This document shows, piece after piece, positions 1-64,000 of a stretch of DNA of 64,000 nt; positions within the stretch are counted from its first letter, which is position 1; every line of letters begins with the position of its first letter. Location of the stretch: positions 1-64,000 of IMG/VR virus record IMGVR_UViG_3300032069_000005. One strand, written 5' to 3'. The DNA is from a virus. A program made the translations under genes and the position numbers. The notes beneath the pieces were generated by a model. The model worked only from the letters and a program-made list of their open reading frames with translations. It searched no databases and was not told the DNA's origin.

Positions 1-16
1 CGTGGCAGAATAGATA

Positions 17-37
17 TGTTATACTTTAGGTAGAAGG
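17..37 (+). promoter_or_regulatory. Extended -10 promoter (TGn-TATACT) followed by GTAGAAGG motif
   Basis: TGT-TATACT at 17-25 then TTAG-GTAGAAGG; same architecture at 2397-2417 and 10399-10417. Confidence 0.55.
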
Positions 38-251
38 CGTAGAAAGATAGAGTTAGTCGGCTATCGCAAAACAAGGATAAGGCTGACTTAAAAGCATACC
101 CCTTGCCTTATTTTTTTAAAATAGGAGATAATAAAATGAGAATTTTTAATCTAAACAAAGTATATAATATAGTATGTAATTGGCAAAAAACAAAAACGGT
201 TGTTATATATCCATAGAATATAGCGAAGTGATAATAAGGGAGGGCTAATAA

Positions 252-812
252 ATGTTATACAGAGCCAAAGCAGATAAAGACGAAGGCGTTAAAGGATGTA
301 AACAAGTAGGAAGCGGCGATATATTTGGTTATGAATTAGTTAATACTTTTTTTGTTGATAATAGCGGTTTTGGTGGTGAGGGGATTGCATTGGATTTTAA
401 GGAATTTTTAAACAAAATTAGGGCTGGTTTTTATTATGGCATAACATCCGCCGGACAATTTCAAGTTTATATAGGCGAATTTAAACGAATATCAAGAGCC
501 AAGATATTCAAAGAGCAAGAAATTGCCAGCAGTAAACTAATTAGTAAGTCTTGCAGGGTAATTAATTATATTAATGGCGATAAAACTATTCGGTTATATA
601 CTACGGATATTTTACAATATAAGGGAGATAAGATTATTTTTAATTCTGGCGGTTATAAAACAGTTACCACAAAAAGCCGAATAAATCAATTTTTACCAGC
701 CGGAGTATATTTATATCAAAAAGATTACGAATGGTATATCGCAGACAATCGCAAAAAAAACATAGAAGGTGTTACTAAATTTTTTAATGGTATAGAATTG
801 CCAAGATATTAA
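252..812 (+). CDS. hypothetical phage protein
   Basis: 186-aa ORF, GGGAGGG SD upstream; no recognised motif. Confidence 0.7.
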   Translation: MLYRAKADKDEGVKGCKQVGSGDIFGYELVNTFFVDNSGFGGEGIALDFKEFLNKIRAGFYYGITSAGQFQVYIGEFKRISRAKIFKEQEIASSKLISKSCRVINYINGDKTIRLYTTDILQYKGDKIIFNSGGYKTVTTKSRINQFLPAGVYLYQKDYEWYIADNRKKNIEGVTKFFNGIELPRY

Positions 813-813
813 A

Positions 814-842
814 CAAGAGGCAGGGCGTTCCCTTGCCTTCTT
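814..842 (+). terminator. intergenic GC hairpin, possible terminator or processing site
   Basis: AAGAGGCAGGG-cgtt-CCCTTGCCTTCTT just after a stop codon; the core CCCTTGCCT also occurs in the hairpin region at ~77-118. Confidence 0.4.
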
Positions 843-1082
843 ATAAAAAAGGAGAATGAGATTATGTTAGAAATAACCGAAACAGACAAAATTATAATAG
901 GTAATAATATCGCAGATATTTTATTGTTAAAAGAAGATAGGGGATATAATCCCAAAAGATATAAAACTTCCTGGGGCAATAAAAGTGCTTTGGGAATATA
1001 TGAAGTTGTGAATAGACTATTTGAAGAAAAAGAATTTAGAATAATAAAGTTAGGGCAGATATACTAAAAGGGGGAATAAAAA

Positions 1083-1697
1083 ATGATTAATAAAAAAATA
1101 ACTTATGTTAGTGATGAAGGATTTGAATTTACTTTTGAACCGATTGAAGATACTTTAAAAATAAAGAAAATAAAAGACGGATTTGAAGCCAGATATTTAA
1201 CGCCGGATAATGACCCACAGAATCCTTTTGAAAACGGCGAAGGTAATGGGAATTTTTTTCATTGGAAGGATAGGGGAAGGGAAGAATTACTTAAATATTG
1301 CGAAGCTCTGGGCTATGACCCAGAAACAAGAGAAAAAATCGGCAAGGGAAATCCCGACGCTGTAAAAATAGATAAATACGAACATTCCAGCGTTTCTTAT
1401 TCTATTTCCGGCGAAGGTAGGCAATGTCAATGGGACACTTCGTCTGCTTGGGCGGTATGGCTACCAGACAATTGCCTATTAGACGAATTAAAGAAATTAA
1501 AGGGTAACGTCAGGCATAAGAAATGTATTGAATATGCAAGGCAAGCGTGCGAATTATTTAATCAATGGGCGAATGGGGATGTTTATTGTATTGTAAAAGA
1601 AACATACGATAAAAAGAAAAGCCCGATTGATTATGAGATAGTGGGTGGCATTTTTGGCAGAGATTATGCAGAGAAGGCATTAGAAACCGATATATAA
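1083..1697 (+). CDS. hypothetical phage protein
   Basis: 204-aa ORF with AGGGGG SD. Confidence 0.7.
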   Translation: MINKKITYVSDEGFEFTFEPIEDTLKIKKIKDGFEARYLTPDNDPQNPFENGEGNGNFFHWKDRGREELLKYCEALGYDPETREKIGKGNPDAVKIDKYEHSSVSYSISGEGRQCQWDTSSAWAVWLPDNCLLDELKKLKGNVRHKKCIEYARQACELFNQWANGDVYCIVKETYDKKKSPIDYEIVGGIFGRDYAEKALETDI

Positions 1698-1788
1698 AGG
1701 GGGATAATATGATTAGGTGCGGAAATCCAGAAATATTTTGTAATGAACGCCGTAGAGGATATTGCGAAAATGAAAATCAAGTAATTAA

Positions 1789-2175
1789 ATGACCCAGACT
1801 TACGCCAATTATTATAAGGCATACCGGAAGAAACGCCAGGAGCAAGACCCAGGCTATTTATCAGAGTATAGAAGAAAATATTATGATTATCTCAAAATAA
1901 ATAAGAAATGGCTCTTGCATTGGAAATGGGCTAAAGAACGCTGTAATAGAGTTAATGCCCCTAATTATCCGGCTTATGGCGGTAGAGGGATTAAATTTCT
2001 TTTGAGTAAAAAAGAAGCGAGGTTATTATGGGAAAGAGATAAGGCAGACCAATTATGGCGAGCAAGTTTAGACCGGATAGACCGGAACGGAAATTATGAA
2101 TTTGATAATTGCCGATTTATTGAGCATAAAACAAATTCTGGAAAGGATAAGAAAAAGGAGAGATATAAATGTTGA
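1789..2175 (+). CDS. HNH-type homing endonuclease
   Basis: RC..NAPNYPAYGGRGIK and SLDRIDRNGNYEFDNCRFI motifs typical of phage HNH endonucleases. Confidence 0.75.
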   Translation: MTQTYANYYKAYRKKRQEQDPGYLSEYRRKYYDYLKINKKWLLHWKWAKERCNRVNAPNYPAYGGRGIKFLLSKKEARLLWERDKADQLWRASLDRIDRNGNYEFDNCRFIEHKTNSGKDKKKERYKC

Positions 2176-2375
2176 GAATTAGATTAAAGAAAAAATTTTT
2201 ATATAAAGTTATAGATAAGGACAGAATGATTGAATATCATTGCCGATATACTTATTTAGATATTGGTTATAAAGGCAGTATTTATTTTATAACTATTACT
2301 CAAGAGGATTGGTGTAATTCATTTCTTGGGGCTACAATGCGGTGGAATAGTGGATTTTAATACAGAAAAAATCTC

Positions 2376-2417
2376 TTGTTAATATTATTACATTTGTGTT
2401 ATACTTATAGTAGGAGG
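2376..2417 (+). promoter_or_regulatory. sigma70-like promoter
   Basis: TTGTTA-18-TATACT with TGn extension, followed by TATA-GTAGGAGG. Confidence 0.55.
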
Positions 2418-2505
2418 TATATATGACTTTCTTAAAACGATTTTATCAATGGCTGGATAATTTATTGACTTCTATTTGTTAAGAGATAATGAGGAGAAAT
2501 AGATA

Positions 2506-3081
2506 ATGGGCAGAAGAAAAGGCTCAAAAAATAAACCTAAAATAATAACGCCTTCTTTAGAAAATCTTGAAGATGAACAAAGAGAACAGGTAGCTCCTGC
2601 GGATAGTATTGAAATAAAAAATCTCACTCCTGGCAATGATACTAAACAGGAATTAGGGGATATTCCTCCTATTATAAAGAGAGGTAGAGGCAGACCGAGA
2701 AAGAATCCGGTAGGAGAAGAAAGTGTAAAAGTGATTATAGGAGAAAAAATCTCCGTAGTAAATAGCCCTTCTCCTATATATACCAATATAAAGAATCTCA
2801 AAAGAGAAATACGCCAGCTAAAGAAACTTAAATTGCAATGTAGAGCCGGAAGCTCAGAAAGAATAAAATTACATCATAAGATTAAAGGAATGAAAATCCA
2901 ATTGGCTGAATTAAAGAAACAAAAAAATATTGCCCCAATAGAGCCAATAAAAGAAATAGATACCAAAAAATATAATAAAATAAATTTTACCGGAGAGTTA
3001 AGCCCACAAACAATTGAAAGGTTTAAAAAGAATTTTGGGATTGAATTTATTAATATAGGATATATGAGGGAGGATAAATGA
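2506..3081 (+). CDS. AT-hook-containing basic DNA-binding protein
   Basis: N-terminal GRRKGSKNK and internal KRGRGRPRK (AT-hook); C-terminal coiled coil. Confidence 0.6.
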   Translation: MGRRKGSKNKPKIITPSLENLEDEQREQVAPADSIEIKNLTPGNDTKQELGDIPPIIKRGRGRPRKNPVGEESVKVIIGEKISVVNSPSPIYTNIKNLKREIRQLKKLKLQCRAGSSERIKLHHKIKGMKIQLAELKKQKNIAPIEPIKEIDTKKYNKINFTGELSPQTIERFKKNFGIEFINIGYMREDK

Positions 3082-3836
3082 GAAAAACAATTTTTTGGTT
3101 AGTAATAATTGGGATTTTATTATTTACTTCTTTGGGATATTGTGCTAATTATAATGTGCAAAGTAATACACCACAAAATAATCAGGGTTATATTTTTATT
3201 AGCACTGGGCAGAAGCAAGGAGGCACAGAAATAGGCACTTGGACAGACCCAATTACAATACCGACTTTAAAGGGAGATAAAGGAGACCAGGGAATTCAAG
3301 GTATAGCCGGAAAGGATGGTTATACGCCTATTAAAAATATTGATTATTTTGATGGAGTAAATGGGGCAGATGGTTTAAATGGAAAAGATGTAGACCCCGC
3401 AACAGTTACTAATTTACAAAATGAAGATAATATTTTAGATAAAAAAATAATAGATATTGGTGATTTTAATAGTTATGTAAATAATAGACAAGATAATCAA
3501 TTACAAGACCACGAAAATAGGATAAATGCGTTAGAGGAAACTCAATACAATGTTGAAAGTGCAGTAAGAATATTAGATACCAAAAAAACTACATTGGAAA
3601 TTTATAATACATATGATATAAGGCACTCCAGAGAAATAGCAATAGGTATTCGGGTTATATATAAGTTAGGCAAATCATATCAAGATAGAGTGAATGAAAA
3701 AATAGAAACAAGATTGTCTAATTTAGAAAAAACATTAGACAATTCTCCTATAATTACGAAAGTAGTAGATATAAAAGGAAATACTAAATCTGTTCGGATA
3801 ACTGAAAATGGTTTAAAGATTGAAGGAGGATTTTAA
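3078..3836 (+). CDS. secreted/membrane protein with short collagen-like repeat and coiled coil
   Basis: hydrophobic signal peptide; GDKGDQGIQGIAGKDG (GXY) repeat. Confidence 0.6.
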   Translation: MRKTIFWLVIIGILLFTSLGYCANYNVQSNTPQNNQGYIFISTGQKQGGTEIGTWTDPITIPTLKGDKGDQGIQGIAGKDGYTPIKNIDYFDGVNGADGLNGKDVDPATVTNLQNEDNILDKKIIDIGDFNSYVNNRQDNQLQDHENRINALEETQYNVESAVRILDTKKTTLEIYNTYDIRHSREIAIGIRVIYKLGKSYQDRVNEKIETRLSNLEKTLDNSPIITKVVDIKGNTKSVRITENGLKIEGGF

Positions 3837-4302
3837 AATGATGAAGAATTGTTTTAAATCTAATATTTTTGTTCCAGATAATTATCCTGAAGTATTTTTT
3901 GACGAATTTTTATTGAGATGCAGAACTTGTGATAAATTTGAAATCTGCAGAGAAATAATAGAAAGAAAAAAATGTTTAAAGTAGCTTTCGTAACTTATAA
4001 ATCTGGTGTAATGCCCCTTAAATCTTTTGAGACAAAAGATGAGGCGGATAACTATATTCTGGAAATAGCCGAAAAGGAGTTGGGGATAAAGACCGGATAT
4101 ATAGAAGATACAGTAACCGGAAAAAGAGAAAAGATAGAGGATTTAAGATGAAAATCTATCGTTGTTGTATAGGAATTCACAAAAAATATAGATGTTTTGT
4201 TATTAGTATTTATAGGTTGAAGATTGAGATTATTTCTTTTGGAAGAAAAAGAATGTATTGTATTTCTTGGAATGATTGGGGCGAATAATAAGGAGGCTCA
4301 CA

Positions 4303-4710
4303 ATGGCTAAAAACGCTGGCTTTACCTGGCATTGTCATCACACTGTTTTATTAGAGTTTTGTTACGACTACAATAAAAGAAAAAACATTATTAAAACTAC
4401 TAAATCCAAAAACGAAATAGAAACTCGCTTACGCCTATTTAAATTTGTTAAAGGCAAACTCCCCGGTGGAATTATTAAGACTGGGCAAAAGCAAGCAAAA
4501 GCTTGGCAGAAGTGGCAGGAGGCTTGGGTCTCGTGCGGCACGTCTTGGCAGGAATACAATGAAGCTTGGCTGAAATACAATGCAGTGGGGCAGGAATGGA
4601 AAAAAGCTTTATCTAAATATAAAAACCGTTTAGAAGCCCTACACAAACAAGAATGTGGATGTAAGGAATGGAACGGAAAAGAGATAGTATTCCCAAAAGA
4701 AATAAAATGA
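4303..4710 (+). CDS. HxHH...CGC heptad-repeat protein (paralog of 11459-12010)
   Basis: AGGAGG SD before ATG 4303; WHCHH, RLRLFK, Trp heptads, HKQECGCKEWNGKEIVFPK. Confidence 0.7.
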   Translation: MAKNAGFTWHCHHTVLLEFCYDYNKRKNIIKTTKSKNEIETRLRLFKFVKGKLPGGIIKTGQKQAKAWQKWQEAWVSCGTSWQEYNEAWLKYNAVGQEWKKALSKYKNRLEALHKQECGCKEWNGKEIVFPKEIK

Positions 4711-5012
4711 TAATTAAATTTTATTGTGATAATGGGCACTGGTTTACCAAGACCGATGCCGAATTAAGAGAAGAAAAACAGTCTCAAAGATTCTGTAATT
4801 TATGCGGAAAAAAATTGCACATTGAACAACAAAGTTTAGAGAATGTAATAACTTTTGATTTAGAAGAGCAAATTAAAAATAATATTGATTCTTCTGTGGC
4901 TAAAATTGGATGGGACAATACTCTTGATATAATCCAAAGAAATAAAAACCAGGCGTGTTACAGATTATATAAAATTGAATTAGAAAAAAGAGGGTTTAAA
5001 ATAAATGAATAA
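4707..5012 (+). CDS. small zinc-ribbon protein
   Basis: CDNGH...CNLC; probable ATGA-overlap start at 4707. Confidence 0.5.
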   Translation: MIIKFYCDNGHWFTKTDAELREEKQSQRFCNLCGKKLHIEQQSLENVITFDLEEQIKNNIDSSVAKIGWDNTLDIIQRNKNQACYRLYKIELEKRGFKINE

Positions 5013-5706
5013 ATGCAAATGCGGAATAAAAATGCATAATATTTTAGATTATTTAGATAAAGAATCAGAAAGAAATCCAGATAGATTTCAATTAACTAAA
5101 TCCGCAGTATTAAAAATAGAACAGGCGATAATAGATACTGGATTAGATTTTGATGATTCTTGGGCAGAATTTAAAACTAATGGATTATTAAATAACTATC
5201 GGGGAATTCCGATAGAAATAGTGGAGGAAAAATGAGTTTACCAAAACCAAAAAGCAAATATGGATATAGTCAAAAAGAAGTTGAAATTATCTGTCAAGAA
5301 AGAAATATAAAAATTAAAGATTTTTGGAGAGCATTTGGCGTAAAGACGGTAATTGTTGAAGAGGGAGAAAACAGATATTTTATCTGTGATATAGAGCGAA
5401 CATTATATAAACTAAATTGTAAAGATGGAAAATTTCATTTACGGGATTAAAATAAAATGAATAATATTTGGACTTTAGATTTAGATACTGTCATTGAAAT
5501 TTATGATTTGGCTATGGCTCACGGAAAGAAGCCAGGAGATAGTATGCAGGAAGAATTTGACGAAGTATTAAAAAATAAACCGGATAGATTTACTTTTTTA
5601 GGTAATATTGGAGAAGATATGGATGTAGATTTATTAGTTGGCAATCTTCGTGAGAAAGGATTAAAAATATTAAATCTAAAAGAGACTGATAGGAGAAATC
5701 AATATA

Positions 5707-6093
5707 ATGGGCGAAATAATTTATAAATTACCCAAAGGCGTAGAATTATCAGACCACGTTAAAGAAAAGGCACTGGCTTATTTGGATATTCGTCTTTGTG
5801 GAATACATTATTACATTCCCATTACTAAAGAAATTAAAAAGCAGTTTAATTTAATAGAAAGAAAGGGAAAATTAACTCCTACTAATTGGAAAGCGTTTAG
5901 AAGATTAAGTGATATTATGCAACTTACGATTGATAGTATATATTTACAAGTGCGTGATGTAGTTTGTGCTGGAATAGAAGAATCTTTAGACCAAGAGTTA
6001 AAAGAAGGATTTTCTAAATTATTTGATAATTTTATTCATAAAAGAGTAAATGCAGAAATGACTAAAAAGCTACCTAAATCGGAGAAGAAATGA
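5707..6093 (+). CDS. hypothetical protein
   Basis: 128-aa ORF with AGGAG SD in a run of coupled small ORFs. Confidence 0.6.
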   Translation: MGEIIYKLPKGVELSDHVKEKALAYLDIRLCGIHYYIPITKEIKKQFNLIERKGKLTPTNWKAFRRLSDIMQLTIDSIYLQVRDVVCAGIEESLDQELKEGFSKLFDNFIHKRVNAEMTKKLPKSEKK

Positions 6094-6787
6094 AAAATAA
6101 AGATAAATATTATTCTAAAAATAAACGATGTAAATGTGGCAGATTAATCCGGAATTATTCTAAACAATGTAAAAAATGTCATTTAAAAAAATTGTCATTG
6201 TTTAGAAATAAATATTGTTTGAGAGAGAAATCTTTTTCTATATTATGTAGAATCTGTAAAAACAAAACAAATTGATAAATATGTTGCTTGGTTCAAAAGG
6301 AATTATTTATGATTTTTGATAATAAAAAAGAAAATATATATTGTCCTATCTGTCAGAAATGGATAGATAAGTTGGCAGGAACTTTAATTTTAGAAACAAT
6401 AGTTTATTGTATTTTTTGTTACAATGAAGAAAAAAACATAAAATCTTATTTAGGTTATATATGGGATTTAACGCCTTGTCAATATTTATTTGAAGGTAAC
6501 TGGTGCTTGAAACAAAATAAAATGATTGATTGTAATGGCAAAGAAGAAGGATGTAAATTTTTAGGGGAGGAAGAATGAAAGTAAAAGACTTGAAATTAAT
6601 TTTAAATGCTTTTCATAATGATTGCCCTATTGAATTTGAAGATGAAAACGGAAAGAGGCATACTATTTCTAATATTAAATCCGATAGTTGCCTTGTATTT
6701 TGGACTATGCTTTTAAGTGAAAGAAATTTTGATAAAAGAAAAGATGGGCAGGAAATTATTTGGCATAATTAATTTGATAGGTGATAA

Positions 6788-7825
6788 ATGAGTTTTTTAA
6801 ATTCTATATATGATGTATTGGGAATTTCTTTTCTTATGGAGAGAGAGCATAAGACCGAACAATATGAAGCAGAGCCGGAAACTGCCCCAGAAGAAAAGAA
6901 AGAAGTAATTATTCAAGAAATAAAACCAATTAAATTTATTTATAGACCAGATACACTCGAAAAATATATTGGTCAAATTCAAGCTAAAAAATTAGTAAGA
7001 ATGGCTTCGAATGTTATAATTAATAAGAAACCGTTGCATTTTTTGATTAGTGGACACGCAGGTATGGGGAAAACCACATTAGCACAAATTATAGGAAAAG
7101 GGCAATTAGGATATAATTTTTATTCTTATATTGGCAATTCATTTACTCAAGATACTTTAAAAGATTTTTTAATTAAGAATGAGGAAAGTGCCAGACCAAG
7201 TGTTTTATTTTTAGATGAAATTCATTCTGCTGATAAAGAAATTTTAGAATTTATGCTTCCAATAATTGAAGATTTTAAATTAAATGAAATAAAACTATCT
7301 CCATTCGTGATGATATGTGCTACAAATGAAAAGAGCGTTTTATTGAGAAAATCAAAACCCTTTTGTGATAGAATACAAATACAAGTTCAATTAGAAGATT
7401 ATAATGCAGAAGATATTAAAATAATATTAAAACAATATACTCAACAAGTCTATGATATAGAAATATCAGAAGAAGTTTATGATATATTATCGGTTAATAC
7501 TCGATATAATCCACGCATTTCCATTGCTTATATGGATTTATACATTGGTTGTAGAGATATTAAAACTGTTTTAGAAGCCAATCGAGTTATAAAAGATGGA
7601 ATAACGGATATAGATTTAAAGATATTGAATCATCTTAATTCTACTAATGGGAAACCGATAGGCGAGCAAGCATTATCAGTAATTGCAAATGTAGAGAGAA
7701 TAGATTATGTGGAATTACTTGAACCTTATCTTATGAGGAGAGATTTAATTTCTCGCACAAGTAGAGGAAGAATACTCACTGAGCAAGGGAAAATATTTTT
7801 ACAAGAATTAAAAAATGAAAAATAA
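6788..7825 (+). CDS. ruvB: RuvB-like Holliday junction branch-migration AAA+ ATPase
   Basis: RPDTLEKYIGQ, Walker A GHAGMGKTT, Walker B LFLDEIH, CATN sensor, EPYL...RTSRGRILT winged-helix C-terminus. Confidence 0.85.
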   Translation: MSFLNSIYDVLGISFLMEREHKTEQYEAEPETAPEEKKEVIIQEIKPIKFIYRPDTLEKYIGQIQAKKLVRMASNVIINKKPLHFLISGHAGMGKTTLAQIIGKGQLGYNFYSYIGNSFTQDTLKDFLIKNEESARPSVLFLDEIHSADKEILEFMLPIIEDFKLNEIKLSPFVMICATNEKSVLLRKSKPFCDRIQIQVQLEDYNAEDIKIILKQYTQQVYDIEISEEVYDILSVNTRYNPRISIAYMDLYIGCRDIKTVLEANRVIKDGITDIDLKILNHLNSTNGKPIGEQALSVIANVERIDYVELLEPYLMRRDLISRTSRGRILTEQGKIFLQELKNEK

Positions 7826-8420
7826 ATACTGTAAATTATGTAACAAATTATTTAATCCTACGGGGCAGAATCAAAAATATTGTTCTAAATTATGTTATAA
7901 ATTAACTCGTAAAAAATACATTCATAATTGGCGAAAAAATCATCCCGATTATAGTAAAAAATATTCTAAACTCCACAAAAAAGAAATCAATGAATATAAT
8001 AAAAAATTTTGTAAAGATTGCGGCAAAGCAGTATTTGGACACGATAAAAATATAAAGAGATGTAAAAGGTGTTCAAATATTAAAAATATGTCTATTAGAG
8101 ATTATACTGGAAAAAATAATCCTAATTTTAATAATCATATTTTAAAAGGCAGATTTAAAGGAAAGAAAAATCCGATGTATGGCAAACCTGCCCAAAGTCA
8201 TAATACAAAAAATACAATAGTTGAACATCATATAGATTTAAATAAAATTAATCACAAAAAAAATAATAAATTATTTTTAACCCACAGTATTCATTCGAAA
8301 TTACATCAACGAGCATATGAATACTTGGTAAAAAAAGAATTGGTTCGTAAATATATCAAATGGTTTTTTAAAAATAAACTCAATAATAAAGAAAAACAAC
8401 TATTACAGGAGATTAAATGA
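7815..8420 (+). CDS. free-standing HNH homing endonuclease with zinc-ribbon/NUMOD3-like motifs
   Basis: CxxC pairs, GKNNPNF/GKKNPMYG, HHIDLNKINH..N...H..H. Confidence 0.7.
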   Translation: MKNKYCKLCNKLFNPTGQNQKYCSKLCYKLTRKKYIHNWRKNHPDYSKKYSKLHKKEINEYNKKFCKDCGKAVFGHDKNIKRCKRCSNIKNMSIRDYTGKNNPNFNNHILKGRFKGKKNPMYGKPAQSHNTKNTIVEHHIDLNKINHKKNNKLFLTHSIHSKLHQRAYEYLVKKELVRKYIKWFFKNKLNNKEKQLLQEIK

Positions 8421-8624
8421 AAGAACAGATTAAACTAACTCTAAATGATATTGATGATGTTCCTAAAACTTTTAATGCAATTGCGAGTGTAATAGAATCA
8501 ATAGTGCTATATTATGTAACTCAAAAGAAAGAGCAGGAATTAAGGGCATTTATTCTTGGGCTTGCTGTTTATGCTGGAAGTTTAATGCAGATGTTTGGAT
8601 ATACCGAAGAGGATGATAAAGATT

Positions 8625-9458
8625 ATGGAGATTCTAATCCGATATAAAGAATTTTTATTAGCCAGGAAGCAATCAGCAAATTATTATAATATAGTGCGTA
8701 TTTTTTTGGGTTATTTAGAAGAACAAAAAATAGATTATGCCAAAATTACGCAGGAGACAATTACTAATTTTTTTAATGCTCATCCCGAATATAGTAAAAA
8801 TACTCTTACACAAAATATAAAAGCGGGCAGGCATTTTTATACTCAATTTTTACAAGTGCCTAAAGAACAGAATGAGTGGTATAAAATTAAATATATAAAA
8901 AGTCCCAGAAGAACTCCTAAATTTTTAACTCCAGAAGAATTGGGAGAGATAATTAGTAAATTTTGTTCTTATGAGAATAGATTAATGCCTCCATATAAAG
9001 TCAGAGTATTTACTACTTTTATGTATATGACTGGATTAAGGAAAAACGAAATTTTAAATCTTAAACGAACCGATATTAATTTTGGCATTGAAGAAAAGAA
9101 AAATAAATGCACCATAAAAATAATAGGCAAAGGTGATAAAGAGAGATTTGTGTATTTTTCTGATAAGTATTCCCCAGGGCTAAGGCAACAACTAATTGAT
9201 TATTTTCAGACCGAACCGGAAATCCAAAATGCCTTTAATTTAACTCTTGGGCAAGTCAATTACTTTGTAAGAAAAATGAATAAATATTTAGTAGAAAGAA
9301 AGATAACTCCACATCTATTCCGTCATTCGTTTGCGAAGTATCTTTTAGATAAAGGAGTGCCAATAACATATATTTCCCAGATGTTAGGGCATAGTTCAAT
9401 CGCCACTACAATGATATATCTAAATCCGACAGAAGAGCAGATTAAGAATTGTTTTTAA
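8625..9458 (+). CDS. tyrosine recombinase (XerC/D-like)
   Basis: TGLRKNE (R), GKGDKER (K), HLFRHS (HxxR), LGHSS...TMIY catalytic residues; likely start MEILIRY. Confidence 0.9.
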   Translation: MEILIRYKEFLLARKQSANYYNIVRIFLGYLEEQKIDYAKITQETITNFFNAHPEYSKNTLTQNIKAGRHFYTQFLQVPKEQNEWYKIKYIKSPRRTPKFLTPEELGEIISKFCSYENRLMPPYKVRVFTTFMYMTGLRKNEILNLKRTDINFGIEEKKNKCTIKIIGKGDKERFVYFSDKYSPGLRQQLIDYFQTEPEIQNAFNLTLGQVNYFVRKMNKYLVERKITPHLFRHSFAKYLLDKGVPITYISQMLGHSSIATTMIYLNPTEEQIKNCF

Positions 9459-9659
9459 ATCGGAAAGATTTTGGAAACAGAAAGAAGTAATTAATGTGGA
9501 AAGAATGTTTTAATTGCGGATTAAAATTTCAGGAAGATTTTATTAAGGATGAAATATTAATTGCTTTATGTAAAGCACGCCATCTGGATTTTTGTTCAAT
9601 GGAATGTTATGATAATTATGAAGCAGAACATATTAAATTTTTAGATAACGAAGGAGTGA

Positions 9660-10388
9660 ATGATGAATAATTTGACTGAAAAAGTTGTTAATTATAAAAA
9701 AACAAATGACAAGAATTTATTAGAAGAAATTTTTGAATTATTACAATCTACAATAAAAGAAAAAGCCAAGTTTATTTATTCTCAAAAATGGTTTCCTAAT
9801 AATTTATATATTAAATGCAAATATTGCCAAAAATGTAAATATAATAAAGAAGATGACTCAATAATAAAAGAATTTGAAAAAAGGAAGATATGCGAAAAGT
9901 GTGTTGATTGCACTTGCAAGAGAGGATATTTTAATTTAAAAACCAATAATTTATGCCATTACAAAGATGTAGAGCAAGACTTATTTCTGGAAGTTTTGAG
10001 ATTAATTAATGAATTCGATATAAAAATAGGCGATTTTGATTCTTATCTGTTTTGCTCGTTATGGAATTGGCGACCTAGTTTTATAACACTTGATTTTGTA
10101 GAAAACATAAATCATCATTCATTATTTAAACAAAATGAAGATGGGGAAGACATAATTTTGGAAAAAGAAGATAAGGCAGATGGGAATCAAATTAAATCAA
10201 ATTTAAATATAGAAGATATTTTCAATGAATGTAAAACAGCGAATGAAAGAAAAATATGCAATTTATTATTTGAAAATCCCAATATGACAATGCGGGAATT
10301 GGGGGAAAAATTAAAAATGACCAAACAAAATATTTATTTGATTTTAAAGAAGTTACGAAAAAGAATAAAAAATCACTTGACAAAATGA
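9660..10388 (+). CDS. sigma70-family-like RNA polymerase sigma factor with Cys-rich insertion
   Basis: region-2-like DVEQDLFLEVLRLINEFD..FDSY and region-4 HTH MTMRELGEKLKMTKQNIYLILKKLRK. Confidence 0.65.
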   Translation: MMNNLTEKVVNYKKTNDKNLLEEIFELLQSTIKEKAKFIYSQKWFPNNLYIKCKYCQKCKYNKEDDSIIKEFEKRKICEKCVDCTCKRGYFNLKTNNLCHYKDVEQDLFLEVLRLINEFDIKIGDFDSYLFCSLWNWRPSFITLDFVENINHHSLFKQNEDGEDIILEKEDKADGNQIKSNLNIEDIFNECKTANERKICNLLFENPNMTMRELGEKLKMTKQNIYLILKKLRKRIKNHLTK

Positions 10389-10417
10389 GAAATTGATATA
10401 TACTTAGTAGTAGAAGG
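10377..10417 (+). promoter_or_regulatory. near-consensus sigma70 promoter
   Basis: TTGACA (10377-82), 16 nt, TATACT (10399-404), then TAGTA-GTAGAAGG. Confidence 0.7.
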
Positions 10418-10532
10418 ACAACGAGAATGACTAAGAGCCAAAAAGAGCCAAAAATAAGTGAAGTAATAATAAAATGAGATTTTAATTTTTTTTAATTTGA
10501 TTTATTCAAATAAAATTTTTTGAAGGAATAAT

Positions 10533-10730
10533 ATGAATTTTTTATCAGTTTATAGAAAAGCAAAAAAATTAACTCAATTTGATGTTGCTAAAATTTTAGG
10601 CATTACCGATACACTTATTTGTAAATGGGAAACAGGTAAGATTATACCTACAAATGAACAAATTGTTAAATTAAGTGAAATTTATGGAGTAGGAGTAAAA
10701 AAATTATTTCCTGAATTATTTGGAGAATAA
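10533..10730 (+). CDS. XRE-family helix-turn-helix regulator
   Basis: RKAKKLTQFDVAKILGIT...KWETGKIIP. Confidence 0.85.
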   Translation: MNFLSVYRKAKKLTQFDVAKILGITDTLICKWETGKIIPTNEQIVKLSEIYGVGVKKLFPELFGE

Positions 10731-10734
10731 TAAA

Positions 10735-11283
10735 ATGAATACAAAAATTTGTAATATATGCAAAATAGAAAAATTAGCAACAGAAGAACATTTTTATGAA
10801 GGAAGCTGTAAAGATGGACTGGCTTCTTCTTGTATAGATTGTCATAAAATATATATGAAAAATTGGCGGGCAAGAAACAAAGATAGAATAAGAAAAGCTC
10901 GAAAACAATATTATCAAAAACATAAAAAAGAAGCCATTCAGTATCAACAAAATCATAAAGAACAAATGAAAATCTATGATAAAAAGTATCGTCAACGCCA
11001 TTCCGACAGAATAAAAAATAAAAATTTAAAATATATTTATGGAATAACTTTAGAGGATAAAAAGAAAATATATAAAAATCAAAATAATAAGTGTAAAATT
11101 TGTGATAATTTTTTTGATATTAATCTATTGAAAATAGACCACAATCATTTAACAAACGAAATAAGAGGATTATTATGTAATAAATGCAATGCAGGGATTG
11201 GATTTTTACAAGAAAATCTTAAAATATTACAAAATGCAATTAATTATTTAAAAGAATATGAAAAATTCATAGGGGGAAAATAA
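10735..11283 (+). CDS. endonuclease VII-family (homing) nuclease
   Basis: YGIT...QNNKCKIC...IDHNH...IRGLLCNKCNAGIG. Confidence 0.85.
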   Translation: MNTKICNICKIEKLATEEHFYEGSCKDGLASSCIDCHKIYMKNWRARNKDRIRKARKQYYQKHKKEAIQYQQNHKEQMKIYDKKYRQRHSDRIKNKNLKYIYGITLEDKKKIYKNQNNKCKICDNFFDINLLKIDHNHLTNEIRGLLCNKCNAGIGFLQENLKILQNAINYLKEYEKFIGGK

Positions 11284-11458
11284 TAATGGAAGAAATTAAA
11301 CCTACGCCAGAACAAATTGAAACAAAGAAAAAAGAATTTAAATTACTTCAAGAAAAAATGACAAAAGCAATGTCAAAAATTAATGCTATCTTGGAAGAAG
11401 AGGGGTTAGTATTGCGAATTGCTCAAGATATTATATTAGCACCTAAAAGGGAGGTAAA

Positions 11459-12010
11459 ATGAAAACTGCGGGTTTAGCCATACACGTTCACCACAATATT
11501 TTAGTAGAGAATTGCTATGATTATAAAGAACGAGAAGAAGCGATAAAAGCTGCTAAACCTCTAAACGAACAAGAAATAAGATTACGTCTATTTAAAATGT
11601 TACCAAAAAAAGCCATAGCTGAATTGCCAAGAAATTTAATCAAGGCAATCGCTGACTGGGATAAGGCAAACGCTGACTGGGATAAGGCAAACGCTGACCT
11701 GGATAAGGCAAACGCTGACCTGGATAAGGCAAACGCTGACCTGGATAAGGCAAACGCTGACTGGGATAAGGCAAACGCTGACCCGGATAAGGCAATCGCT
11801 GACCTGGATAAGGCAATCGCTGACTGGGATAAGGCAAACGCTGACCTGGATAAGGCAAACGCTGACCTGGATAAGGCATACGCTGACCTGGATAAGGCAA
11901 ACGCTGACTGGGATAAGGCAAACCAAGAAGCTTGGCATAAGAAATGGTGCGGTTGTAAGGAATGGAACGGGAAAGAGATTATATTTCCAAAAAATAAAAA
12001 ACGATTATGA
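11459..12010 (+). CDS. HxHH...CGC protein with DKANAD(W/L) heptad tandem repeat
   Basis: GGGAGG SD; IHVHH, RLRLFK, ~13 heptads, HKKWCGCKEWNGKEIIFPK. Confidence 0.75.
   Translation: MKTAGLAIHVHHNILVENCYDYKEREEAIKAAKPLNEQEIRLRLFKMLPKKAIAELPRNLIKAIADWDKANADWDKANADLDKANADLDKANADLDKANADWDKANADPDKAIADLDKAIADWDKANADLDKANADLDKAYADLDKANADWDKANQEAWHKKWCGCKEWNGKEIIFPKNKKRL
11642..11923 (+). repeat. 21-bp intragenic tandem repeat, ~13.4 units
   Basis: unit GATAAGGCAAACGCTGAC(TGG/CTG), no spacers. Confidence 0.95.
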
Positions 12011-12168
12011 TATTCTTACAAATTATAGCTACAATAAGTTTCTTATTGATGGGAGCAATTAATCTTATTTTTGTTCCAAGAGATTTTAACTTCGCACTAA
12101 TAAATTTATCGCTTTTTGTTCTTTATCTTGGACTTTACTTTCATCCATTTAAATAAAGGAGATTATTC

Positions 12169-13251
12169 GTGAAAAATTGGTCGCCAGAAGAAGATAAAAA
12201 ATTAGAGGAAATGATAAAACAACAATTAACAACCGATGAAATGGCTGATAAATTAAAAAGAACTTTTAAATCAGTTCAACATAGAAGGGCATCTGTAGCA
12301 AAAGGATTAGAAATGAATTATGCACCTGAAATTCCAGAAAAGAAAAAGGATTTATCCGCACTCATAATTCAATCTTTAAAAGAAGAATTGGCAAATGTTA
12401 AACCTTATACTGTTTCTGCTCAAAGTAAAGTAGATATAAAAGGAGATACTTTAGTAATTCATATAACCGACCTTCACGCAGGTAAAATTGTCAAAGACCA
12501 AGAAGGGGAATTAATTTATAATGAAGAAATTTTTAGGAAAAGAATGAATCGCTTATGCGAGCAAACTTTAAAACTACTGGATAATAACATTAGTAAAGGT
12601 GTTCCGATAAATGATGTAGCAATATTATTAACCGGAGATTTAGCAAATGGAGAGGGAATTTATTTGACCCAGGCATATGAGCAAGAAATTGCTCCTCCCG
12701 CCCAAGTTATGCTCGTTGTTGATATTCTTACAAAATTAATCACTTCTTTATTAAAAAGAAATCTGCCTGTTAGGGTATTCGGAATAAGGGGAAATCACGG
12801 CAGAACGGGTAAGGATACAGATGTGGCATCGAATTGGGATTTGATGATTTATGAAATCCTGGATTTTTGGGCGAAACTGGTTTTAAAAAATCCAAAATTG
12901 CAGATTAAATTTGCTGAAACTGAACATCTAAGATTTGATATTCGAGGGCACGGATTTTTAATTAGACATATTTGCCCCGAACAGCCAGATACTCCTGCGG
13001 GTAGAGTAAAAATTAATCAATGGGCAAGACAACATAATGTAGAAGGGATTTGCTATGGGCATTATCATCACGCAGGGGTTTTTGATTGTGATAATGTTCG
13101 TGTTATGCGAGGAGGTTCTACAGTTGGCGGAGATAGTTTATCTGATAGTATGGCAAAAAATTCAGAACCAATACAATTAATATTTGGCGTGAATGAGCAA
13201 AGAGTAACTACATTCATATATTTCGTTGATTTAGCAGAGAAAAAGAAATAA
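12169..13251 (+). CDS. calcineurin-like metallophosphoesterase with N-terminal Myb-like HTH
   Basis: WSPEED..L N-terminus; DLH, GD, GNHG and GHYH motifs. Confidence 0.8.
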   Translation: MKNWSPEEDKKLEEMIKQQLTTDEMADKLKRTFKSVQHRRASVAKGLEMNYAPEIPEKKKDLSALIIQSLKEELANVKPYTVSAQSKVDIKGDTLVIHITDLHAGKIVKDQEGELIYNEEIFRKRMNRLCEQTLKLLDNNISKGVPINDVAILLTGDLANGEGIYLTQAYEQEIAPPAQVMLVVDILTKLITSLLKRNLPVRVFGIRGNHGRTGKDTDVASNWDLMIYEILDFWAKLVLKNPKLQIKFAETEHLRFDIRGHGFLIRHICPEQPDTPAGRVKINQWARQHNVEGICYGHYHHAGVFDCDNVRVMRGGSTVGGDSLSDSMAKNSEPIQLIFGVNEQRVTTFIYFVDLAEKKK

Positions 13252-13553
13252 GGAGACAGGGACTATGAAACTTTCCCCATCAAGAAAAAATAAAGTTAAA
13301 GATAAAGTTAGTCAAAAAAAGAAAGTTACGGTCTCTGTCTCTTCTATTATTCGAGCAATTAATTTGGCGGGATTTAACTTGGTGCAAGATATGAAAAATG
13401 GAACTGTATATTTGGTCGCTGGTTATTATAAAATTTATTCTAATGAAAGAATAATTAAATAGACGATGAACAAAAATAATAATTTCCACAATTTATGGGT
13501 CTTAATTTTTTTACCTGCAATAATGTTCATTGGTATTTTTGTGGAGGATTAAG

Positions 13554-14363
13554 ATGAATATTATATTAAAAGATGGTTTAATGCTCTTGGTCGGAATAGT
13601 CATAGCAATTCTTTTTGCAGTTATAAAAAATAAAATATTTAAAACTGCTAAACAAGAAGTTATAAAAATAATCCCAGAAGAAGATAAAATAAAAATAAAA
13701 GAACTCTACGAAAAAGGATTAGTGCCTAAAAAAGTTTATGATGAAGTTTGTGCGGTTCCTAAAGAAACCGAAGGATTTGATACTAAAAAATTAACTAAGG
13801 GATTATTGTCTATTGGCAATCCAGTTCTTTGGGCGAAGGAATTATCTTGGTTTTTTAATGCGAGAAAATTAATTATAATCGGAATTGTAATTGGAGTAAT
13901 CTATGGCTATGGTTATTGGAAAGGAAAATTGGGAGTGCAACCAATTTTAAATTGGCGAGGAAAAGAAGAATGGGCATCCCTTAATGAGCATTATTTGCAC
14001 ATTAAACCCGATGGAACTTTAGAAGTAGTAGACAAAGACAAAAAAACAGTCTTGAAAAAGATTACGGTGGGGGATTTGGAAATATTAAAAAAGAATTTAA
14101 AACCATATGGGTTTAAATTTGAACCTATTGCAGTTGCCGGATTAAGTGCAGGAACATCCGGTGCAGGGGCTGAGGCGGGTGCAGGATTATCTTGGGCAAA
14201 ATATTATAAATGGAATCTCGACGCATTTTTGACTAATCGAGGGTTATATCCATTAGCAACTTCATATCAAATCACAAATAATAGTGGCATAGGATTAGGT
14301 GCTGGTTTTGGGTTTAAAAATGCCGAAAAACGCATAATACTTTATTATAAGTGGAAATTTTAA
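13554..14363 (+). CDS. membrane protein with Gly-rich beta-strand C-terminus
   Basis: two hydrophobic segments; ends ILYYKWKF; GGAGG SD before ATG 13554. Confidence 0.55.
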   Translation: MNIILKDGLMLLVGIVIAILFAVIKNKIFKTAKQEVIKIIPEEDKIKIKELYEKGLVPKKVYDEVCAVPKETEGFDTKKLTKGLLSIGNPVLWAKELSWFFNARKLIIIGIVIGVIYGYGYWKGKLGVQPILNWRGKEEWASLNEHYLHIKPDGTLEVVDKDKKTVLKKITVGDLEILKKNLKPYGFKFEPIAVAGLSAGTSGAGAEAGAGLSWAKYYKWNLDAFLTNRGLYPLATSYQITNNSGIGLGAGFGFKNAEKRIILYYKWKF

Positions 14364-14407
14364 ATGAATAATTATATTAAATGGTTTGATAAAAAATACG
14401 GATTAAA

Positions 14408-14575
14408 ATGAATTTTTTTACTTGCCCCATATGTAAGCTATCACTTCCTTTAAGCGTCGGCGTCTTAGTTACAGCACGAATTAATGGCAAAATCGGGGAA
14501 GTCCGAGTCTGTATTAACTGTAAACAAAGGAAAGATAATGAACGAACTCAAAAGAATAATAACAATCCATCGTAA
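14408..14575 (+). CDS. small zinc-ribbon protein (below ORF-track cutoff)
   Basis: MNFFTCPIC...VCINCKQ, 55 aa. Confidence 0.45.
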   Translation: MNFFTCPICKLSLPLSVGVLVTARINGKIGEVRVCINCKQRKDNERTQKNNNNPS

Positions 14576-14923
14576 TTTACTGAAGTTGATTATTTCTGAA
14601 AGCAAAAAGAAAAAGCCAATTAATCTGCATACGAGATTTTTTCTCCATTTAGGAAAAGAATATTGCCGAGTAATGATTAATGAATATAAGAATTTATTTC
14701 TTATTTTAGACCCTATTTATAGAAAGAGATTAAGTGAACGGAATAAATATAATCGTTTAAAAACAGACTTACATCGAGCTATTAAAATGCTTCAATTGGT
14801 TGACCGGAGAATGAAAGAGCAGGGGTTTCCCAGATGGAAAACACAACAATTTTGGCGGGATTTCTGGAAGAATGGTCAAGTTAGAGTAGATGTGTTTGAA
14901 GATTTATTGAAAGAGATAAAATA

Positions 14924-15187
14924 ATGGATTATAATCCTTATATTGACCCATCTGAAAGAGTAAATTTTGATATACCATTAAATCTTGTTCCCGAAATGAA
15001 AACTAAAGGGCAATTGGAATACTGTATTTTTAAACTCTTAGTAAAATTTATGTCTACAAGAGAATTTAGATATTCCACGCTCCACGATTGTGTTTATGGT
15101 TGTATACACGCTGGCGAGGAGTTTAGGCGTAGGTTTTTAGACAAAAGGGAAGACGAAGCCCTGGGGAAGAACGGGGATATTAAATGA
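14924..15187 (+). CDS. conserved small phage protein (DUF6899-like)
   Basis: GQLEYCI...RY.....G....A.EEFRRR....ED.....NGDI pattern. Confidence 0.55.
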   Translation: MDYNPYIDPSERVNFDIPLNLVPEMKTKGQLEYCIFKLLVKFMSTREFRYSTLHDCVYGCIHAGEEFRRRFLDKREDEALGKNGDIK

Positions 15188-15830
15188 ATAAAATGCGGGA
15201 AGCGATTGAGGTATTAGAGCAACTTTATAATATCAAAATGGAGCAATGCGATTATATGCCGCCATACGAAACGAGTAGAGAGGCAAAAGCATTACAACTT
15301 GCTATTTCTTTCTTCTATCAAGTTTTAGAGGGCAAGGGGATGCTGAGGTTCATTCAGTTAAAGATAATTATGCTTCGGTTGAAAATATACCAAATGCAAA
15401 CACGATGCAATCGAAAGTGATTGTCAAGCGTGCACTATTGCCTGGCTTACAGAAAGATGCAAATGTTTAGAAAAAATTATTAGAGAATATAATATTCACC
15501 TCGTCAAACTCCAAGCAGAATGGCGGGAAACCCTACACAATTACCTAAAATGACCAAAAACATAAGTCTTATAATAACCGAAATTGCCAGAAAAGAGGGA
15601 ATTGACTATTCTTCTGTTAATCCAGAAGTAGTGCAATTCTGGGAGGATGCAAAAAGAATAGGCGAAATAGTTAGAGATTTTGAAGTATTGATAGATGAAT
15701 TAGATTGTCTTCTTGTTCGCCATAGAATAGAGAATGGGATAGGTAAATTAATTAGAGAAGATTTAAATAACTTACATAATATCGAGCACGACCTTTTAAA
15801 ATTGGCACGAAAAATACAAAAAGAAAAGAA

Positions 15831-16142
15831 ATGATTATATATATTATCATTATTTTAGTTGGTCTAATAGAAGCATTTTGTAGCACTTTAAATTCTAAAT
15901 TTAGACAGAAGAGCAATAGAACATTGACATTTATTACATCGTTTATCAATATTTTCGTCTGGTATTGTTTACTTCGTATGGTAATTGAAAATATAGCGAA
16001 TATTTATTTGGCACTTGTCTATGGCATTGCTTATGCTATGGGGGATGTATTAGGTCTACTTTTTGACTCTTATCTTGAAAAAATTGCGAAATTTAAAGGG
16101 CTTAAATTTAGAAGGAAGTCATCCAATAAAAGGAAAAGATAA
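15831..16142 (+). CDS. small multi-pass membrane protein (DUF5698/DUF2179-like)
   Basis: three hydrophobic helices, YAMGDVLG. Confidence 0.45.
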   Translation: MIIYIIIILVGLIEAFCSTLNSKFRQKSNRTLTFITSFINIFVWYCLLRMVIENIANIYLALVYGIAYAMGDVLGLLFDSYLEKIAKFKGLKFRRKSSNKRKR

Positions 16143-16281
16143 TTATGGACAAACCTTTTGTGGGATATGATTCAAAATATTCTAAAAATTATAATCGAAT
16201 TTTTAGGAAACCGTTAAAAGAGAGAATTAAAATTTTAATAGATAATTTATTAATCAAGGTCTTTATTAATGGAGAAAAGAA

Positions 16282-16515
16282 ATGAAAAAAATATTATTGA
16301 TAACTATTTTGTTTATGATATTTTTAATCGGCTGTGAAAGGTCAATAGAAAAAATTTATATTCAATATTGTGATTATGGAATGTTCGGCGGTAAATCTTG
16401 CGGATGGGCAATTGCAGATGTAATCAAAAAAGATGGCGATATGTGGACTATTGTGGCAAAGGGGAATAGATTTATAATCGACATAACGGCGACAGATTGG
16501 AAACCAATGAAATAA
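16282..16515 (+). CDS. putative lipoprotein
   Basis: MKK-hydrophobic-LIGC lipobox. Confidence 0.55.
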   Translation: MKKILLITILFMIFLIGCERSIEKIYIQYCDYGMFGGKSCGWAIADVIKKDGDMWTIVAKGNRFIIDITATDWKPMK

Positions 16516-16537
16516 AATATTTTGAGGAGATTAAAAG

Positions 16538-17449
16538 ATGAAAAAGATAATAAAAATCATAGGAATTTGGGTTGGTTTAGCTTTTTTAATGGCATATCTG
16601 AGTTTAAATGTTATGTATCTTCGGGATATTGATTGCCAATTAACCGCCTATAATGATGGGCTAAATACACTTAGTTATTATCTTTCTAATTTTAATTCTT
16701 ATAATAAATTAATCACGCAGTGCATTAAATCGGATATAGAAATATTAAATTTAATAAGTATGACTAAAGACTATATAGATGAGAAAGATAATGCCCTGCT
16801 AGATGGGTTAAAAAATCTTTATAATTATATAGACCTCCAACCTCGCACAGAAAAATTAAAAAAACTAATTACCGAAGGAATTCTAATGCAAGTTGTAATT
16901 ATGATAGAAAATGCCACAGAAGGAACTCAGGGAAGTGGAGTAACTCTAAAGTATAATGATAAATATTACGTTCTTTCCGCAGGGCATATGGTTGATAAAG
17001 AGACCGACGAAATTTATATGTCTGAAAATGGAACGACTATATGCAAATTAAAAATAATTAAAATCAACAAGAAAAAGGATTTAGTTCTTTTCGCACCAGA
17101 AAACGAAGACATAATTCCTCATTATTATAGTGAATTGGCAGAAAAAGACTCCTCAATATCAGAAGAAGTTTATGTAGTTGGTAATCCAATAGGCATAGAA
17201 GATGTTTTGAGTGAAGCAAGAATAATTAAATATACCGAAGATTATTTTTATTTTCTCGACCATAGTTATTTTGGTAGTTCTGGCGGCGGAATTTTTACAT
17301 TAGATGGAAAATTATTAGGAATTATTTCTCATATGCAATGGGCTGACCCCAATCCTGGAAATATAATGGGCAATTTAAAACCGACATTTGTTATTAATGG
17401 GGCAGTAAATACACAAACGATTCGTGAATTTTTAAAGGATATAAAATGA
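16538..17449 (+). CDS. membrane-anchored trypsin-like serine protease
   Basis: GSGV, LSAGH (His), DLVL (Asp), GSSGGG (Ser); N-terminal TM helix. Confidence 0.85.
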   Translation: MKKIIKIIGIWVGLAFLMAYLSLNVMYLRDIDCQLTAYNDGLNTLSYYLSNFNSYNKLITQCIKSDIEILNLISMTKDYIDEKDNALLDGLKNLYNYIDLQPRTEKLKKLITEGILMQVVIMIENATEGTQGSGVTLKYNDKYYVLSAGHMVDKETDEIYMSENGTTICKLKIIKINKKKDLVLFAPENEDIIPHYYSELAEKDSSISEEVYVVGNPIGIEDVLSEARIIKYTEDYFYFLDHSYFGSSGGGIFTLDGKLLGIISHMQWADPNPGNIMGNLKPTFVINGAVNTQTIREFLKDIK

Positions 17450-17621
17450 AACCCAAAAAGTATATTTATGGAAGAAATAATACGAAACTTTTAAATATAG
17501 AAATAAAAGGTAGGTGGAAAGATGATGCCAAGAAGAAATTTAGATTATTTGAGAAATTATATCCGATAATTAATATTAATTTAATTAGACGCAATCAATT
17601 ACAAAAAATAGGAATAATATA

Positions 17622-18245
17622 ATGACTAAAATAAAATACACTTATTATACTGCGGGAGCAATAGAAAAAGCCACTGATACTCAAATGGTAGATTGGAGAA
17701 AAGAAGTAAAAGAAAAATTAAATACTCCAGAAGCAATTCAATATAACCCAGTGGAAAGAGAAACACAAAAAACAGGAAAACCAGCCGGAGAACAAACAAA
17801 ATATATTAGCGGTCTCAAACAAGCTGGACTTTGGGAGAAATTTTTGGAAGAAATGGACAAAATATGGTTAGGAACTATTCGCCCAGAAGCAAATCTCATA
17901 GAAATATTTCTTGATTTAAGAAATAGAAAATGTATAGATGGAAATGAAATGAGGGATTTGGATTTTTGGGCGGATTATGAAGCCACAATTCGTTCAGATT
18001 TTGTAGTTGCATTAATGAAAAAAGATATACCAACTGTAGGCACATATGGCGAAATATTCATTTGTTATTTGTTACATATTCCAGTGTATTTAGTTTTGCC
18101 AGACCAATCAAAGACTGATTGTAATTCAACATTACTTTATTGGGTATTAAGAAGTGGCGGTGATGTATTTTATTCGATTTCTGAAGCGTGTAATTTTATT
18201 AGAGATAAATATAAATTAAAGGAAGTTAAAGAGGAAAAGAAATGA
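17622..18245 (+). CDS. nucleoside 2-deoxyribosyltransferase-like protein
   Basis: YTAGAIE, DWR, YNP, IRSDFVVA, GTYGE, PVY motifs. Confidence 0.65.
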   Translation: MTKIKYTYYTAGAIEKATDTQMVDWRKEVKEKLNTPEAIQYNPVERETQKTGKPAGEQTKYISGLKQAGLWEKFLEEMDKIWLGTIRPEANLIEIFLDLRNRKCIDGNEMRDLDFWADYEATIRSDFVVALMKKDIPTVGTYGEIFICYLLHIPVYLVLPDQSKTDCNSTLLYWVLRSGGDVFYSISEACNFIRDKYKLKEVKEEKK

Positions 18246-18450
18246 TATATCTATTTATTGCAATTTTTATTTTATATATTACATTGAGTTTAATTTATGA
18301 ATTGCAACTTCATCAGTGTGAAGAATGTAAGAAATGGGTCTGGAATTTAAAACCAACGAGAATTTATGAAGCGGATGAAGAAGGAAATCCTATTTATGCG
18401 GGGGATGTTTATTGGTGTAATCATTGTAAGATTTATAAAGGAGAAGAATA

Positions 18451-18927
18451 ATGAAAGATTCTAATAATTTAAAAAATACCAATCCTAAAGATTTTATTGG
18501 GGCTAATAAAGTTCCTTTACATTTATTTCCCGAAACCGCTACTATATATGGAGCATTGGCTTTATTAGATGGAATGTTAAAATACGGCAGGTCAAACTGG
18601 AGAGAAGCGGGAGTAAGGGCATCTATTTATTATGATGCTTGTAGAAGGCACATAAATGCTTGGTTTGAAGGAGAAAATATTGACCCCGATTCTGGGTTAC
18701 CTCATTTAGCTCACGCAATCGCTTGCTTGGCTATTTTAATAGATGCTTATGCTTGCAATAATCTAAGAGATGATAGAATGTATCCTGGAGGATATAGAAA
18801 ATTAATTAATGAAATGACCAAAGAAGTTGCGAGATTGAAAGAATTACATAAAGATAGAAATCCTAAGCATTGGACAATAGAAGATAAAAAAAATGATAGA
18901 CCATTTATTGAGATGGGGGATAAATAA
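18451..18927 (+). CDS. dATP/dGTP diphosphohydrolase domain protein (DUF5664-like)
   Basis: NPKD..G..KVPLHL, G..KYGRSNWR, RHINAWFEGENIDPDSGLPHLAHA. Confidence 0.85.
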   Translation: MKDSNNLKNTNPKDFIGANKVPLHLFPETATIYGALALLDGMLKYGRSNWREAGVRASIYYDACRRHINAWFEGENIDPDSGLPHLAHAIACLAILIDAYACNNLRDDRMYPGGYRKLINEMTKEVARLKELHKDRNPKHWTIEDKKNDRPFIEMGDK

Positions 18928-19108
18928 AATGATTAATATTATAAATTACCACTGGGTTTGGTATTTATTGGGATTTATATTTGCTCCGAGATTAACATTT
19001 ATGATTTGGTTATCTATTTATTTTAGAACGATTTTGCCAATGCCATTATATATTATTGGTTGGATTTTGGCAATAATCCAACCAATAACAAAATTAGGAG
19101 ATGAATAA

Positions 19109-19582
19109 ATGAAATATTCAAAAATAGTAGATTATTTTGATAGGGGCGTTGAAGGTGTCAATGAATTTATGAAATTAGAAGAAATCAAAATAGTAATTGA
19201 TACAATAGAAGATTATCAGGGGAGATTTAAAGCTAATATGATAACAGAAGAATCAGATTTAAAAGAAGGATTAAATATTTTAACTGGATTGCACAGCGAA
19301 ACGACAGTTATTGCCGGAATACTCGAAGCATATGCAGAAACTAATGAAGCCAGGGAATTATTATTAGCAAAAAGCATCCCTCAGGATGATGGCAAAGGCG
19401 GTAAGAAATTACCTACAGATGAAGTAGCAAAGTCAATGTCCAAAGTCAATAATTTAATATTTGAACGAACCTGTAATTTATTCAAAGCATTTAGCAAAAC
19501 CTGTAGTCAAAAAATAATGACTTGTCAATCTCAAATGAATTATCTTAAAGGGCAAAAATATATGCCGCAGGAAGAACAATAA
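19109..19582 (+). CDS. helical hypothetical protein in the replication module
   Basis: 157-aa helical ORF coupled to the exonuclease gene. Confidence 0.55.
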   Translation: MKYSKIVDYFDRGVEGVNEFMKLEEIKIVIDTIEDYQGRFKANMITEESDLKEGLNILTGLHSETTVIAGILEAYAETNEARELLLAKSIPQDDGKGGKKLPTDEVAKSMSKVNNLIFERTCNLFKAFSKTCSQKIMTCQSQMNYLKGQKYMPQEEQ

Positions 19583-20448
19583 TGAATAAAATAATTATTT
19601 TAGATGGAAACAATATCCAGTTCAGAAGTATCTTTAATTTTATTGGGCAATATAATAGAGAAAAAATAAAAATCTGTGCCAATATGACCAATCAAAAATT
19701 CTCTAAAATTGAAGAATACTCCCAAGAAGTCCAGGACAAAGCAGAACAAATATTAGATGGAAAACTGAGGCGACACGAACTTTTTATCGGTGCACCTACC
19801 TGGACTTTTATGAATATGCTTACTGGGTATTATAATATTTTGAATGTTGATTTGGAAGATTCAATTATTCTTGCACTTGATTTTGGAAGCTGGAGGAAAG
19901 CCCTCGATTCTCGATACAAAAGCCAGCGGGAGGGATTTCGTCTCAAATTCAAAAGTGCAGAATGGTGGAAAGAACAATATAGCCATTTTAATGATTTATA
20001 TAATAAAATTAATGAAAGTATGCCCATTTATATAATAAAGGTATTTATGAGAGAGGCGGATGATGTAATAAGTTGCGTTGCTCGATATAATCCAAATAAA
20101 GAAGTTATTATTATTTCTTCAGATAAAGACCTTGAAATGTTGGCGAAGTTTCCTAATGTCAAGATATTTTCTCCCATTACCAGAAAATTTAAAGAAATTC
20201 CCAATCCAGTAGGTGTTTTAATGGAGAAGATACAGGGAGACATTAGCGACAATTTATTAGATAAACCTTCATCAGAAGCAGAATGGGAACGCCGAAGAAA
20301 GATAGTTGACCTTACTCAATTGCCGATTGAAATTGAACAGCCAATAAAAGAAGAACTGAATAAGATAATGCCCAAAAATTTAAATCTCGCCAGAGTTCCT
20401 TTTCCTTCTATTAGAAAGAAATTAGCAAAGATTTATAAACTGGAGTAA
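19582..20448 (+). CDS. 5'-3' exonuclease / flap endonuclease (T4 RNase H-like)
   Basis: ILDGNN, SWRK...YKSQR, EADDVI, SSDKD, GDISDN. Confidence 0.85.
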   Translation: MNKIIILDGNNIQFRSIFNFIGQYNREKIKICANMTNQKFSKIEEYSQEVQDKAEQILDGKLRRHELFIGAPTWTFMNMLTGYYNILNVDLEDSIILALDFGSWRKALDSRYKSQREGFRLKFKSAEWWKEQYSHFNDLYNKINESMPIYIIKVFMREADDVISCVARYNPNKEVIIISSDKDLEMLAKFPNVKIFSPITRKFKEIPNPVGVLMEKIQGDISDNLLDKPSSEAEWERRRKIVDLTQLPIEIEQPIKEELNKIMPKNLNLARVPFPSIRKKLAKIYKLE

Positions 20449-21347
20449 ATGATGAAAAATAAAATCAAACCAATCAAAAAAGTTCTTAAATCAATTTGTT
20501 ATACTTGTGAAGGCTTGGGCATTATAGAGCCAAAACAAGTAGAAACTGCATTAATAATTGGTATGGGATTTATTGGTTGGGGAAAATTATATAACTCAAA
20601 AAACCAAAAACAGATAATTTTAAGATTTGTAAAAAAATATTATCCACAATATCTTTGCAGAACTTGTAATGGAACTGGAATTTATAAAGAAAATCATTAC
20701 ATTATTTCAGATGGAAAGAACGCAATTGATAAGGATACCCTGGAATGAAAAATAATATCCAATCAAAAGAAGATTATTGGAAGAAGACAGAATTAAGAAA
20801 AAAAGAATTCTTAATCGAACTCAATAAAAAGACAGAACTAACCAATAAACAATTAGATAAATTATTATTAAAATATGATATTGATTTTAAAGATATTGTT
20901 ATTGATATGATTCATAGCGGTTGGGTAGATAGAGCAACTAAATCTGGAAAAATAGAACTTAGGAGGATAATAAAATGAAATGCCCTCAATGTGGAGAAAA
21001 AATATTAGAAAATATTATGGAAACAGAAGAAGAAATTCTTCCTTATAAAGAACAAGGGAAATTATTTCCAATTCAAATTACAGTAATAGAATTAAGAATA
21101 TATAAATGTAATTGTGGAACAATTATTAAAATTCCAGAATATAGACATTATAATTTAGGAGAATAAAATGAACGCAGCGAGATTAATAGTTGATAAATTG
21201 GGGGATATTTATCTTAAAGTTATGGGGAAACCATTAAAACATCCTGTATATTTTAAAGTAGAATCATATGCTACTAATCCCGAAGGAAAGAAAAAAGACA
21301 TAACCACACAGGAAATGGTAGTGAATTTAAAAAAGGAGGAATAAAAA

Positions 21348-21884
21348 ATGGAACTAACAGGAAAATTAGCGGTAATAGCGAAAACAAAAAATTCAAAAGG
21401 TTCATTGGGATTTAAGGTTGAGGGCGACGATGGTTGGTTCAGTGCAATGGGTGGCTCAGTAAATTATTTAGAGAAAATGAAAAAGGGAGATACAATAAAA
21501 ATCGAATATAAGCAAAATGGTGTTTATCGTAATGTAACCAGTTTAAGTAAAGTTGAAAGTGCAAAGACAGAAACGCCCAAAGAGACAAAATCAGACTCCC
21601 AGGAAGTTCCAGAATTTACTTGCGAAGATTGCGGAGCAGCATTAAAGGATGGGAAATATAAGAAATGTTATACTTGCAATCAGAAAAATCCCACAGTTAC
21701 TAAAGGAAAAGATAATCCTATGGCAACTACAAAAGATGTTCAGATTCAAAGAGGCAATAGTCTCAATTCAGCAAGTGCAGTATTAAAAGGAAATTACGAA
21801 GGAACGAATACTGACCCAGACAAAATAAAAGAAGCAACACTACATCTGGCAGAGGCGTTTCTGGATTGGTTAAGATTAGAATAA
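21348..21884 (+). CDS. putative ssDNA-binding protein (OB-fold plus zinc finger)
   Basis: beta-rich N-terminus, CEDC..CYTC, located directly before the primase. Confidence 0.45.
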   Translation: MELTGKLAVIAKTKNSKGSLGFKVEGDDGWFSAMGGSVNYLEKMKKGDTIKIEYKQNGVYRNVTSLSKVESAKTETPKETKSDSQEVPEFTCEDCGAALKDGKYKKCYTCNQKNPTVTKGKDNPMATTKDVQIQRGNSLNSASAVLKGNYEGTNTDPDKIKEATLHLAEAFLDWLRLE

Positions 21885-21924
21885 AAATTACACACATAAC
21901 AAAACATAGAATCAAAGGAGATTT

Positions 21925-23841
21925 ATGGGCGTTAATATTGACCAACTTTTTTCTTATCTAAAAGAAAAAGTTCCTAATTTTGTTAAGACAACTAAACGAG
22001 GTAAGATTCTTTTTACTTGCCCGCAGGAGAATAAACATCATTTTAAATCTTCTTCTCCTACAATGACAGTTATCCCAGGCAGCGAAAAATTTTATTGTCT
22101 GTCTTGTGCCTGGAAAGGAAATACTTATGATTTAGTTCGATTAGTAGAAAATAAACAAATGACCGATGAAGAAATTATAAATTTTCTCACCAATAATACT
22201 AAAATAGATATTTATCCTGAATTAGATGAATATAAGAAATATGGGTGGTATTTATTTGCTATTGCTAAAAATAGTAAAAAACCCCTGAAAGATGAACATT
22301 GGAGAGAAAAAGAATATTGTTCCAATGAAAAAGCAAGGTGGATACAATGGCTGGAAAATGGATGCAATATAGCCATTAATTGTGAATTTAGTAATACAAT
22401 GTTAGTTGATTTTGATGATAAAGAAGTTTCTCCAGCATTACAGCCGCTAAGAAATGAATTGAAGAAAATGCTGGAAGATAGCAAAACATTAATGCAAAAT
22501 ACCCCCAGGGGAGGAAAACATTATGTTTTTGTATTTGACTCTGAACTTTGTTTTAAACAACAAGTAGATTTGGGCGAAGGATTAAAAATAGATACAAGAA
22601 CACATAAGGGATATTTCCTTCTTGCTCCTTCTAAAGTATATGATAAATCCTATAATTGGATTAATCTTGGTGCGGAAATTAAAACAGTTCCGGCAGAATT
22701 GAAATCTAAACTATTGGAAATAATCAAGGTAGATTCAGGTAGAAAATTAGAAACCCCCCCAGAAATGTCTCAAGAAATGAAAGAAATAATAGATAATCCC
22801 ATTGAGCTAAAAGGCAATGATTTATCCGGTTGTAGGAATAACACCTTTATTCAAACTGGCGGAGCACTCCTAAAAATGGGTATTCCCCCAGATAAAATAA
22901 AAGTTATATTACATTATCTCAATAAAAATTGGTTAGCAACACCAAGAGCAGCACACGAAATAGAAGCAATGATGGGAAGTTTGGAAGGATATAAAGAAAC
23001 TGAAGAACAGACCCAGGAAAATTCTATATATGAATGTTGTAAATTACTTAGTTCTGACATATCCGCAAAAGATATTATGGAGCACGTTTTTCCTGGAGAA
23101 AGAAATAAAAGAGCTATCGTTGATAAATATTTAGCAAAATTTCACAAAGAAGGAAAATTATCAAGAAGAGGCAGAGGAAAATATGATTGTAAACAGGTAG
23201 TAGAATGGATTAATGAAGAACAAGAGCAATCTAAGGAAATAAATTATAAAATTCCTTATTTTGATGATGTGGCGTATTTTAGGAATGGAGATATTATTTT
23301 GATTGGTGCACCAACCGGACACGGAAAGACCACAATAGCAATTAATTTTATTAAACAAATGAAAGAACAAGGAATTAGACCCTATTATTTATCATTAGAG
23401 GCGGGGTCTCGCCACGAAAAAACTGCCAATGCTCTGGGATTAACCCAAGCCGATTATTATATTCCAAAAGAAACCGTAGTTAATCCGCTTGCAATAGAAA
23501 TAGAGCCAAATTCATTTACTATTGTTGACTGGCTTTATACAGGAGACGATTTTTCTCAGACCCAGGCGGTCTTCAAACATCTTAATGATGAAATGGTTAG
23601 AAAGGGGGGAATATTAATAGCTTTTACGCAACTCAAAGAATCATACGAATATTTTGCTATAAATCTTGTGAAATCGTTTCCTCGTTTCTCTGCTCGATAT
23701 ATTTATGACGATGAAACGGGAATTATCGGTCATTTTCAAGTTGATAAGATTACAGACCCACGTGGGCACTATCAGAATTATATAATTCCTTGTGAATTTA
23801 ATTTTTCTACAAAAGAAATTTTAAAGAAAAATAATATATAA
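21925..23841 (+). CDS. primase-polymerase (AEP) / helicase fusion
   Basis: N-terminal Zn finger (CP..H...CLSC), DFD, TPRGGKHY, PriCT-like GCRNNT, Walker A GAPTGHGKTT. Confidence 0.8.
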   Translation: MGVNIDQLFSYLKEKVPNFVKTTKRGKILFTCPQENKHHFKSSSPTMTVIPGSEKFYCLSCAWKGNTYDLVRLVENKQMTDEEIINFLTNNTKIDIYPELDEYKKYGWYLFAIAKNSKKPLKDEHWREKEYCSNEKARWIQWLENGCNIAINCEFSNTMLVDFDDKEVSPALQPLRNELKKMLEDSKTLMQNTPRGGKHYVFVFDSELCFKQQVDLGEGLKIDTRTHKGYFLLAPSKVYDKSYNWINLGAEIKTVPAELKSKLLEIIKVDSGRKLETPPEMSQEMKEIIDNPIELKGNDLSGCRNNTFIQTGGALLKMGIPPDKIKVILHYLNKNWLATPRAAHEIEAMMGSLEGYKETEEQTQENSIYECCKLLSSDISAKDIMEHVFPGERNKRAIVDKYLAKFHKEGKLSRRGRGKYDCKQVVEWINEEQEQSKEINYKIPYFDDVAYFRNGDIILIGAPTGHGKTTIAINFIKQMKEQGIRPYYLSLEAGSRHEKTANALGLTQADYYIPKETVVNPLAIEIEPNSFTIVDWLYTGDDFSQTQAVFKHLNDEMVRKGGILIAFTQLKESYEYFAINLVKSFPRFSARYIYDDETGIIGHFQVDKITDPRGHYQNYIIPCEFNFSTKEILKKNNI

Positions 23842-23974
23842 TGAAAAGAAAAATATTTATATCTGTTCGTAATTTTATACTTAAAATAAAATATCCTAAT
23901 CGAGATATTATTTGGAAAAGCAGAAAATGGAATCGAAAATATACTGATTATGTTGATTTATCTGGATAAAGATA

Positions 23975-24307
23975 ATGGATAATAAAAAAAAGGGAATCCA
24001 GTTAGAATTAATGGCAGCGAGTAAACTTCAAGAAATCTTCCAAGAAACTCCGCCAATTCGTCCCTCAAAAGCATCCTCTGGCGGGTCGCATAATACTGAA
24101 CTCGCCGATATTCAATCTCAGAATATATTTGTTGAGTGTAAGAACGATGGCAATTGGTTTAGAAGAAAGATTTGGGTGAAATTGCTTAATTCACTTCCAT
24201 TCGGAACTACCAAACTGCCTATGTATATAATCAATGACCCGATTGAAGGTGTTTTAGTTATGTTATCTTTTAATGATTTGTGTAGATTATTGAAGGAGAA
24301 AAGATGA
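23975..24307 (+). CDS. PD-(D/E)XK Holliday junction resolvase-like nuclease
   Basis: KG..LE, SSGG...ADI...FVECK. Confidence 0.65.
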   Translation: MDNKKKGIQLELMAASKLQEIFQETPPIRPSKASSGGSHNTELADIQSQNIFVECKNDGNWFRRKIWVKLLNSLPFGTTKLPMYIINDPIEGVLVMLSFNDLCRLLKEKR

Positions 24308-24464
24308 AAAAAATTACTCAAAAATCACTTAAAAAAAATTTAATTAAAATAATAAATCAAAGCAAAATTGAAGAAGTGATTTATGAACCAAGATATTATG
24401 AAGGATATGAATTACAAAAAACACTTATCGGTAGCACTATTACTATAAGAACAAGGCTATTAAA

Positions 24465-24851
24465 ATGACTAATTTTTTTAATAATATAAAATATTTTATT
24501 CAAAGAGGTAAACGAGGTTACGCTGATTGCGACCTATGGGATTTTGATGTTTATCTTGCAAAAACATTAACAAATGCGTTAAAAGATTTTAAAAAAATAA
24601 ATCAAGGAATTGCCCCAAATATCTACAGGAAATATATTAATAGAAAAGATTTAACACAGAAACAAAAAGACGAATTAGCAAAAAAAGAATGGAATACAAT
24701 ATTAGATATAATGATTAGAGGATTTAGTATTGTTCCTAAATTATTTGAAGGAAAAGTATTAAACAATAAAATATTAAAAGAAGGTTATATGTATGAATTA
24801 GGAATAGCTTTTGATTTTCTTAAAAAATATTATTTTGATTTATGGGATTAG
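24465..24851 (+). CDS. conserved hypothetical phage protein
   Basis: RGYADCDLWDFD...EW..IL..MI.GF...YFDLWD pattern. Confidence 0.55.
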   Translation: MTNFFNNIKYFIQRGKRGYADCDLWDFDVYLAKTLTNALKDFKKINQGIAPNIYRKYINRKDLTQKQKDELAKKEWNTILDIMIRGFSIVPKLFEGKVLNNKILKEGYMYELGIAFDFLKKYYFDLWD

Positions 24852-25149
24852 GAGATAATATGATTAAGATTTTTTGTTTTGACCCAGGTAAAAAGAAGAC
24901 CATATTGGCGGGATTTTATAATAAAGAACTTAAAACTTTTTTTAAAAAAGTTAAATCATCTCATTGGATGCGAATAGAAAAATCCTATGGAATACAGGAC
25001 ATTGTATTACAACAATTAAATAATTTAGGCTGTAAAAGCATTTGCATAGAAACTAAAACGTCGATAATACAATCTAATTTAGAAGATTGGCTAAAACAGC
25101 CAACAAAAAATTATGGGAATGGTAATCAAAGATTTTTAGGAGGTAAATA

Positions 25150-26193
25150 ATGGGTAGAGGCAGACCGAAAGGAAGCAAAAATAAAAAAATAACAACTCCC
25201 AAAACAGTTACAGAACATATTCAGGAGCAATCACCAAAAGTCAAGGAAATGATTAAAGAAGAAAAAGAGAAATTATCTAAAAAAAATGAGATTAACTCCG
25301 CACTCAGAAACTCGGTAAATGAACTTACAAAAAAATTTGGGCACGAAATCATTCACTTTGCTTCTGAAGAGCCGGAAAGAGAGAGAATTCCCACTGGAAT
25401 ACCTGAATTAGACAAGATGATTACTGGATTCCCTTCTGGTGCATTTTCAGTAATTTGGGGAAATAAAGGAAGCACAAAATCAACCACAGTATTGAATTTG
25501 ATTGCTCAAGCACAGAAACTTGGAAAACAATGCCTTTATTTAGATTTAGAAACCTCCTTTGATAATAAATGGGCGGATAAATGCGGAGTAGATAGAAATA
25601 AATTATTAATTGGTCATTTTGACAATGCTGAGCAAGCATTAGATACTGCAATAAAAATGAGCAAAGAGAAAGTTATAGATATAATTATATTAGACAGCGT
25701 CCAATCTCTTTCTCCCGAAGGAGAACAAGAAACTAAGAAAGGCGAAACCAAAAGCACTGGCGACGACACTGTGGCTTTATTGGCGAGGAGATTAAGTCAA
25801 TTTTTTAGAATGGATGCAGCAGGAAATTATAGAGGTAATATAACATTTATTTTAATCGGGCAAAGTAGGATGGATTTAAGCGGATATATTAAATTGGAAA
25901 AATTAAGTGGAGGAAAAGCAATCGCACATTGGGCTACTTTAATTATAAAGGCATATCGGTCAACTAAGGCAGATGCACCAAGATTTAAATTTGAAATCAA
26001 AGGTAAGAAAAAAGAAATCCCAATTGGATTTGAGATTTGTTATCGTTTAGAAAAAAAGAAGATTAGTGGAACTGCTCCTGAAGAAACAGAAGTAAGAGCA
26101 AATTTTTATAATGAATTTGGTTTTGTAGAACCTACAGAAAAACAGATAAAAGAATTATATTCGGATTGGATTTCTTTTGAAGAAAATTCTTGA
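25150..26193 (+). CDS. recA: RecA/UvsX-like recombinase with N-terminal AT-hook
   Basis: IPTGIPELD, variant Walker A GNKGSTKST, YLDLE, IILDSV, ARRLSQ, GQSR, SGGKAIAH. Confidence 0.85.
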   Translation: MGRGRPKGSKNKKITTPKTVTEHIQEQSPKVKEMIKEEKEKLSKKNEINSALRNSVNELTKKFGHEIIHFASEEPERERIPTGIPELDKMITGFPSGAFSVIWGNKGSTKSTTVLNLIAQAQKLGKQCLYLDLETSFDNKWADKCGVDRNKLLIGHFDNAEQALDTAIKMSKEKVIDIIILDSVQSLSPEGEQETKKGETKSTGDDTVALLARRLSQFFRMDAAGNYRGNITFILIGQSRMDLSGYIKLEKLSGGKAIAHWATLIIKAYRSTKADAPRFKFEIKGKKKEIPIGFEICYRLEKKKISGTAPEETEVRANFYNEFGFVEPTEKQIKELYSDWISFEENS

Positions 26194-26742
26194 TGAAAAC
26201 TAAATATAAATATATTCAATTTGATTTGGTAGAACAAGATGAAACAAAGAAGACTCAAGCATATACCGTAAGAAATATAAGTCTTCAGATAATATTAGGT
26301 TATATAAAATGGTATGGTGCTTGGAGACAATATTGTTTCTTTCCAATGATAGGAACAATCTATAGCGAAGGATGTTTAAAAGATGTTGCAGATTTTATAA
26401 AACAATTAATGGAAGATAGGAAGAAGGGGTAATAAATGTTTAAAGATATTATATATCAGATTTATTCGGATATAGAAATAAGAATTTATGAATTAGCAGA
26501 CAAAAAAATACTTATTTTTATTATAGCTGCTTGGTTATTTAATTTACAAGATAAATTAATATTTAAATGGCTAAGATTGCAGTGTTGGTTATTTGGATGT
26601 GAAGAAAGGGGCGGATATGGGGGATTTAATCTTCCTTGTGATGCTTATTGCTTTTATTGTAATAGATGCGGAGCAACTTATAGTAATTATGAAGGAAACA
26701 CCAATTATCATTTATTAAAAGGGATTTTTAAAAGAAAATATA

Positions 26743-28983
26743 ATGCTTAATCTTCCAATCCAAAATATATCCTCAATTGGTCGTGAAATAATTCTCTTTA
26801 ATCGACAACAAAGCGGAGAGCTTACAATAATGAGAGATTTATTGTTCAGTCCCTATTATTATGTTCCTTCTCCTACTGGAATATTTAGAGGATACTTTGG
26901 CGGAAAATATGATAAAGTTACTTGTAAAAATCCCCGGGAAATAAAAGATAAACGAAATGTAAAAACAGATGGGGAAAGTGATGTTCCATATGTTCGTCGT
27001 TATCTACTTGATAAAGTAAATATAATTAAATCTCCTACGAGATGGATTATGTTTGATATTGAGACTCTTAGTAAAATTGTTCCTAATCCATTGGTTGCCC
27101 CAGACCCAATTACTTCAATAACCGCATATGATAATTATGAAAAAAAGTATATTCAATTTTGGTGCGAAAATTATCCATCTGAATATGAACTTATAGATGC
27201 GTTTATCAATTATATTAAGGAAAGGAAGCCAGATTTACTCCTGGCGTATAATATAAATGGATTTGATATGCCTTATTTGGTTACTCGTTTTTCTGACTTC
27301 GGAGAAAAGGTTAGCCCCATAGGACAAATTAAAAAAAGAAATGGATACCCAGAAGGAATCAGTATAGTCGACTATTATGAACTCATTAAAAAAGTATATA
27401 AATATAAGAGGCATACTTTAGATTTTATTTATTCTGATGAATTTAAAGTTCCCCAGAATTTTATAAAATATAGATTTAATGAGATTAGCCCAATCATTAA
27501 AGAAAAGAATCTGGAAGATGTAAAAAAAATGGTCGCCTTAGAAAATAAATTGCATCTCATTGATTATTTTGATGAACAAAGGAGAATTGCAAAAGTTCTT
27601 TGGGAAGATTTATGTCATTTTAGTGTATCTATCGATGGATTGATTTTGCAAACTGCGAAATCTAAAGGCGTAGTCTTACCGAGTAAACCAGACGAAGAAG
27701 AAAAACTTCGTCGAATAGAGGAAGATGAAATCGAAGGCGGATATGTATTTGCCCAACCAGGAAAATATGATGACGCTTCTTTACTAGATATTTCTGGGAC
27801 ATACCCGAATCTAATTACTACATTTAATCTTGACCCTGTAAATAAGAAGAAAATCCCCAATTCGCAGACAGTAACTATCAGAAAAATCCACATAGAACAG
27901 AATCCCAACGCCATTGTGCCAACAGTTGCCAATAGATTAATCGCTTCTCGTAAACAAATCCAAAAAGAACTCGAAGGAAAAACAGGCGAAGAATATGATT
28001 TATTAAAGAAAAAAGATGATGCACATAAATCGCTTAATAATGTGGTCTACGGGATTTTGCTTTTTAAGAATTCTCGTATATATGATAAAGACATCGCCGA
28101 TTGCATTACCTATTTAGCGAGGTTCTTAATTCGATATACCAAATTTGCTTTAAGAAAATTGGGATATTCAGTCATTTCTTCAGACACCGATTCTATTTTT
28201 GTTCATTCCAGAGATTATGAGAAAATAGAAAAATTATGCAATGAAACATTAATTCCTAACTGGCTTAGACACTTTGGCAAAACAGAAGGAACTCTGAGAT
28301 TTAAATATGAAGGATATTTTGAGAATGTTGTTTTTGAAGCACCAAAACATTACAGAGGCAATTTTGTTACTGCTAAGGGCGAACATAAAATGATAAATAA
28401 AGGCATCGAAATTGTTCGCAAAGATTCTTCTAAATTTCAAGAAGAATTTTTAGAGGAATTATATAATAGAATTTTAAAAAATGAAAGTGAGCAAACCATC
28501 TCTAATTGGATATTAGAACAAATAAAAGAATTACCCAATAAACCATTGAAAAATATTGCATTTCCTTTTCAAATAGTCCAAAAAATTTATAATAGTATTC
28601 CTATATCTATTCGAGCACTTCAATATACTGACGAAATAATTCCCAATTTTAGTCAAGATTATCATAATGAATTATATTATATTTATGTTAAACCATTTGG
28701 AACAGCAGAAAGACATTCCAAAAGTATGCGAAAGAATAAAGATACTGGAAAAAAGGAATTAAAAGAATCACATACTATAATAAATAAGAACGTCCTCGCC
28801 TTTGACGAAAATACTGACCACATAAAAGAAGTAGATTATTCAGAAATGATTAGACGCAATATTTTAGATAAGGCGGAAAAGCTCTTTGATGTTTTGGGAT
28901 GGAATAAAGAATTGATTGGGATAAAAAAGAAAATTTCTAAAAAAGATGCAATTGCCGAACTCAAAAAAAGAGGATTATTATAA
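26743..28983 (+). CDS. polB: family B DNA polymerase with 3'-5' exonuclease
   Basis: FDIET, YN..GFD, DISGTYP, K..NNVVYG, SDTDS, KHY, KGIEIVRKD. Confidence 0.92.
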   Translation: MLNLPIQNISSIGREIILFNRQQSGELTIMRDLLFSPYYYVPSPTGIFRGYFGGKYDKVTCKNPREIKDKRNVKTDGESDVPYVRRYLLDKVNIIKSPTRWIMFDIETLSKIVPNPLVAPDPITSITAYDNYEKKYIQFWCENYPSEYELIDAFINYIKERKPDLLLAYNINGFDMPYLVTRFSDFGEKVSPIGQIKKRNGYPEGISIVDYYELIKKVYKYKRHTLDFIYSDEFKVPQNFIKYRFNEISPIIKEKNLEDVKKMVALENKLHLIDYFDEQRRIAKVLWEDLCHFSVSIDGLILQTAKSKGVVLPSKPDEEEKLRRIEEDEIEGGYVFAQPGKYDDASLLDISGTYPNLITTFNLDPVNKKKIPNSQTVTIRKIHIEQNPNAIVPTVANRLIASRKQIQKELEGKTGEEYDLLKKKDDAHKSLNNVVYGILLFKNSRIYDKDIADCITYLARFLIRYTKFALRKLGYSVISSDTDSIFVHSRDYEKIEKLCNETLIPNWLRHFGKTEGTLRFKYEGYFENVVFEAPKHYRGNFVTAKGEHKMINKGIEIVRKDSSKFQEEFLEELYNRILKNESEQTISNWILEQIKELPNKPLKNIAFPFQIVQKIYNSIPISIRALQYTDEIIPNFSQDYHNELYYIYVKPFGTAERHSKSMRKNKDTGKKELKESHTIINKNVLAFDENTDHIKEVDYSEMIRRNILDKAEKLFDVLGWNKELIGIKKKISKKDAIAELKKRGLL

Positions 28984-29126
28984 TATGGATTTATCTAAAT
29001 TATCTAATGAAGAATTAATGAAAATAGCGAAAATATCTCCTAAATTTGCGGGGGAAGTATCGAAAAAGATACTCCTTGCTTCCAGCGAGGAAGGTGGGGT
29101 GCAAGTCCCTAACCCCGCTCCAAATA
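28954..29126 (+). repeat. 173-bp direct repeat, copy 1 (identical to 30007-30179)
   Basis: covers the polB 3' end, SD, Mom N-terminus and tRNA-like element; offset 1053 bp. Confidence 0.95.
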
Positions 29127-29917
29127 AAGAATTAATAATTAAAAAAAAAGAAGAATTGATGCACTCTGATTTTGATTCTTCAAATTTTATGATAGAATTA
29201 ATTGAACCAAAAATGACATATGAGTGGATGATGTATAAACATTATGCACATAAAATACCTCCGGTTATTAAATATTGTTACGGTTTATTTAAAAATAAAC
29301 AACTCGTGGGGGTTTGTGTTTATGGAATATTGGCAAATAAAGAATATAATAATGGAAAATGTTTGTTTAAAAATTATCGAGTTGATGTTTTAGAATTAAA
29401 AAGATTAGTTGTAGATGATGATTTGCCAAAAAATACATTATCTTATTTTGTTTCAAAAACATTAAAAATGCTTCCACAACCAACGTGCGTTGTTAGTTAT
29501 GCAGATAGTAATCAAAATCATCACGGATATATTTATCAGGCTACCAATTGGTTATATACAGGTATGGGAAGAGGGAAATTAGCAATAATAGACAAATCAA
29601 CGGGAGAGGAAATTCACGAGAAAACGATATATGACAGGTATGGGACAAATAATATAGAAATTTTAAAAACTAAATTTGATTTTGATACAAAAATTTTAAA
29701 AGGAAAATATCGTTATTTAAAATTTATTGGAAATCATAAACAAAAAAAAGAAATGTTACACTCATTAAAATGGAAACTTTTTCCATATCCAAAAGGCGAT
29801 AATATCAATTATGATGCTTCTTATAAAATTAAAAATTTAAATATAAATAAAAAAGGAATAATTCAGGAAAAGAGAGAGGAAGATAGACAGACAGAAAAAC
29901 AGGAGGAAGAGAGATGA
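28985..29917 (+). CDS. mom: Mom-like GNAT adenine-modification enzyme, copy 1
   Basis: KHYAH, ELKRL, PKNTLS, VSYADSNQNHHGYIYQATNWLYTG, K.RY, PYPK; GAGGA SD before ATG 28985. Confidence 0.8.
   Translation: MDLSKLSNEELMKIAKISPKFAGEVSKKILLASSEEGGVQVPNPAPNKELIIKKKEELMHSDFDSSNFMIELIEPKMTYEWMMYKHYAHKIPPVIKYCYGLFKNKQLVGVCVYGILANKEYNNGKCLFKNYRVDVLELKRLVVDDDLPKNTLSYFVSKTLKMLPQPTCVVSYADSNQNHHGYIYQATNWLYTGMGRGKLAIIDKSTGEEIHEKTIYDRYGTNNIEILKTKFDFDTKILKGKYRYLKFIGNHKQKKEMLHSLKWKLFPYPKGDNINYDASYKIKNLNINKKGIIQEKREEDRQTEKQEEER
29048..29122 (+). tRNA. non-canonical tRNA-Gly(UCC)-like element embedded in frame in mom copy 1
   Basis: GCGGGGG/ACCCCGC-T-CCA acceptor, GTAT/ATAC D-stem, CCTTG-CTTCCAG-CGAGG anticodon arm, TGGGG-TGCAAGT-CCCTA T arm; 75 nt. 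Confidence 0.8.
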
Positions 29918-29919
29918 TA
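29857..29919 (+). repeat. 63-bp purine-rich direct repeat, copy 1 (one mismatch to 30874-30936)
   Basis: encodes the IIQEKREEDRQTEKQEEER* tail plus SD and ATG of the next gene. Confidence 0.92.
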
Positions 29920-30036
29920 TTGAAATTTCAACAACATAATGGTTGGGTATATGTTTCTGATTTATATAAAGTAGAAACCAGACAAATGTCAAAAAAAGAA
30001 GCACTCGCCGAACTCAAAAAAAGAGGATTATTATAA
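29914..30036 (+). CDS. 40-aa chimeric junction ORF
   Basis: MILKFQQHNG... resembles the start of 30931 (MIVKIIQENG); ends SKKEALAELKKRGLL like the PolB C-terminus SKKDAIAELKKRGLL. Confidence 0.55.
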   Translation: MILKFQQHNGWVYVSDLYKVETRQMSKKEALAELKKRGLL

Positions 30037-30179
30037 TATGGATTTATCTAAATTATCTAATGAAGAATTAATGAAAATAGCGAAAATATCTCCTAAATTT
30101 GCGGGGGAAGTATCGAAAAAGATACTCCTTGCTTCCAGCGAGGAAGGTGGGGTGCAAGTCCCTAACCCCGCTCCAAATA
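30007..30179 (+). repeat. 173-bp direct repeat, copy 2
   Basis: identical to 28954-29126. Confidence 0.95.
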
Positions 30180-30934
30180 TAAATAAAATCATAAAACAAA
30201 AATATGATAAAATACAAGACAATAAATCACAATCGAAAGAGATAAAAAATTTTAATTTAAAAGATTTAAATATGAAAGAATTGGAATTTCAAATAACTAA
30301 AGAATTTATTGTTAAGAATCATTACAGTCATACAATTTCTTCATCTATAAAAGCAAGTATTGGATTTTTTTATAATAATAAATTAGTTACTGCTATTGTT
30401 TATGGTCATCCAATTGGAATTAATGTTGGTTCTTGGTTGCAAGTTCCTGAAGGAAGTTATGCCGAATTAATTAGAGTTTTTAGTGTTGATGAGTTACCAA
30501 AAAATACGGAAAGTTATTGTTTGGCAAAGTCATTTGAATTTTTGAAGAAAAATAAACCAGAATTAAAATATTTAATTAGTTATGCAGACCCCACTCAAGG
30601 GCACGTAGGTTATATTTATCAAGCAACTAATTGGTATTATGTTGGTAAACAGATAGGAATGGATAGAATTTTTAAAATTGATGGCAAACAAGTTCATAGA
30701 AGAACCGCCAATGCTGCTTATGGAACATCTTCAGTTAAAAAATTATCAGAATTATTAGGCAAAAGATTTGAAGTATCAATAACATATCCAAAACACATTT
30801 ATTTAATGTGTTTGGGTTCTCGTAAAGAAAAAAAAGAATGGTATAATAAATTCAAACAATTACCATATCCTAAAATAATTCAAGAAAAGAGAGAGGAAGA
30901 TAGACAGACAGAAAAACAGGAGGAAGAGAGATGA
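30038..30934 (+). CDS. mom: Mom-like GNAT adenine-modification enzyme, copy 2
   Basis: KNHYSH, ELIRV, PKNTES, ISYADPTQGHVGYIYQATNWYYVG, KHIY, PYPK. Confidence 0.8.
   Translation: MDLSKLSNEELMKIAKISPKFAGEVSKKILLASSEEGGVQVPNPAPNINKIIKQKYDKIQDNKSQSKEIKNFNLKDLNMKELEFQITKEFIVKNHYSHTISSSIKASIGFFYNNKLVTAIVYGHPIGINVGSWLQVPEGSYAELIRVFSVDELPKNTESYCLAKSFEFLKKNKPELKYLISYADPTQGHVGYIYQATNWYYVGKQIGMDRIFKIDGKQVHRRTANAAYGTSSVKKLSELLGKRFEVSITYPKHIYLMCLGSRKEKKEWYNKFKQLPYPKIIQEKREEDRQTEKQEEER
30101..30175 (+). tRNA. non-canonical tRNA-Gly(UCC)-like element embedded in frame in mom copy 2
   Basis: identical 75-nt cloverleaf to 29048-29122. Confidence 0.8.
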
Positions 30935-30936
30935 TA
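30874..30936 (+). repeat. 63-bp direct repeat, copy 2
   Basis: matches 29857-29919. Confidence 0.92.
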
Positions 30937-31194
30937 GTAAAAATTATTCAAGAAAATGGAGCATTGTTTTATGATGGATTTGAAAAAATCAGATATGAAT
31001 ATAAAACCAGTGAAGAAATGGAAACCATCGATACAAACGCTATGTGGATAAACAGTAAGTTGCCTCTGAGCGGAATTTTGATTATAGGTCGTAGAAAACC
31101 GATAATTGGAACTGACCCAGAATTTACTATTAGAACAAATGGGGAGACATATCTTCTTAATGATGAAGGTAAGACGATAGAAAGGATTAGATAA
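30931..31194 (+). CDS. conserved small phage protein
   Basis: ends YLLNDEGKTIERI, a common phage motif. Confidence 0.6.
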   Translation: MIVKIIQENGALFYDGFEKIRYEYKTSEEMETIDTNAMWINSKLPLSGILIIGRRKPIIGTDPEFTIRTNGETYLLNDEGKTIERIR

Positions 31195-31198
31195 AACA

Positions 31199-31777
31199 AT
31201 GATTTCTCTTCTTCTCTCTAAACTTGAAAAGAATCTTGGATTGAAACTTCGTAAGAATGTAATGTGCCTCGGAGTTGATACTGCTTCAACTACTGGACTG
31301 GCTCTTATTTCTACTTTTGGGGGAAAAGCAATAATCGATTATTCTATTTTTAAATTACCCTCAATTCCCCGAAAAATAGCTGACCAAATGTTAAAGGCGG
31401 AAAAATACGAGCAAGCAATGGACAGTGCTCTTAATTTAATTAGAGATTATAAAAAAGAAATGAAAATTAAATCCCCATCTATTTTGATATTGGAGCAATC
31501 TTTTCTTTTAATGAGTCCAGAAACTTTTGGTTATCTTAGAAGTCTTGGGGGTGTTTTCTATTCTGAACTTTATGATTCGTTTGATGAGATAAAATTTTAT
31601 CTTCCTGGAGTTGCAAGAAAATTAGTTGGATTTCACTCAAATTTAAAAAGAGGAACTCCAACAGACCAAAAGAAAAAAGAAATAGTAGATTGGATTTCTA
31701 ATGTAGTAGGAGAAAAGATTAAAGACCATAATATTGCGGATTCCATCCTATTATCACTTGCGGGGATAAGATTATGA
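31199..31777 (+). CDS. ruvC: RuvC-like Holliday junction resolvase
   Basis: LGVDTASTTGLA, ILEQ, DHNIADS RNase H-fold acidic residues. Confidence 0.75.
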   Translation: MISLLLSKLEKNLGLKLRKNVMCLGVDTASTTGLALISTFGGKAIIDYSIFKLPSIPRKIADQMLKAEKYEQAMDSALNLIRDYKKEMKIKSPSILILEQSFLLMSPETFGYLRSLGGVFYSELYDSFDEIKFYLPGVARKLVGFHSNLKRGTPTDQKKKEIVDWISNVVGEKIKDHNIADSILLSLAGIRL

Positions 31778-31840
31778 CAAATTGGAAAGAAGATTTAGAA
31801 AAAAAAGCAATTGAACTCAACATTAAAAAGGAGGAGAAAA

Positions 31841-31939
31841 ATGGTAGTTCTACTCAAGGAAATAGTCGCCTTCGTGATAGGAGTAGTAGCGGGCGGGGGC
31901 GGGATGCTGATTTATCAAACATTCGCAAAGAAAAGTTAA
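31841..31939 (+). CDS. 32-aa single-pass membrane peptide
   Basis: AGGAGGAG SD; MVVLLKEIVAFVIGVVAGGGGMLIYQTFAKKS; different frame from track ORF 31774. Confidence 0.5.
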   Translation: MVVLLKEIVAFVIGVVAGGGGMLIYQTFAKKS

Positions 31940-31962
31940 ATAATGTTAGAGGAGGTGAATTA

Positions 31963-32202
31963 ATGATTTCTAAAGAAGGTGCACTTCGGGACATTGATGG
32001 TATCGTTAGTAAAGGGGAATATATTGATAGGGAAACAAAAAAGACAATAACATTAAATAGTGATTTGGAAAAGTTAGGGGCAATCGTTAAAGTTTTGATT
32101 GTGTTTTTGAATTCAATGAGGTCAAATCAGTTGCTTCCTGAAACAGAAAAGGCTCGCATTTACACCGAAAGAAAAAACAGGAAAGAAACAAATAAACAAT
32201 AA
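31963..32202 (+). CDS. hypothetical protein (likely true start within ORF 31774-32202)
   Basis: GGAGGTG SD before MISKEGAL. Confidence 0.5.
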   Translation: MISKEGALRDIDGIVSKGEYIDRETKKTITLNSDLEKLGAIVKVLIVFLNSMRSNQLLPETEKARIYTERKNRKETNKQ

Positions 32203-32208
32203 CTTAAC

Positions 32209-32236
32209 GAGAGTGATGGTTAATAGCCTCACTCTC
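32209..32236 (+). terminator. intergenic stem-loop
   Basis: GAGAGTGA-TGGTTAATAGCC-TCACTCTC with perfect 8-bp outer stem; no U-tract. Confidence 0.4.
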
Positions 32237-32602
32237 CCAAAAAGGAGTTAAAATGAAGAATTATATTCATATTATAATTCCCAAAAATAAAGAGGTCATT
32301 AAAGCACAAAGAGCAACAATTTCTATTGGAAGAAAGAAATATTATGTTCAGGTTGAAGATATTAAGATTGAATATAAAAATTCGTTTTGTGAAATTGGAA
32401 ATTCCGATATTATCACACAACCCATAGAGCATATTAAAATAAATTTTAAATTATTAAAAAATGAATGATTTAATTTGGTGTCCTAAATTTAAAATAAATG
32501 TTAATCCCGAAATGGAAGAAAATTGTTTAGGGTGTATTTTTTGGGATAAAGAAAAAAAGATATGTTTTTTTGATGAATGGCTTCCAGGATTAAAAAAAGA
32601 AA

Positions 32603-32965
32603 ATGAATAATTTAAAAGATATTTTTGGTGGACTATTAATTTTAACATCTATAGGCGATGCCCTAAAATATACTATCCAGGCAAATAAGATTAGAAAAAC
32701 ACAAACTGCGAAATCAATGTCAAGGAGATTCATTAATCTTGCTTTGCTAAATGATTTTGTGAAATTGGGATATGGATTTGTCATTAAAGATTTATTTATC
32801 ATTACTTCTTCTATGTTGGCATTGGTTTGCATGACGGATTTATTTTGGCAGATTTATTGGTGGTATCCGTATCGCAAAAGAGGGTTAATCAACTTTCGCC
32901 GACCATCTATTTTTATTTATTTAATAAATAGTTTAACCCCGAATAACAGAAGAAAGAGGCTTTAG
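32603..32965 (+). CDS. PQ-loop/SemiSWEET-like small membrane protein
   Basis: Q..KI.KT.TAKSMS, three TM helices, YG..I.D. Confidence 0.55.
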   Translation: MNNLKDIFGGLLILTSIGDALKYTIQANKIRKTQTAKSMSRRFINLALLNDFVKLGYGFVIKDLFIITSSMLALVCMTDLFWQIYWWYPYRKRGLINFRRPSIFIYLINSLTPNNRRKRL

Positions 32966-34000
32966 ATGAATTTATTATTCGCTTCCGATTTTCATATCGA
33001 AGAGCAGAGTTTCGAGGAATTAGAATTGGTTTTTAATGAAATCCTTGAAATCAAAGAAGCTAATAAAATAGATAAAATTATCATTCCTGGGGATTCATTT
33101 GACCGCATTTCGCCCACCTCAAAAGAATTAGATTTTCTTTCTACTTTTATAAAAAAATTAAATTGCCAAATAATTCTAATTGCGGCAAACTCACACGAAA
33201 GCACGACCCAAGAAGATAGTGTCATAAACCACATAGGAATTTTGCGGGATGATATTTTAGTTTGTAAAGAATGGAAGGATGAACACCGTCTTTTCGCTGG
33301 GCACTTTATTGTTAAACAATCTACCAAAAATAAAGGCGGAACAATCAACCAATCAGAATTAAAGGATTATCGGAATGTGGTTTTGGGGCACGGGCATATT
33401 TTCGAGTTGGTAAAACCAAATTTATGCCAACTTGGGAGCATTAGATTTATTAGTTTCGGGGAAGACCCCGCTATTAATAAGAAGGTAGCAATCTGCTATA
33501 ACTATGGTGAAAAAGACCAGGGATGGCAATTTATTGACCTAAAAACGCCCTATCCATTGATAGATATAGAGTTATGTAAAATGAACATTTCCAAAGACCT
33601 TAAAATCGTTCAAAATGACCCCCCAGAGCTTCGCTCCGGTAAGCAAGGGAAAGCTCCGAAACCCATAAACAAAGCCAAAATCGCCCCTTCAAACCCTATG
33701 AATCGCTCTTCATTTGGGGCAGTAGGCGAACTTTGTTCCTTTCTGGATAAAACCAGCCCTAAGAGCAAGGTTAGGGTAGTTTTTAAGGATTATTCAAGTT
33801 GGGTAAATTTCTTACCTTTCTACCAGAGATACAAGGATAAATTCTATGTGATGAGGGATAAGAAGGACTTTTTAGTTACCATAGATAATACTCCAAAAGA
33901 TAATAAAAAAGAAACAATGAGAGAATCATTAATTAAGTGGATGACTACAAATAAGATTGAAGATAAGATACAGAAGATTTTATTAGAGGAAATTAAATGA
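32966..34000 (+). CDS. sbcD: SbcD/Mre11-like nuclease
   Basis: SDFH, GDSFD, SHE, LGHGH, GS...SFGE. Confidence 0.8.
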   Translation: MNLLFASDFHIEEQSFEELELVFNEILEIKEANKIDKIIIPGDSFDRISPTSKELDFLSTFIKKLNCQIILIAANSHESTTQEDSVINHIGILRDDILVCKEWKDEHRLFAGHFIVKQSTKNKGGTINQSELKDYRNVVLGHGHIFELVKPNLCQLGSIRFISFGEDPAINKKVAICYNYGEKDQGWQFIDLKTPYPLIDIELCKMNISKDLKIVQNDPPELRSGKQGKAPKPINKAKIAPSNPMNRSSFGAVGELCSFLDKTSPKSKVRVVFKDYSSWVNFLPFYQRYKDKFYVMRDKKDFLVTIDNTPKDNKKETMRESLIKWMTTNKIEDKIQKILLEEIK

Positions 34001-34156
34001 ACTTAAATCCTTTTCTTATTATAAGTATTTTATTAAATTTTTGTGCATCTGGTTGGTATTTTTATAAATCAGGGATAGTATTAGGTTTATTATTTTTAGG
34101 TTATGCTTTCTGTAGTTTTATTAGTTTATTTTTAAAGGTACAATAAAGGAGACAAT

Positions 34157-34945
34157 ATGGAAATAAAAGAAATGTTAAATAAAATATTTTTAGAAACTAA
34201 AAATGGGTTTGAGTATGTAAAAGAAATTCCCGACAAGAGTATTGATATGATACTTTGCGATTTACCTTATGGCACGACTGCCTGTAAGTGGGATGCCGTT
34301 ATTCCTTTTGAGCCACTCTGGGAACAGTATAAACGAATAATAAAAGACAATGGGGCAATAGTTTTAACAGCTTCACAACCTTTTACCAGTGCTTTGGTGA
34401 TGAGTAATATTAAGATGTTTAAGTATGAGTGGATATGGGAGAAAAACACAGGAGCAGGATTTATCCACGCAAAAAATAGACCACTAAAAAGACACGAAAA
34501 TGTATTAGTTTTTAGCAAAGGAAGTATGGGTCATATAACTTTATTGGGTGAGAAAAGGATGATATACAACCCCCAAAACTTAATAAAACAAAAAACTATC
34601 AGAAAAAATGGTGTAAGTGGAACAACTATTGGCGATAGACCATCACATCACGATAATTTAATTTCAGAATTTATGAATTATCCAACAACAATTCTTAACT
34701 ATAAAAATGATAAGGGTCTCCACCCAACTCAAAAACCAGTAGCCCTATTTGAGTATCTTATTAAAACCTACACCAACGAAGGAGATATTGTTCTTGATAA
34801 TTGTATAGGTAGCGGAACAACTGCTGTAGCGTGTAAAAGATTAAATAGAAATTTTATAGGTATGGAGATTTATCAAAACTACATAGATATTAGTTATAAA
34901 AGATTATCTGAAACAAAACAAGGAGAAGGATTATGTTTGAAATAA
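34157..34945 (+). CDS. beta-class N6-adenine/N4-cytosine DNA methyltransferase
   Basis: DLPY motif IV, HPTQKP, VLDNCIGSGTT motif I. Confidence 0.9.
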   Translation: MEIKEMLNKIFLETKNGFEYVKEIPDKSIDMILCDLPYGTTACKWDAVIPFEPLWEQYKRIIKDNGAIVLTASQPFTSALVMSNIKMFKYEWIWEKNTGAGFIHAKNRPLKRHENVLVFSKGSMGHITLLGEKRMIYNPQNLIKQKTIRKNGVSGTTIGDRPSHHDNLISEFMNYPTTILNYKNDKGLHPTQKPVALFEYLIKTYTNEGDIVLDNCIGSGTTAVACKRLNRNFIGMEIYQNYIDISYKRLSETKQGEGLCLK

Positions 34946-35874
34946 TAGAATATAAAAGTCCAGGGCATCCAGATACTTTAACAGATTTGGTGGTTGAGGA
35001 GTGTGCTACTTTTTTGGATAAGTATTATCTTTCTATTTATAATAAAATTCTGCATTATAATGTTGATAAAGCAGTTTTTCTTGCTGGAGATGCCAGAATT
35101 GATTTTAAAGATTGGAAAATAATAAAGCAACCTTGTTTTATTTTGGCAGGACAAGTTAGTAAAATAACAAAAGATTTAAAATGTGGATTAACTGATATAA
35201 TAGAAAAAACAATAAAAAAATACTTGCCTAATCTTAAACAATTCAAAATAGAAATTAGATGTAATAATGTTGTTGCTAATCTTTCTAACATAGCAGAATC
35301 AAAAGAAATACTTGCTAATGATACTTCATTTGGAGTAGGCTATTATCCTTATTCTAAATCAGAACAAAAAGTTTTTGCTATTAAAAAAGAATTGGATGAA
35401 ATGATTGCTTTACAACAAATACCCATTGGCGAACTTTATAAAATAATGTATACCCCTAAAACTATAAGTATTTCTGCTCCGCTTTATGTTCAACGAGTTC
35501 ATAATAGAAAAGAATACGCCAAATATAAGAAACAAATAGAAAAGAAAGTATCTAAGTATGGAAAAATTATTTTTAATCCTGATTTTGAAAATGGATTTCC
35601 TTATTTAACAATTACAGGAAGTAGTATTGAATGTGGAGACGATGGACAAGTGGGAAGAGGAAATAGATACAATAATTTAATTACTCCCTGCCGACCAATG
35701 ACCATAGAAGCATATCATGGAAAAAATAATAAAAATCACGTTGGTAAATTATATAGTAAAATGGCTTTTGAAAGAGCAAAAGAAATCTATGAAAAAACTG
35801 GAAAATATACAGAAGTCATTTTAGTTAGTAAAATAGGCAAAGCGATAGCCGATTATGAAGAATATATAAAATGA
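34933..35874 (+). CDS. metK: archaeal-type S-adenosylmethionine synthetase
   Basis: GHPDTL, LHYNVDK, ANDTSFGVGY, YLTITGSSIECGDDGQVGRGNR, GKN..NHVGKLY. Confidence 0.85.
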   Translation: MFEIIEYKSPGHPDTLTDLVVEECATFLDKYYLSIYNKILHYNVDKAVFLAGDARIDFKDWKIIKQPCFILAGQVSKITKDLKCGLTDIIEKTIKKYLPNLKQFKIEIRCNNVVANLSNIAESKEILANDTSFGVGYYPYSKSEQKVFAIKKELDEMIALQQIPIGELYKIMYTPKTISISAPLYVQRVHNRKEYAKYKKQIEKKVSKYGKIIFNPDFENGFPYLTITGSSIECGDDGQVGRGNRYNNLITPCRPMTIEAYHGKNNKNHVGKLYSKMAFERAKEIYEKTGKYTEVILVSKIGKAIADYEEYIK

Positions 35875-37958
35875 AACTCACCAAACTCAAATTAACTAAT
35901 ATTGGACTTTTCAAAGAAGGAACTTTAATTCCTCAACAAATTAATCTTATTAAAGGAATTAATTGCGATAATCCAAAAAATAGTTCCAATGGATGTGGGA
36001 AATCTACTCTTTTTAAAATCGCTTTATTATTTGGATTATTTGGAGAAACTTGCGGAAGAAAACTTGAACGAATAATTCATTCCGGTGCGAAAACTGCGGA
36101 AGTAGAATTGGAAATAACTCACGGCAGCAACATCATTCGCATTATTAGAAAAATCCCAACCAAATTACAGGTCTTTGTTAATGGCATAGATAGGGAATTT
36201 AATTCTTCTACAATCGCACAGAATTATCTTAATGAGATTTTTGGAGATTTTACTTTCTTTAAGAAGTATTGTTTAGTTGATACTAAATCCATTAACTTAT
36301 TAGATTCCTTAGATGATAGTAGGTCGATTGTTTCTTTTAAAAAGGAACTAATGGGTTTCATTGATACCGAATTCGCTCCGCACAGGGAATCATTATTAGG
36401 CAAAAAGAATGACCGAGAACTCTATTCAGTCGATAAGCGACTGTATAAATTTCATCTTTCCAAAAAGAGATTAGAGATACTCGAAAACGGGCTTGAAAGA
36501 ATTAAAGAAGAACTCAATAATGTTAATCGAGATAGAGAAATACAGCAGCAATCAATCAATCAATTGAGTGGGGAGATTACTTCTTCTGAATCTAAAATAG
36601 AATTTTTATATAATAAGGAAAGTGAAAATTTAAATAATATAGAACAGTGCAATGGGTTTGTTGAGGACAACAAAACGATAATAGAAAAATTAAATAATCT
36701 TCCGAAGCAAGAAAAAATAGCTGTAATTGATTATGATAAAGATTTATCTATAGCAGAAAAAAAATCGGAATCATTAAATCAAGAATTAAAAGAAAACGAA
36801 AAGAAGATAGACTTAGTTAAAAAGGATATTGAAAAAATTAATTTCCAGATTCATTCAGCCGAAAATGATTTAAGCAAGTATAATAATGATAAAGTAAAGT
36901 TAAATAAAGAAATCATTGGATTGGATAATGTTAAAATAGGAACGAAATGTGATAAGTGCGGTTCTCTTGTTTCAATAGAATATCGGGACAGTTATCGAAA
37001 AGATAAAACTAATGAAATTGAGGATATAATAAAAAAAGAAATTCTATTAAAGAATTCTTTAATTGAATTGCAGAATTCGCTTACTACAAAAAATAATGAA
37101 TTAAAATCATTAATTAATCGGAAATCGCTTGTGAGTGATAATATTGAAGTCATTAAAAAAGATATTAAAGAATTAAATAACAAAAAATTCGCACAAGCAG
37201 AGGCAGTAAAAAAACAGGAAAACTCGGCTACCCAGATTACAACTGATATTGAAAAACATCAAAATTCAATAAAAATATCCGAAGAACAGATAAAAAAATA
37301 TCTTAACCACAATATCGAAATAAAGAAAGAAATCTCTGAACTAAAAATTACTATTGAATCTAACAAAACTAAATTATCCGAAGAAAGTAATTGTATAGAT
37401 TATTACAATGATTTGTATAATGGAATACAACATAAAGAAACCAGGACTAAAGATTGTATAATGAAACTCAAAGAGGCATTTAAATTTTCGGATTATAAAT
37501 ACACTAAAGAAGATATTCGGCTCTATGCCGATTCAATTAAGACCCTGGATGCCTTTTCCGGCTACTATATACAGGAATGGATGAATAATTTGTCATTTAT
37601 TATTAATGACCTTTTAAAAGATTTAAATCTATCAATTGAATTAACCGATGAAAAAGAATTCCTAAAAATAAAAGACGGAGAAGAAGAACTTACTTATGCG
37701 GATTTAAGTGATGGGCAAAGGATTTTCTTTTCTGGAATATTTAAATTGGCGATTTTATTGAAAAAAGGCGAATCTGATGGAATAATTATAATGGATGATG
37801 GATTGGGATGTTTAGATAAAATTAATTTTAAAAATTTAATAGATATTTGCCAGAATCTCCCATTTCAGCTTTTTGCGGTTTTTCAGGATTTGCCAATAAT
37901 CGAAAATGTCAATGAATTTATAATAGAAAGAAAAAATGGTGAAAGCAAAATCATATAA
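35871..37958 (+). CDS. sbcC: SbcC/Rad50-like SMC ATPase
   Basis: NGCGKST Walker A, long coiled coil with CDKC zinc hook, LSDGQ signature, IMDD Walker B. Confidence 0.88.
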   Translation: MKLTKLKLTNIGLFKEGTLIPQQINLIKGINCDNPKNSSNGCGKSTLFKIALLFGLFGETCGRKLERIIHSGAKTAEVELEITHGSNIIRIIRKIPTKLQVFVNGIDREFNSSTIAQNYLNEIFGDFTFFKKYCLVDTKSINLLDSLDDSRSIVSFKKELMGFIDTEFAPHRESLLGKKNDRELYSVDKRLYKFHLSKKRLEILENGLERIKEELNNVNRDREIQQQSINQLSGEITSSESKIEFLYNKESENLNNIEQCNGFVEDNKTIIEKLNNLPKQEKIAVIDYDKDLSIAEKKSESLNQELKENEKKIDLVKKDIEKINFQIHSAENDLSKYNNDKVKLNKEIIGLDNVKIGTKCDKCGSLVSIEYRDSYRKDKTNEIEDIIKKEILLKNSLIELQNSLTTKNNELKSLINRKSLVSDNIEVIKKDIKELNNKKFAQAEAVKKQENSATQITTDIEKHQNSIKISEEQIKKYLNHNIEIKKEISELKITIESNKTKLSEESNCIDYYNDLYNGIQHKETRTKDCIMKLKEAFKFSDYKYTKEDIRLYADSIKTLDAFSGYYIQEWMNNLSFIINDLLKDLNLSIELTDEKEFLKIKDGEEELTYADLSDGQRIFFSGIFKLAILLKKGESDGIIIMDDGLGCLDKINFKNLIDICQNLPFQLFAVFQDLPIIENVNEFIIERKNGESKII

Positions 37959-38592
37959 CAATAATTCTAATAGAAATTCCCATAGGAAAACAAATCGATG
38001 CTGTGATTGTGGGAAAAAAATACTCAAAATATCTGTTCGATGTTATAAATGTTTTAGGAAAGGAAAATTAAATCCTATGTTTGGAACTCATAAATTTTAT
38101 GGTAAAAGATTACCTTCAGAAATATTATTTAAAATCAGAAAAGTTTTAAAAGGAAAAGACCATCCGAGTTTTGCAGGGGGAAAGCCCAGGTGTATGGTTT
38201 GCGGAAAAAGATTGAGTAGTTATGGATGTATAAGATGCAGATTTCATAAAGATAAATATTATAGCGGAAAGCGAAGTCCCAGATTTGGGAAAATCGCACA
38301 TCCCAAATATATTAAATATAAAAACATTTGGTTTCATTCTTCTTATGAAGTAGCATATGCAAGATATTTGGACTATAATAATATTAAATGGCAATACGAA
38401 CCCGAAACTTTTAATTTAGGAAACACCACCTATACTCCAGATTTTTATTTGCCAAAGTTTAATCTTTATATCGAGATAAAGGGATTTTGGAGAGAAGATT
38501 CTAAAAAGAAATATATTAAATTTAAACAAAAGAATACGATTGTGTTGTTAAATCAATCAAAATTACATAATTTAGGAATAATGGTTAAATAA
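37936..38592 (+). CDS. NUMOD3/zinc-ribbon PD-(D/E)XK homing endonuclease
   Basis: GKLNPMFG, SSYE, YEP, YTPDFYLP, IEIKG. Confidence 0.75.
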   Translation: MVKAKSYNNNSNRNSHRKTNRCCDCGKKILKISVRCYKCFRKGKLNPMFGTHKFYGKRLPSEILFKIRKVLKGKDHPSFAGGKPRCMVCGKRLSSYGCIRCRFHKDKYYSGKRSPRFGKIAHPKYIKYKNIWFHSSYEVAYARYLDYNNIKWQYEPETFNLGNTTYTPDFYLPKFNLYIEIKGFWREDSKKKYIKFKQKNTIVLLNQSKLHNLGIMVK

Positions 38593-39039
38593 ATGATTAA
38601 AATAGAAAAGATATATAATATTCTTAAAGAAAATATCCCCAATAGACTAATTATTCCTATTATAATTTTTCCTACAACAGAAGAAATGTTAAAACAAGAA
38701 GCAAATGAATTATTTCGTGATTATCAAGAATTAGTAGAGTCATATAGTAGACAATATAGGGCAGAGAATTATCTTGATACTCCTTACTGTAGACACATTG
38801 TCAATAAACATAAAATAAATGCCTTTAATATTAATATGTTAGCGACTAATCCTATAAAAATATCTTTTGAAAATGTAGAATGTAGACCTGAAAGAGAAAT
38901 TGCATTTCTTTTATTACACGAATTCGGTCATTTGGCTATGGCGAAAGCAGGAAAATATCGAGATGAAATATTAGCAGATAAATTTGCTATTGTATGGACT
39001 AAAAGATTAATAGATAAAGGATTAATAAAAAATGATTAA
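38593..39039 (+). CDS. HEXXH zinc metallopeptidase-like protein
   Basis: LLHEFGH and E..ADKFA. Confidence 0.6.
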   Translation: MIKIEKIYNILKENIPNRLIIPIIIFPTTEEMLKQEANELFRDYQELVESYSRQYRAENYLDTPYCRHIVNKHKINAFNINMLATNPIKISFENVECRPEREIAFLLLHEFGHLAMAKAGKYRDEILADKFAIVWTKRLIDKGLIKND

Positions 39040-39463
39040 ACAATTCATTTATATGATAATTATGGCAATTATTTATAGCCTACTTGAAATTCAAGTTGAA
39101 GGGAGAGATGGCTGGTGCAGAAACCTGCCCACATTTCGCATCAATGTGTTCTTTAGAAAAATATTGGGTGGAAAGCCATTAACAGGATACCATCTTTATT
39201 TACTTATTTTTATGAGTATTGTATTTCACGGATTATTCTTAGGAGAAATATATTCTTATAAGATAAGTTGTAGAGCATTTGGTTTAATGAGTTATTTTTT
39301 TGTATTAGAAGATGGATTGTGGTTTATCTTCAATCCGCATTACTCTATTATAAGATTCAACAAAAAAAATGTAGATTGGCATAAAAGATGGGTCTGGGGC
39401 ATACCGCTAACCTATTATTGGGGAATAATTATAGGAACTGGATTATTAATTCTTGGGAGGTAG
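39032..39463 (+). CDS. multi-pass membrane protein
   Basis: EIQVEG..GW...LPT and EDGLWFIFNP; 3-4 TM helices. Confidence 0.55.
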   Translation: MIKQFIYMIIMAIIYSLLEIQVEGRDGWCRNLPTFRINVFFRKILGGKPLTGYHLYLLIFMSIVFHGLFLGEIYSYKISCRAFGLMSYFFVLEDGLWFIFNPHYSIIRFNKKNVDWHKRWVWGIPLTYYWGIIIGTGLLILGR

Positions 39464-39464
39464 A

Positions 39465-40109
39465 ATGTTAAAAAATAAATTTTATTCACAACTTGAATTT
39501 GATATTTATATTGCAGAACAAAAAATAAGAAAAGATTCTGGTTACTTATCTGTCTCTGAAAGAACTCAATTAGAAGAAATGATTAAAAATCCCAAATCTT
39601 ATATTACTGAAAAACCAAAAGATAATCCTAATGTAAAGAAAATAGTTACTGATATTATCGAACTTCGTGTTCCTTGTCAGAAAGTAGAAAAAGGAGAAGA
39701 TATAAAACAAATCATAACTGAACTTAAAGAAACTTGCCACGCACATAACGGACTTGGATTAAGTGCCAACCAAATTAATTATAGAAAAGCAATTTCATAT
39801 ATTAATGTTCTTAAATCCTTTGACCCTAAGACCAAGAAGGTAGATAAGACCGAATTAATCTTAATTAATCCGAGGATTATAGAAAAATCTAATCCCATAA
39901 AAATACAAAATGAAAGCTGCCTATCCTTTCCTGGGATTTCTGTTGCGACTAAAAGATATATTTATTGTATAGTTACTTTCCTATCTGAGGATTTTAAAGA
40001 AAAGACAATGGCATTGCAAGATTTGGAATCTTTTGCCTGTCAGCACGAAATACATCACATACAAGGAAAAACGATTCTTGATTTAGATGTAAAGTGGAAA
40101 AGTAAATAA
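39465..40109 (+). CDS. def: peptide deformylase
   Basis: GLGLSANQI, LINP, ESCLSFP, QHEIHHIQG. Confidence 0.88.
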   Translation: MLKNKFYSQLEFDIYIAEQKIRKDSGYLSVSERTQLEEMIKNPKSYITEKPKDNPNVKKIVTDIIELRVPCQKVEKGEDIKQIITELKETCHAHNGLGLSANQINYRKAISYINVLKSFDPKTKKVDKTELILINPRIIEKSNPIKIQNESCLSFPGISVATKRYIYCIVTFLSEDFKEKTMALQDLESFACQHEIHHIQGKTILDLDVKWKSK

Positions 40110-40113
40110 TTTA

Positions 40114-40746
40114 ATGATAATCCTCCTAACCATAATCTATTCTATCATCATAATCGGGGTTCATGAATTGGCTCATTTATTCGCTGCAAAAGTCGTTGGT
40201 TGTTCAGTATCTGTATTTTCAATTGGCTTTGGGCGACCCTTCTATTCTTTTTATATAGGTAACACCCGATACAATATTGCACCAATTCTTTTAGGCGGTT
40301 ACTGTGAACTAAAAGGCGAGAATGAACTTAGTCCAGACAAAGACGCTTTCTGTAATCTAACCTATAGAAAAAAATTCTTTCTAATTTCGGCTGGGTGTAT
40401 ATGTAATATTATTATGGGGGTTATTCCTTATTTATTGGGATTGAAATGGGGAATTTTTTGGCTTTATTATTTTGGTTATTTAAGTATTGGATTAGGTGCG
40501 AGTAATCTATGCCCCGTTCCGTGTCTTGACGGAAGTTATTTAATTTTTGTTTGGATTGAAAAATTATTCGGAAAAGAAAAAGGAAATTATTTACTTAATA
40601 AGATAATGAAAACTGGATTTGTAGTTTTAATCGTTTTAAATATTTTGACTGGATTGTGGTTAGCTTATTACTATAAATCAGAGTTACTATATTGGATTAT
40701 TTTTTATTGGAAATTAATTATTGATTTTGTTGGGAGGATATTATGA
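40114..40746 (+). CDS. site-2 protease (M50, RseP-like, no PDZ domain)
   Basis: HELAH, FSIGFG, LGGY, NLCPVPCLDG. Confidence 0.88.
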   Translation: MIILLTIIYSIIIIGVHELAHLFAAKVVGCSVSVFSIGFGRPFYSFYIGNTRYNIAPILLGGYCELKGENELSPDKDAFCNLTYRKKFFLISAGCICNIIMGVIPYLLGLKWGIFWLYYFGYLSIGLGASNLCPVPCLDGSYLIFVWIEKLFGKEKGNYLLNKIMKTGFVVLIVLNILTGLWLAYYYKSELLYWIIFYWKLIIDFVGRIL

Positions 40747-41900
40747 AAAAAATATATATAAATAAACCAGGAAATACTACATTCGTAATGGTTGCGGTAA
40801 ATACTGGAGCGTTTAACGAAGTAGATGCCTATAAGGGAATTTCTCATTTTGTAGAACATCTTTGTTTTAAAGGAAATCCAAAAAGAAACCAAGAACAAAT
40901 TTCTTCAGCAATCGACAATATTGGCGGAGTTTTAAATGCCTTTACCGATTGGGAAATAACTGCATATTGGGCTAAAGTAGGAAATTCATATAAAGATTTG
41001 GCTATAGATGTTATTTCTGATTTGGCAACTAAACCCATATTCCCAGAAAAAGAAATTGATAAAGAGCGAGAAGTAATTATCCAAGAACTAAAAATGTATG
41101 AGGATGACCCTAAATCCGCAGTTTATGATTTATTTAATAAACAATTATATAGCAAAGAGTCTGGATTTTATCTTCCAATTATAGGAACTAATGAAACTCT
41201 CAATAATATTAAGAGAGATAATTTAATTTCCTATCATAAAGAAAAATACAATAATCCCACATTAATAGTAGTTGGAAATGTAAAAAATTATTCTACTATT
41301 AGTTATCCTAATCCAAAATATATGCCATCTTCATTGGAAAAAGAACCAAAAGATTTATTAGTTGAAAGAAAAAATATAACTCAAGCGAATATTCTCATAG
41401 GAAATTCTATTAACTTAACAGATAAATTTGACAAAATAGAACAATCGCATTGTTTATTATTGCTCGATGCGGTCTATGGTGATATGTCTGGAAGATTATT
41501 TAAAACAATTAGAGAAAAATATAATATGGTCTATCGAGTTCATTTTAATTGGGATTTATTTAGTAATGGATTTATTCAATGGGAAGTATCTGCGGGATTA
41601 GAAAAAGAAAATATTGCCCAGGCAAGAGATTTAATTATTCAGGAATTAATTCGCCCAATTTCAGAAAAAGATATGGATATTATTTTAAATAAGGCGATTG
41701 GGCAAAGAGAAATGACATTCGACAACAATATCAACGTAGGCAGCACAATTGCATATTCATTATATAAAGGAATTGATTATAAAGAATATTTAAATAATTA
41801 TGATGAATATCTCGAAAAAGCAACAGAAGTGGTAAACGAGTTTATAGAAAAAATGAAATTTAACAATAATATTTTAGTCGGAATTGTGCCCGAAAAATGA
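40743..41900 (+). CDS. M16 family zinc peptidase
   Basis: GISHFVEHLCFKG, NAFT, EREVIIQE, RLFKTIREK. Confidence 0.9.
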   Translation: MKKIYINKPGNTTFVMVAVNTGAFNEVDAYKGISHFVEHLCFKGNPKRNQEQISSAIDNIGGVLNAFTDWEITAYWAKVGNSYKDLAIDVISDLATKPIFPEKEIDKEREVIIQELKMYEDDPKSAVYDLFNKQLYSKESGFYLPIIGTNETLNNIKRDNLISYHKEKYNNPTLIVVGNVKNYSTISYPNPKYMPSSLEKEPKDLLVERKNITQANILIGNSINLTDKFDKIEQSHCLLLLDAVYGDMSGRLFKTIREKYNMVYRVHFNWDLFSNGFIQWEVSAGLEKENIAQARDLIIQELIRPISEKDMDIILNKAIGQREMTFDNNINVGSTIAYSLYKGIDYKEYLNNYDEYLEKATEVVNEFIEKMKFNNNILVGIVPEK

Positions 41901-43266
41901 TAAATAAAAAATTATTTTGGTTGTATTTACTTTCTGCTTCTATTTATGCAACTCAAGGATTAGAAGGGCTTCCTGGATTGCCATTATTCTTTTATCTTAA
42001 AGAACATCTTCATTTAACTCCAGAAAAAATAATGTGGATTTCGTCGATTATTACTCTCCCTTGGTTAATTAAACCGATATTTGGATTTTTTATCGACAAT
42101 TTCTTAACTAAGAAAATTTGGATTATTCTTTCTCTTATTGGAAGTATTTTGGTGTCTTTCTATTTCGGATTATCTCCTTATTTAACTATTCCTATAATTA
42201 TATTAGTATCGATTTTAGGAAATTTAGCAACTGCTTGGAGAGATATTTCAAACGACGGATTGGCGTGTGTAGAAGGCAAAGAAAATAATTGCTGTGATAT
42301 TTTTCAGAATGTGCAATGGACTTCAATTACTTTGGCAGGGATTATTACAGGATTAGCTGGAGGATATATTGCCGACCATTTTAATTATAAATTTGCTTAT
42401 TTATGTTTAATTCCTATTTATTTAATTATTATAGGAATTGTATTAAAATATAAAGAACAAAATGCTTTAAAAGAATTAAAAAAACATTATCATAGTTCAA
42501 TTACCATACATCATAGAAAGAAATCATCTTTGTTAGGTAACATTCTATCTTATAAAGAACTCTTTGCAAATAAATCATTTTTATTAGGCTGTTTATTTAT
42601 TTTTCTATTTAATTTTAATCCAAGTTTCGGAACACCTTTATTATTTATTGAAAGAAAATGGGGTTGGTCAGGATTTTTTATTGGGTTATTAGGAGCATTA
42701 AGTTCAACTATTAGTATTATTGGGGCACTTTTATATTATAAATTTAGTAAAAAAATTAAAAATAAAGATATGAAAATAATCATTCCAACAATCAAAATAA
42801 AATGAAAAATAAATGTAATTGTGGAGGTTATAAATTGGGAAAAAGAATTAATAAGAACAAATGAATTAAAGGAAAAATTATGCGTGTGGTTATCGAATAT
42901 AAAGAAGTTATTTTAGACCTGAAAAATATTCTGAAATTAAGTGTTTTTATTTCAGCCGGAATTACTCTTTTTTATATTTATTTTACTCCCGTAAGTGCAA
43001 TTATTTATAGTTGTTTATTTAGTATTTTTGGTATGTTTATTTTCCTTACTGTTATGACCTTTATGGCAGAATCAACTATTAAAGGAAAAGAATCTACATC
43101 ATTTGCATTACTTTGTTCTATTAATAATTTAGCAGGAACTTTATCGATAATGACCGGAGCATTTTTATTACCTTTGCTCGGACTAAAGTGGCTTATTATT
43201 TTATCTGCGGGGACTTCATTTTTGTGCTTCCCCCTAATTGGCAAATTAGGAATAAAAAATGACTAA
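41897..43266 (+). pseudogene. BT1/folate-biopterin-type MFS transporter split into two ORFs
   Basis: PWLIKPIFG..D motif and TM helices in 41897-42805; the remaining helices (GKESTSFALL.SINN) in 42880-43266; non-homologous ~158-bp segment between. Confidence 0.6.
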
Positions 43267-43444
43267 ATTATCTATCGAAGAAAAAACTAAACTAATTGAG
43301 AGAATACAGAAATTATTTTCTTTGGGTGATAGTTCCAGAAATCCCAATGAGGATGAAGTAAAAAGTGCCCTATGAAAAGCCAAACAATTAACGAGACAAC
43401 ATAATTTAAGTTTATCAAAATTAAGGGGAAGAAATAATGAATAA
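43259..43444 (+). pseudogene. DUF2786-like fragment with in-frame TGA
   Basis: IERIQKLFSLG..SRNPNEDEVKSAL*KAKQLTRQHNLS; TGA at 43373-75. Confidence 0.55.
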
Positions 43445-44027
43445 AATTTATCGAAATGACGAAGAACCCATTGAAGATATTATCAAAAAAGATGAGCGAT
43501 ATACCGAAGAATATTATTTTCGAGTATTAAATAAAGACCGATATATTCTTTTATATGATATTATTACAAATACATCTACCGATATAACAGTTTCTAAAAT
43601 AAAAGCAATGAATATATTAGATTCAAAGAAACCAATTACAATCGAAATTAACAGCCCTGGTGGAGATGTTAGTTGCGGATTCTCTTTAATTAATGCGATT
43701 GAACAAAGTATTGCTCCCATTCATACTATTATTAGTGGTCAATGTGCAAGTATGGCTGCGTTGATTAGTATTGTAGGAAAGAAACGAAATATATATTATA
43801 ATTCGTATTGGATGCAACATCCGCTTTCTGAGGGGCAAGCAGACTATTTGCAGTTTATCAAAGATAGAACCAAATTCTTAATTCATTTAGATAACATAAC
43901 CAATAATATATTAAGAAAATATACCAAATTAACCAAATTAGATTTACGAAAATGCTCTGTTGGAGAACTTTGGCTGTCAGCAGACGAATGTTTAAAAAAA
44001 GGCATAGTCGATAAAATAATAAAATGA
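43437..44027 (+). CDS. clpP: ClpP-family protease
   Basis: INSPGG, CASMA (Ser), MQHP (His), WLSADECLKKGIVD. Confidence 0.85.
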   Translation: MNKIYRNDEEPIEDIIKKDERYTEEYYFRVLNKDRYILLYDIITNTSTDITVSKIKAMNILDSKKPITIEINSPGGDVSCGFSLINAIEQSIAPIHTIISGQCASMAALISIVGKKRNIYYNSYWMQHPLSEGQADYLQFIKDRTKFLIHLDNITNNILRKYTKLTKLDLRKCSVGELWLSADECLKKGIVDKIIK

Positions 44028-44088
44028 AAAAATACAAAGAATGTAAAATCACTAAAAAGAGGCATATAAGACCAGCGGAGGAAAAATA

Positions 44089-44737
44089 ATGAATATTTAT
44101 TTTTCTGCCGACTGGCATCTTTAACCACGCAAATATAATAAAATATTGCGGAAGAACTGCGTTTATGAATGATGAAGAACTTTCAATTTATAATAAATTA
44201 AAAGATAGACCTCAAGAAGAACAAAAACAATTTAAAATAAGTAAAGAATCTACTATTAAAATGAATGAAAGATTAATCAACAATTGCAATGAAAGAGTAA
44301 AAGAAGATGATATATTGATTTTTGATGGAGATTTAGGGTTTAAATCTGGAACTGGCAGAGGGGAAGGAGAACCAGAAAAATTACAAAAATATGTCGAACA
44401 AATCAAATGTAAGCATATATATTGGATAGAAGGCAATCACGATGCAAAAGGCAAAAATAGTTTTAAAACTCCCCTCCAAAAAATGATTATCAAATGTGGG
44501 GGGAAAAGAATTTGTATAGTGCATAACCCCGAATTCGCAGATGTAAACTATGAAATCAACTTAACCGCCCACGTTCATAATAATTGGGAAATGAGGAGAA
44601 TTCGCAAAGGATTTTCTTACACAGATGCTATAAACATAGGCGTAGATGTGTGGAACTTTTATCCCGTAAACTGGCAAGAAATTTGGCAAAGATATTCGCA
44701 TTACTTAAAGGAATTAAAATGCACCGAATCTGTATAG
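44089..44737 (+). CDS. calcineurin-like phosphoesterase with +1 frameshift near the 5' end
   Basis: MNIYFSADWHL (DxH) in one frame, NHANIIKYCGR...GD..GNHD..AHVH..INIGVD in the +1 frame; junction CTT-TAA-C. Confidence 0.7.
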
Positions 44738-44822
44738 GAATAATTATTGGAATGTTGATTACTTTCTTTATTTTAATAGATGAATTATTTGGATGGTTAA
44801 CAATTAAGAAATTAAAAAAATT

Positions 44823-46115
44823 ATGGAAAATATTAAACCAATAAATACTGCAATTATTTTAGCTGGCGGTCTGGGCACTCGATATGGCAGCGAAATACCG
44901 AAGCAATTCTGTAAGATTAATGGGAAACCAGCTATTCATTATGTATTAGATGAATATATTGCATCTAATCTATTTCCCAAAATTATCATTGCGATAAATG
45001 ACCTAAGATACAAATACTTGTTTAAGAATTATGATAAAAATACAATCAAAGTAATAAAAGGCGGAGATACTCGCACAAAAACTCTTTATAATGCAGTTCA
45101 TTATGCCAAGCGGTTTAATCCTGAGAATGTATTTATTCAAGATTCTGTTCGCCCATTAATTAAAAAAGAAGACCTACTGCAATATTTAGAAGCCATAAAA
45201 GGATTTGATTGTGTTGTTACCTATGAACCAATAACAGATGCCCTCTTTGACGATGACCGAGATAAATTTAAATTAATTCAATCTCCTGATGTAGTGAAAT
45301 TTAAGAAACTCTATCAGGAAATAAATCCCAATAATCATACCTCAGCAATCTACCAACAATTAAAAACCCCCAAAATAAACTTCATAAAATTGAACCACGC
45401 AAACAATAAAATTACCTATCCTTATGACCTTTTTATATTAGAACATCTAATAAAATATAATGAGTATTTCCCTCATTCTCCCATTCTAAATGGTCGAACA
45501 ATATTATTATTGGGTTATTCGGGAGGAATTGGATATTCAGTTTATGAAAACTTATTACAACGCAATGTTAAACAAATTTGGATTCCTTCTCATAAAGAAC
45601 TAAATCTGGCGGAAAATTTTGAAGATTCTTTATTGAGTAAATATTATGATGTTGATGTGATTATAAATTGTGCAGGAATTCCTTATAAAAATGAAAACTC
45701 ATTATTATCTCATTATGAAGAAATGATGAATGTAAACTTTAGAGCCAATGTCCTATTAATAGAATTTACTAAAAAAATAAGAAAGACATTTCACGATAGA
45801 CCCATTAATATAGTTACTATTAGTTCTTCTTCTGCGACAAAAGGTAGACCTGGATTTACTATTTATTCAGCTTCTAAAAGTGCCTTGCATAGCCTGGTCG
45901 AAAGTCAGGCAGAAGAACTCGCAAAACAAGAAATCTATCTCAATTGCGTTTGCCCAGAGAAAGTGAATACTCCTTTTTGGAAAAAATTACATACCCCAAT
46001 CAATAAATTAGAAACGCTTACTCCACGAGAAGTGTCTCAAATAGTGGTATCATTTTGCGACACCAAAGAATATGGAAAAATAATTCATATTAGAAAAGGA
46101 TTGGTTTATGAATAA
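44823..46115 (+). CDS. bifunctional IspD/TarI-like cytidylyltransferase plus SDR reductase (Bcs1-like CDP-ribitol synthase)
   Basis: LAGGLGTRYG..PKQF, GGDTR, DSVRP, KITYP.DL; SDR GYSGGIG, INCAG, SSSS, YSASK. Confidence 0.8.
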   Translation: MENIKPINTAIILAGGLGTRYGSEIPKQFCKINGKPAIHYVLDEYIASNLFPKIIIAINDLRYKYLFKNYDKNTIKVIKGGDTRTKTLYNAVHYAKRFNPENVFIQDSVRPLIKKEDLLQYLEAIKGFDCVVTYEPITDALFDDDRDKFKLIQSPDVVKFKKLYQEINPNNHTSAIYQQLKTPKINFIKLNHANNKITYPYDLFILEHLIKYNEYFPHSPILNGRTILLLGYSGGIGYSVYENLLQRNVKQIWIPSHKELNLAENFEDSLLSKYYDVDVIINCAGIPYKNENSLLSHYEEMMNVNFRANVLLIEFTKKIRKTFHDRPINIVTISSSSATKGRPGFTIYSASKSALHSLVESQAEELAKQEIYLNCVCPEKVNTPFWKKLHTPINKLETLTPREVSQIVVSFCDTKEYGKIIHIRKGLVYE

Positions 46116-46833
46116 TATTGCAGTAATAATAACTACAATAAAAAAAGACCAAATGATGTTAAAGTGCCTCCCTTCTTTTGACAAACCTGGAATAACAATC
46201 TATCTTTTAGACCAGGGGAAAATAACTCCCGAAAAAGAAACATTCTATAATTCACTTACTGATAAGGGGCATTGTATTTATCATATAGAAAAAGACATTG
46301 GATTATCTGCTGCAAGGAATTTTCTGTTAACAAAAGTTACTGAACCATATATTATGGTCGCAGACGATGATGTAGAATTATTATCTAATCCCTATGATGT
46401 CTTGCATCATTTTGAAGAAAATCCAAATATGGGTCTCGTTGGCGGATGCCTATTTAATGTAGCTAAAAATAAAGAGCATCATTATGAATATGCCCTGGAA
46501 ATAAGTAAAAAAATGCTCTGGCTAAAAAATTCCAATAAAATAGATTTAGTATTAAATTTTTTTATTGCAAGAAAAGAACTTTTTGGGGATATTCAATGGG
46601 ACGAACAACTTCAGGTCATCGAGCATACGGACTTTTTTCTGCGTCTAAAGCAATTAAATAAATGGATTATTGTATATGATAAAGTATTATTTGGAAATCA
46701 TTATTCTTATGAATTTAGAACAAATGATTATACTACTTTTAGAAAAACTAAATTTGCCAAATGTATGCGAATATTTCATCAAAAATGGGGGATTAATGGA
46801 ACTAAAAGAGACCTATGGAGGGAGATAAAATGA
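46108..46833 (+). CDS. GT2-family glycosyltransferase
   Basis: IGLSAARN, ADDD, EHTDFFLR. Confidence 0.8.
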   Translation: MNNIAVIITTIKKDQMMLKCLPSFDKPGITIYLLDQGKITPEKETFYNSLTDKGHCIYHIEKDIGLSAARNFLLTKVTEPYIMVADDDVELLSNPYDVLHHFEENPNMGLVGGCLFNVAKNKEHHYEYALEISKKMLWLKNSNKIDLVLNFFIARKELFGDIQWDEQLQVIEHTDFFLRLKQLNKWIIVYDKVLFGNHYSYEFRTNDYTTFRKTKFAKCMRIFHQKWGINGTKRDLWREIK

Positions 46834-47402
46834 CTAATCCAAATGTAATTAAAGATTTTGACCTTATTCTAAAAGTTACTAAAGAATTAAATGTAAGAAT
46901 TTTTTTAGAAGGAGGGGTTCTTCTGGGTGCAATCAGAAATAAAGATTTCCTTTATCACGATAACGATTTTGATTTTGGAATATATAGGTCTGAATTCCCA
47001 TCAGAAAGAAAAGATGGTTTTATAAAAGCATTGACGAGCAAAGAAATGATATTCAAAGGATTTGAAGCTCCCTGCTTTGCAGAACGAGTAGAATTTGCCC
47101 CCAGGGAACATATGATGAAGTTCTGGTCGAAGTATGCTAAATGGAATGTTGATTTCTTTATCTTTGAAAAAACAGATAATGAATATTATCATAAAGGGTG
47201 GGGGGGATATTTTCATTTCCCACTGGAATGTTTAGACACTTTAGACGAAATTGATTTTTTAGGATATAAAGTATTAGTTCCTCATAATCCAGAATTATAC
47301 TTAGAAACTTTATATGGAAAAACTTGGAGAATTCCCAATCCAGGATTCAAAAAAAATGGGATTAAAAAAGATTATTGTAATTGGACAAAAGAGTTGAGAT
47401 GA
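46830..47402 (+). CDS. licD: LicD/fukutin-family phosphotransferase
   Basis: GGVLLGAIR, HDNDFDFG, P.NPE.YL..LYG..W.IP. Confidence 0.8.
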   Translation: MTNPNVIKDFDLILKVTKELNVRIFLEGGVLLGAIRNKDFLYHDNDFDFGIYRSEFPSERKDGFIKALTSKEMIFKGFEAPCFAERVEFAPREHMMKFWSKYAKWNVDFFIFEKTDNEYYHKGWGGYFHFPLECLDTLDEIDFLGYKVLVPHNPELYLETLYGKTWRIPNPGFKKNGIKKDYCNWTKELR

Positions 47403-48457
47403 ATAATGCCGAATTTAATAAACAATTAAAATCCACAATAAAAAATAAAACAGTTCTTATTACTGGAGGAACTGGTTCTTTAGGACGAACTTTAATAAAA
47501 AGATTATTAAACTTTAATCCAAAAAAGATAAAGATTCTTAGCAGAACAGAAGATAAACGAGCAAAGGCAAAAAAAGAGTTTGAAAAAATATCCATAATCG
47601 AATATATTCCTGGCGACATATTGGACAGAGACAAACTTAAATTTGCATTAGAAAATGTAGATATTGTCTTTCATTTGGCAGCAATGAAACGAATTGAAGA
47701 ATGTCAACAACATCCTGAAGAAGCAATCAGAATCAATCAAGGAGGAGCATCTAATCTAACCGAATTAATTTTGCAGAATAAAAATATACAATATGTAATC
47801 GGAGCGAGTTCGGATAAAGCCTGTAATCCTACCAATATTTATGGAAACACTAAAAGGGCAATGGAAGATATATTTATTGGTGCTCAAAGAGGAGCAGAAG
47901 GAAGAGGAATTAAAACAAAATTCTCATTAATTAGGGGAGGGAATTTTCTTGGAAGTGATGGTTCAGTTCTACCTACCTGGATTAATGCAGCCAAAGCGGG
48001 AAAATCATTGGAAATTACCGACCCCGAAATGAAACGATATACCCTATTATTATCTGAGGCGGCAGATTTATTTCTTTGGGCATTATTGAATTCAAGAGGC
48101 GGAGAAATTATTACCAGAGAAATGCCGATGTTTCGTTTAGGCGATTTAGCAGAAATAATTTCAGATATTTATAAAATAAAAATAAAGAAAATTGGAATAA
48201 GAATCGATGGCAGAGAAAAAATTAAAGAAGAATTAATTTCAGACACAGAAATTCCATTTACAGAAGAAATATACTATCCTTTCAAAACTAAATATTTAAA
48301 TAGACCAATAAAATTCAGAATTCTTATATTTACTCCTGGGAAAAAGGTAGAGCAAACCCCCGATATTAAATATTCTATCTGTTTATCAAAAAAAGAATTA
48401 TATAAAATGCTCAAAATCGGAGAGCCTTCTCCTGGAGAATGGTTTCCTAAAAAATAA
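47399..48457 (+). CDS. UDP-GlcNAc 4,6-dehydratase (PseB/FlaA1/CapD-like)
   Basis: TGGTGSLG, HLAAMK, SSDKACNPTNIYGNTK, RGGNFLGSDGSV, TDPEMKR. Confidence 0.85.
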   Translation: MNNAEFNKQLKSTIKNKTVLITGGTGSLGRTLIKRLLNFNPKKIKILSRTEDKRAKAKKEFEKISIIEYIPGDILDRDKLKFALENVDIVFHLAAMKRIEECQQHPEEAIRINQGGASNLTELILQNKNIQYVIGASSDKACNPTNIYGNTKRAMEDIFIGAQRGAEGRGIKTKFSLIRGGNFLGSDGSVLPTWINAAKAGKSLEITDPEMKRYTLLLSEAADLFLWALLNSRGGEIITREMPMFRLGDLAEIISDIYKIKIKKIGIRIDGREKIKEELISDTEIPFTEEIYYPFKTKYLNRPIKFRILIFTPGKKVEQTPDIKYSICLSKKELYKMLKIGEPSPGEWFPKK

Positions 48458-48459
48458 CT

Positions 48460-49122
48460 ATGAATGAAATATTAACTGTATTTGTAATTTCTACTCAAAG
48501 AAAAGAAAATTATCGAGAATGTATTAATTCATTAAAATCTCAGACTATGAATTTTAACTTAATTGAAATAAAAGATATTTCTCCAATGCCAGTCGCTTTT
48601 AATAGAATGATTGAATTATATAATCATTCTTATTACCATCTTCTAAATAACAATACTGCTGAATTTACTTATACCTCTTATAAATATCAATTAGAAAGTA
48701 TAAATAAAACTCAAGAAATCATACAAAAACATTTAAATTATAAAATTCGCGTATTTGGAGCAGTAGCAAATTCAATAAGTAAAAAAACAATGAGAATTAT
48801 AGAGCATAATAAAGATTTAACTCATCTTTATTATTATCTAAATTATAAAGAAAAAATTCCCAAAATACCTAACAAAAAAGCAATATCAGTAAATGGATAT
48901 GGTTATTTAGAATTAAACATCGATAATTTTTCAAATGAAAACCAAAAAATATTAGACTTGCAATCATTTATATTTAATTTTGAAAAGTTTCAAGAAAATC
49001 CAATCATTTATCAATTACATCCTCAAATGTGGAATAACAGAGACTTTTTGCTTTTTGAACAAATATTGAATTATTTAATCTCAATTAATACAAACTTTAT
49101 TTTCCCAACGGAGATTTTATGA
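48460..49122 (+). CDS. apparent chimera: GT-like N-terminus fused to a polysaccharide deacetylase-like C-terminus
   Basis: VFVIST...CINSLKSQ...AFNRM, then NHSYYH...EF....YQLESI..TQ and QLHP. Confidence 0.45.
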   Translation: MNEILTVFVISTQRKENYRECINSLKSQTMNFNLIEIKDISPMPVAFNRMIELYNHSYYHLLNNNTAEFTYTSYKYQLESINKTQEIIQKHLNYKIRVFGAVANSISKKTMRIIEHNKDLTHLYYYLNYKEKIPKIPNKKAISVNGYGYLELNIDNFSNENQKILDLQSFIFNFEKFQENPIIYQLHPQMWNNRDFLLFEQILNYLISINTNFIFPTEIL

Positions 49123-51680
49123 TAGACAAAAATCTATTATATAAGAGATATTATGATACAATGGAAAAATACAAAGAAAATTCTATTATTGAACTTCCCA
49201 AACAATTATTCAGAATTTATTTAAATAATCCCAATGAATCTAATTTTATTGCCTTAATGGGATGCCTGGATAATTTACTTAGTAAAAATCCAGACATTAA
49301 TTTCTTTTATGTAGATAAATTATACGGAAAGTTTCTTAATGAAAAACAAAAAGAAATGATTAATCCAAAGAAAAAACTTGTCGTTCAATTGGCTCGTATC
49401 CCCTGTGCTAATTGTGGATATGAATTACGAAATTTAATAAATACCTATTCAGATAATTTTATTTCTGTATATATTTTGGGACAAGAATACCATGCCAGTT
49501 ATAAATGGTCTCTTTTTAGAAAATTTCCATATGAATTTTTTTGGAAAACGCAAAAAGAACAGTGTATTGAACTTATAAAAAAAGCAGATATAATTCACGC
49601 TCATCATCTTTGGGACTTTGAAGAAATACCAGACTTAATAAAAGATAAAATAATAATCACTACTTTATATGATATTTCGTCTTCGGGTCAGAAAAAATAC
49701 CAAGAAAGGGTTAAAAAATATAGTTCATTTATTACAGTTGCCGACCAGCCATTACAAAAGGAAATATTCAAAGAATTAACCACTTATAGTCTTCCTATAG
49801 TTAGATTTCTCTTTAATGAATCAATAATTAAAAATAATCCAGTTCCCGTTGTTGTATTCGCCCCAACTATAAAAAATTTGGGAAATGATTTACCATTATG
49901 CTCTAAAAGAAGAGAAGAAGTATTAGAAATTATTGAAAGATTAAAAAAAGAAATGAATTTTGAATTTGACTTAATTGAAGGAATTCCGTATGAAGAAAAT
50001 CTTGATAGAAAAAGAAAAGCGGATATTATAATTGACGATATGAATGATAAGTTTGAGGAATTTCATTGCACTTGTTTTTCAGATGATACCAAAGTTCTTA
50101 CTGAATCTGGATGGAAATATTTTAAAGATTTAAAAATGTCAGACAAAATATATTCATTAAATGAAAAGAAAAAAATTATAGAATTATCTAAGATTAAAAG
50201 AATTATTAAACAAAATTACAATGGAAAATTAATCAATCTCAAAAAACAAAATATTGATTTATTAATTACTCCTAATCATAGAGTAGTATATCATAATGGC
50301 TATAAAGATAAAAAATTAAAAATAAAACCAATTAAAGATTTAATTTCGAGGTGCAGAATAGATATTCCTACGTCTGGTTTTTTATATGAAAAGTTAAATA
50401 GCAAAACATATAATAAAACCGATGCTCATTGGGCAAAATTCCTGGGATTGTTTTTATCTGATGGATATAGTCATAAAAATCATATCGGATTCCATATAAG
50501 AAAAAAATCAACTATTAAAATGTTAAAAAAATGTTTACGAAAATTGCATACTCCTTATACAGAATATACATATAATAGAAATAATGTATTAGATACAATA
50601 ATAAAAATAAGAAAACCCGACACAATTCATTATGATGAACTCAGAAAATATGGGAAAACTCACGATAAATTTATTCCCTCTTATCTTTTTAAATCACATC
50701 CAAATATCATCAAGGAATTTCTGAATGGATTTATAGAAGGAGATGGAAGTATCAATAAAAATAATCAAATTACAATATATAATTCCAATAAAAATTTATT
50801 AGAAGATATTCAACAATTATATGTTTTAATAGGAGTATGCACAAATATCATTAGAACATATAATAAACAATTCAAAAAATATTTATTCAGAATCGTAATT
50901 AGAAAAAGTAAAAATATAGGAATCGAAATAAAAAAACATATTAAATTTAAAAAATATAAAGGAAAAGTAGTATGTATTGAATTAAAAACCAATTCTTTAA
51001 TATATGTAAAAAGAAAAGAAAAATGTTGTTGGAGTGGAAATTCCTTAGAGGCTGCGTGTTTCGGGGCAATTCCCTTAACCAGTTATAGCGGGGAAGATTA
51101 TCCATTCACAAAAACAAACATTAAAACTCTGGAATCTACTTTACGGTTCTATATAAATAATCCAAAAAAACTAAAAGAAGAACAACGAAGAATCGTGGAG
51201 TGGAGAAAAACATATTATACTCCAAAAAAATTATTACTTCCTTATGAAACATTATACCAAAATCTATTAGAAAATAAACAGATAAAAAAATCTAAAATCA
51301 TTGAAATAATACCTATAGAACCCCAAACTGAAGAAAAAAAAGAAATAGTAGTTAAATCAAGCCCCGAAAAAAGAATTGAGGAAATATTTAATATATTAAA
51401 TGAAAATAAAATTTATTATTGGGCTGCAAAAGATACTTTATTATCTATTTTCAAAAATATGCCAATAGATACTAACATAATAAAAATAGGAACGACCAAT
51501 AATACTATTAAACAAAATATTTTAATTTTGCTCAAGGATATAGATTTAAAAATTGAAATTGAAATAAGACCAAATCAAGAAATTAAAAAATATAGATTTT
51601 TGGATATGGATATTAATGTTCCAAAACCATTAATAAAATATTTGGAGTATTTTACAAAAAAATCATTCAAAAAAATATAA
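49119..51680 (+). CDS. GT-B-like glycosyltransferase interrupted by an intein
   Basis: ADIIH, FAPT, KRKADIIID...[intein]...SLEAACFGAIP. Confidence 0.65.
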   Translation: MIDKNLLYKRYYDTMEKYKENSIIELPKQLFRIYLNNPNESNFIALMGCLDNLLSKNPDINFFYVDKLYGKFLNEKQKEMINPKKKLVVQLARIPCANCGYELRNLINTYSDNFISVYILGQEYHASYKWSLFRKFPYEFFWKTQKEQCIELIKKADIIHAHHLWDFEEIPDLIKDKIIITTLYDISSSGQKKYQERVKKYSSFITVADQPLQKEIFKELTTYSLPIVRFLFNESIIKNNPVPVVVFAPTIKNLGNDLPLCSKRREEVLEIIERLKKEMNFEFDLIEGIPYEENLDRKRKADIIIDDMNDKFEEFHCTCFSDDTKVLTESGWKYFKDLKMSDKIYSLNEKKKIIELSKIKRIIKQNYNGKLINLKKQNIDLLITPNHRVVYHNGYKDKKLKIKPIKDLISRCRIDIPTSGFLYEKLNSKTYNKTDAHWAKFLGLFLSDGYSHKNHIGFHIRKKSTIKMLKKCLRKLHTPYTEYTYNRNNVLDTIIKIRKPDTIHYDELRKYGKTHDKFIPSYLFKSHPNIIKEFLNGFIEGDGSINKNNQITIYNSNKNLLEDIQQLYVLIGVCTNIIRTYNKQFKKYLFRIVIRKSKNIGIEIKKHIKFKKYKGKVVCIELKTNSLIYVKRKEKCCWSGNSLEAACFGAIPLTSYSGEDYPFTKTNIKTLESTLRFYINNPKKLKEEQRRIVEWRKTYYTPKKLLLPYETLYQNLLENKQIKKSKIIEIIPIEPQTEEKKEIVVKSSPEKRIEEIFNILNENKIYYWAAKDTLLSIFKNMPIDTNIIKIGTTNNTIKQNILILLKDIDLKIEIEIRPNQEIKKYRFLDMDINVPKPLIKYLEYFTKKSFKKI
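50073..51041 (+). mobile_element. intein with LAGLIDADG homing endonuclease (323 aa)
   Basis: block A CFSDDTKVLT, block B TPNH, LGLFLSDG and FLNGFIEGDGS, C-terminal SGN followed by +1 Ser. Confidence 0.88.
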
Positions 51681-51827
51681 TGTATCTCTCTCAAACAGTA
51701 TTAATCAAATATAATGAAAAGATAGTTGAAGGAAAAGTAGTAAAAATTTATGATGAAGAATTGGATATTAAATTGGATGATGGTGAAATTGTTAGAAAAA
51801 AATATTGGGAAATAAGGAGCGTGCCCA

Positions 51828-52511
51828 TTGAAAAAGAATAAAAAGAAAGAAATAGAATTAATTGATATTACCAAAATCCGGTTTGCTCCAGAATTAGAAA
51901 TCGAACTCCCTGCCAAAAAGGATTCTCAACGATTAATTGATAGAGGAAAGACCCTAAAAGGATGGGAAATTAAAGCGGATGGTAGTTTGGATAATGGCAT
52001 TGAATTATCTCCAGAAAATAGCAATCATTTATATTGGAATGAAGAATCTCTTATGCAAATAAAAGAAATCCTTGCTTTGGTTAGAGTATATAGAGGAAAA
52101 ATAAATCCAAAGACTTGCGGATTTCATCTGCATATCAATATAAAAAATTTAACTGATGCCCAAATCCTAACAATAATCAAAGAATTTATCCACAAACAAA
52201 GATATATTATAAAAAGATTTAATGTTCATCCTGATAGATTAAAAGAAACCTGTAAACTATTACCAAAAGGGGAAATAAATAAATTAACAGAAAAACAAAT
52301 TCACAAATTTAGGAATCAGAAAGAATATTCTTTTAGAAATTATGAGTATCTTGATGAAAAATATTATTCTTTAAATGTCTGCCATCTACCCAAGAGTGAT
52401 TATCAGACCATAGAATTTAGACTATTTGGCGGTAGTGTTAATTTCAGGGAAATAAAAGAAAGGATTTATTGGACACTCTGTTTTGTTCGTGATTCACTTG
52501 AAAGAGAATAG
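51828..52511 (+). CDS. putative amidoligase (COOH-NH2 ligase, Amidoligase_2-like)
   Basis: ELEIE, DGSL, ELSP, TCGFHLH, KYYSLN, TIEFRLF. Confidence 0.75.
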   Translation: MKKNKKKEIELIDITKIRFAPELEIELPAKKDSQRLIDRGKTLKGWEIKADGSLDNGIELSPENSNHLYWNEESLMQIKEILALVRVYRGKINPKTCGFHLHINIKNLTDAQILTIIKEFIHKQRYIIKRFNVHPDRLKETCKLLPKGEINKLTEKQIHKFRNQKEYSFRNYEYLDEKYYSLNVCHLPKSDYQTIEFRLFGGSVNFREIKERIYWTLCFVRDSLERE

Positions 52512-52729
52512 AATGAAAAATAATCGCCTAAAAGCGTGGTCTAAATTAATAGGTATATTATGTAGTTTTGGGTATAATAAGAGTAAAGAAAGCGGTATCT
52601 TGGGGGTAAACCAGCCTATTTTGAGGGGGTTAGCGTGCCCTAATTGCCTAAGACCATTGCCTAATAAAAAATTTCGTAGAAAATGGGGATGTAAATACTG
52701 TATCCCAAAAAAAACAACGGGGTATTGTA

Positions 52730-53476
52730 ATGGAAAATATTAAAGACTGTGTAATAATTGGGAGCGGGAAATCAATTGAACCATATCGAATTGAATTGAT
52801 AGAAAAACTCAAAGACCGATTTGTAATCGTTATAAATTATTCCTATAAGCATTTCCCACATACCTGTATGTGTTTCGGAGATAATGAATTTTATATTCCT
52901 CAAAATGCAAAAAAATATCCAGAAAAACATCCAGATATTTATGAAGAGTTAAAAAAAGAACCTCTTATTATCTATAATAATCATAAAAATGATATTATCA
53001 AATATCAGTTACCCAATACAATATTCGTCAAAAGTGGAAGCGGATACAATATTAATCCGCTTAAATCGGGATTCTATTGCCACGTTATTACAGGCATTTT
53101 TGCTCTATCACTGGCTCAGTTCTTATTGAATTATGATGGCATTATTTATATATGTGGGTTCGATTGGAATAGAACCCCGCCCAATCCTAAAATTGATATA
53201 CATTATTATTCCGACCAAGAATTAAATCATAAAGGCAAACATAAAACCGACTATTATAAAAATAATAATCCTGATAATTTCTTTGGGCATTTCAAAGAAC
53301 CCAAAATAAAAATATATAATGTATCCCAGCTTTCTTCAATCCAGAGTTTTGAAAAAATAGCTTATGAGCAAATGTTTAGTTCACTATCTAATGAACATTA
53401 TGACCAAAGTGAACTGAGACAGGAAATAAGAAAAAAATTAATTAATACCGATGGGATTATAAATTTGAATCATTAA
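52730..53476 (+). CDS. DUF115/sialyltransferase-like glycan-related protein
   Basis: CVIIGSGKSI, VIN, TG.FAL.LA, IYICGFD, IYNVS. Confidence 0.6.
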   Translation: MENIKDCVIIGSGKSIEPYRIELIEKLKDRFVIVINYSYKHFPHTCMCFGDNEFYIPQNAKKYPEKHPDIYEELKKEPLIIYNNHKNDIIKYQLPNTIFVKSGSGYNINPLKSGFYCHVITGIFALSLAQFLLNYDGIIYICGFDWNRTPPNPKIDIHYYSDQELNHKGKHKTDYYKNNNPDNFFGHFKEPKIKIYNVSQLSSIQSFEKIAYEQMFSSLSNEHYDQSELRQEIRKKLINTDGIINLNH

Positions 53477-53935
53477 TTTTAAATCTACATCTAAACTCGG
53501 AGAAATAGAAAAGCACTGAATCGTATTGTTCATTCTAACTTCCGCAAATTGATTATGAGAGTCCAAATCCATATCAATGCCATAGACCGTAAAAAACCTA
53601 CTATAAACTAAACTTAAATCCCCTTGATACTGATAAAAAACCGCAGTTTTGATAAAAGGTAGCCAAGCTATTTTCAAATTCTTAAAAAGATTATCAAATA
53701 CATAAATTCCTCTATTTCTCGTATTGGAAATCTCTCTATAAAAAGGTTCGTAATAATGAAATTTCACCCAATCATATTCTATTGTTATTATTCGATTATT
53801 TATTTGTAAAATAGAACAATCAATTTCATTATCAATTTTTTCTTGTTTCAATTTCAAATCATATAAATCATTTCCTGAAGTAATTAAATCATTGTAGAGG
53901 GTTCTTATTTTATGTTTTTCTTGTTCGTAACCCAT
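53438..53935 (-). CDS. tail-region protein, KHKIR paralog 1
   Basis: starts MGYEQEKHKIRTLYN. Confidence 0.6.
   Translation of the reverse strand: MGYEQEKHKIRTLYNDLITSGNDLYDLKLKQEKIDNEIDCSILQINNRIITIEYDWVKFHYYEPFYREISNTRNRGIYVFDNLFKNLKIAWLPFIKTAVFYQYQGDLSLVYSRFFTVYGIDMDLDSHNQFAEVRMNNTIQCFSISPSLDVDLKLMIQIYNPIGIN
53901..53930 (-). repeat. 30-bp perfect repeat shared with 54956-54985 (17-bp partial copy at 55411-55427)
   Basis: GTTCTTATTTTATGTTTTTCTTGTTCGTAA on the + strand. Confidence 0.85.
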
Positions 53936-54825
53936 TATATTTTTCTCTCTTTGGAATCTATTCCTGACTTTATGGTTATTATTTCTTTCATTTGAGTTTG
54001 GTGTTGAGGAATATCTGCTTTATATTTGTTCTTAGTAATAATTTGCCCATAGGCAGAACCCAAATGAAAATGCCAAGTTCCATCTCCCACATCGTGCCTC
54101 GTTAACTGTTGTGAATATTGAGTAAACCGCAATGAAATATCTGGTATAGCATCAACCACTTCCTGTAATTCATATAAAGATTTCATCATTATTTTTCTAT
54201 CGCTTAACTTTATATAGAATTTTCCTTTAGCAGTTATAAAAAATTTAGGAACATTTAATGTTTCCATTTCGCCTAAATAAAAAGCATCTGGATAATTTCC
54301 CTTAATTTCTAAAATTTCTCCAGGAGGAAGTGGGTCAACTCCATATGTTCCGTGTAAATCTCCGTGATATAAATGAGGTCTCAATCCCATTGAATTTTCT
54401 TCCATTCCTCCGCCAATTACCCGCAGAGTAGTTACTTGTATCCGCCAATCTTTTAAAGAATCATAATAAATATATCTGGCATAAGAAGGAGATGTATCAT
54501 AATATAATGCTACATTAGAATCGAGATAAGAATTATATATTACTCCGTGATTGGGATACTGGTAATAAGGTAAAGAAGTTTTTTGGCATACCAAAACTCC
54601 ATCTACAAAAATACTATAATAATCCATCCACGATGGAGAAATACGATAAATTGGATATATTTCTTCTTCTAATTCCCTATCATAATTTATTAATAAATCA
54701 GAGTTAATATTTTTTATCATTTCTTCTGTAATATCCAAAGATGTAGAAAATCTTTTTGTATAAGAAATTAATTTATACTGTTCTTCCGCCTGGTCTTTAA
54801 AATTAGGAATAATGAGTTCTGACAT
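53935..54825 (-). CDS. putative virion/tail protein
   Basis: 296-aa Tyr/Gly-rich ORF in the tail operon. Confidence 0.5.
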   Translation of the reverse strand: MSELIIPNFKDQAEEQYKLISYTKRFSTSLDITEEMIKNINSDLLINYDRELEEEIYPIYRISPSWMDYYSIFVDGVLVCQKTSLPYYQYPNHGVIYNSYLDSNVALYYDTSPSYARYIYYDSLKDWRIQVTTLRVIGGGMEENSMGLRPHLYHGDLHGTYGVDPLPPGEILEIKGNYPDAFYLGEMETLNVPKFFITAKGKFYIKLSDRKIMMKSLYELQEVVDAIPDISLRFTQYSQQLTRHDVGDGTWHFHLGSAYGQIITKNKYKADIPQHQTQMKEIITIKSGIDSKERKI

Positions 54826-54993
54826 TTATATAATATTCTCCCAAGCCGATTCCAAATAAATTATTCTCTTAATAGAATTTCCAGAAGGATATTTTTCTCC
54901 ACTATAATTTATGTGTTTTATATCATTCTTTAATTCTTTATTTTTATTATAGATTGTTCTTATTTTATGTTTTTCTTGTTCGTAATTCATCAT
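54826..54993 (-). CDS. short KHKIR paralog 2
   Basis: MMNYEQEKHKIRTIYN. Confidence 0.45.
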   Translation of the reverse strand: MMNYEQEKHKIRTIYNKNKELKNDIKHINYSGEKYPSGNSIKRIIYLESAWENII

Positions 54994-55444
54994 AGTATTT
55001 GGGATAATCAATAAATAATTTAATTTTTAATCTAATTGTGCTCACAGGAACATCATCTGGTAATGCTCCCAAAAATCCAAAATTAATCTGTAACATATAT
55101 ATAATCTCATCCGTAGATTCATTGAGAATTGTTTTAAAATATTCATAAGTAAAAATATTAAAATCATAATCGTCAAAACATTCATCATATGCTTCTAAAG
55201 GATAATAAATATAATTTATTTTTAAATAGGGAAGGATTTTTTTTGGAAAATTCTTTAATAATAATTCAAGTGTATATACTGGTTCTCCGATTGTATCTTC
55301 CAAAACATATTCCGCCTGTTTCTTTATATAATTAATACTTTTCCGTTCAATAATTTCTTTTTTTAATTTATCATATTCAGTATATTTTTCTTCAATTTTA
55401 TTATAGAGTATTCTTATTTTATGTTTTGTTAAATCATAATTCAT
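54965..55444 (-). CDS. tail-region protein, KHKIR paralog 3
   Basis: MNYDLTKHKIRILYN; KNFPKKILPYLK resembles KNLKIAWLPFIK of paralog 1. Confidence 0.55.
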   Translation of the reverse strand: MNYDLTKHKIRILYNKIEEKYTEYDKLKKEIIERKSINYIKKQAEYVLEDTIGEPVYTLELLLKNFPKKILPYLKINYIYYPLEAYDECFDDYDFNIFTYEYFKTILNESTDEIIYMLQINFGFLGALPDDVPVSTIRLKIKLFIDYPKYYDELRTRKT

Positions 55445-55445
55445 A

Positions 55446-58400
55446 TTATTCTTCTTCTTCTTTTTCATCTACATATTCTTCGTTTGCCAAATCAAATTTT
55501 CCGCTGACTTTCTGAAATTCTCCCGCAATCACCAAGGGCTCTATGGGATATTCCCCATCTAATAATTCTATTTCATAATTTGATTTTATATTATCACAAG
55601 TCAGATTTACTTTCATTGTGCCAGAATCAATTGATATTTGTTTAATACTTACCGGAAATCCATTAGAATTTTTATAGATATTTTTATGAGTTGTGTTTAT
55701 GATGTTTACTCTATTCAACAATTTTAATTTATAATATAAATAAGCATCAATATGTAAGTCTAAATTAACTGATGTTATAGGAAGAATATTCCCATTGATA
55801 TTTTTTAATTTTTTATATTCAATTGCAGCAACATCTTCAACATATTGAAGATAATCATAAGTTTCTCCATCTGTGCCCCAATAGAGCCCATCTACTTTAT
55901 CTATATATCTTTGGCAGGATATTCTTTTCCCATTTTTACAAGATACTTCTTTATAAGGAGCTTCACCAACTAAATAATATCCTAATTCAACTTCTAAATC
56001 ATCAAATATTTCTTGCTCTATGTAATTTGCCCATAAAACTTCATATAAATCTCCACTTAAAGGAGCTAAATTCGTTCCTATATAAAGATGAGGTTCATCG
56101 CTTGGGGAGAATATATACCCTCCCCAACTCGTTTCACCAATCAAACCATAGACCTGTATTGTTACATACCAAAAATAGCTATATCCTGGTTTAAATTTAA
56201 AAGTTCCTTCTTCCATCTGCTCTGCGAGTTTTTTTTCGTCCATATAATTAAAACCCATTATTACACGTTCTGTTATTTTTGTTCCTTTATTTATTTTTAT
56301 CCCTTTATAATATTTTGGACTTTCTTCTTTGTTATCTACTCTTGGAGTAGCTTTCGTAAAATTATCATTGCTTTTATTTGCTTCAATATAGCCATAAGCC
56401 CCTTGAAAACTACCAAATATTAGTGCATTTGCTCTTTTACTAGTCCATTTAAATCCATTCCAAAACATTCCGGCTTCTGAAATAATTATAATTTGATTAT
56501 CAATATAAGGATTGTCAATAGAAACATCATTAATCAAAACATCATATAAATGCAATTGCTCATTCGGGGCAGTTAGAGGCAAATCTATCGTCCTTAAACC
56601 ATAATTCGAATTTATTTCATCTGATTCACAAGAAACTTCTACTGATTCTGATTCGCTTGATGCCTGTAATGCGATTATTTTTCCTATAAATTCGGGGTTA
56701 CTTTCTCTATTTGTAAAATAAATTTTTACTATATTATTATCAGTTATTCTCGTCGGATTATTCAAATCATCGTGTTTACGAGTCAATGTAAAAGTCGCAG
56801 TGCTCTTATTATCCGCAGTATGCGTTATTTTTATACTATTTAATTTTAAATCATTATCCGCTAATTCTGTTCCATTTATCTTAATATGGAAATCTTCTAT
56901 CCCTAATGGAGATAAAGAAACATCTTTATATATTATTTTATTAACTCGCAAATCTGTTTCAATTATTGATTGTGATAATTTTTTTGCTCTCAAATCAGTA
57001 TTTATCAATGCCCCGAATCCGGCGGATAAATAAGTATTTATTAATTCTTGTTCTGACCTTCTTACTCTTAAATCCATATTTATGATGGATTTTTCAGATT
57101 CATCTAAAACAAATAAACTCTCATCTGCTTCTAAATCAGAAGCAAATGTAATTAAATAATCTTCACTATGAGATATTGAGTATAATTGTTTATTTTCTCC
57201 TAAATAAAATGATGTATATGAAGATGGGTCAATCAAACTAACTTTTATAATATATCCATTATTAGAAGATAAGTATAAATATTCTCTATCGTGATTAATT
57301 ACCAAATCTTTTGCATTTAATTTCCCAGTTAAAGTATATATAGTATAAATACTTGGGTCATATAAATATACCTTAATTACTTTTATGGGGTTAGTATCAG
57401 TTACTATATAAATATGGCTATTATGTATAAATTTATTATGACAAACTTCTACTATATTTGCATTGGAAATAATAGTTTGCTTTGTATTATCTATATAAGC
57501 GGAGGATGTAATATTCTGAGTTATATTTCCTTTAATATGTGCAACTGATGTAATTGTTTTTGTAATAAAATGGCTTTCTTCCGCACCGGCCGAGGAATAG
57601 GTAGGTTCTGTGGCAACATATTTTTTTACAATAAAATCATCAAATATTGCGTTTATTTGCGGTGCACCTGAAGAAGTATCAAATACCAATAATCCAAGAT
57701 ATTCATTGGTTATTGTATTTGTTCCAGCATTAGAAACTGAAAGAGTAAAAGAATCTGTTCCATAAAGACCATTATATGTAGTAGAAACTTTACGCAAACC
57801 AATCCAAAAATTAGTTCCGGTATAATTTATTGTTTGTATAGTAGTTGCAGTATTTTTAGCGAAACCGATGTGTTGCCCACCACCATATTGCCTTAAAAAG
57901 TATACCCAATTAGTATCACTACTATAATTTATCATTCCAGCGTTATGATAATTTGTCGTTGGAGAAAATTTTAAATGAACTAATGCTTCGTGGTCTACTG
58001 TTATTGCGGTCTTTCTTTTCAATATTGGTGCAGTCCAAGTCCCATTCCAAAATTCCGTATCAGTGGTTTTTATATTAAGTTCATCTGGGCTGGTTACTCC
58101 TTCGTCCCAATTTCCAACTGACTCTCTAACCCATTCCCATTTATCAGTATTTAAACTTTCATCATCAAACCCATCATAAAATAAAAAAGTGTTTTCCCCA
58201 TTACTTACATTATCTGCTCCAGATTTCCCATAATAACAATATACATCTTGATTGGTTTCAAGACTATCGGCGACTTCCAACCAAATATAAGCAATCCTAT
58301 TTGGAGTAGTTCCAGTAACTTGTTCTACCCAAAAATCTAATAAAGTAGTGCCATCAGAAGAAGTAAATCTCAAATCTCCAGAATCATTTTTATCGGATGG

Positions 58401-58550
58401 AAAATCTGAAGAATTTCCCTCTGTGTGAAAATTAACTCCCGCAGAACCAGAACTTTCGCCAACCTTTAATCTAACTTGATAGTTAGTCCCTGCTCCAGCC
58501 TGTCCTGTAATAGTTACTTTTTTTCTATAAGTCCAACTATCTAACCACAT
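55446..58550 (-). CDS. large tail/baseplate protein with N-terminal DUF2341-like and lectin-like domains
   Basis: W..WTYRKKVTI, DLRFTSSDGTTLLDFWVE, YCYYG; beta-rich; located downstream of the tape measure gene. Confidence 0.7.
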   Translation of the reverse strand: MWLDSWTYRKKVTITGQAGAGTNYQVRLKVGESSGSAGVNFHTEGNSSDFPSDKNDSGDLRFTSSDGTTLLDFWVEQVTGTTPNRIAYIWLEVADSLETNQDVYCYYGKSGADNVSNGENTFLFYDGFDDESLNTDKWEWVRESVGNWDEGVTSPDELNIKTTDTEFWNGTWTAPILKRKTAITVDHEALVHLKFSPTTNYHNAGMINYSSDTNWVYFLRQYGGGQHIGFAKNTATTIQTINYTGTNFWIGLRKVSTTYNGLYGTDSFTLSVSNAGTNTITNEYLGLLVFDTSSGAPQINAIFDDFIVKKYVATEPTYSSAGAEESHFITKTITSVAHIKGNITQNITSSAYIDNTKQTIISNANIVEVCHNKFIHNSHIYIVTDTNPIKVIKVYLYDPSIYTIYTLTGKLNAKDLVINHDREYLYLSSNNGYIIKVSLIDPSSYTSFYLGENKQLYSISHSEDYLITFASDLEADESLFVLDESEKSIINMDLRVRRSEQELINTYLSAGFGALINTDLRAKKLSQSIIETDLRVNKIIYKDVSLSPLGIEDFHIKINGTELADNDLKLNSIKITHTADNKSTATFTLTRKHDDLNNPTRITDNNIVKIYFTNRESNPEFIGKIIALQASSESESVEVSCESDEINSNYGLRTIDLPLTAPNEQLHLYDVLINDVSIDNPYIDNQIIIISEAGMFWNGFKWTSKRANALIFGSFQGAYGYIEANKSNDNFTKATPRVDNKEESPKYYKGIKINKGTKITERVIMGFNYMDEKKLAEQMEEGTFKFKPGYSYFWYVTIQVYGLIGETSWGGYIFSPSDEPHLYIGTNLAPLSGDLYEVLWANYIEQEIFDDLEVELGYYLVGEAPYKEVSCKNGKRISCQRYIDKVDGLYWGTDGETYDYLQYVEDVAAIEYKKLKNINGNILPITSVNLDLHIDAYLYYKLKLLNRVNIINTTHKNIYKNSNGFPVSIKQISIDSGTMKVNLTCDNIKSNYEIELLDGEYPIEPLVIAGEFQKVSGKFDLANEEYVDEKEEEE

Positions 58551-58551
58551 T

Positions 58552-59010
58552 TTATTCCTCTATAATGAAATTACCGCTTTCATCAATTTGTAATACTATT
58601 TTTTTATTGAATCCGTGATTATCTAAATATTGATAGCCCAAATGGTATATTATTTCTACTTTCTTTTGTTTTAAATCTTGTAATCCAAAAGTCATATAAA
58701 CTCTTCTAAAATAAATAAGACGTATGTTATTTTTTTTAACTTCGGGGTTTCTATAAGGTATAATGAGGTCATTAAATCCTATAATTCCTTCTTGTAAATT
58801 TACTGTAAATAATTTGCCTTGCTTATTTGTCAAATTGAAATAAATTAAATCATTAAATTTATTTAACACTTCTCGAAATTCGTGTATAGTTCCATCTTCA
58901 TCAAGTTGATTTATTTTTGTTCCATCGGAAAATATGGCAAACCAAAAAAAAGTAAGGTCAGATATTGAATTACCGACCTCTGAATTTTTTTTGCCAATTG
59001 AATTCGACAT
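58552..59010 (-). CDS. hypothetical protein in the tail operon
   Basis: W.A.FSDGT.I.Q and RLIYFRR pattern. Confidence 0.55.
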   Translation of the reverse strand: MSNSIGKKNSEVGNSISDLTFFWFAIFSDGTKINQLDEDGTIHEFREVLNKFNDLIYFNLTNKQGKLFTVNLQEGIIGFNDLIIPYRNPEVKKNNIRLIYFRRVYMTFGLQDLKQKKVEIIYHLGYQYLDNHGFNKKIVLQIDESGNFIIEE

Positions 59011-59025
59011 TTTTTATTCTCCAAA

Positions 59026-59514
59026 TTAGATTACATCGTATGACATATTAAAAAGTTTCTGATTAACTACTCCGATAGGAGAAGTTATTAAAGTTTGCAT
59101 TTGCAGACGCAAATAATCCGTAAATCCCGAAACTCCAGTTGCACCATATATAATTGTTGGGTCTCCTTCATAAGAATTAACCGAAAGAGCAGAACCATAT
59201 TCAGTAGGAATCGGGTCATCTCCAGTATCAATCTGAGAAGGAGTTGCATAAACTACATTAGCTGCCGCTTTTATCACTTCATCAGTAACATAATTTCCTT
59301 CCAATTTCCAAAATTTAATATTTGAAATTTCAGTCCAAGTCCCAGTAAATTTTCCTCTAATATATTTGGCAAAAGAATTAGTTCCTCTTATCACTGGATT
59401 ACTTGCGGGAACAATGTTTGGGGCATCTACAGACCCAAAATTTATATTCTCTATGTCATCGGTAATATCTTCTCCCACTCCATTGCTCTCCGAAAAAACA
59501 AACGAAGCACTCAT
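59026..59514 (-). CDS. putative virion structural protein
   Basis: beta-rich, NFGSVD, NSFAKYIR, SD before start. Confidence 0.55.
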   Translation of the reverse strand: MSASFVFSESNGVGEDITDDIENINFGSVDAPNIVPASNPVIRGTNSFAKYIRGKFTGTWTEISNIKFWKLEGNYVTDEVIKAAANVVYATPSQIDTGDDPIPTEYGSALSVNSYEGDPTIIYGATGVSGFTDYLRLQMQTLITSPIGVVNQKLFNMSYDVI

Positions 59515-59527
59515 AAATTTTCTCCTT

Positions 59528-60103
59528 TTAACTTAATTCTTGATTATTATGTTCCCAACCAGTATCTTTCCATACTTTTGTCAAGATTGGGATTGAATCT
59601 AAATTAGAAACTACCCATAAATTTCCATCATTGTCAATATCTATTTTTTGTGCATTACTTACATCTGCCAAATCTATGGTCTCAATAAATGCTCTTGTTG
59701 ATTTATTATATTTACATATTTTGGTATTTTCTCCAGTTCCCTCAGTTCCAGAAATTAAAAAATATACATAAGTAGTATCTTCAACTAAATCAATTGCTTC
59801 TTCGGTTATTCCCATCTCTTTAGTAAAATAAGTTATACTTGATGGATTAGATTTATTTACTTTTGCTCCTATATAAACAGAATGGTCTAATGCCAAATAA
59901 AGATAAGTAGTATCATCGACCATATAATTTATTGCATCGGCTATAATGTCAACATCCCAGTAGCGAAAATTAACATTAAAAACACTACTTTTATAAAGTG
60001 AGCATACAGAATCTTCGCCAAAGAAAGCGAGCCAAATAAACTCGCCATTCACTAATTGGGCGGTAACTGCCTGTTTTCCTGCGAATGTATATTTATTTTT
60101 CAT
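59528..60103 (-). CDS. putative virion protein (beta-propeller-like repeats)
   Basis: DTTYLY/DTTYVY and DNDGNLWV repeats. Confidence 0.5.
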   Translation of the reverse strand: MKNKYTFAGKQAVTAQLVNGEFIWLAFFGEDSVCSLYKSSVFNVNFRYWDVDIIADAINYMVDDTTYLYLALDHSVYIGAKVNKSNPSSITYFTKEMGITEEAIDLVEDTTYVYFLISGTEGTGENTKICKYNKSTRAFIETIDLADVSNAQKIDIDNDGNLWVVSNLDSIPILTKVWKDTGWEHNNQELS

Positions 60104-60104
60104 T

Positions 60105-60728
60105 TTACGTATATTTTATTGCCATTACTGGAACTTCGGCAAAGCCATATGGAAAATTCGCTGGAAGAGTAATTCGCAAATTAAAATAAAGGTCTTTCGC
60201 TGCTTCCAATGAACCCTCTCCCCCACCATTGTTTAACCATAGAAAATGCCCTGGAGAACTGCCCGCTAATCTACTTCCTACCCAGGGATAGCCTGGCAGA
60301 CCATCTGTAGTGACTATTCCTCTAAAAAAACTATTATTCGCCACTCCCTGACCTAAAGCATAACTCGCCACACTATCCAAACCACTGTCATCCCATAATT
60401 CTAATGCGGGTTCAGAAAAAGTCTCAGCATCAAATGAAGCACAAAAGACATATCTTTTATTCTGATGTCCTGCCAAATGTATTTCTCTTAAAATCCCCTC
60501 AGAAGCATCTGCTAAAAATAAATGAGCATATTCAACATCACTTCCAATAATTAAAGGTGCAGCAGAGCCGAGTTCGTGTGGAGATGGAATTAGTTCTCCA
60601 TCCTTTACTATATCCGAACCTGCGGAAAAAATTAATCGGTCATTCGTTAGATTAATTTCTACATAATCCGCCCCAGTCTCTCCCCTTGCAACATCATCTG
60701 TTCCAACATTTACATATAATTTAAGCAT
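60105..60728 (-). CDS. putative virion structural protein
   Basis: 207-aa beta-rich ORF in the tail operon. Confidence 0.5.
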   Translation of the reverse strand: MLKLYVNVGTDDVARGETGADYVEINLTNDRLIFSAGSDIVKDGELIPSPHELGSAAPLIIGSDVEYAHLFLADASEGILREIHLAGHQNKRYVFCASFDAETFSEPALELWDDSGLDSVASYALGQGVANNSFFRGIVTTDGLPGYPWVGSRLAGSSPGHFLWLNNGGGEGSLEAAKDLYFNLRITLPANFPYGFAEVPVMAIKYT

Positions 60729-60730
60729 TT

Positions 60731-61468
60731 TTATTTTTCTCCTTTAAGAAACTTTTTGCCTTTTGATAAATTCTCTTCAGCCCATAAGGGCTGGAGATTA
60801 GTATAATGAAAACACTTGCGTTGTTCACTTAGTTTTCGTAAATCAAATGAAGCACAAGGTCTTATGTGGTCTATATGCCACTCTTTCATTCCTCTACCAT
60901 TCCAACCACTGCCATAGTTAGACCAACTCATTCCTGGTTTAAATTGAGATTCTAAATGAATTTTAAGTTGTTTAACAGAACATCCTATCAATTTAATAGT
61001 AGATTCCAACTTAGAATTTCGTTTCAACACCGCTCTCAATCTATTGGATAAATATAATCTAATTTTAAAAAGTATGTCTTTTTTTAGTTTCAACATTAAT
61101 TTTTTGTGTATTGTTGTTTTATTTTTTAATCTATATAATATACTATATTTTATAAGTTTTTCTCTATTTTTATAATAATATTTATGCCGATATTTTTTAA
61201 TGTCTTTATTTATTGGATTGTGCCTTCCTTTATTCCAAGCATAATGTGTTTTAAAATAATTAAAAATTGCTTTGCTCAAATCTCGTCTGTATTTTTTGGA
61301 TTTGCTTCTATCTTTCATTGTTCCATATTTTCTTTTAATTAATTTAGTCCTCCCGTCTTTATAATTTCCATTATTTTCTGGTATTCTAACCCATTGGCAA
61401 TAACATTTCCAACATCTTTTATTTGGATAATATATTTCTTTTCCACAGTCAAGACAATGATTTTTCAT
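60731..61468 (-). CDS. free-standing HNH/EndoVII-type homing endonuclease
   Basis: CLDC..CWKC, LIGCS, MSWSNYG, WHIDHIRPCASFDL, CFHYTNLQPLWAEENLSKG. Confidence 0.8.
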   Translation of the reverse strand: MKNHCLDCGKEIYYPNKRCWKCYCQWVRIPENNGNYKDGRTKLIKRKYGTMKDRSKSKKYRRDLSKAIFNYFKTHYAWNKGRHNPINKDIKKYRHKYYYKNREKLIKYSILYRLKNKTTIHKKLMLKLKKDILFKIRLYLSNRLRAVLKRNSKLESTIKLIGCSVKQLKIHLESQFKPGMSWSNYGSGWNGRGMKEWHIDHIRPCASFDLRKLSEQRKCFHYTNLQPLWAEENLSKGKKFLKGEK

Positions 61469-61475
61469 TTTTTAA

Positions 61476-61889
61476 TTACCAAGAATTCACCCGCATAATA
61501 CAGGTATACTCAATTTGGTCTACTCGTAAATTATCTTCTGGATACTCAATTGGAGATATTCTTTTACATTTATAAGAATATTCGGGAACTCCAGTTTCAT
61601 CTGATTCAATTTTTAAATAATAAGGTGTATTAAGAACTATTGATGATTCCATTGTATCTATTAAAGCCATTAAAGAACCATAGGTTTCATTCCCAGAACC
61701 AAGAACACCTTTAAGAGTTAAATCCCAAACTTCTTCCCCGCCTCCAATTATAATCGAACCCTTAGAACGAACATTTTCGTGTTCGATAAATTTCTTTCCA
61801 CTATGAGGATAATTAGCAGAAAAAACCACTGGAAAAGTATATACTGGAGTAGTTCCATCACTTGCATATAAAGTGAATATAATTGACAT
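61476..61889 (-). CDS. putative distal tail protein
   Basis: immediately downstream of the tape measure gene; beta-rich. Confidence 0.45.
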   Translation of the reverse strand: MSIIFTLYASDGTTPVYTFPVVFSANYPHSGKKFIEHENVRSKGSIIIGGGEEVWDLTLKGVLGSGNETYGSLMALIDTMESSIVLNTPYYLKIESDETGVPEYSYKCKRISPIEYPEDNLRVDQIEYTCIMRVNSW

Positions 61890-61904
61890 TATTTATTCCT
61901 CCGA

Positions 61905-64000
61905 TTACCAATCGTCTATTTTACCATAAATATTTAAACTCATTTTTGACTTTACATTGTCTAATTCTTTATTTATGGCATCTTTGACTTTTTGAGTTAT
62001 TTTTTCCGAATCTATATTAACATTTATAGTCATTGGTTCAACTAAAACTGATTGTAATACTTCGAGATTTCGTATTTTCTTTCTCTCTCTTTCAACTTCT
62101 TCTGGAAATACAAACCCAGGTGCTTTTTGAGCAAAGAATTTTTCTGCTGTGGCCTCTTCAAATGTCCCACCACTAAATTTCTTCAATGCTTTCATTGCAG
62201 AAGTAGAAAGTTGGGGAGCGGTTAATTCTCCTCCAAGATACCTCGATATTTCGTTGGCAACTGCACTGCCATATTTTTGATAAATTTTAAATAATTCAAC
62301 TATATGAGAAGATTTCTTTTCTTGTTCATCAATTTCTTTCGTAATTCCCGCAGCCAATTTAAGTCTATCTTCAAAACTATTTTTTAAATATTCTTCTCCT
62401 TGTATTAACGCCTTTGTCTTCATTTCTTGATATATAATAAGATATGATTCCTGACCAAGATAATCAAGAACAGAATTTTGTAATTTTAATCTTTCTTCAA
62501 TATCTTTATTTATCGCACCCACTCTTTCTTCTTCTAATTCCTGCTTTTTAATTGCCCTTTCGTGAATATTATTAAATTCATATAAACTATCCATCATTTG
62601 AATTTCTAAATCCAATAATTGTTCATTAGTATATAGCCCACTTGCTTTTGCACGATTTAATTTTTCTGTTGCCGATATTTTATCTTTTTCATAATCGAGT
62701 AATTTTGTTGACCCATCTAATTCCTTTTCTAAATCAGATATAGTTTTCGGTGTTTTTTCTACTTCATATTTGCTCATTCGTTCATCTATTAATTTATTTT
62801 GTTTTTCTTCTAATTTTATGAGTGCCTCTTTGGCTGATTTTAATTCTGCCAATTTCGCTGGGGCACGAAATAATGTCAATCCAACCTTTATGGGTGATAG
62901 TGTATTGGATGTTAATTCGTTTGTTATTTTTTTTATTTGTGCCTCAAGAACTTCTTTATCAGTCTTAATTTCTAAATCTACTTCTTGCTTTATACTAAAT
63001 TTAGCAATATCATCTATTAACAATTCCAATTTCTGCACTGCATCATCAGTATCTATATTTATGGCAGATGGTATTGAACTATTTTTTCTTATTCTATCGA
63101 TTGAAGAATTTATCTTTTCGAGTATTTTAGTATTTATATCTGATGCGGGTCTATTTAAATATTCATTTCTTAATTCTATTAATTCTTTCAAACTATTAAT
63201 TTGTGCGATTTGAGAATCAGTTCCTTTTTGCACTTCGGCTCGGTATTTTGCTCCTTCGGCTTTTATCGATTGTGTTGTATTCAATAATCTTGTCCATCCG
63301 CCAATTAATTCTGCTAATACATCTAAAGAAACTTTAAATCCTTCAGTATCTGCTACAGCAGTTGTTAAACTATTCCAAGAAGCCGATAACCTATCTATTT
63401 TAATTTTAGTAGTTTCTTGTATAATGCCAAATGCTTGTTCTGCTGCACCCGCCGAATCTAATGCAATAATGCGTGCATTTAATGAAGCATTATAATTCTG
63501 CATCAACGCCATAAAAATAGTAAGTTGTCGTTTAGATGCTACGCTTGCTGCTATAGACATTTTCTCTGTATTAGCCAATCCATTCCATTTAGAAGCTAAG
63601 TCATCCAAAACTGAAGTAGCACTCCTATATGTATTTGTTAATGCAAAGGTCGCCTTGTTTTGTTTGTCTAAATAAATAGGTATTTTTGCTATCTGGGTTA
63701 TTGTTTTTGCTCCGGTAGTTAATAATCTTGCATAAATAAACTGCAATCCCCGTGCTGCTTCTGAACCGCTTTTACGAGTTACTTCTACGACAGCAGCAAC
63801 ATCTCCAAGAAAAGCATTAATAGTAATTCCTAACTGATTGGCGGTAGCTCCAGCAGCTTTGGTTGCGTCGGCTAAATCTTTTGAAGTAACTGCAAAATTT
63901 TTAGCCACACTAATCCATTTATCTATGATAGATATACTATTTGCTACTGGTATATTAAAACTTTCTACACCAGCAGTTAAATCATCTACAGTAGTTTTCA
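61905..64000 (-). CDS. tail tape measure protein (TP901-like), 5' end outside the window
   Basis: frame open to the window edge; NFAVTSKDLADA..AAG.TA...G, TRKSGSEAARGL, long helical Ala/Glu/Lys-rich region. Confidence 0.82.
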   Translation of the reverse strand, partial: KTTVDDLTAGVESFNIPVANSISIIDKWISVAKNFAVTSKDLADATKAAGATANQLGITINAFLGDVAAVVEVTRKSGSEAARGLQFIYARLLTTGAKTITQIAKIPIYLDKQNKATFALTNTYRSATSVLDDLASKWNGLANTEKMSIAASVASKRQLTIFMALMQNYNASLNARIIALDSAGAAEQAFGIIQETTKIKIDRLSASWNSLTTAVADTEGFKVSLDVLAELIGGWTRLLNTTQSIKAEGAKYRAEVQKGTDSQIAQINSLKELIELRNEYLNRPASDINTKILEKINSSIDRIRKNSSIPSAINIDTDDAVQKLELLIDDIAKFSIKQEVDLEIKTDKEVLEAQIKKITNELTSNTLSPIKVGLTLFRAPAKLAELKSAKEALIKLEEKQNKLIDERMSKYEVEKTPKTISDLEKELDGSTKLLDYEKDKISATEKLNRAKASGLYTNEQLLDLEIQMMDSLYEFNNIHERAIKKQELEEERVGAINKDIEERLKLQNSVLDYLGQESYLIIYQEMKTKALIQGEEYLKNSFEDRLKLAAGITKEIDEQEKKSSHIVELFKIYQKYGSAVANEISRYLGGELTAPQLSTSAMKALKKFSGGTFEEATAEKFFAQKAPGFVFPEEVERERKKIRNLEVLQSVLVEPMTINVNIDSEKITQKVKDAINKELDNVKSKMSLNIYGKIDDW

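Follow-up and report, generated by a model that had tools for sequence, protein, structure and literature searches.

The locus lies in a window of 64,000 nt (the whole stretch of DNA that was analysed, positions 1 to 64,000 of IMG/VR record IMGVR_UViG_3300032069_000005) from a phage with a genome of about 86 kb. A gene for a family-B DNA polymerase (PolB) is followed there by two Mom-family genes in tandem, and near the 5' end of each stands the same 75-nt tRNA-like sequence, referred to below as the element. The features, all on the plus strand, are:

26743-28983, plus strand: family-B DNA polymerase gene (Pfam PF00136 and PF03104, ORF list), directly 5' of Mom gene 1
28931-29154, plus strand: 5' repeat module, copy 1 (PolB tail, Shine-Dalgarno (SD) motif, start codon, leader and tRNA-like element)
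28970-28974, plus strand: GAGGA SD-like motif, 10 nt 5' of the ATG at 28985
28985-29917, plus strand: Mom-family gene 1, 310 aa (leader, element, linker, Mom domain)
28985-29047, plus strand: leader of 21 codons (MDLSKLSNEELMKIAKISPKF), kept in relatives
29048-29122, plus strand: tRNAGly(UCC)-like cloverleaf, copy 1
29123-29185, plus strand: fast-evolving Lys/Glu-rich linker before Mom domain 1, including the internal ATG at 29159
29857-29942, plus strand: 3' repeat module (shared C-terminal codons, stop codon and start of the next ORF; repeat D2)
29914-30036, plus strand: chimeric ORF of 40 codons at the duplication joint (ORF list, repeats D1 and D2)
29984-30207, plus strand: 5' repeat module, copy 2 (repeat search, D1)
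30038-30934, plus strand: Mom-family gene 2, 298 aa (PF25680 match)
30101-30175, plus strand: tRNAGly(UCC)-like cloverleaf, copy 2, identical to copy 1

The two 5' modules (repeat D1, 224 nt), which include the last 17 or so codons of PolB, are 93% identical by repeat search and alignment, and the 3' module has its partner at 30874-30959 (90% identical, repeat search), while the two Mom genes as a whole are 48% identical (alignment). The chimeric ORF starts like the gene at 30931-31194 and ends in the PolB tail repeat. A first reading made from the sequence alone had already placed the GAGGA motif and the two ATGs (the one at 30038 is preceded by the same motif) where we find them, with each cloverleaf 63 nt 3' of its ATG, i.e. 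at nt 64-138 of both ORFs. It had also noted, correctly, that the element amounts to 25 stop-free codons (AGEVSKKILLASSEEGGVQVPNPAP) in frame with the Mom domain in both genes, that identity between the copies is lost just after the CCA (a few bases 3' of it in the alignment), and that in-frame ATGs occur downstream at 29159 and 30272; the latter corresponds to the start position of Mom relatives that have no element.

The assignment of both proteins to the Mom family (PF25680) is clear, with E-values of 2.1e-38 for the gene 1 product (residues 68-270; also phrog_1384) and 3e-41 for the gene 2 product (domain from residue 77), and scores of 132.5 and 141.8 bits (cut-off 27.1). Both also match PDB 8bv8 (8bv8_A; 5.4e-14 for gene 1 and 1.3e-17 for gene 2), as does the family profile itself (E = 1.3e-28); this is the structure of phage Mu Mom, a member of the same family (Silva et al. 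2026, PMC13219725), which is reported to move glycine from Gly-tRNAGly onto adenine in double-stranded DNA. Among the seven residues described there as important (H58, Y59, R111, S124, D149, R151 and Y159), the alignments to 8bv8 show equivalents of six, H58, Y59, R111, S124, D149 and Y159, in the window proteins, residues being mapped with an offset of 9 between the 8bv8 chain and Mu numbering that was inferred from the HY motif. Unlike Mu Mom, the window enzymes lack an equivalent of R151, which is essential in the Mu protein and is replaced by T in gene 2 and N in gene 1, and they bear an N-terminal extension of 65-78 residues.

All copies of the element that we found sit at a Mom or a DruA-family gene, one copy per gene, yet it is absent from 73 of 80 and, in another set, from 78 of 78 other viral Mom loci, so most Mom enzymes do without it. 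Its variants track the phage rather than the Mom type, since L001 (type 2) and L004 (type 1) have nearly the same element and the window copies share another variant. The same element stands ahead of unrelated domains in L095 (Mom) and L096 (DruA), and L104 is a further case of a DruA-family protein with the cassette in front. In L007, L104/L185 and protein P0116, one open frame joins DNA polymerase B, the element and the enzyme. At locus L024, which is not beside a polymerase gene, a divergent copy is free-standing in an intergenic spacer, 5' of two Mom genes, each equipped with an SD and a start codon of its own; this argues for an RNA role without translation through the element.

Comparison of the copies shows that the 75-nt element is a real structured RNA, beyond chance. 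Its minimum-free-energy fold is the cloverleaf (z = -3.6), none of 200 shuffles folds as well, and its GC content is 52%, compared with 20-30% in the flanks. The acceptor stem has six Watson-Crick pairs plus a G7-A66 mismatch, the D stem 4-5 bp, the anticodon stem 5 bp (or 7 bp if 32:38 and 33:37 pair), the variable region 4 nt and the T stem 5 bp; the lengths of all four arms are standard for tRNA and are backed by covariation. In the 10 distinct sequences from relatives, both sides have changed in a compensatory manner at 15 of 20 pairs and pairing is kept in 99.0% of cells, as opposed to 40-47% when partners are slid, and the observed covariation score was matched by none of 500 shuffles. 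RNAalifold, given no structure as input, arrived at the same cloverleaf, in which 13 of 23 pairs are compensated, and in its alignment positions 32:38 covary as a Watson-Crick pair.

One may also consider that this is ordinary coding sequence, rich in GC and encoding a conserved peptide, which folds into a cloverleaf by chance. A peptide motif, F-A-x-E-V-S-K ... V-Q-V-x-N-x-A-P, is indeed conserved, but the conserved residues are exactly those encoded by the loops, which are invariant down to third codon positions, whereas the residues encoded by the stems change non-conservatively with pairing kept. Counted by codon position, differences are spread evenly in the element (76/71/71), compared with 69/33/86 in the leader, a coding-type pattern, and 963/670/1267 in the core; the codons of the element are rare and GC-rich (GC3 of 0.52; elsewhere in the genes it is 0.13-0.18). 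Since the covariation counts contradict this explanation as well, and L024 retains the RNA with no reading frame, we consider it highly improbable.

The covariation also bears on a second possibility, namely that leader and element serve mainly as DNA homology for the exchange or duplication of enzyme domains, or as an attachment site of the tRNA type. Such a role would agree with variants that follow the phage (L001/L004 and the window copies), with the end of identity just after the CCA, with the shared element of L095 and L096, and with a tandem duplication that left a chimeric ORF at its joint. However, homology would explain neither the compensatory changes seen across four helices nor the invariance of the nucleotides for tRNA identity, the ORF list of the window has no adjacent integrase, and recombination at a conserved block is better taken as a consequence than as a function, all of which make this account quite improbable.

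The element thus folds as RNA, but it is not a canonical tRNA. ARAGORN reported no tRNA in the window or in any of the 78 loci scanned, and the Rfam tRNA model RF00005 had no match to the element at E <= 10; at E <= 1 it matched nothing at the element in five phage genomes, while it matched all 14 control genomes. From these misses we conclude that this is a tRNA-like cloverleaf. The canonical tRNA core has U8, A14, G18, G19 and T54-Psi55-C56, whereas the element has A8, C14, a D loop (CGAAAAAG) with no GG, and a T loop, UGCAAGU, in which position 55 is G and UGC (CGC in L012) takes the place of TTC. In contrast, G1-C72, C2-G71, U73, C35, C36, A37 and the CCA are invariant in all copies (10 distinct aligned sequences plus L104 were checked), with the discriminator U and the CCA encoded in the element itself. 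Position 34 is not fixed, being U in most copies but A in L104 (anticodon ACC), and G10-Y25 is kept, as GU in seven and GC in three of the 10 distinct sequences. In bacteria the determinants of glycine identity are U73, G1-C72, C2-G71, C35 and C36, and the GNAT toxin TacT reads U73 together with G71 (PMC9976931). Going by its nucleotides, the element thus carries the bacterial glycine identity set and is a candidate substrate of glycyl-tRNA synthetase (GlyRS).

The reading frame across the element is open in 11 of 12 copies, and from -54 to +165 around it frame 0 has no stop in any of the 11 in-frame copies, compared with 3-16 stops in the other two frames over the same span. L006 and L012 have no in-frame ATG, GTG or TTG within 200 nt 3' of the element. 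Given the open frame, these two loci with no downstream start, the PolB fusions and the coding-type substitution pattern of the leader, in-frame read-through of the element as the N-terminus of Mom, the central claim of the sequence-only reading, is well supported by comparison with relatives, in which stops and frameshifts across the element are not freely present.

Another suggestion of that reading, an operator analogous to that of thrS, fared less well, so that its interpretation holds in part. Operators of the thrS type lie in the 5' UTR, where they overlap the ribosome-binding site, and resemble part of a tRNA only. The element shares with them a tRNA-like fold in an mRNA, related to the gene's own tRNA substrate, but it is a full cloverleaf with CCA, deep inside an ORF. 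It starts 54-72 nt after the start codon, and in the PolB fusions (L007) more than 800 codons of ORF precede it; at such a distance from any ribosome-binding site it could hardly compete with initiation, which disfavours this type of control.

Its position at the junction of PolB and the downstream enzyme could also point to a signal for mRNA processing, similar to the tRNA-like t-elements that shape mRNA ends in plant mitochondria (PMC1920247) or to tRNA punctuation, that splits the PolB and Mom parts and releases the RNA as a by-product. Yet cutting would leave a Mom message with no start codon in L006, L012, L007 and L104, the L024 copy is not next to a polymerase, and neither the conserved glycine identity nor the association with Gly-tRNA-using enzymes would be explained; we regard this as improbable.

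We propose instead that the element is excised as a private, non-proteinogenic glycyl donor for the adjacent Mom enzymes, in addition to being translated, and give this reading a probability of about 55%; it builds on the use of Gly-tRNAGly by Mu Mom (PMC13219725). The element derives from, or mimics, tRNAGly and is under selection as RNA, having kept what GlyRS and a transferase binding the acceptor end would need (G1-C72, C2-G71, U73, C35, C36 and the encoded CCA) while losing features of the ribosome and EF-Tu pathway (G18G19, T54-Psi55-C56, U8/A14 and an open 7-nt anticodon loop). Ribosomes starting at the upstream SD and ATG read it as 25 residues of a tolerant N-terminal extension, as the comparison of relatives shows, and in a fraction of transcripts the cloverleaf would be cut out, presumably by RNase P on the 5' side and by an endonuclease with exonuclease trimming back to the encoded CCA on the 3' side. 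The host GlyRS would then charge the excised RNA, and the Mom enzymes could draw glycyl groups from it for hypermodification of DNA adenine without competing with translation. Since cutting destroys that copy of the mRNA, the same nucleotides would yield either enzyme or co-substrate, and the coupling of the two that the sequence-only reading had envisaged is plausible.

Several observations sit less easily with a private donor. With no elbow contacts between G18/G19 and 55/56, and with the G7-A66 mismatch, the element could be a poor substrate for RNase P, and in the PolB fusions (L007, L104, P0116) excision would carry a cost, as it leaves a polymerase mRNA with no stop codon. The chemistry as such does not call for a private tRNA, as Mu Mom accepts every tRNAGly isoacceptor of its host (PMC13219725). 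Furthermore, the window proteins have T or N where Mu Mom has its essential R151, and most other viral Mom loci lack the element. Finally, for a purely trans-acting RNA one copy per genome would suffice, yet each enzyme gene has a copy to itself, which suggests that the element may act in cis.

According to the sequence-only reading, the mom gene of Mu is toxic and under tight control. One can imagine that the element acts in cis as a tRNA mimic, remaining part of the mRNA and holding down the expression of a DNA modifier that may be toxic, with no functional tRNA being made, whether by binding Mom, GlyRS or another tRNA-binding factor, or by being cut by RNase P so that the message is destroyed. 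One copy in each gene, the identity of copies within a genome, and the constant presence of the element on the enzyme's transcript, inside the ORF in 11 of 12 copies, all fit this scheme. On the other hand, a generic roadblock or binding site would need no invariant U73-CCA, C35/C36 and G1-C72/C2-G71, the L024 RNA stands outside any Mom ORF, and the distances to the start codons argue against the thrS-style version. We consider a mimic of this sort rather unlikely.

The private-donor reading has a counterpart in staphylococci, whose non-proteogenic tRNAGly are free-standing chromosomal genes, recognised by ordinary tRNA finders. In S. aureus and S. epidermidis these tRNAs (NP1-NP3) are described as weak binders of EF-Tu and as glycyl donors for Fem-type transferases of the GNAT fold (PMC7826273), and the phage element would be the counterpart of this Fem supply. 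Shared features are the UCC anticodon, a T loop with UGC/UGU where TTC is usual, a base other than G at position 19, and an anticodon loop made smaller by 32:38 pairing (PMC7826273). Charging by the normal GlyRS and use by a non-ribosomal GNAT-fold aminoacyl transferase would also be common to both. The phage element departs further from the canonical form than those tRNAs (A8, C14, no G18) and is embedded in a protein-coding frame, and its acceptor is presumably DNA rather than a peptidoglycan precursor. Mu, in contrast, has no embedded tRNA and depends on the tRNAGly of its host, and tRNA-like elements, fusions, DruA and Dehalococcoides are not mentioned in the main text of that study (PMC13219725).

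A tRNA-Gly-like locus in a mom homologue has been known since 2011, when McMurdie et al. (BMC Genomics 12:287, PMC3146451) described a 76-bp "pseudo-tRNA" in the ssrA islands of Dehalococcoides, embedded in the first 150 bp of a mom homologue, with no function given in that description, which predates the finding that Mom uses Gly-tRNAGly. Compared by description, the two loci agree in having a complete and strongly conserved cloverleaf of the tRNA-Gly type, about 76 nt long and with xCC as its anticodon, embedded towards the 5' end of a Mom-family gene (some 270-310 codons). The earlier one was found in integrative islands of a Chloroflexi bacterium and in a deep-sea fosmid, whereas ours is in a phage, directly after a DNA polymerase gene and in two tandem copies. 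New in the present analysis are the covariation, the fusions with PolB, the occurrence in a gene of the DruA family and the one copy that stands free.

Mom's use of glycine from charged tRNAGly was shown in 2023-2026, and competition with EF-Tu is the question addressed; a private donor would be a concrete answer to it, pointed to by the Mom gene's own tRNAGly look-alike, and if true would assign a function to the Dehalococcoides "pseudo-tRNA". With the element in frame, these genes would offer a clear example of a single sequence selected at the same time for its translation and for its RNA structure, and such loci may be useful for following competition between RNase P and the ribosome on one message. 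For annotation, it would mean that tRNA finders miss a putatively functional class of tRNA-like genes hidden in ORFs. The element ahead of DruA-family genes is a first biochemical lead for this uncharacterised family. In a wider reading, possible but tentative, the 75 nt are at once a translated segment and an excised, glycylated, ribosome-excluded tRNA, which would serve the enzyme that it partly encodes in the hypermodification of DNA. If this were true, each transcript would end up either as enzyme or as co-substrate. The DruA-like proteins of phages would be transferases that depend on aminoacyl-tRNA, as would, by extension, the DruA protein of Druantia type I, and the cassette would be the point where phages swap enzyme domains behind the DNA polymerase.

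The virus record from which the window is taken is 86 kb long with about 28% GC. In it, two genes of the Mom family (PF25680, phage enzymes of DNA-adenine hypermodification) follow a polymerase gene, and each contains a tRNAGly-like cloverleaf, referred to below as the element.

Features of the Mom locus (positions in the window)
26743-28983: family-B DNA polymerase gene, directly before the Mom genes
28985-29917: Mom-family gene 1 (PF25680, 132.5 bits; phrog_1384; matches the sequence of 8bv8, the Mu Mom structure); Mom domain from residue 68
29048-29122: element, first copy, 75 nt, GC-rich, after the 21-codon leader of gene 1
30038-30934: Mom-family gene 2 (PF25680, 141.8 bits; phrog_1384; matches the sequence of 8bv8); Mom domain from residue 77
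30101-30175: element, second copy, 75 nt, GC-rich, after the 21-codon leader of gene 2

Both genes are laid out in the same order: GAGGA, 10 nt, ATG, the 21-codon leader, the element, a Lys/Glu-rich linker and the Mom domain. The coordinates of the element, its reading as 25 codons, the 63-nt spacing from the ATG and the internal ATGs at 29159 and 30272, all reported in the sequence-only reading, proved right when checked against the sequence. Identity between the two 5' modules starts in the polymerase tail, extends a few bases beyond CCA and then breaks down. The Mom cassette is duplicated in tandem (28931-29154 / 29984-30207 and 29857-29942 / 30874-30959), and the joint at 29914-30036 is a chimeric ORF of 40 codons, made of the copied start of the gene at 30931-31194 and a copied polymerase tail. 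The Mom domains of the two genes are 48% identical whereas the flanks of the cassette are 90-100% identical, a difference that points to acquisition of a Mom cassette by recombination at conserved ends. Each of the two Mom types occurs singly in relatives (type 1 in locus L004, type 2 in L001), and which variant of the element is present depends on the phage, not on the type of Mom. Since, in addition, one and the same element precedes unrelated domains in L095 (Mom) and L096 (DruA family, PF14236), the leader and element also delimit the point where one downstream enzyme domain is swapped for another. The window polymerase (746 aa) has neither an intein nor a LAGLIDADG-type insertion; such insertions are present in the polymerase genes of relatives, namely in the database protein P0116 (by Pfam) and, as a long ORF insert, at L001:2-3001. 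A promoter/terminator scan gave nothing usable, with 21 promoter-like sites where shuffled sequences had 15.2 +/- 4.0.

Relatives of the element were gathered by DNA-pattern scans, by two covariance models (R1 and R2) and by Mom-guided collection of viral loci. It was recovered in L001, L004 (and, with an identical sequence, L008 and L094), L006, L007, L012, L093, L095, L096 and L104, and L024 carries it in a divergent form. As a single sequence the element folds into a cloverleaf (-33.9 kcal/mol, z = -3.6), and none of 200 shuffles was as good, but the comparative support is stronger. Across 10 distinct sequences, 99.0% of cells are paired under the specified cloverleaf, a share that drops to 40-47% if the 3' partners are shifted by 1-3 columns; 15 of the 20 pairs show changes on both sides, and the covariation score was reached by none of 500 shuffles. 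RNAalifold, supplied with no structure, arrived at an identical set of four helices, in which 13 of 23 pairs are compensated, and it also showed covariation of positions 32:38 across the element family (C:G, A:U, U:A), where a Watson-Crick pair may close the anticodon loop down to 3-5 nt. Differences among relatives fall on the three codon positions evenly in the element (76/71/71), while the leader (69/33/86) and the Mom core (963/670/1267) have a coding-type bias. Moreover, the codons of the element are rare for the phage (GC3 0.52 vs 0.13-0.18; mean ln RSCU -0.33 vs +0.28 to +0.55). These even changes and rare codons indicate that selection on the 75 nt acts mainly at the RNA level, and we consider it very probable that the element is under selection as a tRNAGly-like RNA and is translated as well.

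Evidence for that translation comes from the reading frame, which is open through the element and continuous with the enzyme domain in 11 of the 12 copies having DNA. Between positions -54 and +165 relative to the element, none of the 11 has a stop in frame 0, the other frames having 3-16; every in-frame copy measures exactly 75 nt to CCA, and leader lengths among relatives differ by multiples of three. Downstream starts are scarce: no in-frame start codon (ATG, GTG or TTG) follows the element within 200 nt in L006 and L012, and in L001, L093 and L007 a TTG is the sole one. In L007 (4181-7405, minus strand; a complete genome with terminal repeats) polymerase domains, element and Mom lie in one frame of 1074 codons, and in L104/L185, likewise a complete genome, the frame of the polymerase extends across the element and into a domain of the DruA family. 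The NCBI-derived P0116 (1439 residues) consists of polymerase, intein, element peptide, Mom and a polymerase-type C-terminal tail, as if a Mom cassette had been inserted ahead of the tail. The peptide stands at the same place in the Mom proteins of six further database entries (P0003-P0008), and the closest element-free Mom relatives have no extension, their N-terminus lying about 20 residues ahead of the HY(S/T)H motif. In P0003 the peptide reads ...SRVRDSNPAP instead of ...VQVxNPAP, with VRDS at the T-loop position, so its T loop must differ from UGCAAGU; back-translation is compatible with a canonical TTCGA-type loop without proving one. For the family as a whole, translation across the element is thus well supported by sequence comparison. 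The sequence-only reading, which had the cloverleaf translated as part of the N-terminus of Mom, is borne out by the open frame in 11 of 12 copies, the PolB fusions and the lack of downstream starts in L006 and L012: its observation stands, and so does this part of its interpretation, whereas the alternative it offered, an operator like that of thrS, is unlikely given the element's position. The upstream start in the window has GAGGA and the two internal ATGs (29159, 30272) have no SD-like motif; they are possible extra starts.

The invariant nucleotides of the element are those expected of a glycine tRNA. G1-C72, C2-G71, U73, the encoded CCA, C35, C36 and A37 are the same in every copy, acceptor pairs 3 to 5 vary by compensation, and the invariant set is the bacterial glycine identity set as described in PMC9976931, where the GNAT toxin TacT is reported to read U73 and G71 of tRNAGly. 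Position 34 is U in most copies and A in L104, so that the copy at L104:239-314 has the anticodon ACC in place of UCC, with C35, C36 and A37 kept. On the other hand, the element has A8, C14, no G18G19, and UGC in the T loop for T54-Psi55-C56; to judge by these positions, it lacks the nucleotides on which the ribosomal function of a tRNA depends. ARAGORN found no tRNA in the window, and the Rfam tRNA model RF00005 gave no match there at E <= 10; run on five phage genomes, it left the element unmatched, though it found tRNAs in all 14 control genomes. The only canonical tRNA found by searching the five related phage genomes is at G003:C1:3784-3862 (L186; RF00005, 47.9 bits); in the remaining four, one of which is the window's own record, RF00005 had no match at E <= 1. 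By description, the same combination of features is found in the staphylococcal non-proteogenic tRNAGly: their anticodon is UCC, their T loop carries TGC or TGT, and position 19 is not G; EF-Tu binds them weakly, and they supply transferases of the Fem type (PMC7826273).

The element is strictly linked to Mom or DruA-family genes, and in one case it stands outside the reading frame. At L024:887-956 a 69-nt version lies in the intergenic spacer after a DNA methyltransferase-like ORF, with a perfect 7-bp acceptor stem, UCC anticodon, UGCAA T loop, UCCA end and a shortened D arm; it is followed by stop codons, AGGAGG, a TTG start and two tandem Mom genes (983-2371), whose SD and TTG starts are their own. 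This single case suggests that the RNA needs no reading frame, and it shows the RNA kept beside Mom genes untranslated. In the DruA family the in-frame element falls within the N-terminal region of the proteins at L096:1918-2985 (minus strand; PF14236, 56.9 bits) and L104:2-1252 (plus strand; also L185; 33.1 bits), in L104 between PolB and the DruA-like domain. When the Mom alignment was compared with the L096 protein by hhalign, the element-encoded peptide was the only match; a DruA-family profile of 34 sequences matched the Mom profile with a probability of 0.8% and had no match among PDB sequences at E <= 10. The association suggests that phage DruA-like proteins may also use an aminoacyl-tRNA; the preprint 10.1101/2025.09.15.676423, searched for DruA, GNAT and Mom, has nothing on DruA function.

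Mu Mom takes glycine from Gly-tRNAGly and attaches it to N6 of adenine in double-stranded DNA, probably reading the acceptor end (PMC13219725), and on that basis the element is best interpreted as a glycyl carrier belonging to the Mom enzymes themselves. A fraction of the transcripts would release it, each transcript being either translated or processed, and it would then be charged by the host GlyRS, kept from EF-Tu and the ribosome, and used by the Mom enzymes. We give this reading, an excised, charged and private glycyl donor, a probability of roughly 0.55. Against it, RNase P may cope poorly with the deformed elbow, excision would turn the messages of the polymerase fusions into non-stop ones, and Mu Mom requires no special tRNA. 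Also, the element is missing from most Mom loci: the models, which would not necessarily detect shorter tRNAGly-like forms, found none in 73 of 80 (R1, E <= 10) and 78 of 78 (R2, E <= 1) other viral Mom loci. Finally, each enzyme gene has its own single copy, which hints at a role in cis and favours the main rival explanation, that the element is a cis-regulatory tRNA mimic.

A scan of 177 loci for the acceptor stem and GCTCCA, aimed at further free-standing or miniature tRNAGly-like genes close to Mom genes, yielded 29 raw matches, with a cloverleaf fold only in the known copies L009-L012 and L024/L106; it missed L017 and L019 owing to an A3-C70 mismatch. In genome contigs, scanned for host or prophage context, the DNA pattern had no match, and a Mom profile found 18 loci, none of them from Dehalococcoides, in which ARAGORN detected no tRNA. 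The sole covariance match in these loci, a marginal one (L198; R2, 15.6 bits, E = 0.069), has no CCA, lies inside a high-GC ORF and was dismissed as chance.

The embedding of a tRNA-Gly-like locus in mom is already in print: McMurdie et al. (2011, PMC3146451) described, in Dehalococcoides ssrA islands and a deep-sea fosmid, a conserved 76-bp tRNA-Gly-like locus with an apparent anticodon DCC inside the first 150 bp of a mom homologue, which pipelines label 'pseudo-tRNA'. By that description it resembles the window element, both being tRNA-Gly-like and inside a mom gene. We found no paper, in a search that covered PMC3146451 and PMC13219725 in their main text, tying an embedded or dedicated tRNA to the Gly-tRNAGly chemistry of Mom; the main text of PMC13219725 does not contain 'tRNA-like', 'fusion', 'DruA', 'Dehalococcoides', 'pseudo-tRNA' or 'dedicated'. 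The present work adds statistics on covariation, an account of the identity and anti-ribosomal features, evidence of read-through, the polymerase fusions, the DruA association and the free-standing copy in L024. An excised private donor that is also translated would surprise most specialists.

Follow-up and report, generated by a model that had tools for sequence, protein, structure and literature searches.

A tRNA-Gly(UCC)-like element inside tandem phage mom genes as a candidate dedicated glycyl carrier for DNA modification

Criteria for the Mom family include an HTH-like insertion that the enzyme needs to be active, and DNA that contains carbamoylmethyl-adenine. Mom of phage Mu moves glycine from Gly-tRNA-Gly onto N6 of adenine in double-stranded DNA (Silva et al., Nat Commun 2026, PMC13219725). 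The enzyme requires Gly-tRNA-Gly with a ribo-A76, takes all three E. coli isoacceptors and refuses Gly-tRNA-Ala; Mu is described as scavenging any host tRNA-Gly isoacceptor, and the available text of that paper mentions no phage tRNA (PMC13219725). An earlier note on the DNA analysed here, made from the letters alone, had named glycyl-tRNA(Gly) as the Mom donor, and for Mu this biochemistry is correct (PMC13219725). A second system with comparable features is cellular: according to the available parts of two papers, the staphylococcal non-proteogenic tRNA-Gly(UCC) species NP1-NP3 supply glycine to FmhB/FemA/FemB while escaping EF-Tu, have a T loop with TGC/TGT for TTC and lack G18G19 (PMC7826273, PMC4574755). 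They are stand-alone genes, and their lineage is reported only in staphylococci in the text available (PMC7826273).

The window, i.e. the whole 64,000-nt stretch analysed, belongs to a virus record of 86,231 nt. On its plus strand, as for all features below, it carries a family-B DNA polymerase gene (26743-28983; PF00136 E 1e-31, PF03104 E 1.5e-14), and two mom genes lie directly behind it, the placement that the earlier note had given. Both ORFs, Mom A (28985-29917, 310 aa) and Mom B (30038-30934, 298 aa), belong to the Mom family as that note had proposed: they match Pfam PF25680 at E 2.1e-38 (A; 132.5-133.6 bits) and 3e-41 (B; 141.8-142.8 bits; cut-off 27.1) and phrog_1384 at E 2e-53 and 6e-51, while no NCBIfam model matched the two ORFs. 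The family profile matches the Mom of PDB 8bv8 at E 2.6e-22. The Mom (GNAT) domains lie at 29186-29794 and 30266-30874 (PF25680); in Mom A the order is N-terminal extension, tRNA-encoded linker, Mom domain and acidic tail. The two paralogues share 45% identity over 327 columns, identical ends included. An arginine (ELxR) and a serine (LSYF) are invariant in all 16 aligned Moms, both paralogues and 12 of the 24 loci from a Mom core search included; locus L010 was dropped from this alignment (A4) and from A6 for two stops in the matched range. In 8bv8_A they align with the R of ELNR and with an alanine, taken as S124A because the paper states that the crystal is S124A, and we infer that they correspond to the catalytic residues of Mu Mom, R111 and S124. 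The likeness to Mu (PDB 8bv8, PF25680) thus comprises the same family, putative catalytic counterparts in both paralogues and the same class of co-substrate. Unlike Mu, the mom genes of the window hold their own tRNA-Gly-like RNA inside the ORF, and two subtypes stand in tandem behind the polymerase. Of 301 cultured-phage records with a match to Mom B, none covers at least 80% of it, so no isolate with the Mom N-terminal extension was found.

The tandem arrangement is framed by repeats. Sequence comparison within the window reveals an exact repeat of 173 nt at 28954-29126 and 30007-30179, of which copy 1 contains the polymerase 3' end (28954-28983, the final 30 nt of the gene), a ribosome-binding site, the first 21 codons of Mom from the start codon on, and then the tRNA-like element with 4 nt beyond it. 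Its 3' limit, previously placed 4 nt past the CCA, stands, but the 5' side runs 94 nt further (173 nt in total). A looser repeat (D1) spans 224 nt at 93% around it. A 3' repeat pair (D2; 29857-29942 and 30874-30959, 90%) ends both mom genes and in copy 1 includes the common acidic C-terminal tail, the stop and the start of the next small ORF. This is a 40-aa junction ORF (29914-30036), without a match in Pfam and PHROG searches, whose start resembles the 87-aa ORF after the Mom cassette (30931-31194) and whose end resembles the polymerase C-terminus. The first codons of the 87-aa ORF, to which Pfam and PHROG assign no function, are duplicated in it, and the junction ORF has the look of a scar left when two Mom cassettes came to stand in tandem. 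In Logan contigs from two DNA runs of a sediment metagenome (contigs only; X1 may be the source sample of the window), the piece 28954-29126 has a depth of ∼2.6 to 3.3 times that of neighbouring pieces, a junction piece (29890-30036) is present, and the core pieces of Mom A and B are equally deep (22.7 and 22.1). The equal core depths and the contig piece across the junction ORF fit a real tandem arrangement. The best explanation is that the window has two Mom subtypes recombined into tandem through common flanks, which would also give each subtype an identical copy of the element. The whole virus record contains exactly two elements and two mom genes, and no other tRNA. A promoter/terminator scan returned 21 promoter-like sites against 15.2 ± 4.0 expected, none conserved before both copies.

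The element itself is a 75-mer, identical in both genes, at codons 22-46 of Mom A (29048-29122) and of Mom B (30101-30175); these limits, as given in the earlier note, are also the exact coordinates of the covariance-model matches (copy 1: R1 97.2 bits, R2 82.8 bits). The full cloverleaf with anticodon UCC claimed for it is the RNAfold minimum-energy structure, with -33.9 kcal/mol against -23.1 ± 3.2 for shuffles (z -3.37; 0/200 as good). As read from the sequence, the acceptor stem has six pairs and a G7.A66 mismatch, and the D, anticodon and T stems have four, five and five pairs. The four arms come with a canonical 7-nt anticodon loop (CUUCCAG, i.e. U33, UCC and the purine A37), U73 and an encoded CCA. 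By contrast, the conserved tRNA core and elbow (U8, G18G19, U54-U55-C56) is disrupted by A8, a D loop CGAAAAAG without GG, and a T loop UGCAAGU with G at 55. Standard finders failed on it: ARAGORN found 0 tRNAs in the 64-kb window, and Rfam gave no tRNA (RF00005) match at E<=10, neither for 28800-31100 nor for the full record of 86,231 nt. These misses mark the element as non-canonical, not as absent.

Compared with ordinary phage tRNA genes, the element shares the cloverleaf, the encoded CCA and the phage-borne location, but it is missed by ARAGORN and RF00005, is overlapped by the gene of its putative user enzyme and belongs to a group with degenerate decoding features. Like the tRNA-like structures of plant RNA viruses (RF00233), it is a tRNA-shaped fold within a longer coding RNA, and its T arm resembles the tymovirus consensus; its RF00233 score (15.7 bits, E 3.7) lies below the gathering score of 40, and it differs in being a true four-arm cloverleaf without a pseudoknot, in a DNA phage and linked to a tRNA-using enzyme. 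The likeness to the staphylococcal tRNAs, as far as the available parts of those papers describe them, lies in the UCC anticodon, the UGC T-loop triplet and the lack of G18G19, and also in the proposed role, i.e. glycine for a non-ribosomal GNAT-type transferase with escape from EF-Tu. However, the T stems differ (staphylococcal A49-U65, U50-A64 and A51-U63 versus U49-A65, G50.U64 and G51-C63), and the element is viral and ORF-embedded, with DNA as the proposed final acceptor. The relation is one of analogy, not membership.

We then compared the element with its relatives. Six distinct variants are present in the lineage, i.e. that of the window and five from related uncultured phages. In their ungapped MAFFT alignment (A3), with the structure read from the window sequence, 94.4% of cells are paired and 8 of 21 pairs have changed on both sides; none of 500 shuffles reached this level of pairing and compensation, and slid controls were 35-51% paired. 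All three loops are identical in the six variants, while the stem-encoded peptide differs radically (ILLASSEEGG versus TCGTSSSESS). This comparison of sequences confirms the 75-nt cloverleaf as real and no chance fold. In 6/6 variants U73 and the encoded CCA have stayed unchanged although third-codon positions there could vary synonymously; the AT-rich genome would favour those codons anyway. A GC-rich phage locus (L038) has an element with the anticodon and T loops of the window and a perfect 7-pair acceptor stem; it lies in another reading frame, ends 7 nt before the likely Mom start and is called tRNA-Gly(tcc) by ARAGORN. A single-protein search with the L038 Mom matched only its own contig.

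Several searches gave only false leads. The exact 30-nt search of viral contigs had no match, and among cultured phages the window 75-mer produced only short blastn matches attributable to chance. Among the stretches from loop-pattern searches (25 and 15), only the known lineage and L038 passed the stem filter; one candidate (L034) was a GC-rich coding false positive. By blastn the T arm of L038 also matched Yuavirus phages (LKO4, SN1), within a CDS and with neither a model nor an ARAGORN match, and this was dismissed as chance.

Covarying Gly cloverleafs beside other Mom homologues, whose absence the earlier note had listed as a refutation, were found in the lineage variants, at L038 and at 25 of 79 diverse viral Mom loci; these 79 are what remains of the 80 loci, out of 546, that most resemble one Mom once the contig of the query itself (L078) is set aside. 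Within this set from the best 80 of 546, model R2 matches 24 loci at E<=6e-8 and ARAGORN adds one (L090). All 25 elements overlap the 3' end of the Mom ORF, beginning 0-3 nt past a YPK motif in 20 of the 23 loci that have it; 18 lie on the Mom strand and 7 on the opposite strand. No further R2 match at E<=1 occurs in the 255,660 bases of these loci. Because the set was chosen by its resemblance to a single Mom (best 80 of 546) and contains three pairs of duplicates (L080/L081, L111/L113 and L107/L114), 25/79 is not a population frequency; the members of these pairs count separately here, whereas each pair counts once in the 28 distinct sequences discussed below. Elements were undetectable at 54 of the 79 loci (best 80 of 546), with the nearest Mom core relatives (0/22; 24 loci in that search) and at prokaryote-genome Mom loci (0/9). 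The dedicated-donor module proposed earlier gains support from the Mom-family match, the Mu biochemistry and the covarying cloverleafs, but the element does not accompany every Mom. Related elements also occur inside canonical tRNA gene arrays of large phages; neither of two such records, 27% and 4% complete, has a Mom match.

In the lineage of the window the element lies in frame with Mom, 63 nt after its start codon, and only the Mom frame is open through it, so that ribosomes must cross it to make Mom in all seven lineage copies; most variants have no usable Mom start codon behind it. The element-encoded residues of Mom B fall within residues 17-48, where the AlphaFold2 pLDDT is below 50, and the element is read through as a predicted disordered linker of Mom, particular to this lineage. 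In a relative (L028) the tRNA-encoded linker joins polymerase and Mom in a single ORF of 1066 aa. Such a position would also suit a cis-acting tRNA mimic, in which the cloverleaf stays in the mom message as an operator, binding of Mom or GlyRS blocks ribosomes and thereby restrains production of a potentially toxic enzyme, and the carrier is never set free. The tRNA-mimic operator in the E. coli thrS leader is likewise a tRNA-shaped fold in a longer coding RNA, and ThrRS binds and represses its own message. Excision would destroy the message, since the element is inside the ORF and most variants lack a Mom start behind it, and the available part of PMC3378877 reports tight control of Mu mom expression and calls the gene toxic. 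However, the opposite-strand elements (7/25 in the set from the best 80 of 546) and the intergenic one of L038 indicate that a cis role cannot be the common function of the family. The retention of U73 and CCA in 6/6 variants, which AT-rich codon preference fits too, and the occurrence of related elements in canonical tRNA arrays also speak against such a mimic, which we consider improbable. A cis role could also act alongside a donor role.

According to the available text of PMC9976931, U73, G1-C72, C2-G71, C35 and C36 make up bacterial glycine identity, and TacT, a GNAT toxin, recognises U73 and G71. The element of the window has the whole set that the earlier note had listed (G1-C72, C2-G71, G3-C70, U73, C35 and C36); of this set, G3-C70 is not kept in relatives, three of which have A3-U70 and a fourth A3.C70. 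Among 28 distinct Mom-linked elements, loci from the best 80 of 546 included, G1, C2, G71 and C72 are each present in 28/28, the anticodon CC in 28/28 and U73 in 26/28. In the other stem pairs covariation is unconstrained (17/21 pairs in the model-fitted alignment; alignments A5 and A7 were fitted to the model structure, so that pair counts lean towards it). As in the staphylococcal cell-wall tRNA-Gly, decoding or elbow features (U33, G18G19 and U55) are often missing: the canonical CUUCCAG loop occurs in only 9/28 distinct elements, A33 and 8-nt loops are common, and G stands at the second T-loop position in 14/28.

These patterns bear on two further readings. The element might serve translation or counter-defence as a spare glycine tRNA or a decoy (e.g. 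replacing a toxin-hit host tRNA-Gly), with its linkage to Mom incidental. tRNA genes are common in phages, some toxins attack tRNA-Gly (e.g. FaRel2, as excerpts of the literature describe), and the anticodon loop of the lineage is canonical (U33, UCC, A37). We nevertheless regard this as very unlikely: it leaves unexplained that all 24 model matches in 255,660 bases touch Mom (best 80 of 546), the canonical 7-nt loop is confined to 9/28 distinct elements, the lineage lacks U8, G18G19 and U55, and standard finders reject the element. Alternatively, it could be a recombination or mobility landmark, i.e. the tRNA-derived edge of a mobile Mom cassette (an att remnant or hot spot) whose RNA no longer works. 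The element always sits right at an end of the Mom gene, on one strand or the other, which is consistent with this, as are the exact repeat flanking two unlike Mom cores and the chimeric junction ORF that records recombination. Yet compensating changes keep four stems across locus GC contents of 27-55% and the GlyRS marks are invariant, neither of which a DNA landmark needs; a full-length tRNA is kept instead of a 3' fragment, and no integrase stood out among the ORFs read beside the element. We give this reading the lowest probability, a very slight one.

We favour, with a probability of roughly 0.7, the reading that the element is a dedicated, non-translating glycyl carrier for Mom. We infer the following route by which the RNA would be released and charged, kept out of translation and used by Mom: (i) host RNase P would cut the polymerase-mom transcript at G1, and the 3' end would be trimmed to the encoded CCA; (ii) host GlyRS would charge the RNA via G1-C72, C2-G71, U73, C35 and C36; (iii) Mom would take the glycyl group off the RNA 3' end and attach it to adenine N6 in the double-stranded DNA of the phage, with subsequent rearrangement to carbamoylmethyl-adenine, as shown for Mu; and (iv) A8, the lack of G18G19 and G55 would keep the carrier off EF-Tu and the ribosome. 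With the carrier kept off translation, DNA modification would neither drain nor depend on the translating tRNA-Gly pool of the host. Because the same 75 nt are also 25 linker codons, a given transcript could be either translated into Mom or cut for the carrier. Several points weigh against the glycyl carrier. In this lineage, cutting out the element would destroy the message, and in L028 it would cost the polymerase message its stop and Mom its start; the lack of the G18G19/U55 elbow, together with A8 and G7.A66, might hamper RNase P or GlyRS besides EF-Tu; G3-C70 is replaced by A3-U70 in three relatives and by A3.C70 in one; no element is detectable at many Mom genes; and a private carrier is not required, since Mu Mom works with ordinary host tRNA-Gly. 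More tentatively, and at less than even odds, the 75 nt may serve at once as linker codons and carrier precursor, with ribosome versus RNase P setting the ratio of enzyme to co-substrate and capping a potentially toxic enzyme; in many phage lineages Mom genes may be accompanied by an overlapping, degenerate tRNA-Gly that can be charged but does not decode, which would make them self-sufficient modules for DNA hypermodification, and a polymerase-fused Mom may work on the replisome in one relative.

We found no published description of Mom-linked glycine tRNAs, and the neighbourhood data (>8000 contigs) of PMC13219725, a source available in part, could bear on novelty. The use of charged tRNA-Gly by Mom for DNA modification was shown only in 2026, and the available text pictures the phage as scavenging host tRNA. 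If many Mom genes do have a chargeable, non-decoding tRNA-Gly of their own, an aminoacyl carrier reserved for nucleic-acid chemistry has arisen repeatedly in phages, as a viral equivalent of the cell-wall tRNAs of staphylococci. Some phage 'tRNA genes', in part missed by standard finders, would then form a class unrelated to codon usage, and enzyme plus tRNA would be a two-part module with which Mom homologues could be reconstituted or transferred to other hosts. The lineage of the window would be a rare testable case of a tRNA gene that doubles as coding sequence of its putative user enzyme.

Both 75-nt cloverleaf elements lie within tandem ORFs at 28985–29917 (Mom A) and 30038–30934 (Mom B), which belong to the Mom family, as the earlier note had proposed (PF25680, E = 2.1e-38 and 3e-41; phrog_1384), and which are placed immediately behind a DNA polymerase gene, also as it had said; this polymerase is of family B. 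The virus record is uncultured, 86,231 nt long and ∼30% GC, with the window as its first 64 kb, and every DNA run in which the stretch occurs carries the label sediment metagenome. A GAGGA site precedes each start codon (28985 and 30038) by 10 nt, and both proteins keep the residues aligned to R111 and S124 of the phage Mu enzyme (by alignment, with an inferred numbering offset). A RecA-family protein is encoded at 25150–26193 (PF00154, E = 3.8e-33), two genes upstream of the polymerase, which sets the Mom cassettes within a replication/recombination gene block.

The identical 75-mer is present at 29048–29122 and 30101–30175. Identity ends 4 nt past the CCA, as had been claimed, but the 5′ side continues for 94 nt beyond the 75-mer (exact repeat block: 28954–29126 = 30007–30179). 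The cloverleaf is the minimum-energy structure by RNAfold (z = −3.37; 0/200 shuffles equally stable), and the GlyRS identity marks previously listed are all there (i.e. G1–C72, C2–G71, G3–C70, anticodon CC and U73), together with a CUUCCAG loop and an encoded CCA. The element thus has the fold and identity marks of tRNA-Gly but fails canonical core features of tRNA: it carries A8, a UGCAAGU T loop and a D loop that lacks GG. Its acceptor stem has a G7·A66 mismatch. ARAGORN calls no tRNA in the window, and with the Rfam tRNA model neither the region nor the whole virus record gives a match at E ≤ 10. The sole Rfam echo in the region is a sub-threshold match to the tymovirus tRNA-like structure (RF00233, 15.7 bits against a threshold of 40); at 30107–30191 the likeness is between the element's T arm and the tymovirus consensus (GGGGUGCAA.UCCC), and it is probably a coincidence given a score so far under threshold.

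Comparison within the lineage establishes that the element is a real RNA structure. A syntenic relative, L001, contains the polymerase, Mom and the same downstream genes, with the element in the same position, and searching viral and metagenome contigs with loop patterns added further variants, giving six distinct ones altogether. Across these six, the three loops are identical, 8 of the 21 stem pairs are altered on both sides in a compensating way (94.4% of cells paired) and, in the anticodon stem, four of five pairs covary; none of 500 shuffles reaches the observed level, and slid controls are 35–51% paired. Because the loops are kept and the stems covary while the stem-encoded peptide differs radically among variants, the constraint acts on RNA rather than protein. 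A recombination landmark is a very improbable reading of the element, since it leaves unexplained both this covariation and the invariance of the identity marks.

The association with Mom extends beyond the lineage. A looser pattern recovered L038, a phage locus that appears GC-rich, whose element (59% GC) has the same anticodon and T loops, a perfect acceptor stem of 7 pairs and an ARAGORN call of tRNA-Gly(tcc); it is intergenic, in a different reading frame, and its 3′ end lies 7 nt ahead of the likely Mom start. Sixteen Mom domains were aligned, and the best 80 of 546 relatives were then fetched as a diverse set of viral Mom loci; the 79 other than the query's own contig form a sample biased towards one Mom and including three duplicate pairs. 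A first covariance model (R1), built from the six variants, matches 13 of these 79 among the best 80 relatives; ARAGORN gives calls in 12 loci, six of them new relative to R1. A second model (R2), built from both sets of hits, matches 24/79 at E ≤ 6e-8, and L090, called by ARAGORN alone, brings the count to 25/79; R2 has no further match at E ≤ 1 across the 255,660 bases of the 79 loci. The covarying Gly cloverleaf that the earlier note proposed to look for beside other Mom homologues is found in six lineage variants, L038 and 25 diverse loci. ARAGORN, R1 and R2 detect none in the 22 core relatives closest to Mom A or in nine prokaryote-genome Mom loci.

In all 25 loci (within L079–L142), the Mom ORF reaches the tRNA without a stop and extends into it by 4–116 nt, and the element starts 0–3 nt past a C-terminal YPK motif in 20 of the 23 motif-bearing loci. 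In same-strand cases the tRNA often begins in frame directly past this motif, and the stop codon of Mom is supplied by a TAA within the D arm of the tRNA (GTGTAA; e.g. L080, L111 and L121). Eighteen elements share the strand of Mom and seven are opposite. A cis-acting tRNA mimic, through which Mom or GlyRS throttles translation, possibly in addition to a donor role, is conceivable but unlikely in the window's lineage; given the seven antisense elements and the intergenic one of L038, such a role cannot be the common function of the family.

Among 28 distinct elements, G1, C2, G71, C72 and the anticodon CC are invariant, and U73 is present in 26. The remaining stem pairs covary freely (17/21 pairs, 96.7% paired in a model-fitted alignment). 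The canonical CUUCCAG loop occurs in only nine, A33 and 8-nt loops being common; the second T-loop position is G in 14, and an encoded CCA is missing from about half. A spare or decoy decoding tRNA is an improbable reading, leaving both the degenerate anticodon loops and the exclusive contact with Mom unexplained.

The glycyl-tRNA-Gly donor named in the earlier note agrees with PMC13219725: there, Gly-tRNA-Gly supplies the glycine that Mu Mom attaches to N6 of adenine in dsDNA, the ribo-A76 is required, all three isoacceptors of E. coli can serve and Gly-tRNA-Ala is rejected, and the authors picture host tRNA scavenging. PMC9976931 gives U73, G1–C72, C2–G71, C35 and C36 as the bacterial glycine identity set and reports recognition of U73 and G71 by TacT, a GNAT toxin. 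Staphylococcal non-proteogenic tRNA-Gly(UCC), as portrayed in PMC7826273 and PMC4574755, are donors for Fem transferases, with TGC/TGT replacing TTC in the T loop, no G18G19, weak EF-Tu binding and recognition via the D and T arms. Mom-linked elements follow the same logic, keeping charging marks and losing translation marks; the window element is analogous to that staphylococcal lineage only and lies outside it. Searches of abstracts and article texts returned no published description of tRNAs adjacent to Mom genes.

Tandem pairs of related Gly-like elements also occur within canonical tRNA gene arrays of large-phage contigs (L037 5073–5229, L040 13450–13606, L041 8855–9011, L042 494–650, L045 2615–2771, L046 11888–12042, L047 129–285 and L053 5757–5913). 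Where loops were seen or pattern-matched, one member of the pair carries CUACCAG, and its partner combines CUUCCAG with a UGC-type T loop; ARAGORN detects the adjacent tRNAs of the array, not these elements. No Mom was detected in two partial records of such phages.

Mom A and Mom B are of different subtypes (45% identical overall, identical ends included), and relatives have one each: A in L001; B in L026, L027, L028 and L033. Between the two genes, a 40-aa ORF starts like the downstream 87-aa ORF and ends like the polymerase; judging from these likenesses, it is a scar left when recombination placed two cassettes in tandem. In the sediment run X1, independent contigs contain both Mom cores at equal depth, plus a piece spanning the junction. 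At L026 1329–1360, the B-type Mom ends right after PYPKIIQIEKNEQ, just ahead of the acidic tail shared in the window, so this tail seems dispensable. A second, weaker Mom-like match (L032 22–252, minus strand; 37–38% over 79–89 residues, cut by the locus end) shares a contig with L001, at a distance of ∼6 kb from the main Mom gene. The L001 polymerase (681–4001) has 1106 aa versus 746 aa in the window; its extra segment looks like a putative intein or homing-endonuclease insertion.

In the lineage of the window, only one frame is open from the upstream start to the Mom domain in 7/7 copies, with tRNA base 1 at codon position 1. Within 210 nt downstream of the element, TTG is the sole possible start in L026, L028 and L033, and L027 has no ATG, GTG or TTG. 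An AlphaFold2 model of Mom B (20-sequence alignment) has a confident GNAT core; residues 17–48, which contain the tRNA-encoded 22–46 (7 sequences deep there), have pLDDT <50 and no secondary structure, so the 25 tRNA-encoded residues look like a passenger linker. In L028, an ORF at 4181–7381 (minus strand, 1066 aa) runs from a family-B polymerase via the tRNA-encoded linker into a B-type Mom domain, with neither a stop nor a start codon separating its parts, and its product may be a polymerase-tethered DNA modifier.

We consider it probable (roughly 70%), from sequence evidence, that the element serves Mom as a dedicated glycyl carrier with no part in translation. This reading draws on known kinds (i.e. 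tRNA-dependent Mom, non-proteogenic tRNA-Gly and phage tRNAs); the in-frame embedding and polymerase fusion are particular to the window's lineage. RNase P and 3′ trimming would release the carrier from the polymerase–mom transcript, host GlyRS would charge it and Mom would use it, and in the window's lineage each transcript would give either a Mom protein or a carrier.

Follow-up and report, generated by a model that had tools for sequence, protein, structure and literature searches.

The window, by which we mean the whole 64,000-nt stretch of viral DNA analysed here, contains a family B DNA polymerase gene (polB) followed by two tandem genes of the Mom family, and inspection of the sequence revealed in each of these two genes the same 75-nt cloverleaf, which resembles tRNA-Gly(UCC) and ends in an encoded CCA (Table 1). 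The virus has exactly two Mom genes and two such elements.

Table 1. Features of the polB-mom locus in the window.
Feature	Coordinates	Strand	Description
Family B DNA polymerase (polB)	26743..28983	+	Directly upstream of Mom A; PF00136, PF03104
173-nt module, copy 1	28954..29126	+	polB tail, ribosome-binding site, leader peptide codons and element; repeat family D1
Mom A ORF	28985..29917	+	310 aa, counted from the conserved start MDLSKL...; Mom domain, residues 68-270; PF25680 E 2.1e-38
Element, copy 1	29048..29122	+	In frame within Mom A, 5' part; CM R1 96.5 bits
40-aa chimeric ORF	29914..30036	+	Between the Mom genes; from the ORF list and repeats D1 and D2
173-nt module, copy 2	30007..30179	+	Identical to 28954-29126 by pairwise alignment
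Mom B ORF	30038..30934	+	298 aa; Mom domain at residues 77-279; PF25680 E 3e-41
Element, copy 2	30101..30175	+	In frame within Mom B, 5' part; 0 mismatches to copy 1; CM R1 96.5 bits

The first-pass annotation had proposed that the element is reserved for a GNAT-type transferase, and the enclosing ORFs are indeed Mom-family GNAT enzymes. Both proteins match PF25680 over profile positions 2-202 of 202 with scores of 132.5 and 141.8 bits (cut-off 27.1), and both align with Mu Mom (8bv8; E 5.4e-14 for Mom A and 1.3e-17 for Mom B). When Mu residue numbers are taken as the chain number plus 9, anchored on the H58-Y59 motif of the Delta-10 construct, six of the seven important residues of Mu Mom (H58, Y59, R111, S124, D149 and Y159) are conserved in Mom A and Mom B, and the position of the seventh, R151, is occupied by N in Mom A and by T in Mom B.

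The identity between the two copies of the 173-nt module stops 4 nt past the CCA. The exact 75-mer occurs twice in the window, where 100 shuffles gave an expectation of 0, and the Logan unitig corresponding to the module has a depth about 2.6-3.3 times that of its flanks. The chimeric ORF between the Mom genes has a head like the ORF after Mom B and a tail like the polB C-terminus (..AELKKRGLL). Logan contigs of run X1 cover all parts of the tandem Mom arrangement with no mismatch, including the junction at 29890-30036, at depths of 22.7 for Mom A, 22.1 for Mom B and 17.7 and 39.1 for the flanks; X1 may be the source sample of the window, in which case the agreement comes from a second assembler and not from second data, and a strain mixture is possible.

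The D loop of the element is CGAAAAAG, without GG (A18A19), and the T loop is UGCAAGU (U54-G55-C56). Position 8 is A, position 14 is C, G7 stands opposite A66, and the T stem in the window contains U49-A65, G50-U64 and G51-C63. The anticodon loop CUUCCAG carries the UCC anticodon, and the discriminator U73 precedes the CCA end. The T loop, D loop, A8, G7:A66 mismatch and T-stem pairs listed in the first-pass annotation are therefore all present. The minimum free energy (MFE) structure is the cloverleaf itself (-33.9 kcal/mol, z = -3.37; 0 of 200 shuffles as good), with stems of 7, 4, 5 and 5 bp and with anticodon and T loops of 7 nt according to the MFE structure, the pair counts and RNAalifold alike.

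ARAGORN reported 0 tRNAs in the window, and Rfam returned nothing for the element at gathering thresholds, as had been forecast from the unusual nucleotides. RF00005 was absent even at E<=10 from the 401 nt around the element and had no match in the entire 86,231-nt virus record; weak Rfam matches at the element locus (E 1.8-10) lie far under gathering scores and were rejected as chance. For six homologous loci Rfam likewise gave no tRNA match at E<=1. Two of the 12 homologous loci (L016 and L019), both of which keep GG and UUC, were named tRNA-Gly(tcc) by ARAGORN, and this recognition indicates that the element family derives from a genuine tRNA-Gly.

The family comparison comprised 12 distinct homologous elements. 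In these, 94.8% of cells pair, compared with 79.1 +/- 1.6% in shuffles (0 of 500 as high) and 36-54% in slid controls. Both-sided, compensatory changes occur at 13 of the 21 pairs, all five pairs of the anticodon stem covary, and RNAalifold recovers the same cloverleaf from the 12 homologs de novo. Within the set of 10 elbow-less members, pairing reaches 99.5% of cells, and covariation is seen at 12 of 20 pairs. Variable columns are distributed over codon positions 1 to 3 as 11/25, 13/25 and 16/25, and are commoner among paired (27/42) than among unpaired (13/33) columns; the peptide encoded over the stems is not conserved and changes radically, while the loops are invariant. Purifying selection thus acts on the RNA cloverleaf, independently of the encoded peptide.

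The GlyRS identity set in Bacteria comprises G1-C72, C2-G71, C35, C36 and U73, together with a consensus (G10-Y25):G45 triple (PMC9976931). Invariant in all 12 elements are the UCC anticodon, G1-C72, C2-G71, CCA, A8, C14, G7.A66 and U49-A65, as are U33-U34-C35-C36-A37 and G10-Y25; U73 is found in 11 (L016 has A73) and G45 in nine, with A45 in the window, L016 and L011. Position 3-70 is G3-C70 in seven elements, including that of the window, A-U in four and A.C in one (L002). The T-loop triplet is UGC in nine elements, CGC in one and UUC in two; G18G19 is absent and G55 present in 10, and GG and UUC are kept together in two. The family hence retains the nucleotides of glycine identity along with the CCA end, and most members have lost the D-loop/T-loop elbow, in agreement with the initial proposal that synthetase identity had been kept. 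The relatives P0003, P0009, P0010, P0013, P0016, P0019, P0021, P0029 and P0045 were compared at the protein level only and stand outside the pair counts; there, position 19 was inferred from the peptide (SKK = A19, SKE = G19, SKQ = C19), and P0019, P0045 and P0010 read SKE.

The same deviations recur across the homologs and the helices still covary after the loss of the elbow, so that the pattern is not one of random, non-recurrent decay. The deviations had been interpreted as a convergent design: they are maintained, but repeated convergence within the family does not follow, since the 10 deviant members may share one ancestral change. A8, C14, G21 and G15/G48 are non-canonical even in the two ARAGORN-positive members, so that in three dimensions the element may not resemble a tRNA.

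Two further features of the alignment were observed. C14 and G21 are invariant in all 12 elements and are able to form a fifth D-stem pair. Positions 32 and 38 covary as a Watson-Crick pair (C-G in nine elements, U-A in two and A-U in one).

The element lies within an ORF in 14 of 14 copies, and in 11 of these the stretch from the element to the Mom domain has no in-frame ATG. With downstream start codons absent, translation of Mom necessarily passes through the element; the open frame alone would not argue for translation, since in 12 of 12 elements frame 1 is open as well as frame 0. At least three relatives (L005, P0010 and P0082) have polB, the element and Mom fused in one ORF. The element is dispensable for the protein, because 57 of 77 close Mom homologs are without it and P0022 has the same leader and a Mom domain with the element absent.

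When 1.84 billion representatives were searched exhaustively with a profile, 13 matches were obtained, 12 of them with the signature, and a Mom domain was present in all nine that were long enough to be judged. The association of the element with Mom, a user of Gly-tRNA, is exclusive. The element occurs in viral contigs of sediment and other environmental metagenomes, and the locus (28600-31000) occurs in two DNA sediment runs, with no RNA run among the holders. No cellular or prophage copy was found in the 185,579 species genomes scanned; a T-loop-free pattern gave two matches there, both of them chance occurrences without a cloverleaf. Among the 301 INPHARED phage records with a Mom homolog, the match covers at least 80% of the query in none, and in the 25 matches listed it begins at query residue 71 or later, past the N-terminal extension. 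A scan of positions 20000-39999 found 133 promoter-like sites against 105.9 expected and seven terminator-like sites against 8.8 expected, and identified no promoter or terminator of the element's own.

The clues to the host point in more than one direction. A protein of a relative (P0007) is labelled by NCBI as originating from a Lokiarchaeia MAG; the window encodes RecA, RuvB and a 5'-3' exonuclease of bacterial type and a SAM synthetase of archaeal type; and U73 with the encoded CCA looks bacterial by the identity rules given in PMC9976931.

The affinity of the T stem for EF-Tu was computed from Table 2 of PMC3239215, which gives rules for bacterial EF-Tu that may not be those of the host. 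The computed values are -8.9 kcal/mol for the window, -9.2 for L011 and L018 and -10.3 for the nine other elements, and the corresponding references are -10.8 (mean of bacterial tRNA-Gly) and -9.6 kcal/mol (staphylococcal NP1-3). The T stem had been proposed to be tuned against EF-Tu. As a family feature this finds no support: nine of 12 stems are, by calculation, only 0.5 kcal/mol weaker than the tRNA-Gly mean and G50-U64 is private to the window (1/12), and the family as a whole therefore does not seem to evade EF-Tu by way of this stem.

We propose that the element is a glycine carrier dedicated to Mom, derived from tRNA-Gly(UCC) and ill-suited to translation, a reading that is about as likely to be right as wrong. 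Some of the polB-mom transcripts, while free of ribosomes, would fold into the cloverleaf; host RNase P and 3' trimming would excise the element, or at least cut past its CCA; and host GlyRS would glycylate it via C35, C36, G1-C72, C2-G71 and U73 (searches with PF00587 and PF02091 gave 0 matches to a GlyRS in the virus). Mom would then glycylate N6 of adenine in double-stranded DNA at the expense of this charged RNA, the reaction shown for Mu Mom. The element is expected to be a poor ligand of EF-Tu and the ribosome because G18G19 and U55 are missing, position 8 is A, G7 faces A66 and, in the window, G50 pairs with U64. Mom would in this way gain a pool of Gly-tRNA unsequestered by translation, and translation would be spared the large glycine demand of genome-wide modification.

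It is possible, if somewhat doubtful, that the whole locus is a self-contained DNA-hypermodification cassette, in which the same codons would give both the enzyme and a private aminoacyl carrier orthogonal to translation. Ribosome traffic, which would unfold the cloverleaf and yield Mom or PolB-Mom, and tRNA processing, which would free the carrier and destroy the message, would then together set the ratio of enzyme to co-substrate.

Several observations weigh against a glycine carrier. Its excision would destroy the mom message and, in the three fused relatives named above, the polB stop codon as well. The element is internal to the ORF with no terminator after it, and a free CCA end depends on assumed processing; RNase P relies on the tRNA elbow, the very part that is missing in the element. 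The A3.C70 mismatch of L002, the A73 of L016 and the replacement of the Mu-essential R151 also speak against it, as do the nine T stems with near-ordinary computed affinities. Mu Mom takes glycine from Gly-tRNA-Gly and accepts all three host tRNA-Gly isoacceptors, as described in PMC13219725, and the chemistry therefore does not require a private tRNA.

Comparison with Mu shows both the shared and the special features of the window-type system. Mu Mom belongs to the same PF25680 family, and the co-substrate of the window enzymes would likewise be Gly-tRNA-Gly; Mu supplies no tRNA and uses all three host isoacceptors (PMC13219725; bioRxiv 10.1101/2023.03.24.534169). The R151 of Mu Mom is not conserved in the window Moms. 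Unlike Mu Mom, the window-type Moms are extended at the N-terminus by 60-75 residues, the tRNA occupying the middle 25 codons of this extension, and some relatives are fused to polB.

The closest functional parallel is provided by the staphylococcal non-proteinogenic (NP) tRNA-Gly genes, whose T loop reads TGC or TGT and whose products bind EF-Tu weakly (PMC7826273). This parallel, drawn in the first-pass annotation, extends to the triplet itself, as UGC in the element is one of those reported for the NP genes (PMC7826273). Like NP1-NP3, which serve FmhB, FemA and FemB, the element has the UCC anticodon, UGC in place of UUC, a lost G19 and a retained glycine identity (PMC7826273). In both cases the T stem is weaker for EF-Tu than that of ordinary tRNA-Gly, for the window by calculation only, although the weak pairs differ (U49-A65/G50-U64 in the element, A49-U65/U50-A64/A51-U63 in NP tRNAs). 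Fem enzymes have a GNAT-like fold. The partner is in both systems an aminoacyl-tRNA-dependent transferase, Mom being of GNAT fold (PMC13219725). The element is viral and not chromosomal, whereas the NP lineage is described in PMC7826273 as exclusive to staphylococci; it is an analogue and not a member of that lineage. It has A8, C14 and G7.A66, compared with s4U8 in NP tRNAs, and the glycine acceptor would be DNA adenine, compared with lipid II in the NP system. Unlike the NP genes, the gene of the element lies in frame inside the ORF of the enzyme.

A serious if rather unlikely rival holds that the element is a cis-acting tRNA mimic kept in the polB-mom mRNA, never charged and never a glycine donor. 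It could be bound by Mom (translational feedback), by GlyRS or by another tRNA-binding protein, or it could be an RNase P signal that tunes the mom message. Comparable structures are known elsewhere. Plant RNA viruses carry aminoacylatable tRNA-like structures, and mascRNA and the tRNA punctuation of mitochondria are cut from longer transcripts by RNase P; in the E. coli thrS operator, tRNA mimicry occurs in an mRNA, and such operators mimic the anticodon arm only and lie in the 5' UTR. With the former group the element shares a tRNA-shaped module in a longer transcript, recognisable by tRNA enzymes, and with the thrS operator the possibility that a tRNA-like fold in mRNA binds a protein that normally binds that tRNA. 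The former structures, however, lie at 3' ends or between genes, whereas the element is translated as part of a frame and is a genuine cloverleaf, complete with anticodon and encoded CCA. Unlike the operator, it keeps the whole tRNA including the acceptor end and CCA inside a coding region, and, unlike viral 3' structures and operator mimics, it is found neither in an untranslated region nor at an RNA 3' terminus.

The constant location of the element inside an ORF, mostly with no in-frame ATG before the Mom domain, speaks for such a mimic, and the polB-element-Mom fusions imply the need for an intact message. The failure to identify a terminator or a promoter of its own agrees with this, the expression of mom in Mu is tightly controlled, and imitation of the co-substrate of Mom would also account for the glycine identity. 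An uncharged mimic, however, needs no full glycine identity set, and yet C35 and C36 are kept in 12 of 12 elements with C36 at a synonymous third codon position; U73 (11/12) and A76 (12/12) are third codon positions too. Compensation upholds all five anticodon-stem pairs, whereas a site for RNase P or for the recognition of an acceptor end by Mom needs no anticodon arm. What Mom recognises is the 3' end with its terminal riboadenosine (PMC13219725), and inside an mRNA this end is not free.

It is improbable that the element is an ordinary phage tRNA-Gly(UCC) that decodes GGA codons in an AT-rich genome, its odd nucleotides being tolerated and its site in the mom leader incidental. In 37 long ORFs, GGA does make up 371 of the 717 codons for glycine, the genome GC is about 30%, phage tRNAs are common, and two homologs are canonical enough for ARAGORN. 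Ten of the 12 elements, however, are without G18G19 and U55, and all 12 have A8, C14 and G7.A66; the association with Mom is exclusive, and each of the two Mom genes of the window has its own copy; and no other tRNA was found in the 86-kb virus record, nor in the complete 101.6-kb relative. That the one amino acid used by Mom is glycine would be a coincidence, and the computed T-stem affinity of the window is low, although glycine calls for a tight-binding tRNA body.

It is scarcely credible that the element is a pseudo-tRNA in decay, the remnant of an attachment site or a mere protein-level linker without RNA function: standard tRNA finders do reject the element and phages often carry tRNA fragments at attachment sites, but such readings are contradicted by the de novo RNAalifold fold, by the pairing frequency and by the compensatory changes, which persist in the 10 elbow-less members, while an attachment site would have to be identical to a host tRNA, not to covary, and the loops are invariant where the encoded peptide changes radically over the stems.

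In the literature searched, at the level of main texts, we found no description of a tRNA lying within mom or within another phage ORF, although supplements may contain gene-neighbourhood data for the more than 8000 mined Mom homologs; the main text of PMC13219725 makes no mention of 'tRNA-like' or 'encoded tRNA', and that of bioRxiv 10.1101/2023.03.24.534169 makes no mention of 'tRNA gene'. The use of charged tRNA-Gly by Mom for DNA modification was itself shown only recently. If the cassette reading is true, a tRNA gene would for the first time be seen nested within the frame of a protein-coding gene, and a non-proteinogenic tRNA would for the first time be seen encoded by a virus; the element would also be a natural orthogonal tRNA, evolved through removal of the D/T elbow. 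If the glycine-carrier reading is true, tRNA and protein would arise from the same nucleotides in the same frame, the T-loop and D-loop solution of the NP tRNAs would have been reached a second time independently, and biochemistry would gain a small natural pair of tRNA and enzyme shielded from translation. Standard tRNA finders would then overlook a functional class of tRNA derivatives. These viruses suggest that the Mom co-substrate is scarce enough to make some of them bring a carrier of their own, and, on the glycine-carrier reading, the idea of non-proteinogenic tRNAs, confined so far to the staphylococcal cell wall, would extend to viruses and to the modification of DNA.

Two exact copies of a tRNA-Gly(UCC)-like element are present in the window, each forming an in-frame segment of the 5' portion of an open reading frame for Mom, a GNAT-type DNA-modifying enzyme. 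A seven-position acceptor stem, in which G7 faces A66, is followed by A8 and A9, a 4-bp D stem with the loop CGAAAAAG, an anticodon arm with a 5-bp stem and the loop CUUCCAG (anticodon UCC), a variable region of 4 nt, a T stem (U49-A65, G50-U64, G51-C63, G52-C62, G53-C61) with the T loop UGCAAGU, and a U73 discriminator with an encoded CCA. All sequence deviations described in the first-pass annotation were found in the window sequence, and its expectation that standard annotators would miss the element was borne out: ARAGORN called no tRNA in the window, Rfam gave no match at gathering thresholds and no tRNA match in a 401-nt slice even at E<=10, and RF00005 had no match in the whole virus record. 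The cloverleaf is the minimum-free-energy fold (-33.9 kcal/mol, z = -3.37, 0 of 200 shuffles as stable), and the G+C content is 57%, versus ~30% for the genome. To our knowledge, no known tRNA has a core like this one (A8, C14-G21, G15, G48), and the three-dimensional fold is therefore uncertain.

Coordinates of the element, its host genes and other features (window positions unless a homologous locus is named)
Feature	Position	Strand	Description
tRNA-Gly(UCC)-like element, copy 1	29048-29122	+	75-nt cloverleaf read from sequence
tRNA-Gly(UCC)-like element, copy 2	30101-30175		exact match to copy 1, 0 mismatches
Mom A ORF	28985-29917		PF25680, E 2.1e-38 (Pfam)
Mom B ORF	30038-30934		PF25680, E 3e-41 (Pfam)
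Identical repeat	28954-29126; 30007-30179		173 nt (pairwise alignment)
Tandem cassette	28931-31000		in order: polB tail, Mom A, next-ORF head, polB-tail-like piece, Mom B, full next ORF
Small ORF	29914-30036		40 aa, chimera of both flanks
Second repeat	29857-29942; 30874-30959		90% identity
Methyltransferase and synthetase genes	34157-35874		N6/N4 DNA methyltransferase (PF01555, E 2e-33), then archaeal-type S-adenosylmethionine synthetase (PF01941, E 6e-69)
Sugar-related genes	44823-53476		cytidylyltransferase-SDR fusion and Polysacc_synt_2 dehydratase; compatible with a glycan-modification locus
Large ORF	49119-51680		contains intein and LAGLIDADG homing-endonuclease domains
polB-element-Mom fusion, locus L005	2952-6173	minus strand of locus	1074-aa open frame
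Ordinary-looking tRNA, locus L033	1501-1579		RF00005 47.9 bits; ARAGORN tRNA-Tyr(gta)

Homologs were collected by a tblastn search of IMG/VR, which gave a relative at 77% identity (79% by BLASTP, protein P0002), by two IMG/VR DNA-pattern scans, the second with the T loop and D-loop positions 18 and 19 left free, by one further IMG/VR scan, and by a JGI metagenome scan with the N-terminal peptide alignment, which yielded 15 confirmed loci, 13 of them with the element. About 16 contigs gave 12 distinct elements, each of 75 nt and without indels. Standard pairs fill 94.8% of 252 cells in their alignment (79.1 +/- 1.6 in shuffles, 0/500 as high), and the covariation score is 0.540 versus 0.226 in shuffles; because the sequences are related, these shuffle figures overstate significance, and a safer measure is given by the slid controls and by how many pair types occur. 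Controls with the 3' partners displaced by 1-3 columns, in which relatedness is preserved, left 36-54% pairing, and both-sided changes were observed in 13 of the 21 cloverleaf pairs; covarying pairs comprise all five of the anticodon stem, four of the acceptor stem, three of the T stem and one of the D stem. The non-pairing cells are G7.A66, in all 12 elements, and a single A3.C70 (L002). The same cloverleaf was obtained de novo by RNAalifold, together with an invariant C14-G21 and a covarying 32-38 pair (C-G in nine, U-A in two, A-U in one). C14-G21 (12/12) could add a fifth D-stem pair, leaving a 6-nt loop, and 32-38 pairing would shrink the anticodon loop to 5 nt; six-pair anticodon stems are also reported for the staphylococcal non-proteinogenic (NP) tRNA-Gly in PMC7826273.

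The nucleotides A8, A9, C14, G21, G7.A66, U49-A65 and G53-C61 are invariant among the 12 elements, as are U33-U34-C35-C36-A37, G1-C72, C2-G71 and CCA, and the discriminator is U73 in 11 and A73 in one (L016). D-loop positions 18-19 are AA in nine elements, AC in one and GG in two, and T-loop positions 54-56 are UGC in nine, CGC in one and UUC in two; the GG members are the UUC members (L016 and L019), and in most of the family both partners of the D-loop/T-loop (elbow) contacts are lost together. Because L016 and L019 keep GG and UUC and are called tRNA-Gly(tcc) by ARAGORN, as the only two of the 12 loci scanned, the family must descend from a genuine tRNA-Gly(UCC). When only the 10 elbow-less members are considered, pairing reaches 99.5% of cells, with covariation at 12 of 20 pairs; thus, selection on the RNA persisted after elbow loss, and the earlier proposal that the deviations are more than random pseudo-tRNA decay is upheld by their recurrence and by this covariation. 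The 10 members may share one ancestral loss, and, their relationships being unrooted, we claim maintenance of the loss rather than repeated convergence within the family. The T-stem deviations held in part: U49-A65 recurs throughout, whereas G50-U64 is seen in the window element only (of the others, nine have A-U there and two G-C). At 51-63, 10 elements have G-C and two have A-U. In X1, a sediment DNA run with Logan contigs, a contig of low depth (3.4x) agrees with the element's 3' portion (29107-29157) apart from 4 differences and has canonical T-loop letters upstream (GUUCGAGC), and a relative with a canonical-type element seems to co-occur in that sample. The ordinary-looking tRNA of L033 (record G004, the genome of L018 and L026) has a canonical GG D loop, a UUCGAAU T loop and no encoded CCA; CCA is encoded in every Mom-nested element.

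The element is exclusively associated with Mom, whose prototype uses Gly-tRNA-Gly. An exhaustive HMMER profile search with the leader-plus-element peptide among 1.84 billion representatives gave 13 proteins at E<=1e-3, of which one (P0084) was rejected as a spurious repeat protein and 12 carry the signature; all nine that are sufficiently long have a Mom domain, and the other three are fragments of 45-85 aa. The signature occurs in 20 of 77 Mom homologs (E<=1e-10). In none of the 301 cultured-phage records with a Mom homolog did the match cover at least 80% of the query, and the 25 matches listed start at query residue 71 or beyond, past the extension. Run on the window and 17 loci, the family covariance model retrieved no copies beyond those already known, and RF00005 detected no ordinary tRNA in four of five related records, a complete 101.6-kb genome included. 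The protein P0022 combines the leader with Mom but lacks the element. In L020 (275-) and L021 (255-), the shared leader (MDLSKLSNEELLKIAKIN...) and the upstream ..KKRG..(stop) junction precede a different protein, also without the element and with what we take to be a PAPS-reductase-like motif; the leader seems to be an N-terminal module common to several enzymes downstream of polB.

The element cloverleaf is under selection. Variable columns are nearly even over codon positions 1-3 (11/25, 13/25 and 16/25) and more frequent among paired (27/42) than unpaired (13/33) columns; the stem-encoded peptide is highly divergent (e.g. ILLA, TCGT, TRLD, IRPV) and the loops are fixed, and third codon positions are nonetheless kept at C36 (12/12), U73 (11/12) and A76 (12/12). 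Translation of Mom necessarily passes through the element. In 11 of 14 copies, no ATG lies in frame on the stretch from the element to the HY motif of Mom, ATG, GTG and TTG are all absent in seven of 14, and the leader peptide before the element is conserved. In at least three relatives, L005, P0010 (over 488 aa) and P0082 (1439 aa), polB, the element and Mom form a single ORF, and L019 (1-230) is probably a fourth such fusion. An open frame across 75 nt is in itself weak evidence of translation, frames 0 and 1 both being open in 12/12. P0082 contains a PolB exonuclease, an intein and Mom, with LAGLIDADG homing-endonuclease domains inside its polB; the polB of L001 (2-3001) seems similarly interrupted, as judged by eye from the ORF listing. 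The usual polB C-terminal tail (..EELKKRGVIK) of P0082 follows the Mom domain, which gives the impression that Mom and the element were inserted ahead of the last residues of the polymerase. In unfused forms, the MDLSKL... leader may substitute for the covalent polymerase link.

Mom A and Mom B align across the whole domain with the phage Mu Mom crystal structure 8bv8. Their N-terminal regions consist of a conserved leader (MDLSKLSNEELMKIAK...), 25 tRNA codons and a variable linker before the Mom domain, which starts at residue 68 or 77. With Mu numbering anchored on the H58-Y59 motif, H58, Y59, R111, S124, D149 and Y159 are kept in both, and R151 is replaced by T or N. The domains are only ~45% identical (P0023 vs P0001). 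The 173-nt repeat contains the upstream polB tail, ribosome-binding site, leader and element, and its identity stops 4 nt past CCA. The tandem arrangement, which rests on assemblies possibly all from one sample, looks like exchange or duplication through recombination in conserved flanks; at the same site, a relative has a gene of one type, Mom A or Mom B (L002 vs L001). The 86,231-nt record represents a tailed-virus genome, with an estimated completeness of 86%, and contains exactly two Mom genes and genes for family B polymerase, primase-polymerase, RecA, RuvB and tail proteins; no GlyRS gene was found in it. Together, the methyltransferase and S-adenosylmethionine synthetase, which lie 3 kb away from the Mom genes, make up a second DNA-modification module that brings its own cofactor supply.

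According to Giege and Eriani 2023 (PMC9976931), tRNA-Gly determinants include G1-C72, C2-G71, C35 and C36, with a consensus (G10-Y25):G45 triple, U73 is the bacterial and A73 the archaeal/eukaryal discriminator, and the GNAT toxin TacT reads U73 and G71. The elements retain this identity set except for A73 in L016, with G45 in nine of 12 and A45 in the window, in agreement with the claim that synthetase identity is kept. T-stem affinities were calculated from the Table 2 averages of Schrader and Uhlenbeck 2011 (PMC3239215; -10.1 kcal/mol scale). The window element gave -8.9 kcal/mol, L011 and L018 -9.2 and the other nine -10.3, by rules for bacterial EF-Tu that may not be those of the host. 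The corresponding values in Rietmeyer et al. (PMC7826273) are a mean of -10.8 for bacterial tRNA-Gly and -9.6 to -9.7 for NP1-3. The same paper reports that glycine contributes little to EF-Tu binding, offset by tight tRNA bodies, that TGC or TGT replaces TTC in the T loop of NP genes, and that NP tRNAs bind EF-Tu weakly. The window element is thus predicted to be a weaker EF-Tu binder than the NP tRNAs, in line with the weak EF-Tu binding proposed in the first-pass annotation; most relatives are calculated to be only 0.5 kcal/mol weaker than the mean for bacterial tRNA-Gly.

According to Silva et al. (Nat Commun 2026, PMC13219725), Mu Mom, a GNAT fold, moves glycine from Gly-tRNA-Gly onto adenine N6 of double-stranded DNA and accepts all three E. 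coli isoacceptors, Gly-tRNA-Ala being inactive. The best-supported reading, which we hold with roughly even confidence, makes the element a tRNA-Gly derivative dedicated to carrying glycine for Mom. It would be freed from the transcript, or at minimum cut after CCA, charged by the host GlyRS and used by Mom, and would be bound poorly by EF-Tu and the ribosome. Post-replicative adenine modification in a burst of 86-kb genomes would demand a high Gly-tRNA flux that EF-Tu might otherwise sequester; PMC7826273 shows such competition for staphylococcal FmhB, from which EF-Tu sequesters proteogenic Gly-tRNA, and the viral case is drawn by analogy. Processing would destroy the mom message, and in fused forms also truncate polB; ribosome transit could hold the cloverleaf unfolded, making translation and tRNA release alternative fates of a transcript. 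The acceptor mismatch in one member, A73 in one and the non-conserved R151 speak against a carrier.

A cis-acting mimic, which would account for the internal position and the polB fusions, is a less probable rival; it leaves unexplained the retention of the synonymous C36, U73 and A76 and of the complete anticodon arm. That the element is an ordinary decoding tRNA is doubtful: such a role would fit the share of GGA, 371 of 717 glycine codons, but is at odds with the loss of the elbow, with A8 and C14 in the core and with the exclusive Mom link. A pseudo-tRNA, attachment remnant or pure linker is contradicted by the covariation and highly improbable.

The terms "tRNA-like" and "encoded tRNA" do not occur in the main text of PMC13219725, nor "tRNA gene" in its preprint, and the literature searched contained no virus-encoded tRNA-Gly derivative with an NP-type T-loop change in frame inside a Mom ORF. 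Non-proteinogenic tRNA-Gly and the use of Gly-tRNA by Mom were already known; what appears to be new is a viral tRNA-Gly derivative nested in the Mom ORF.
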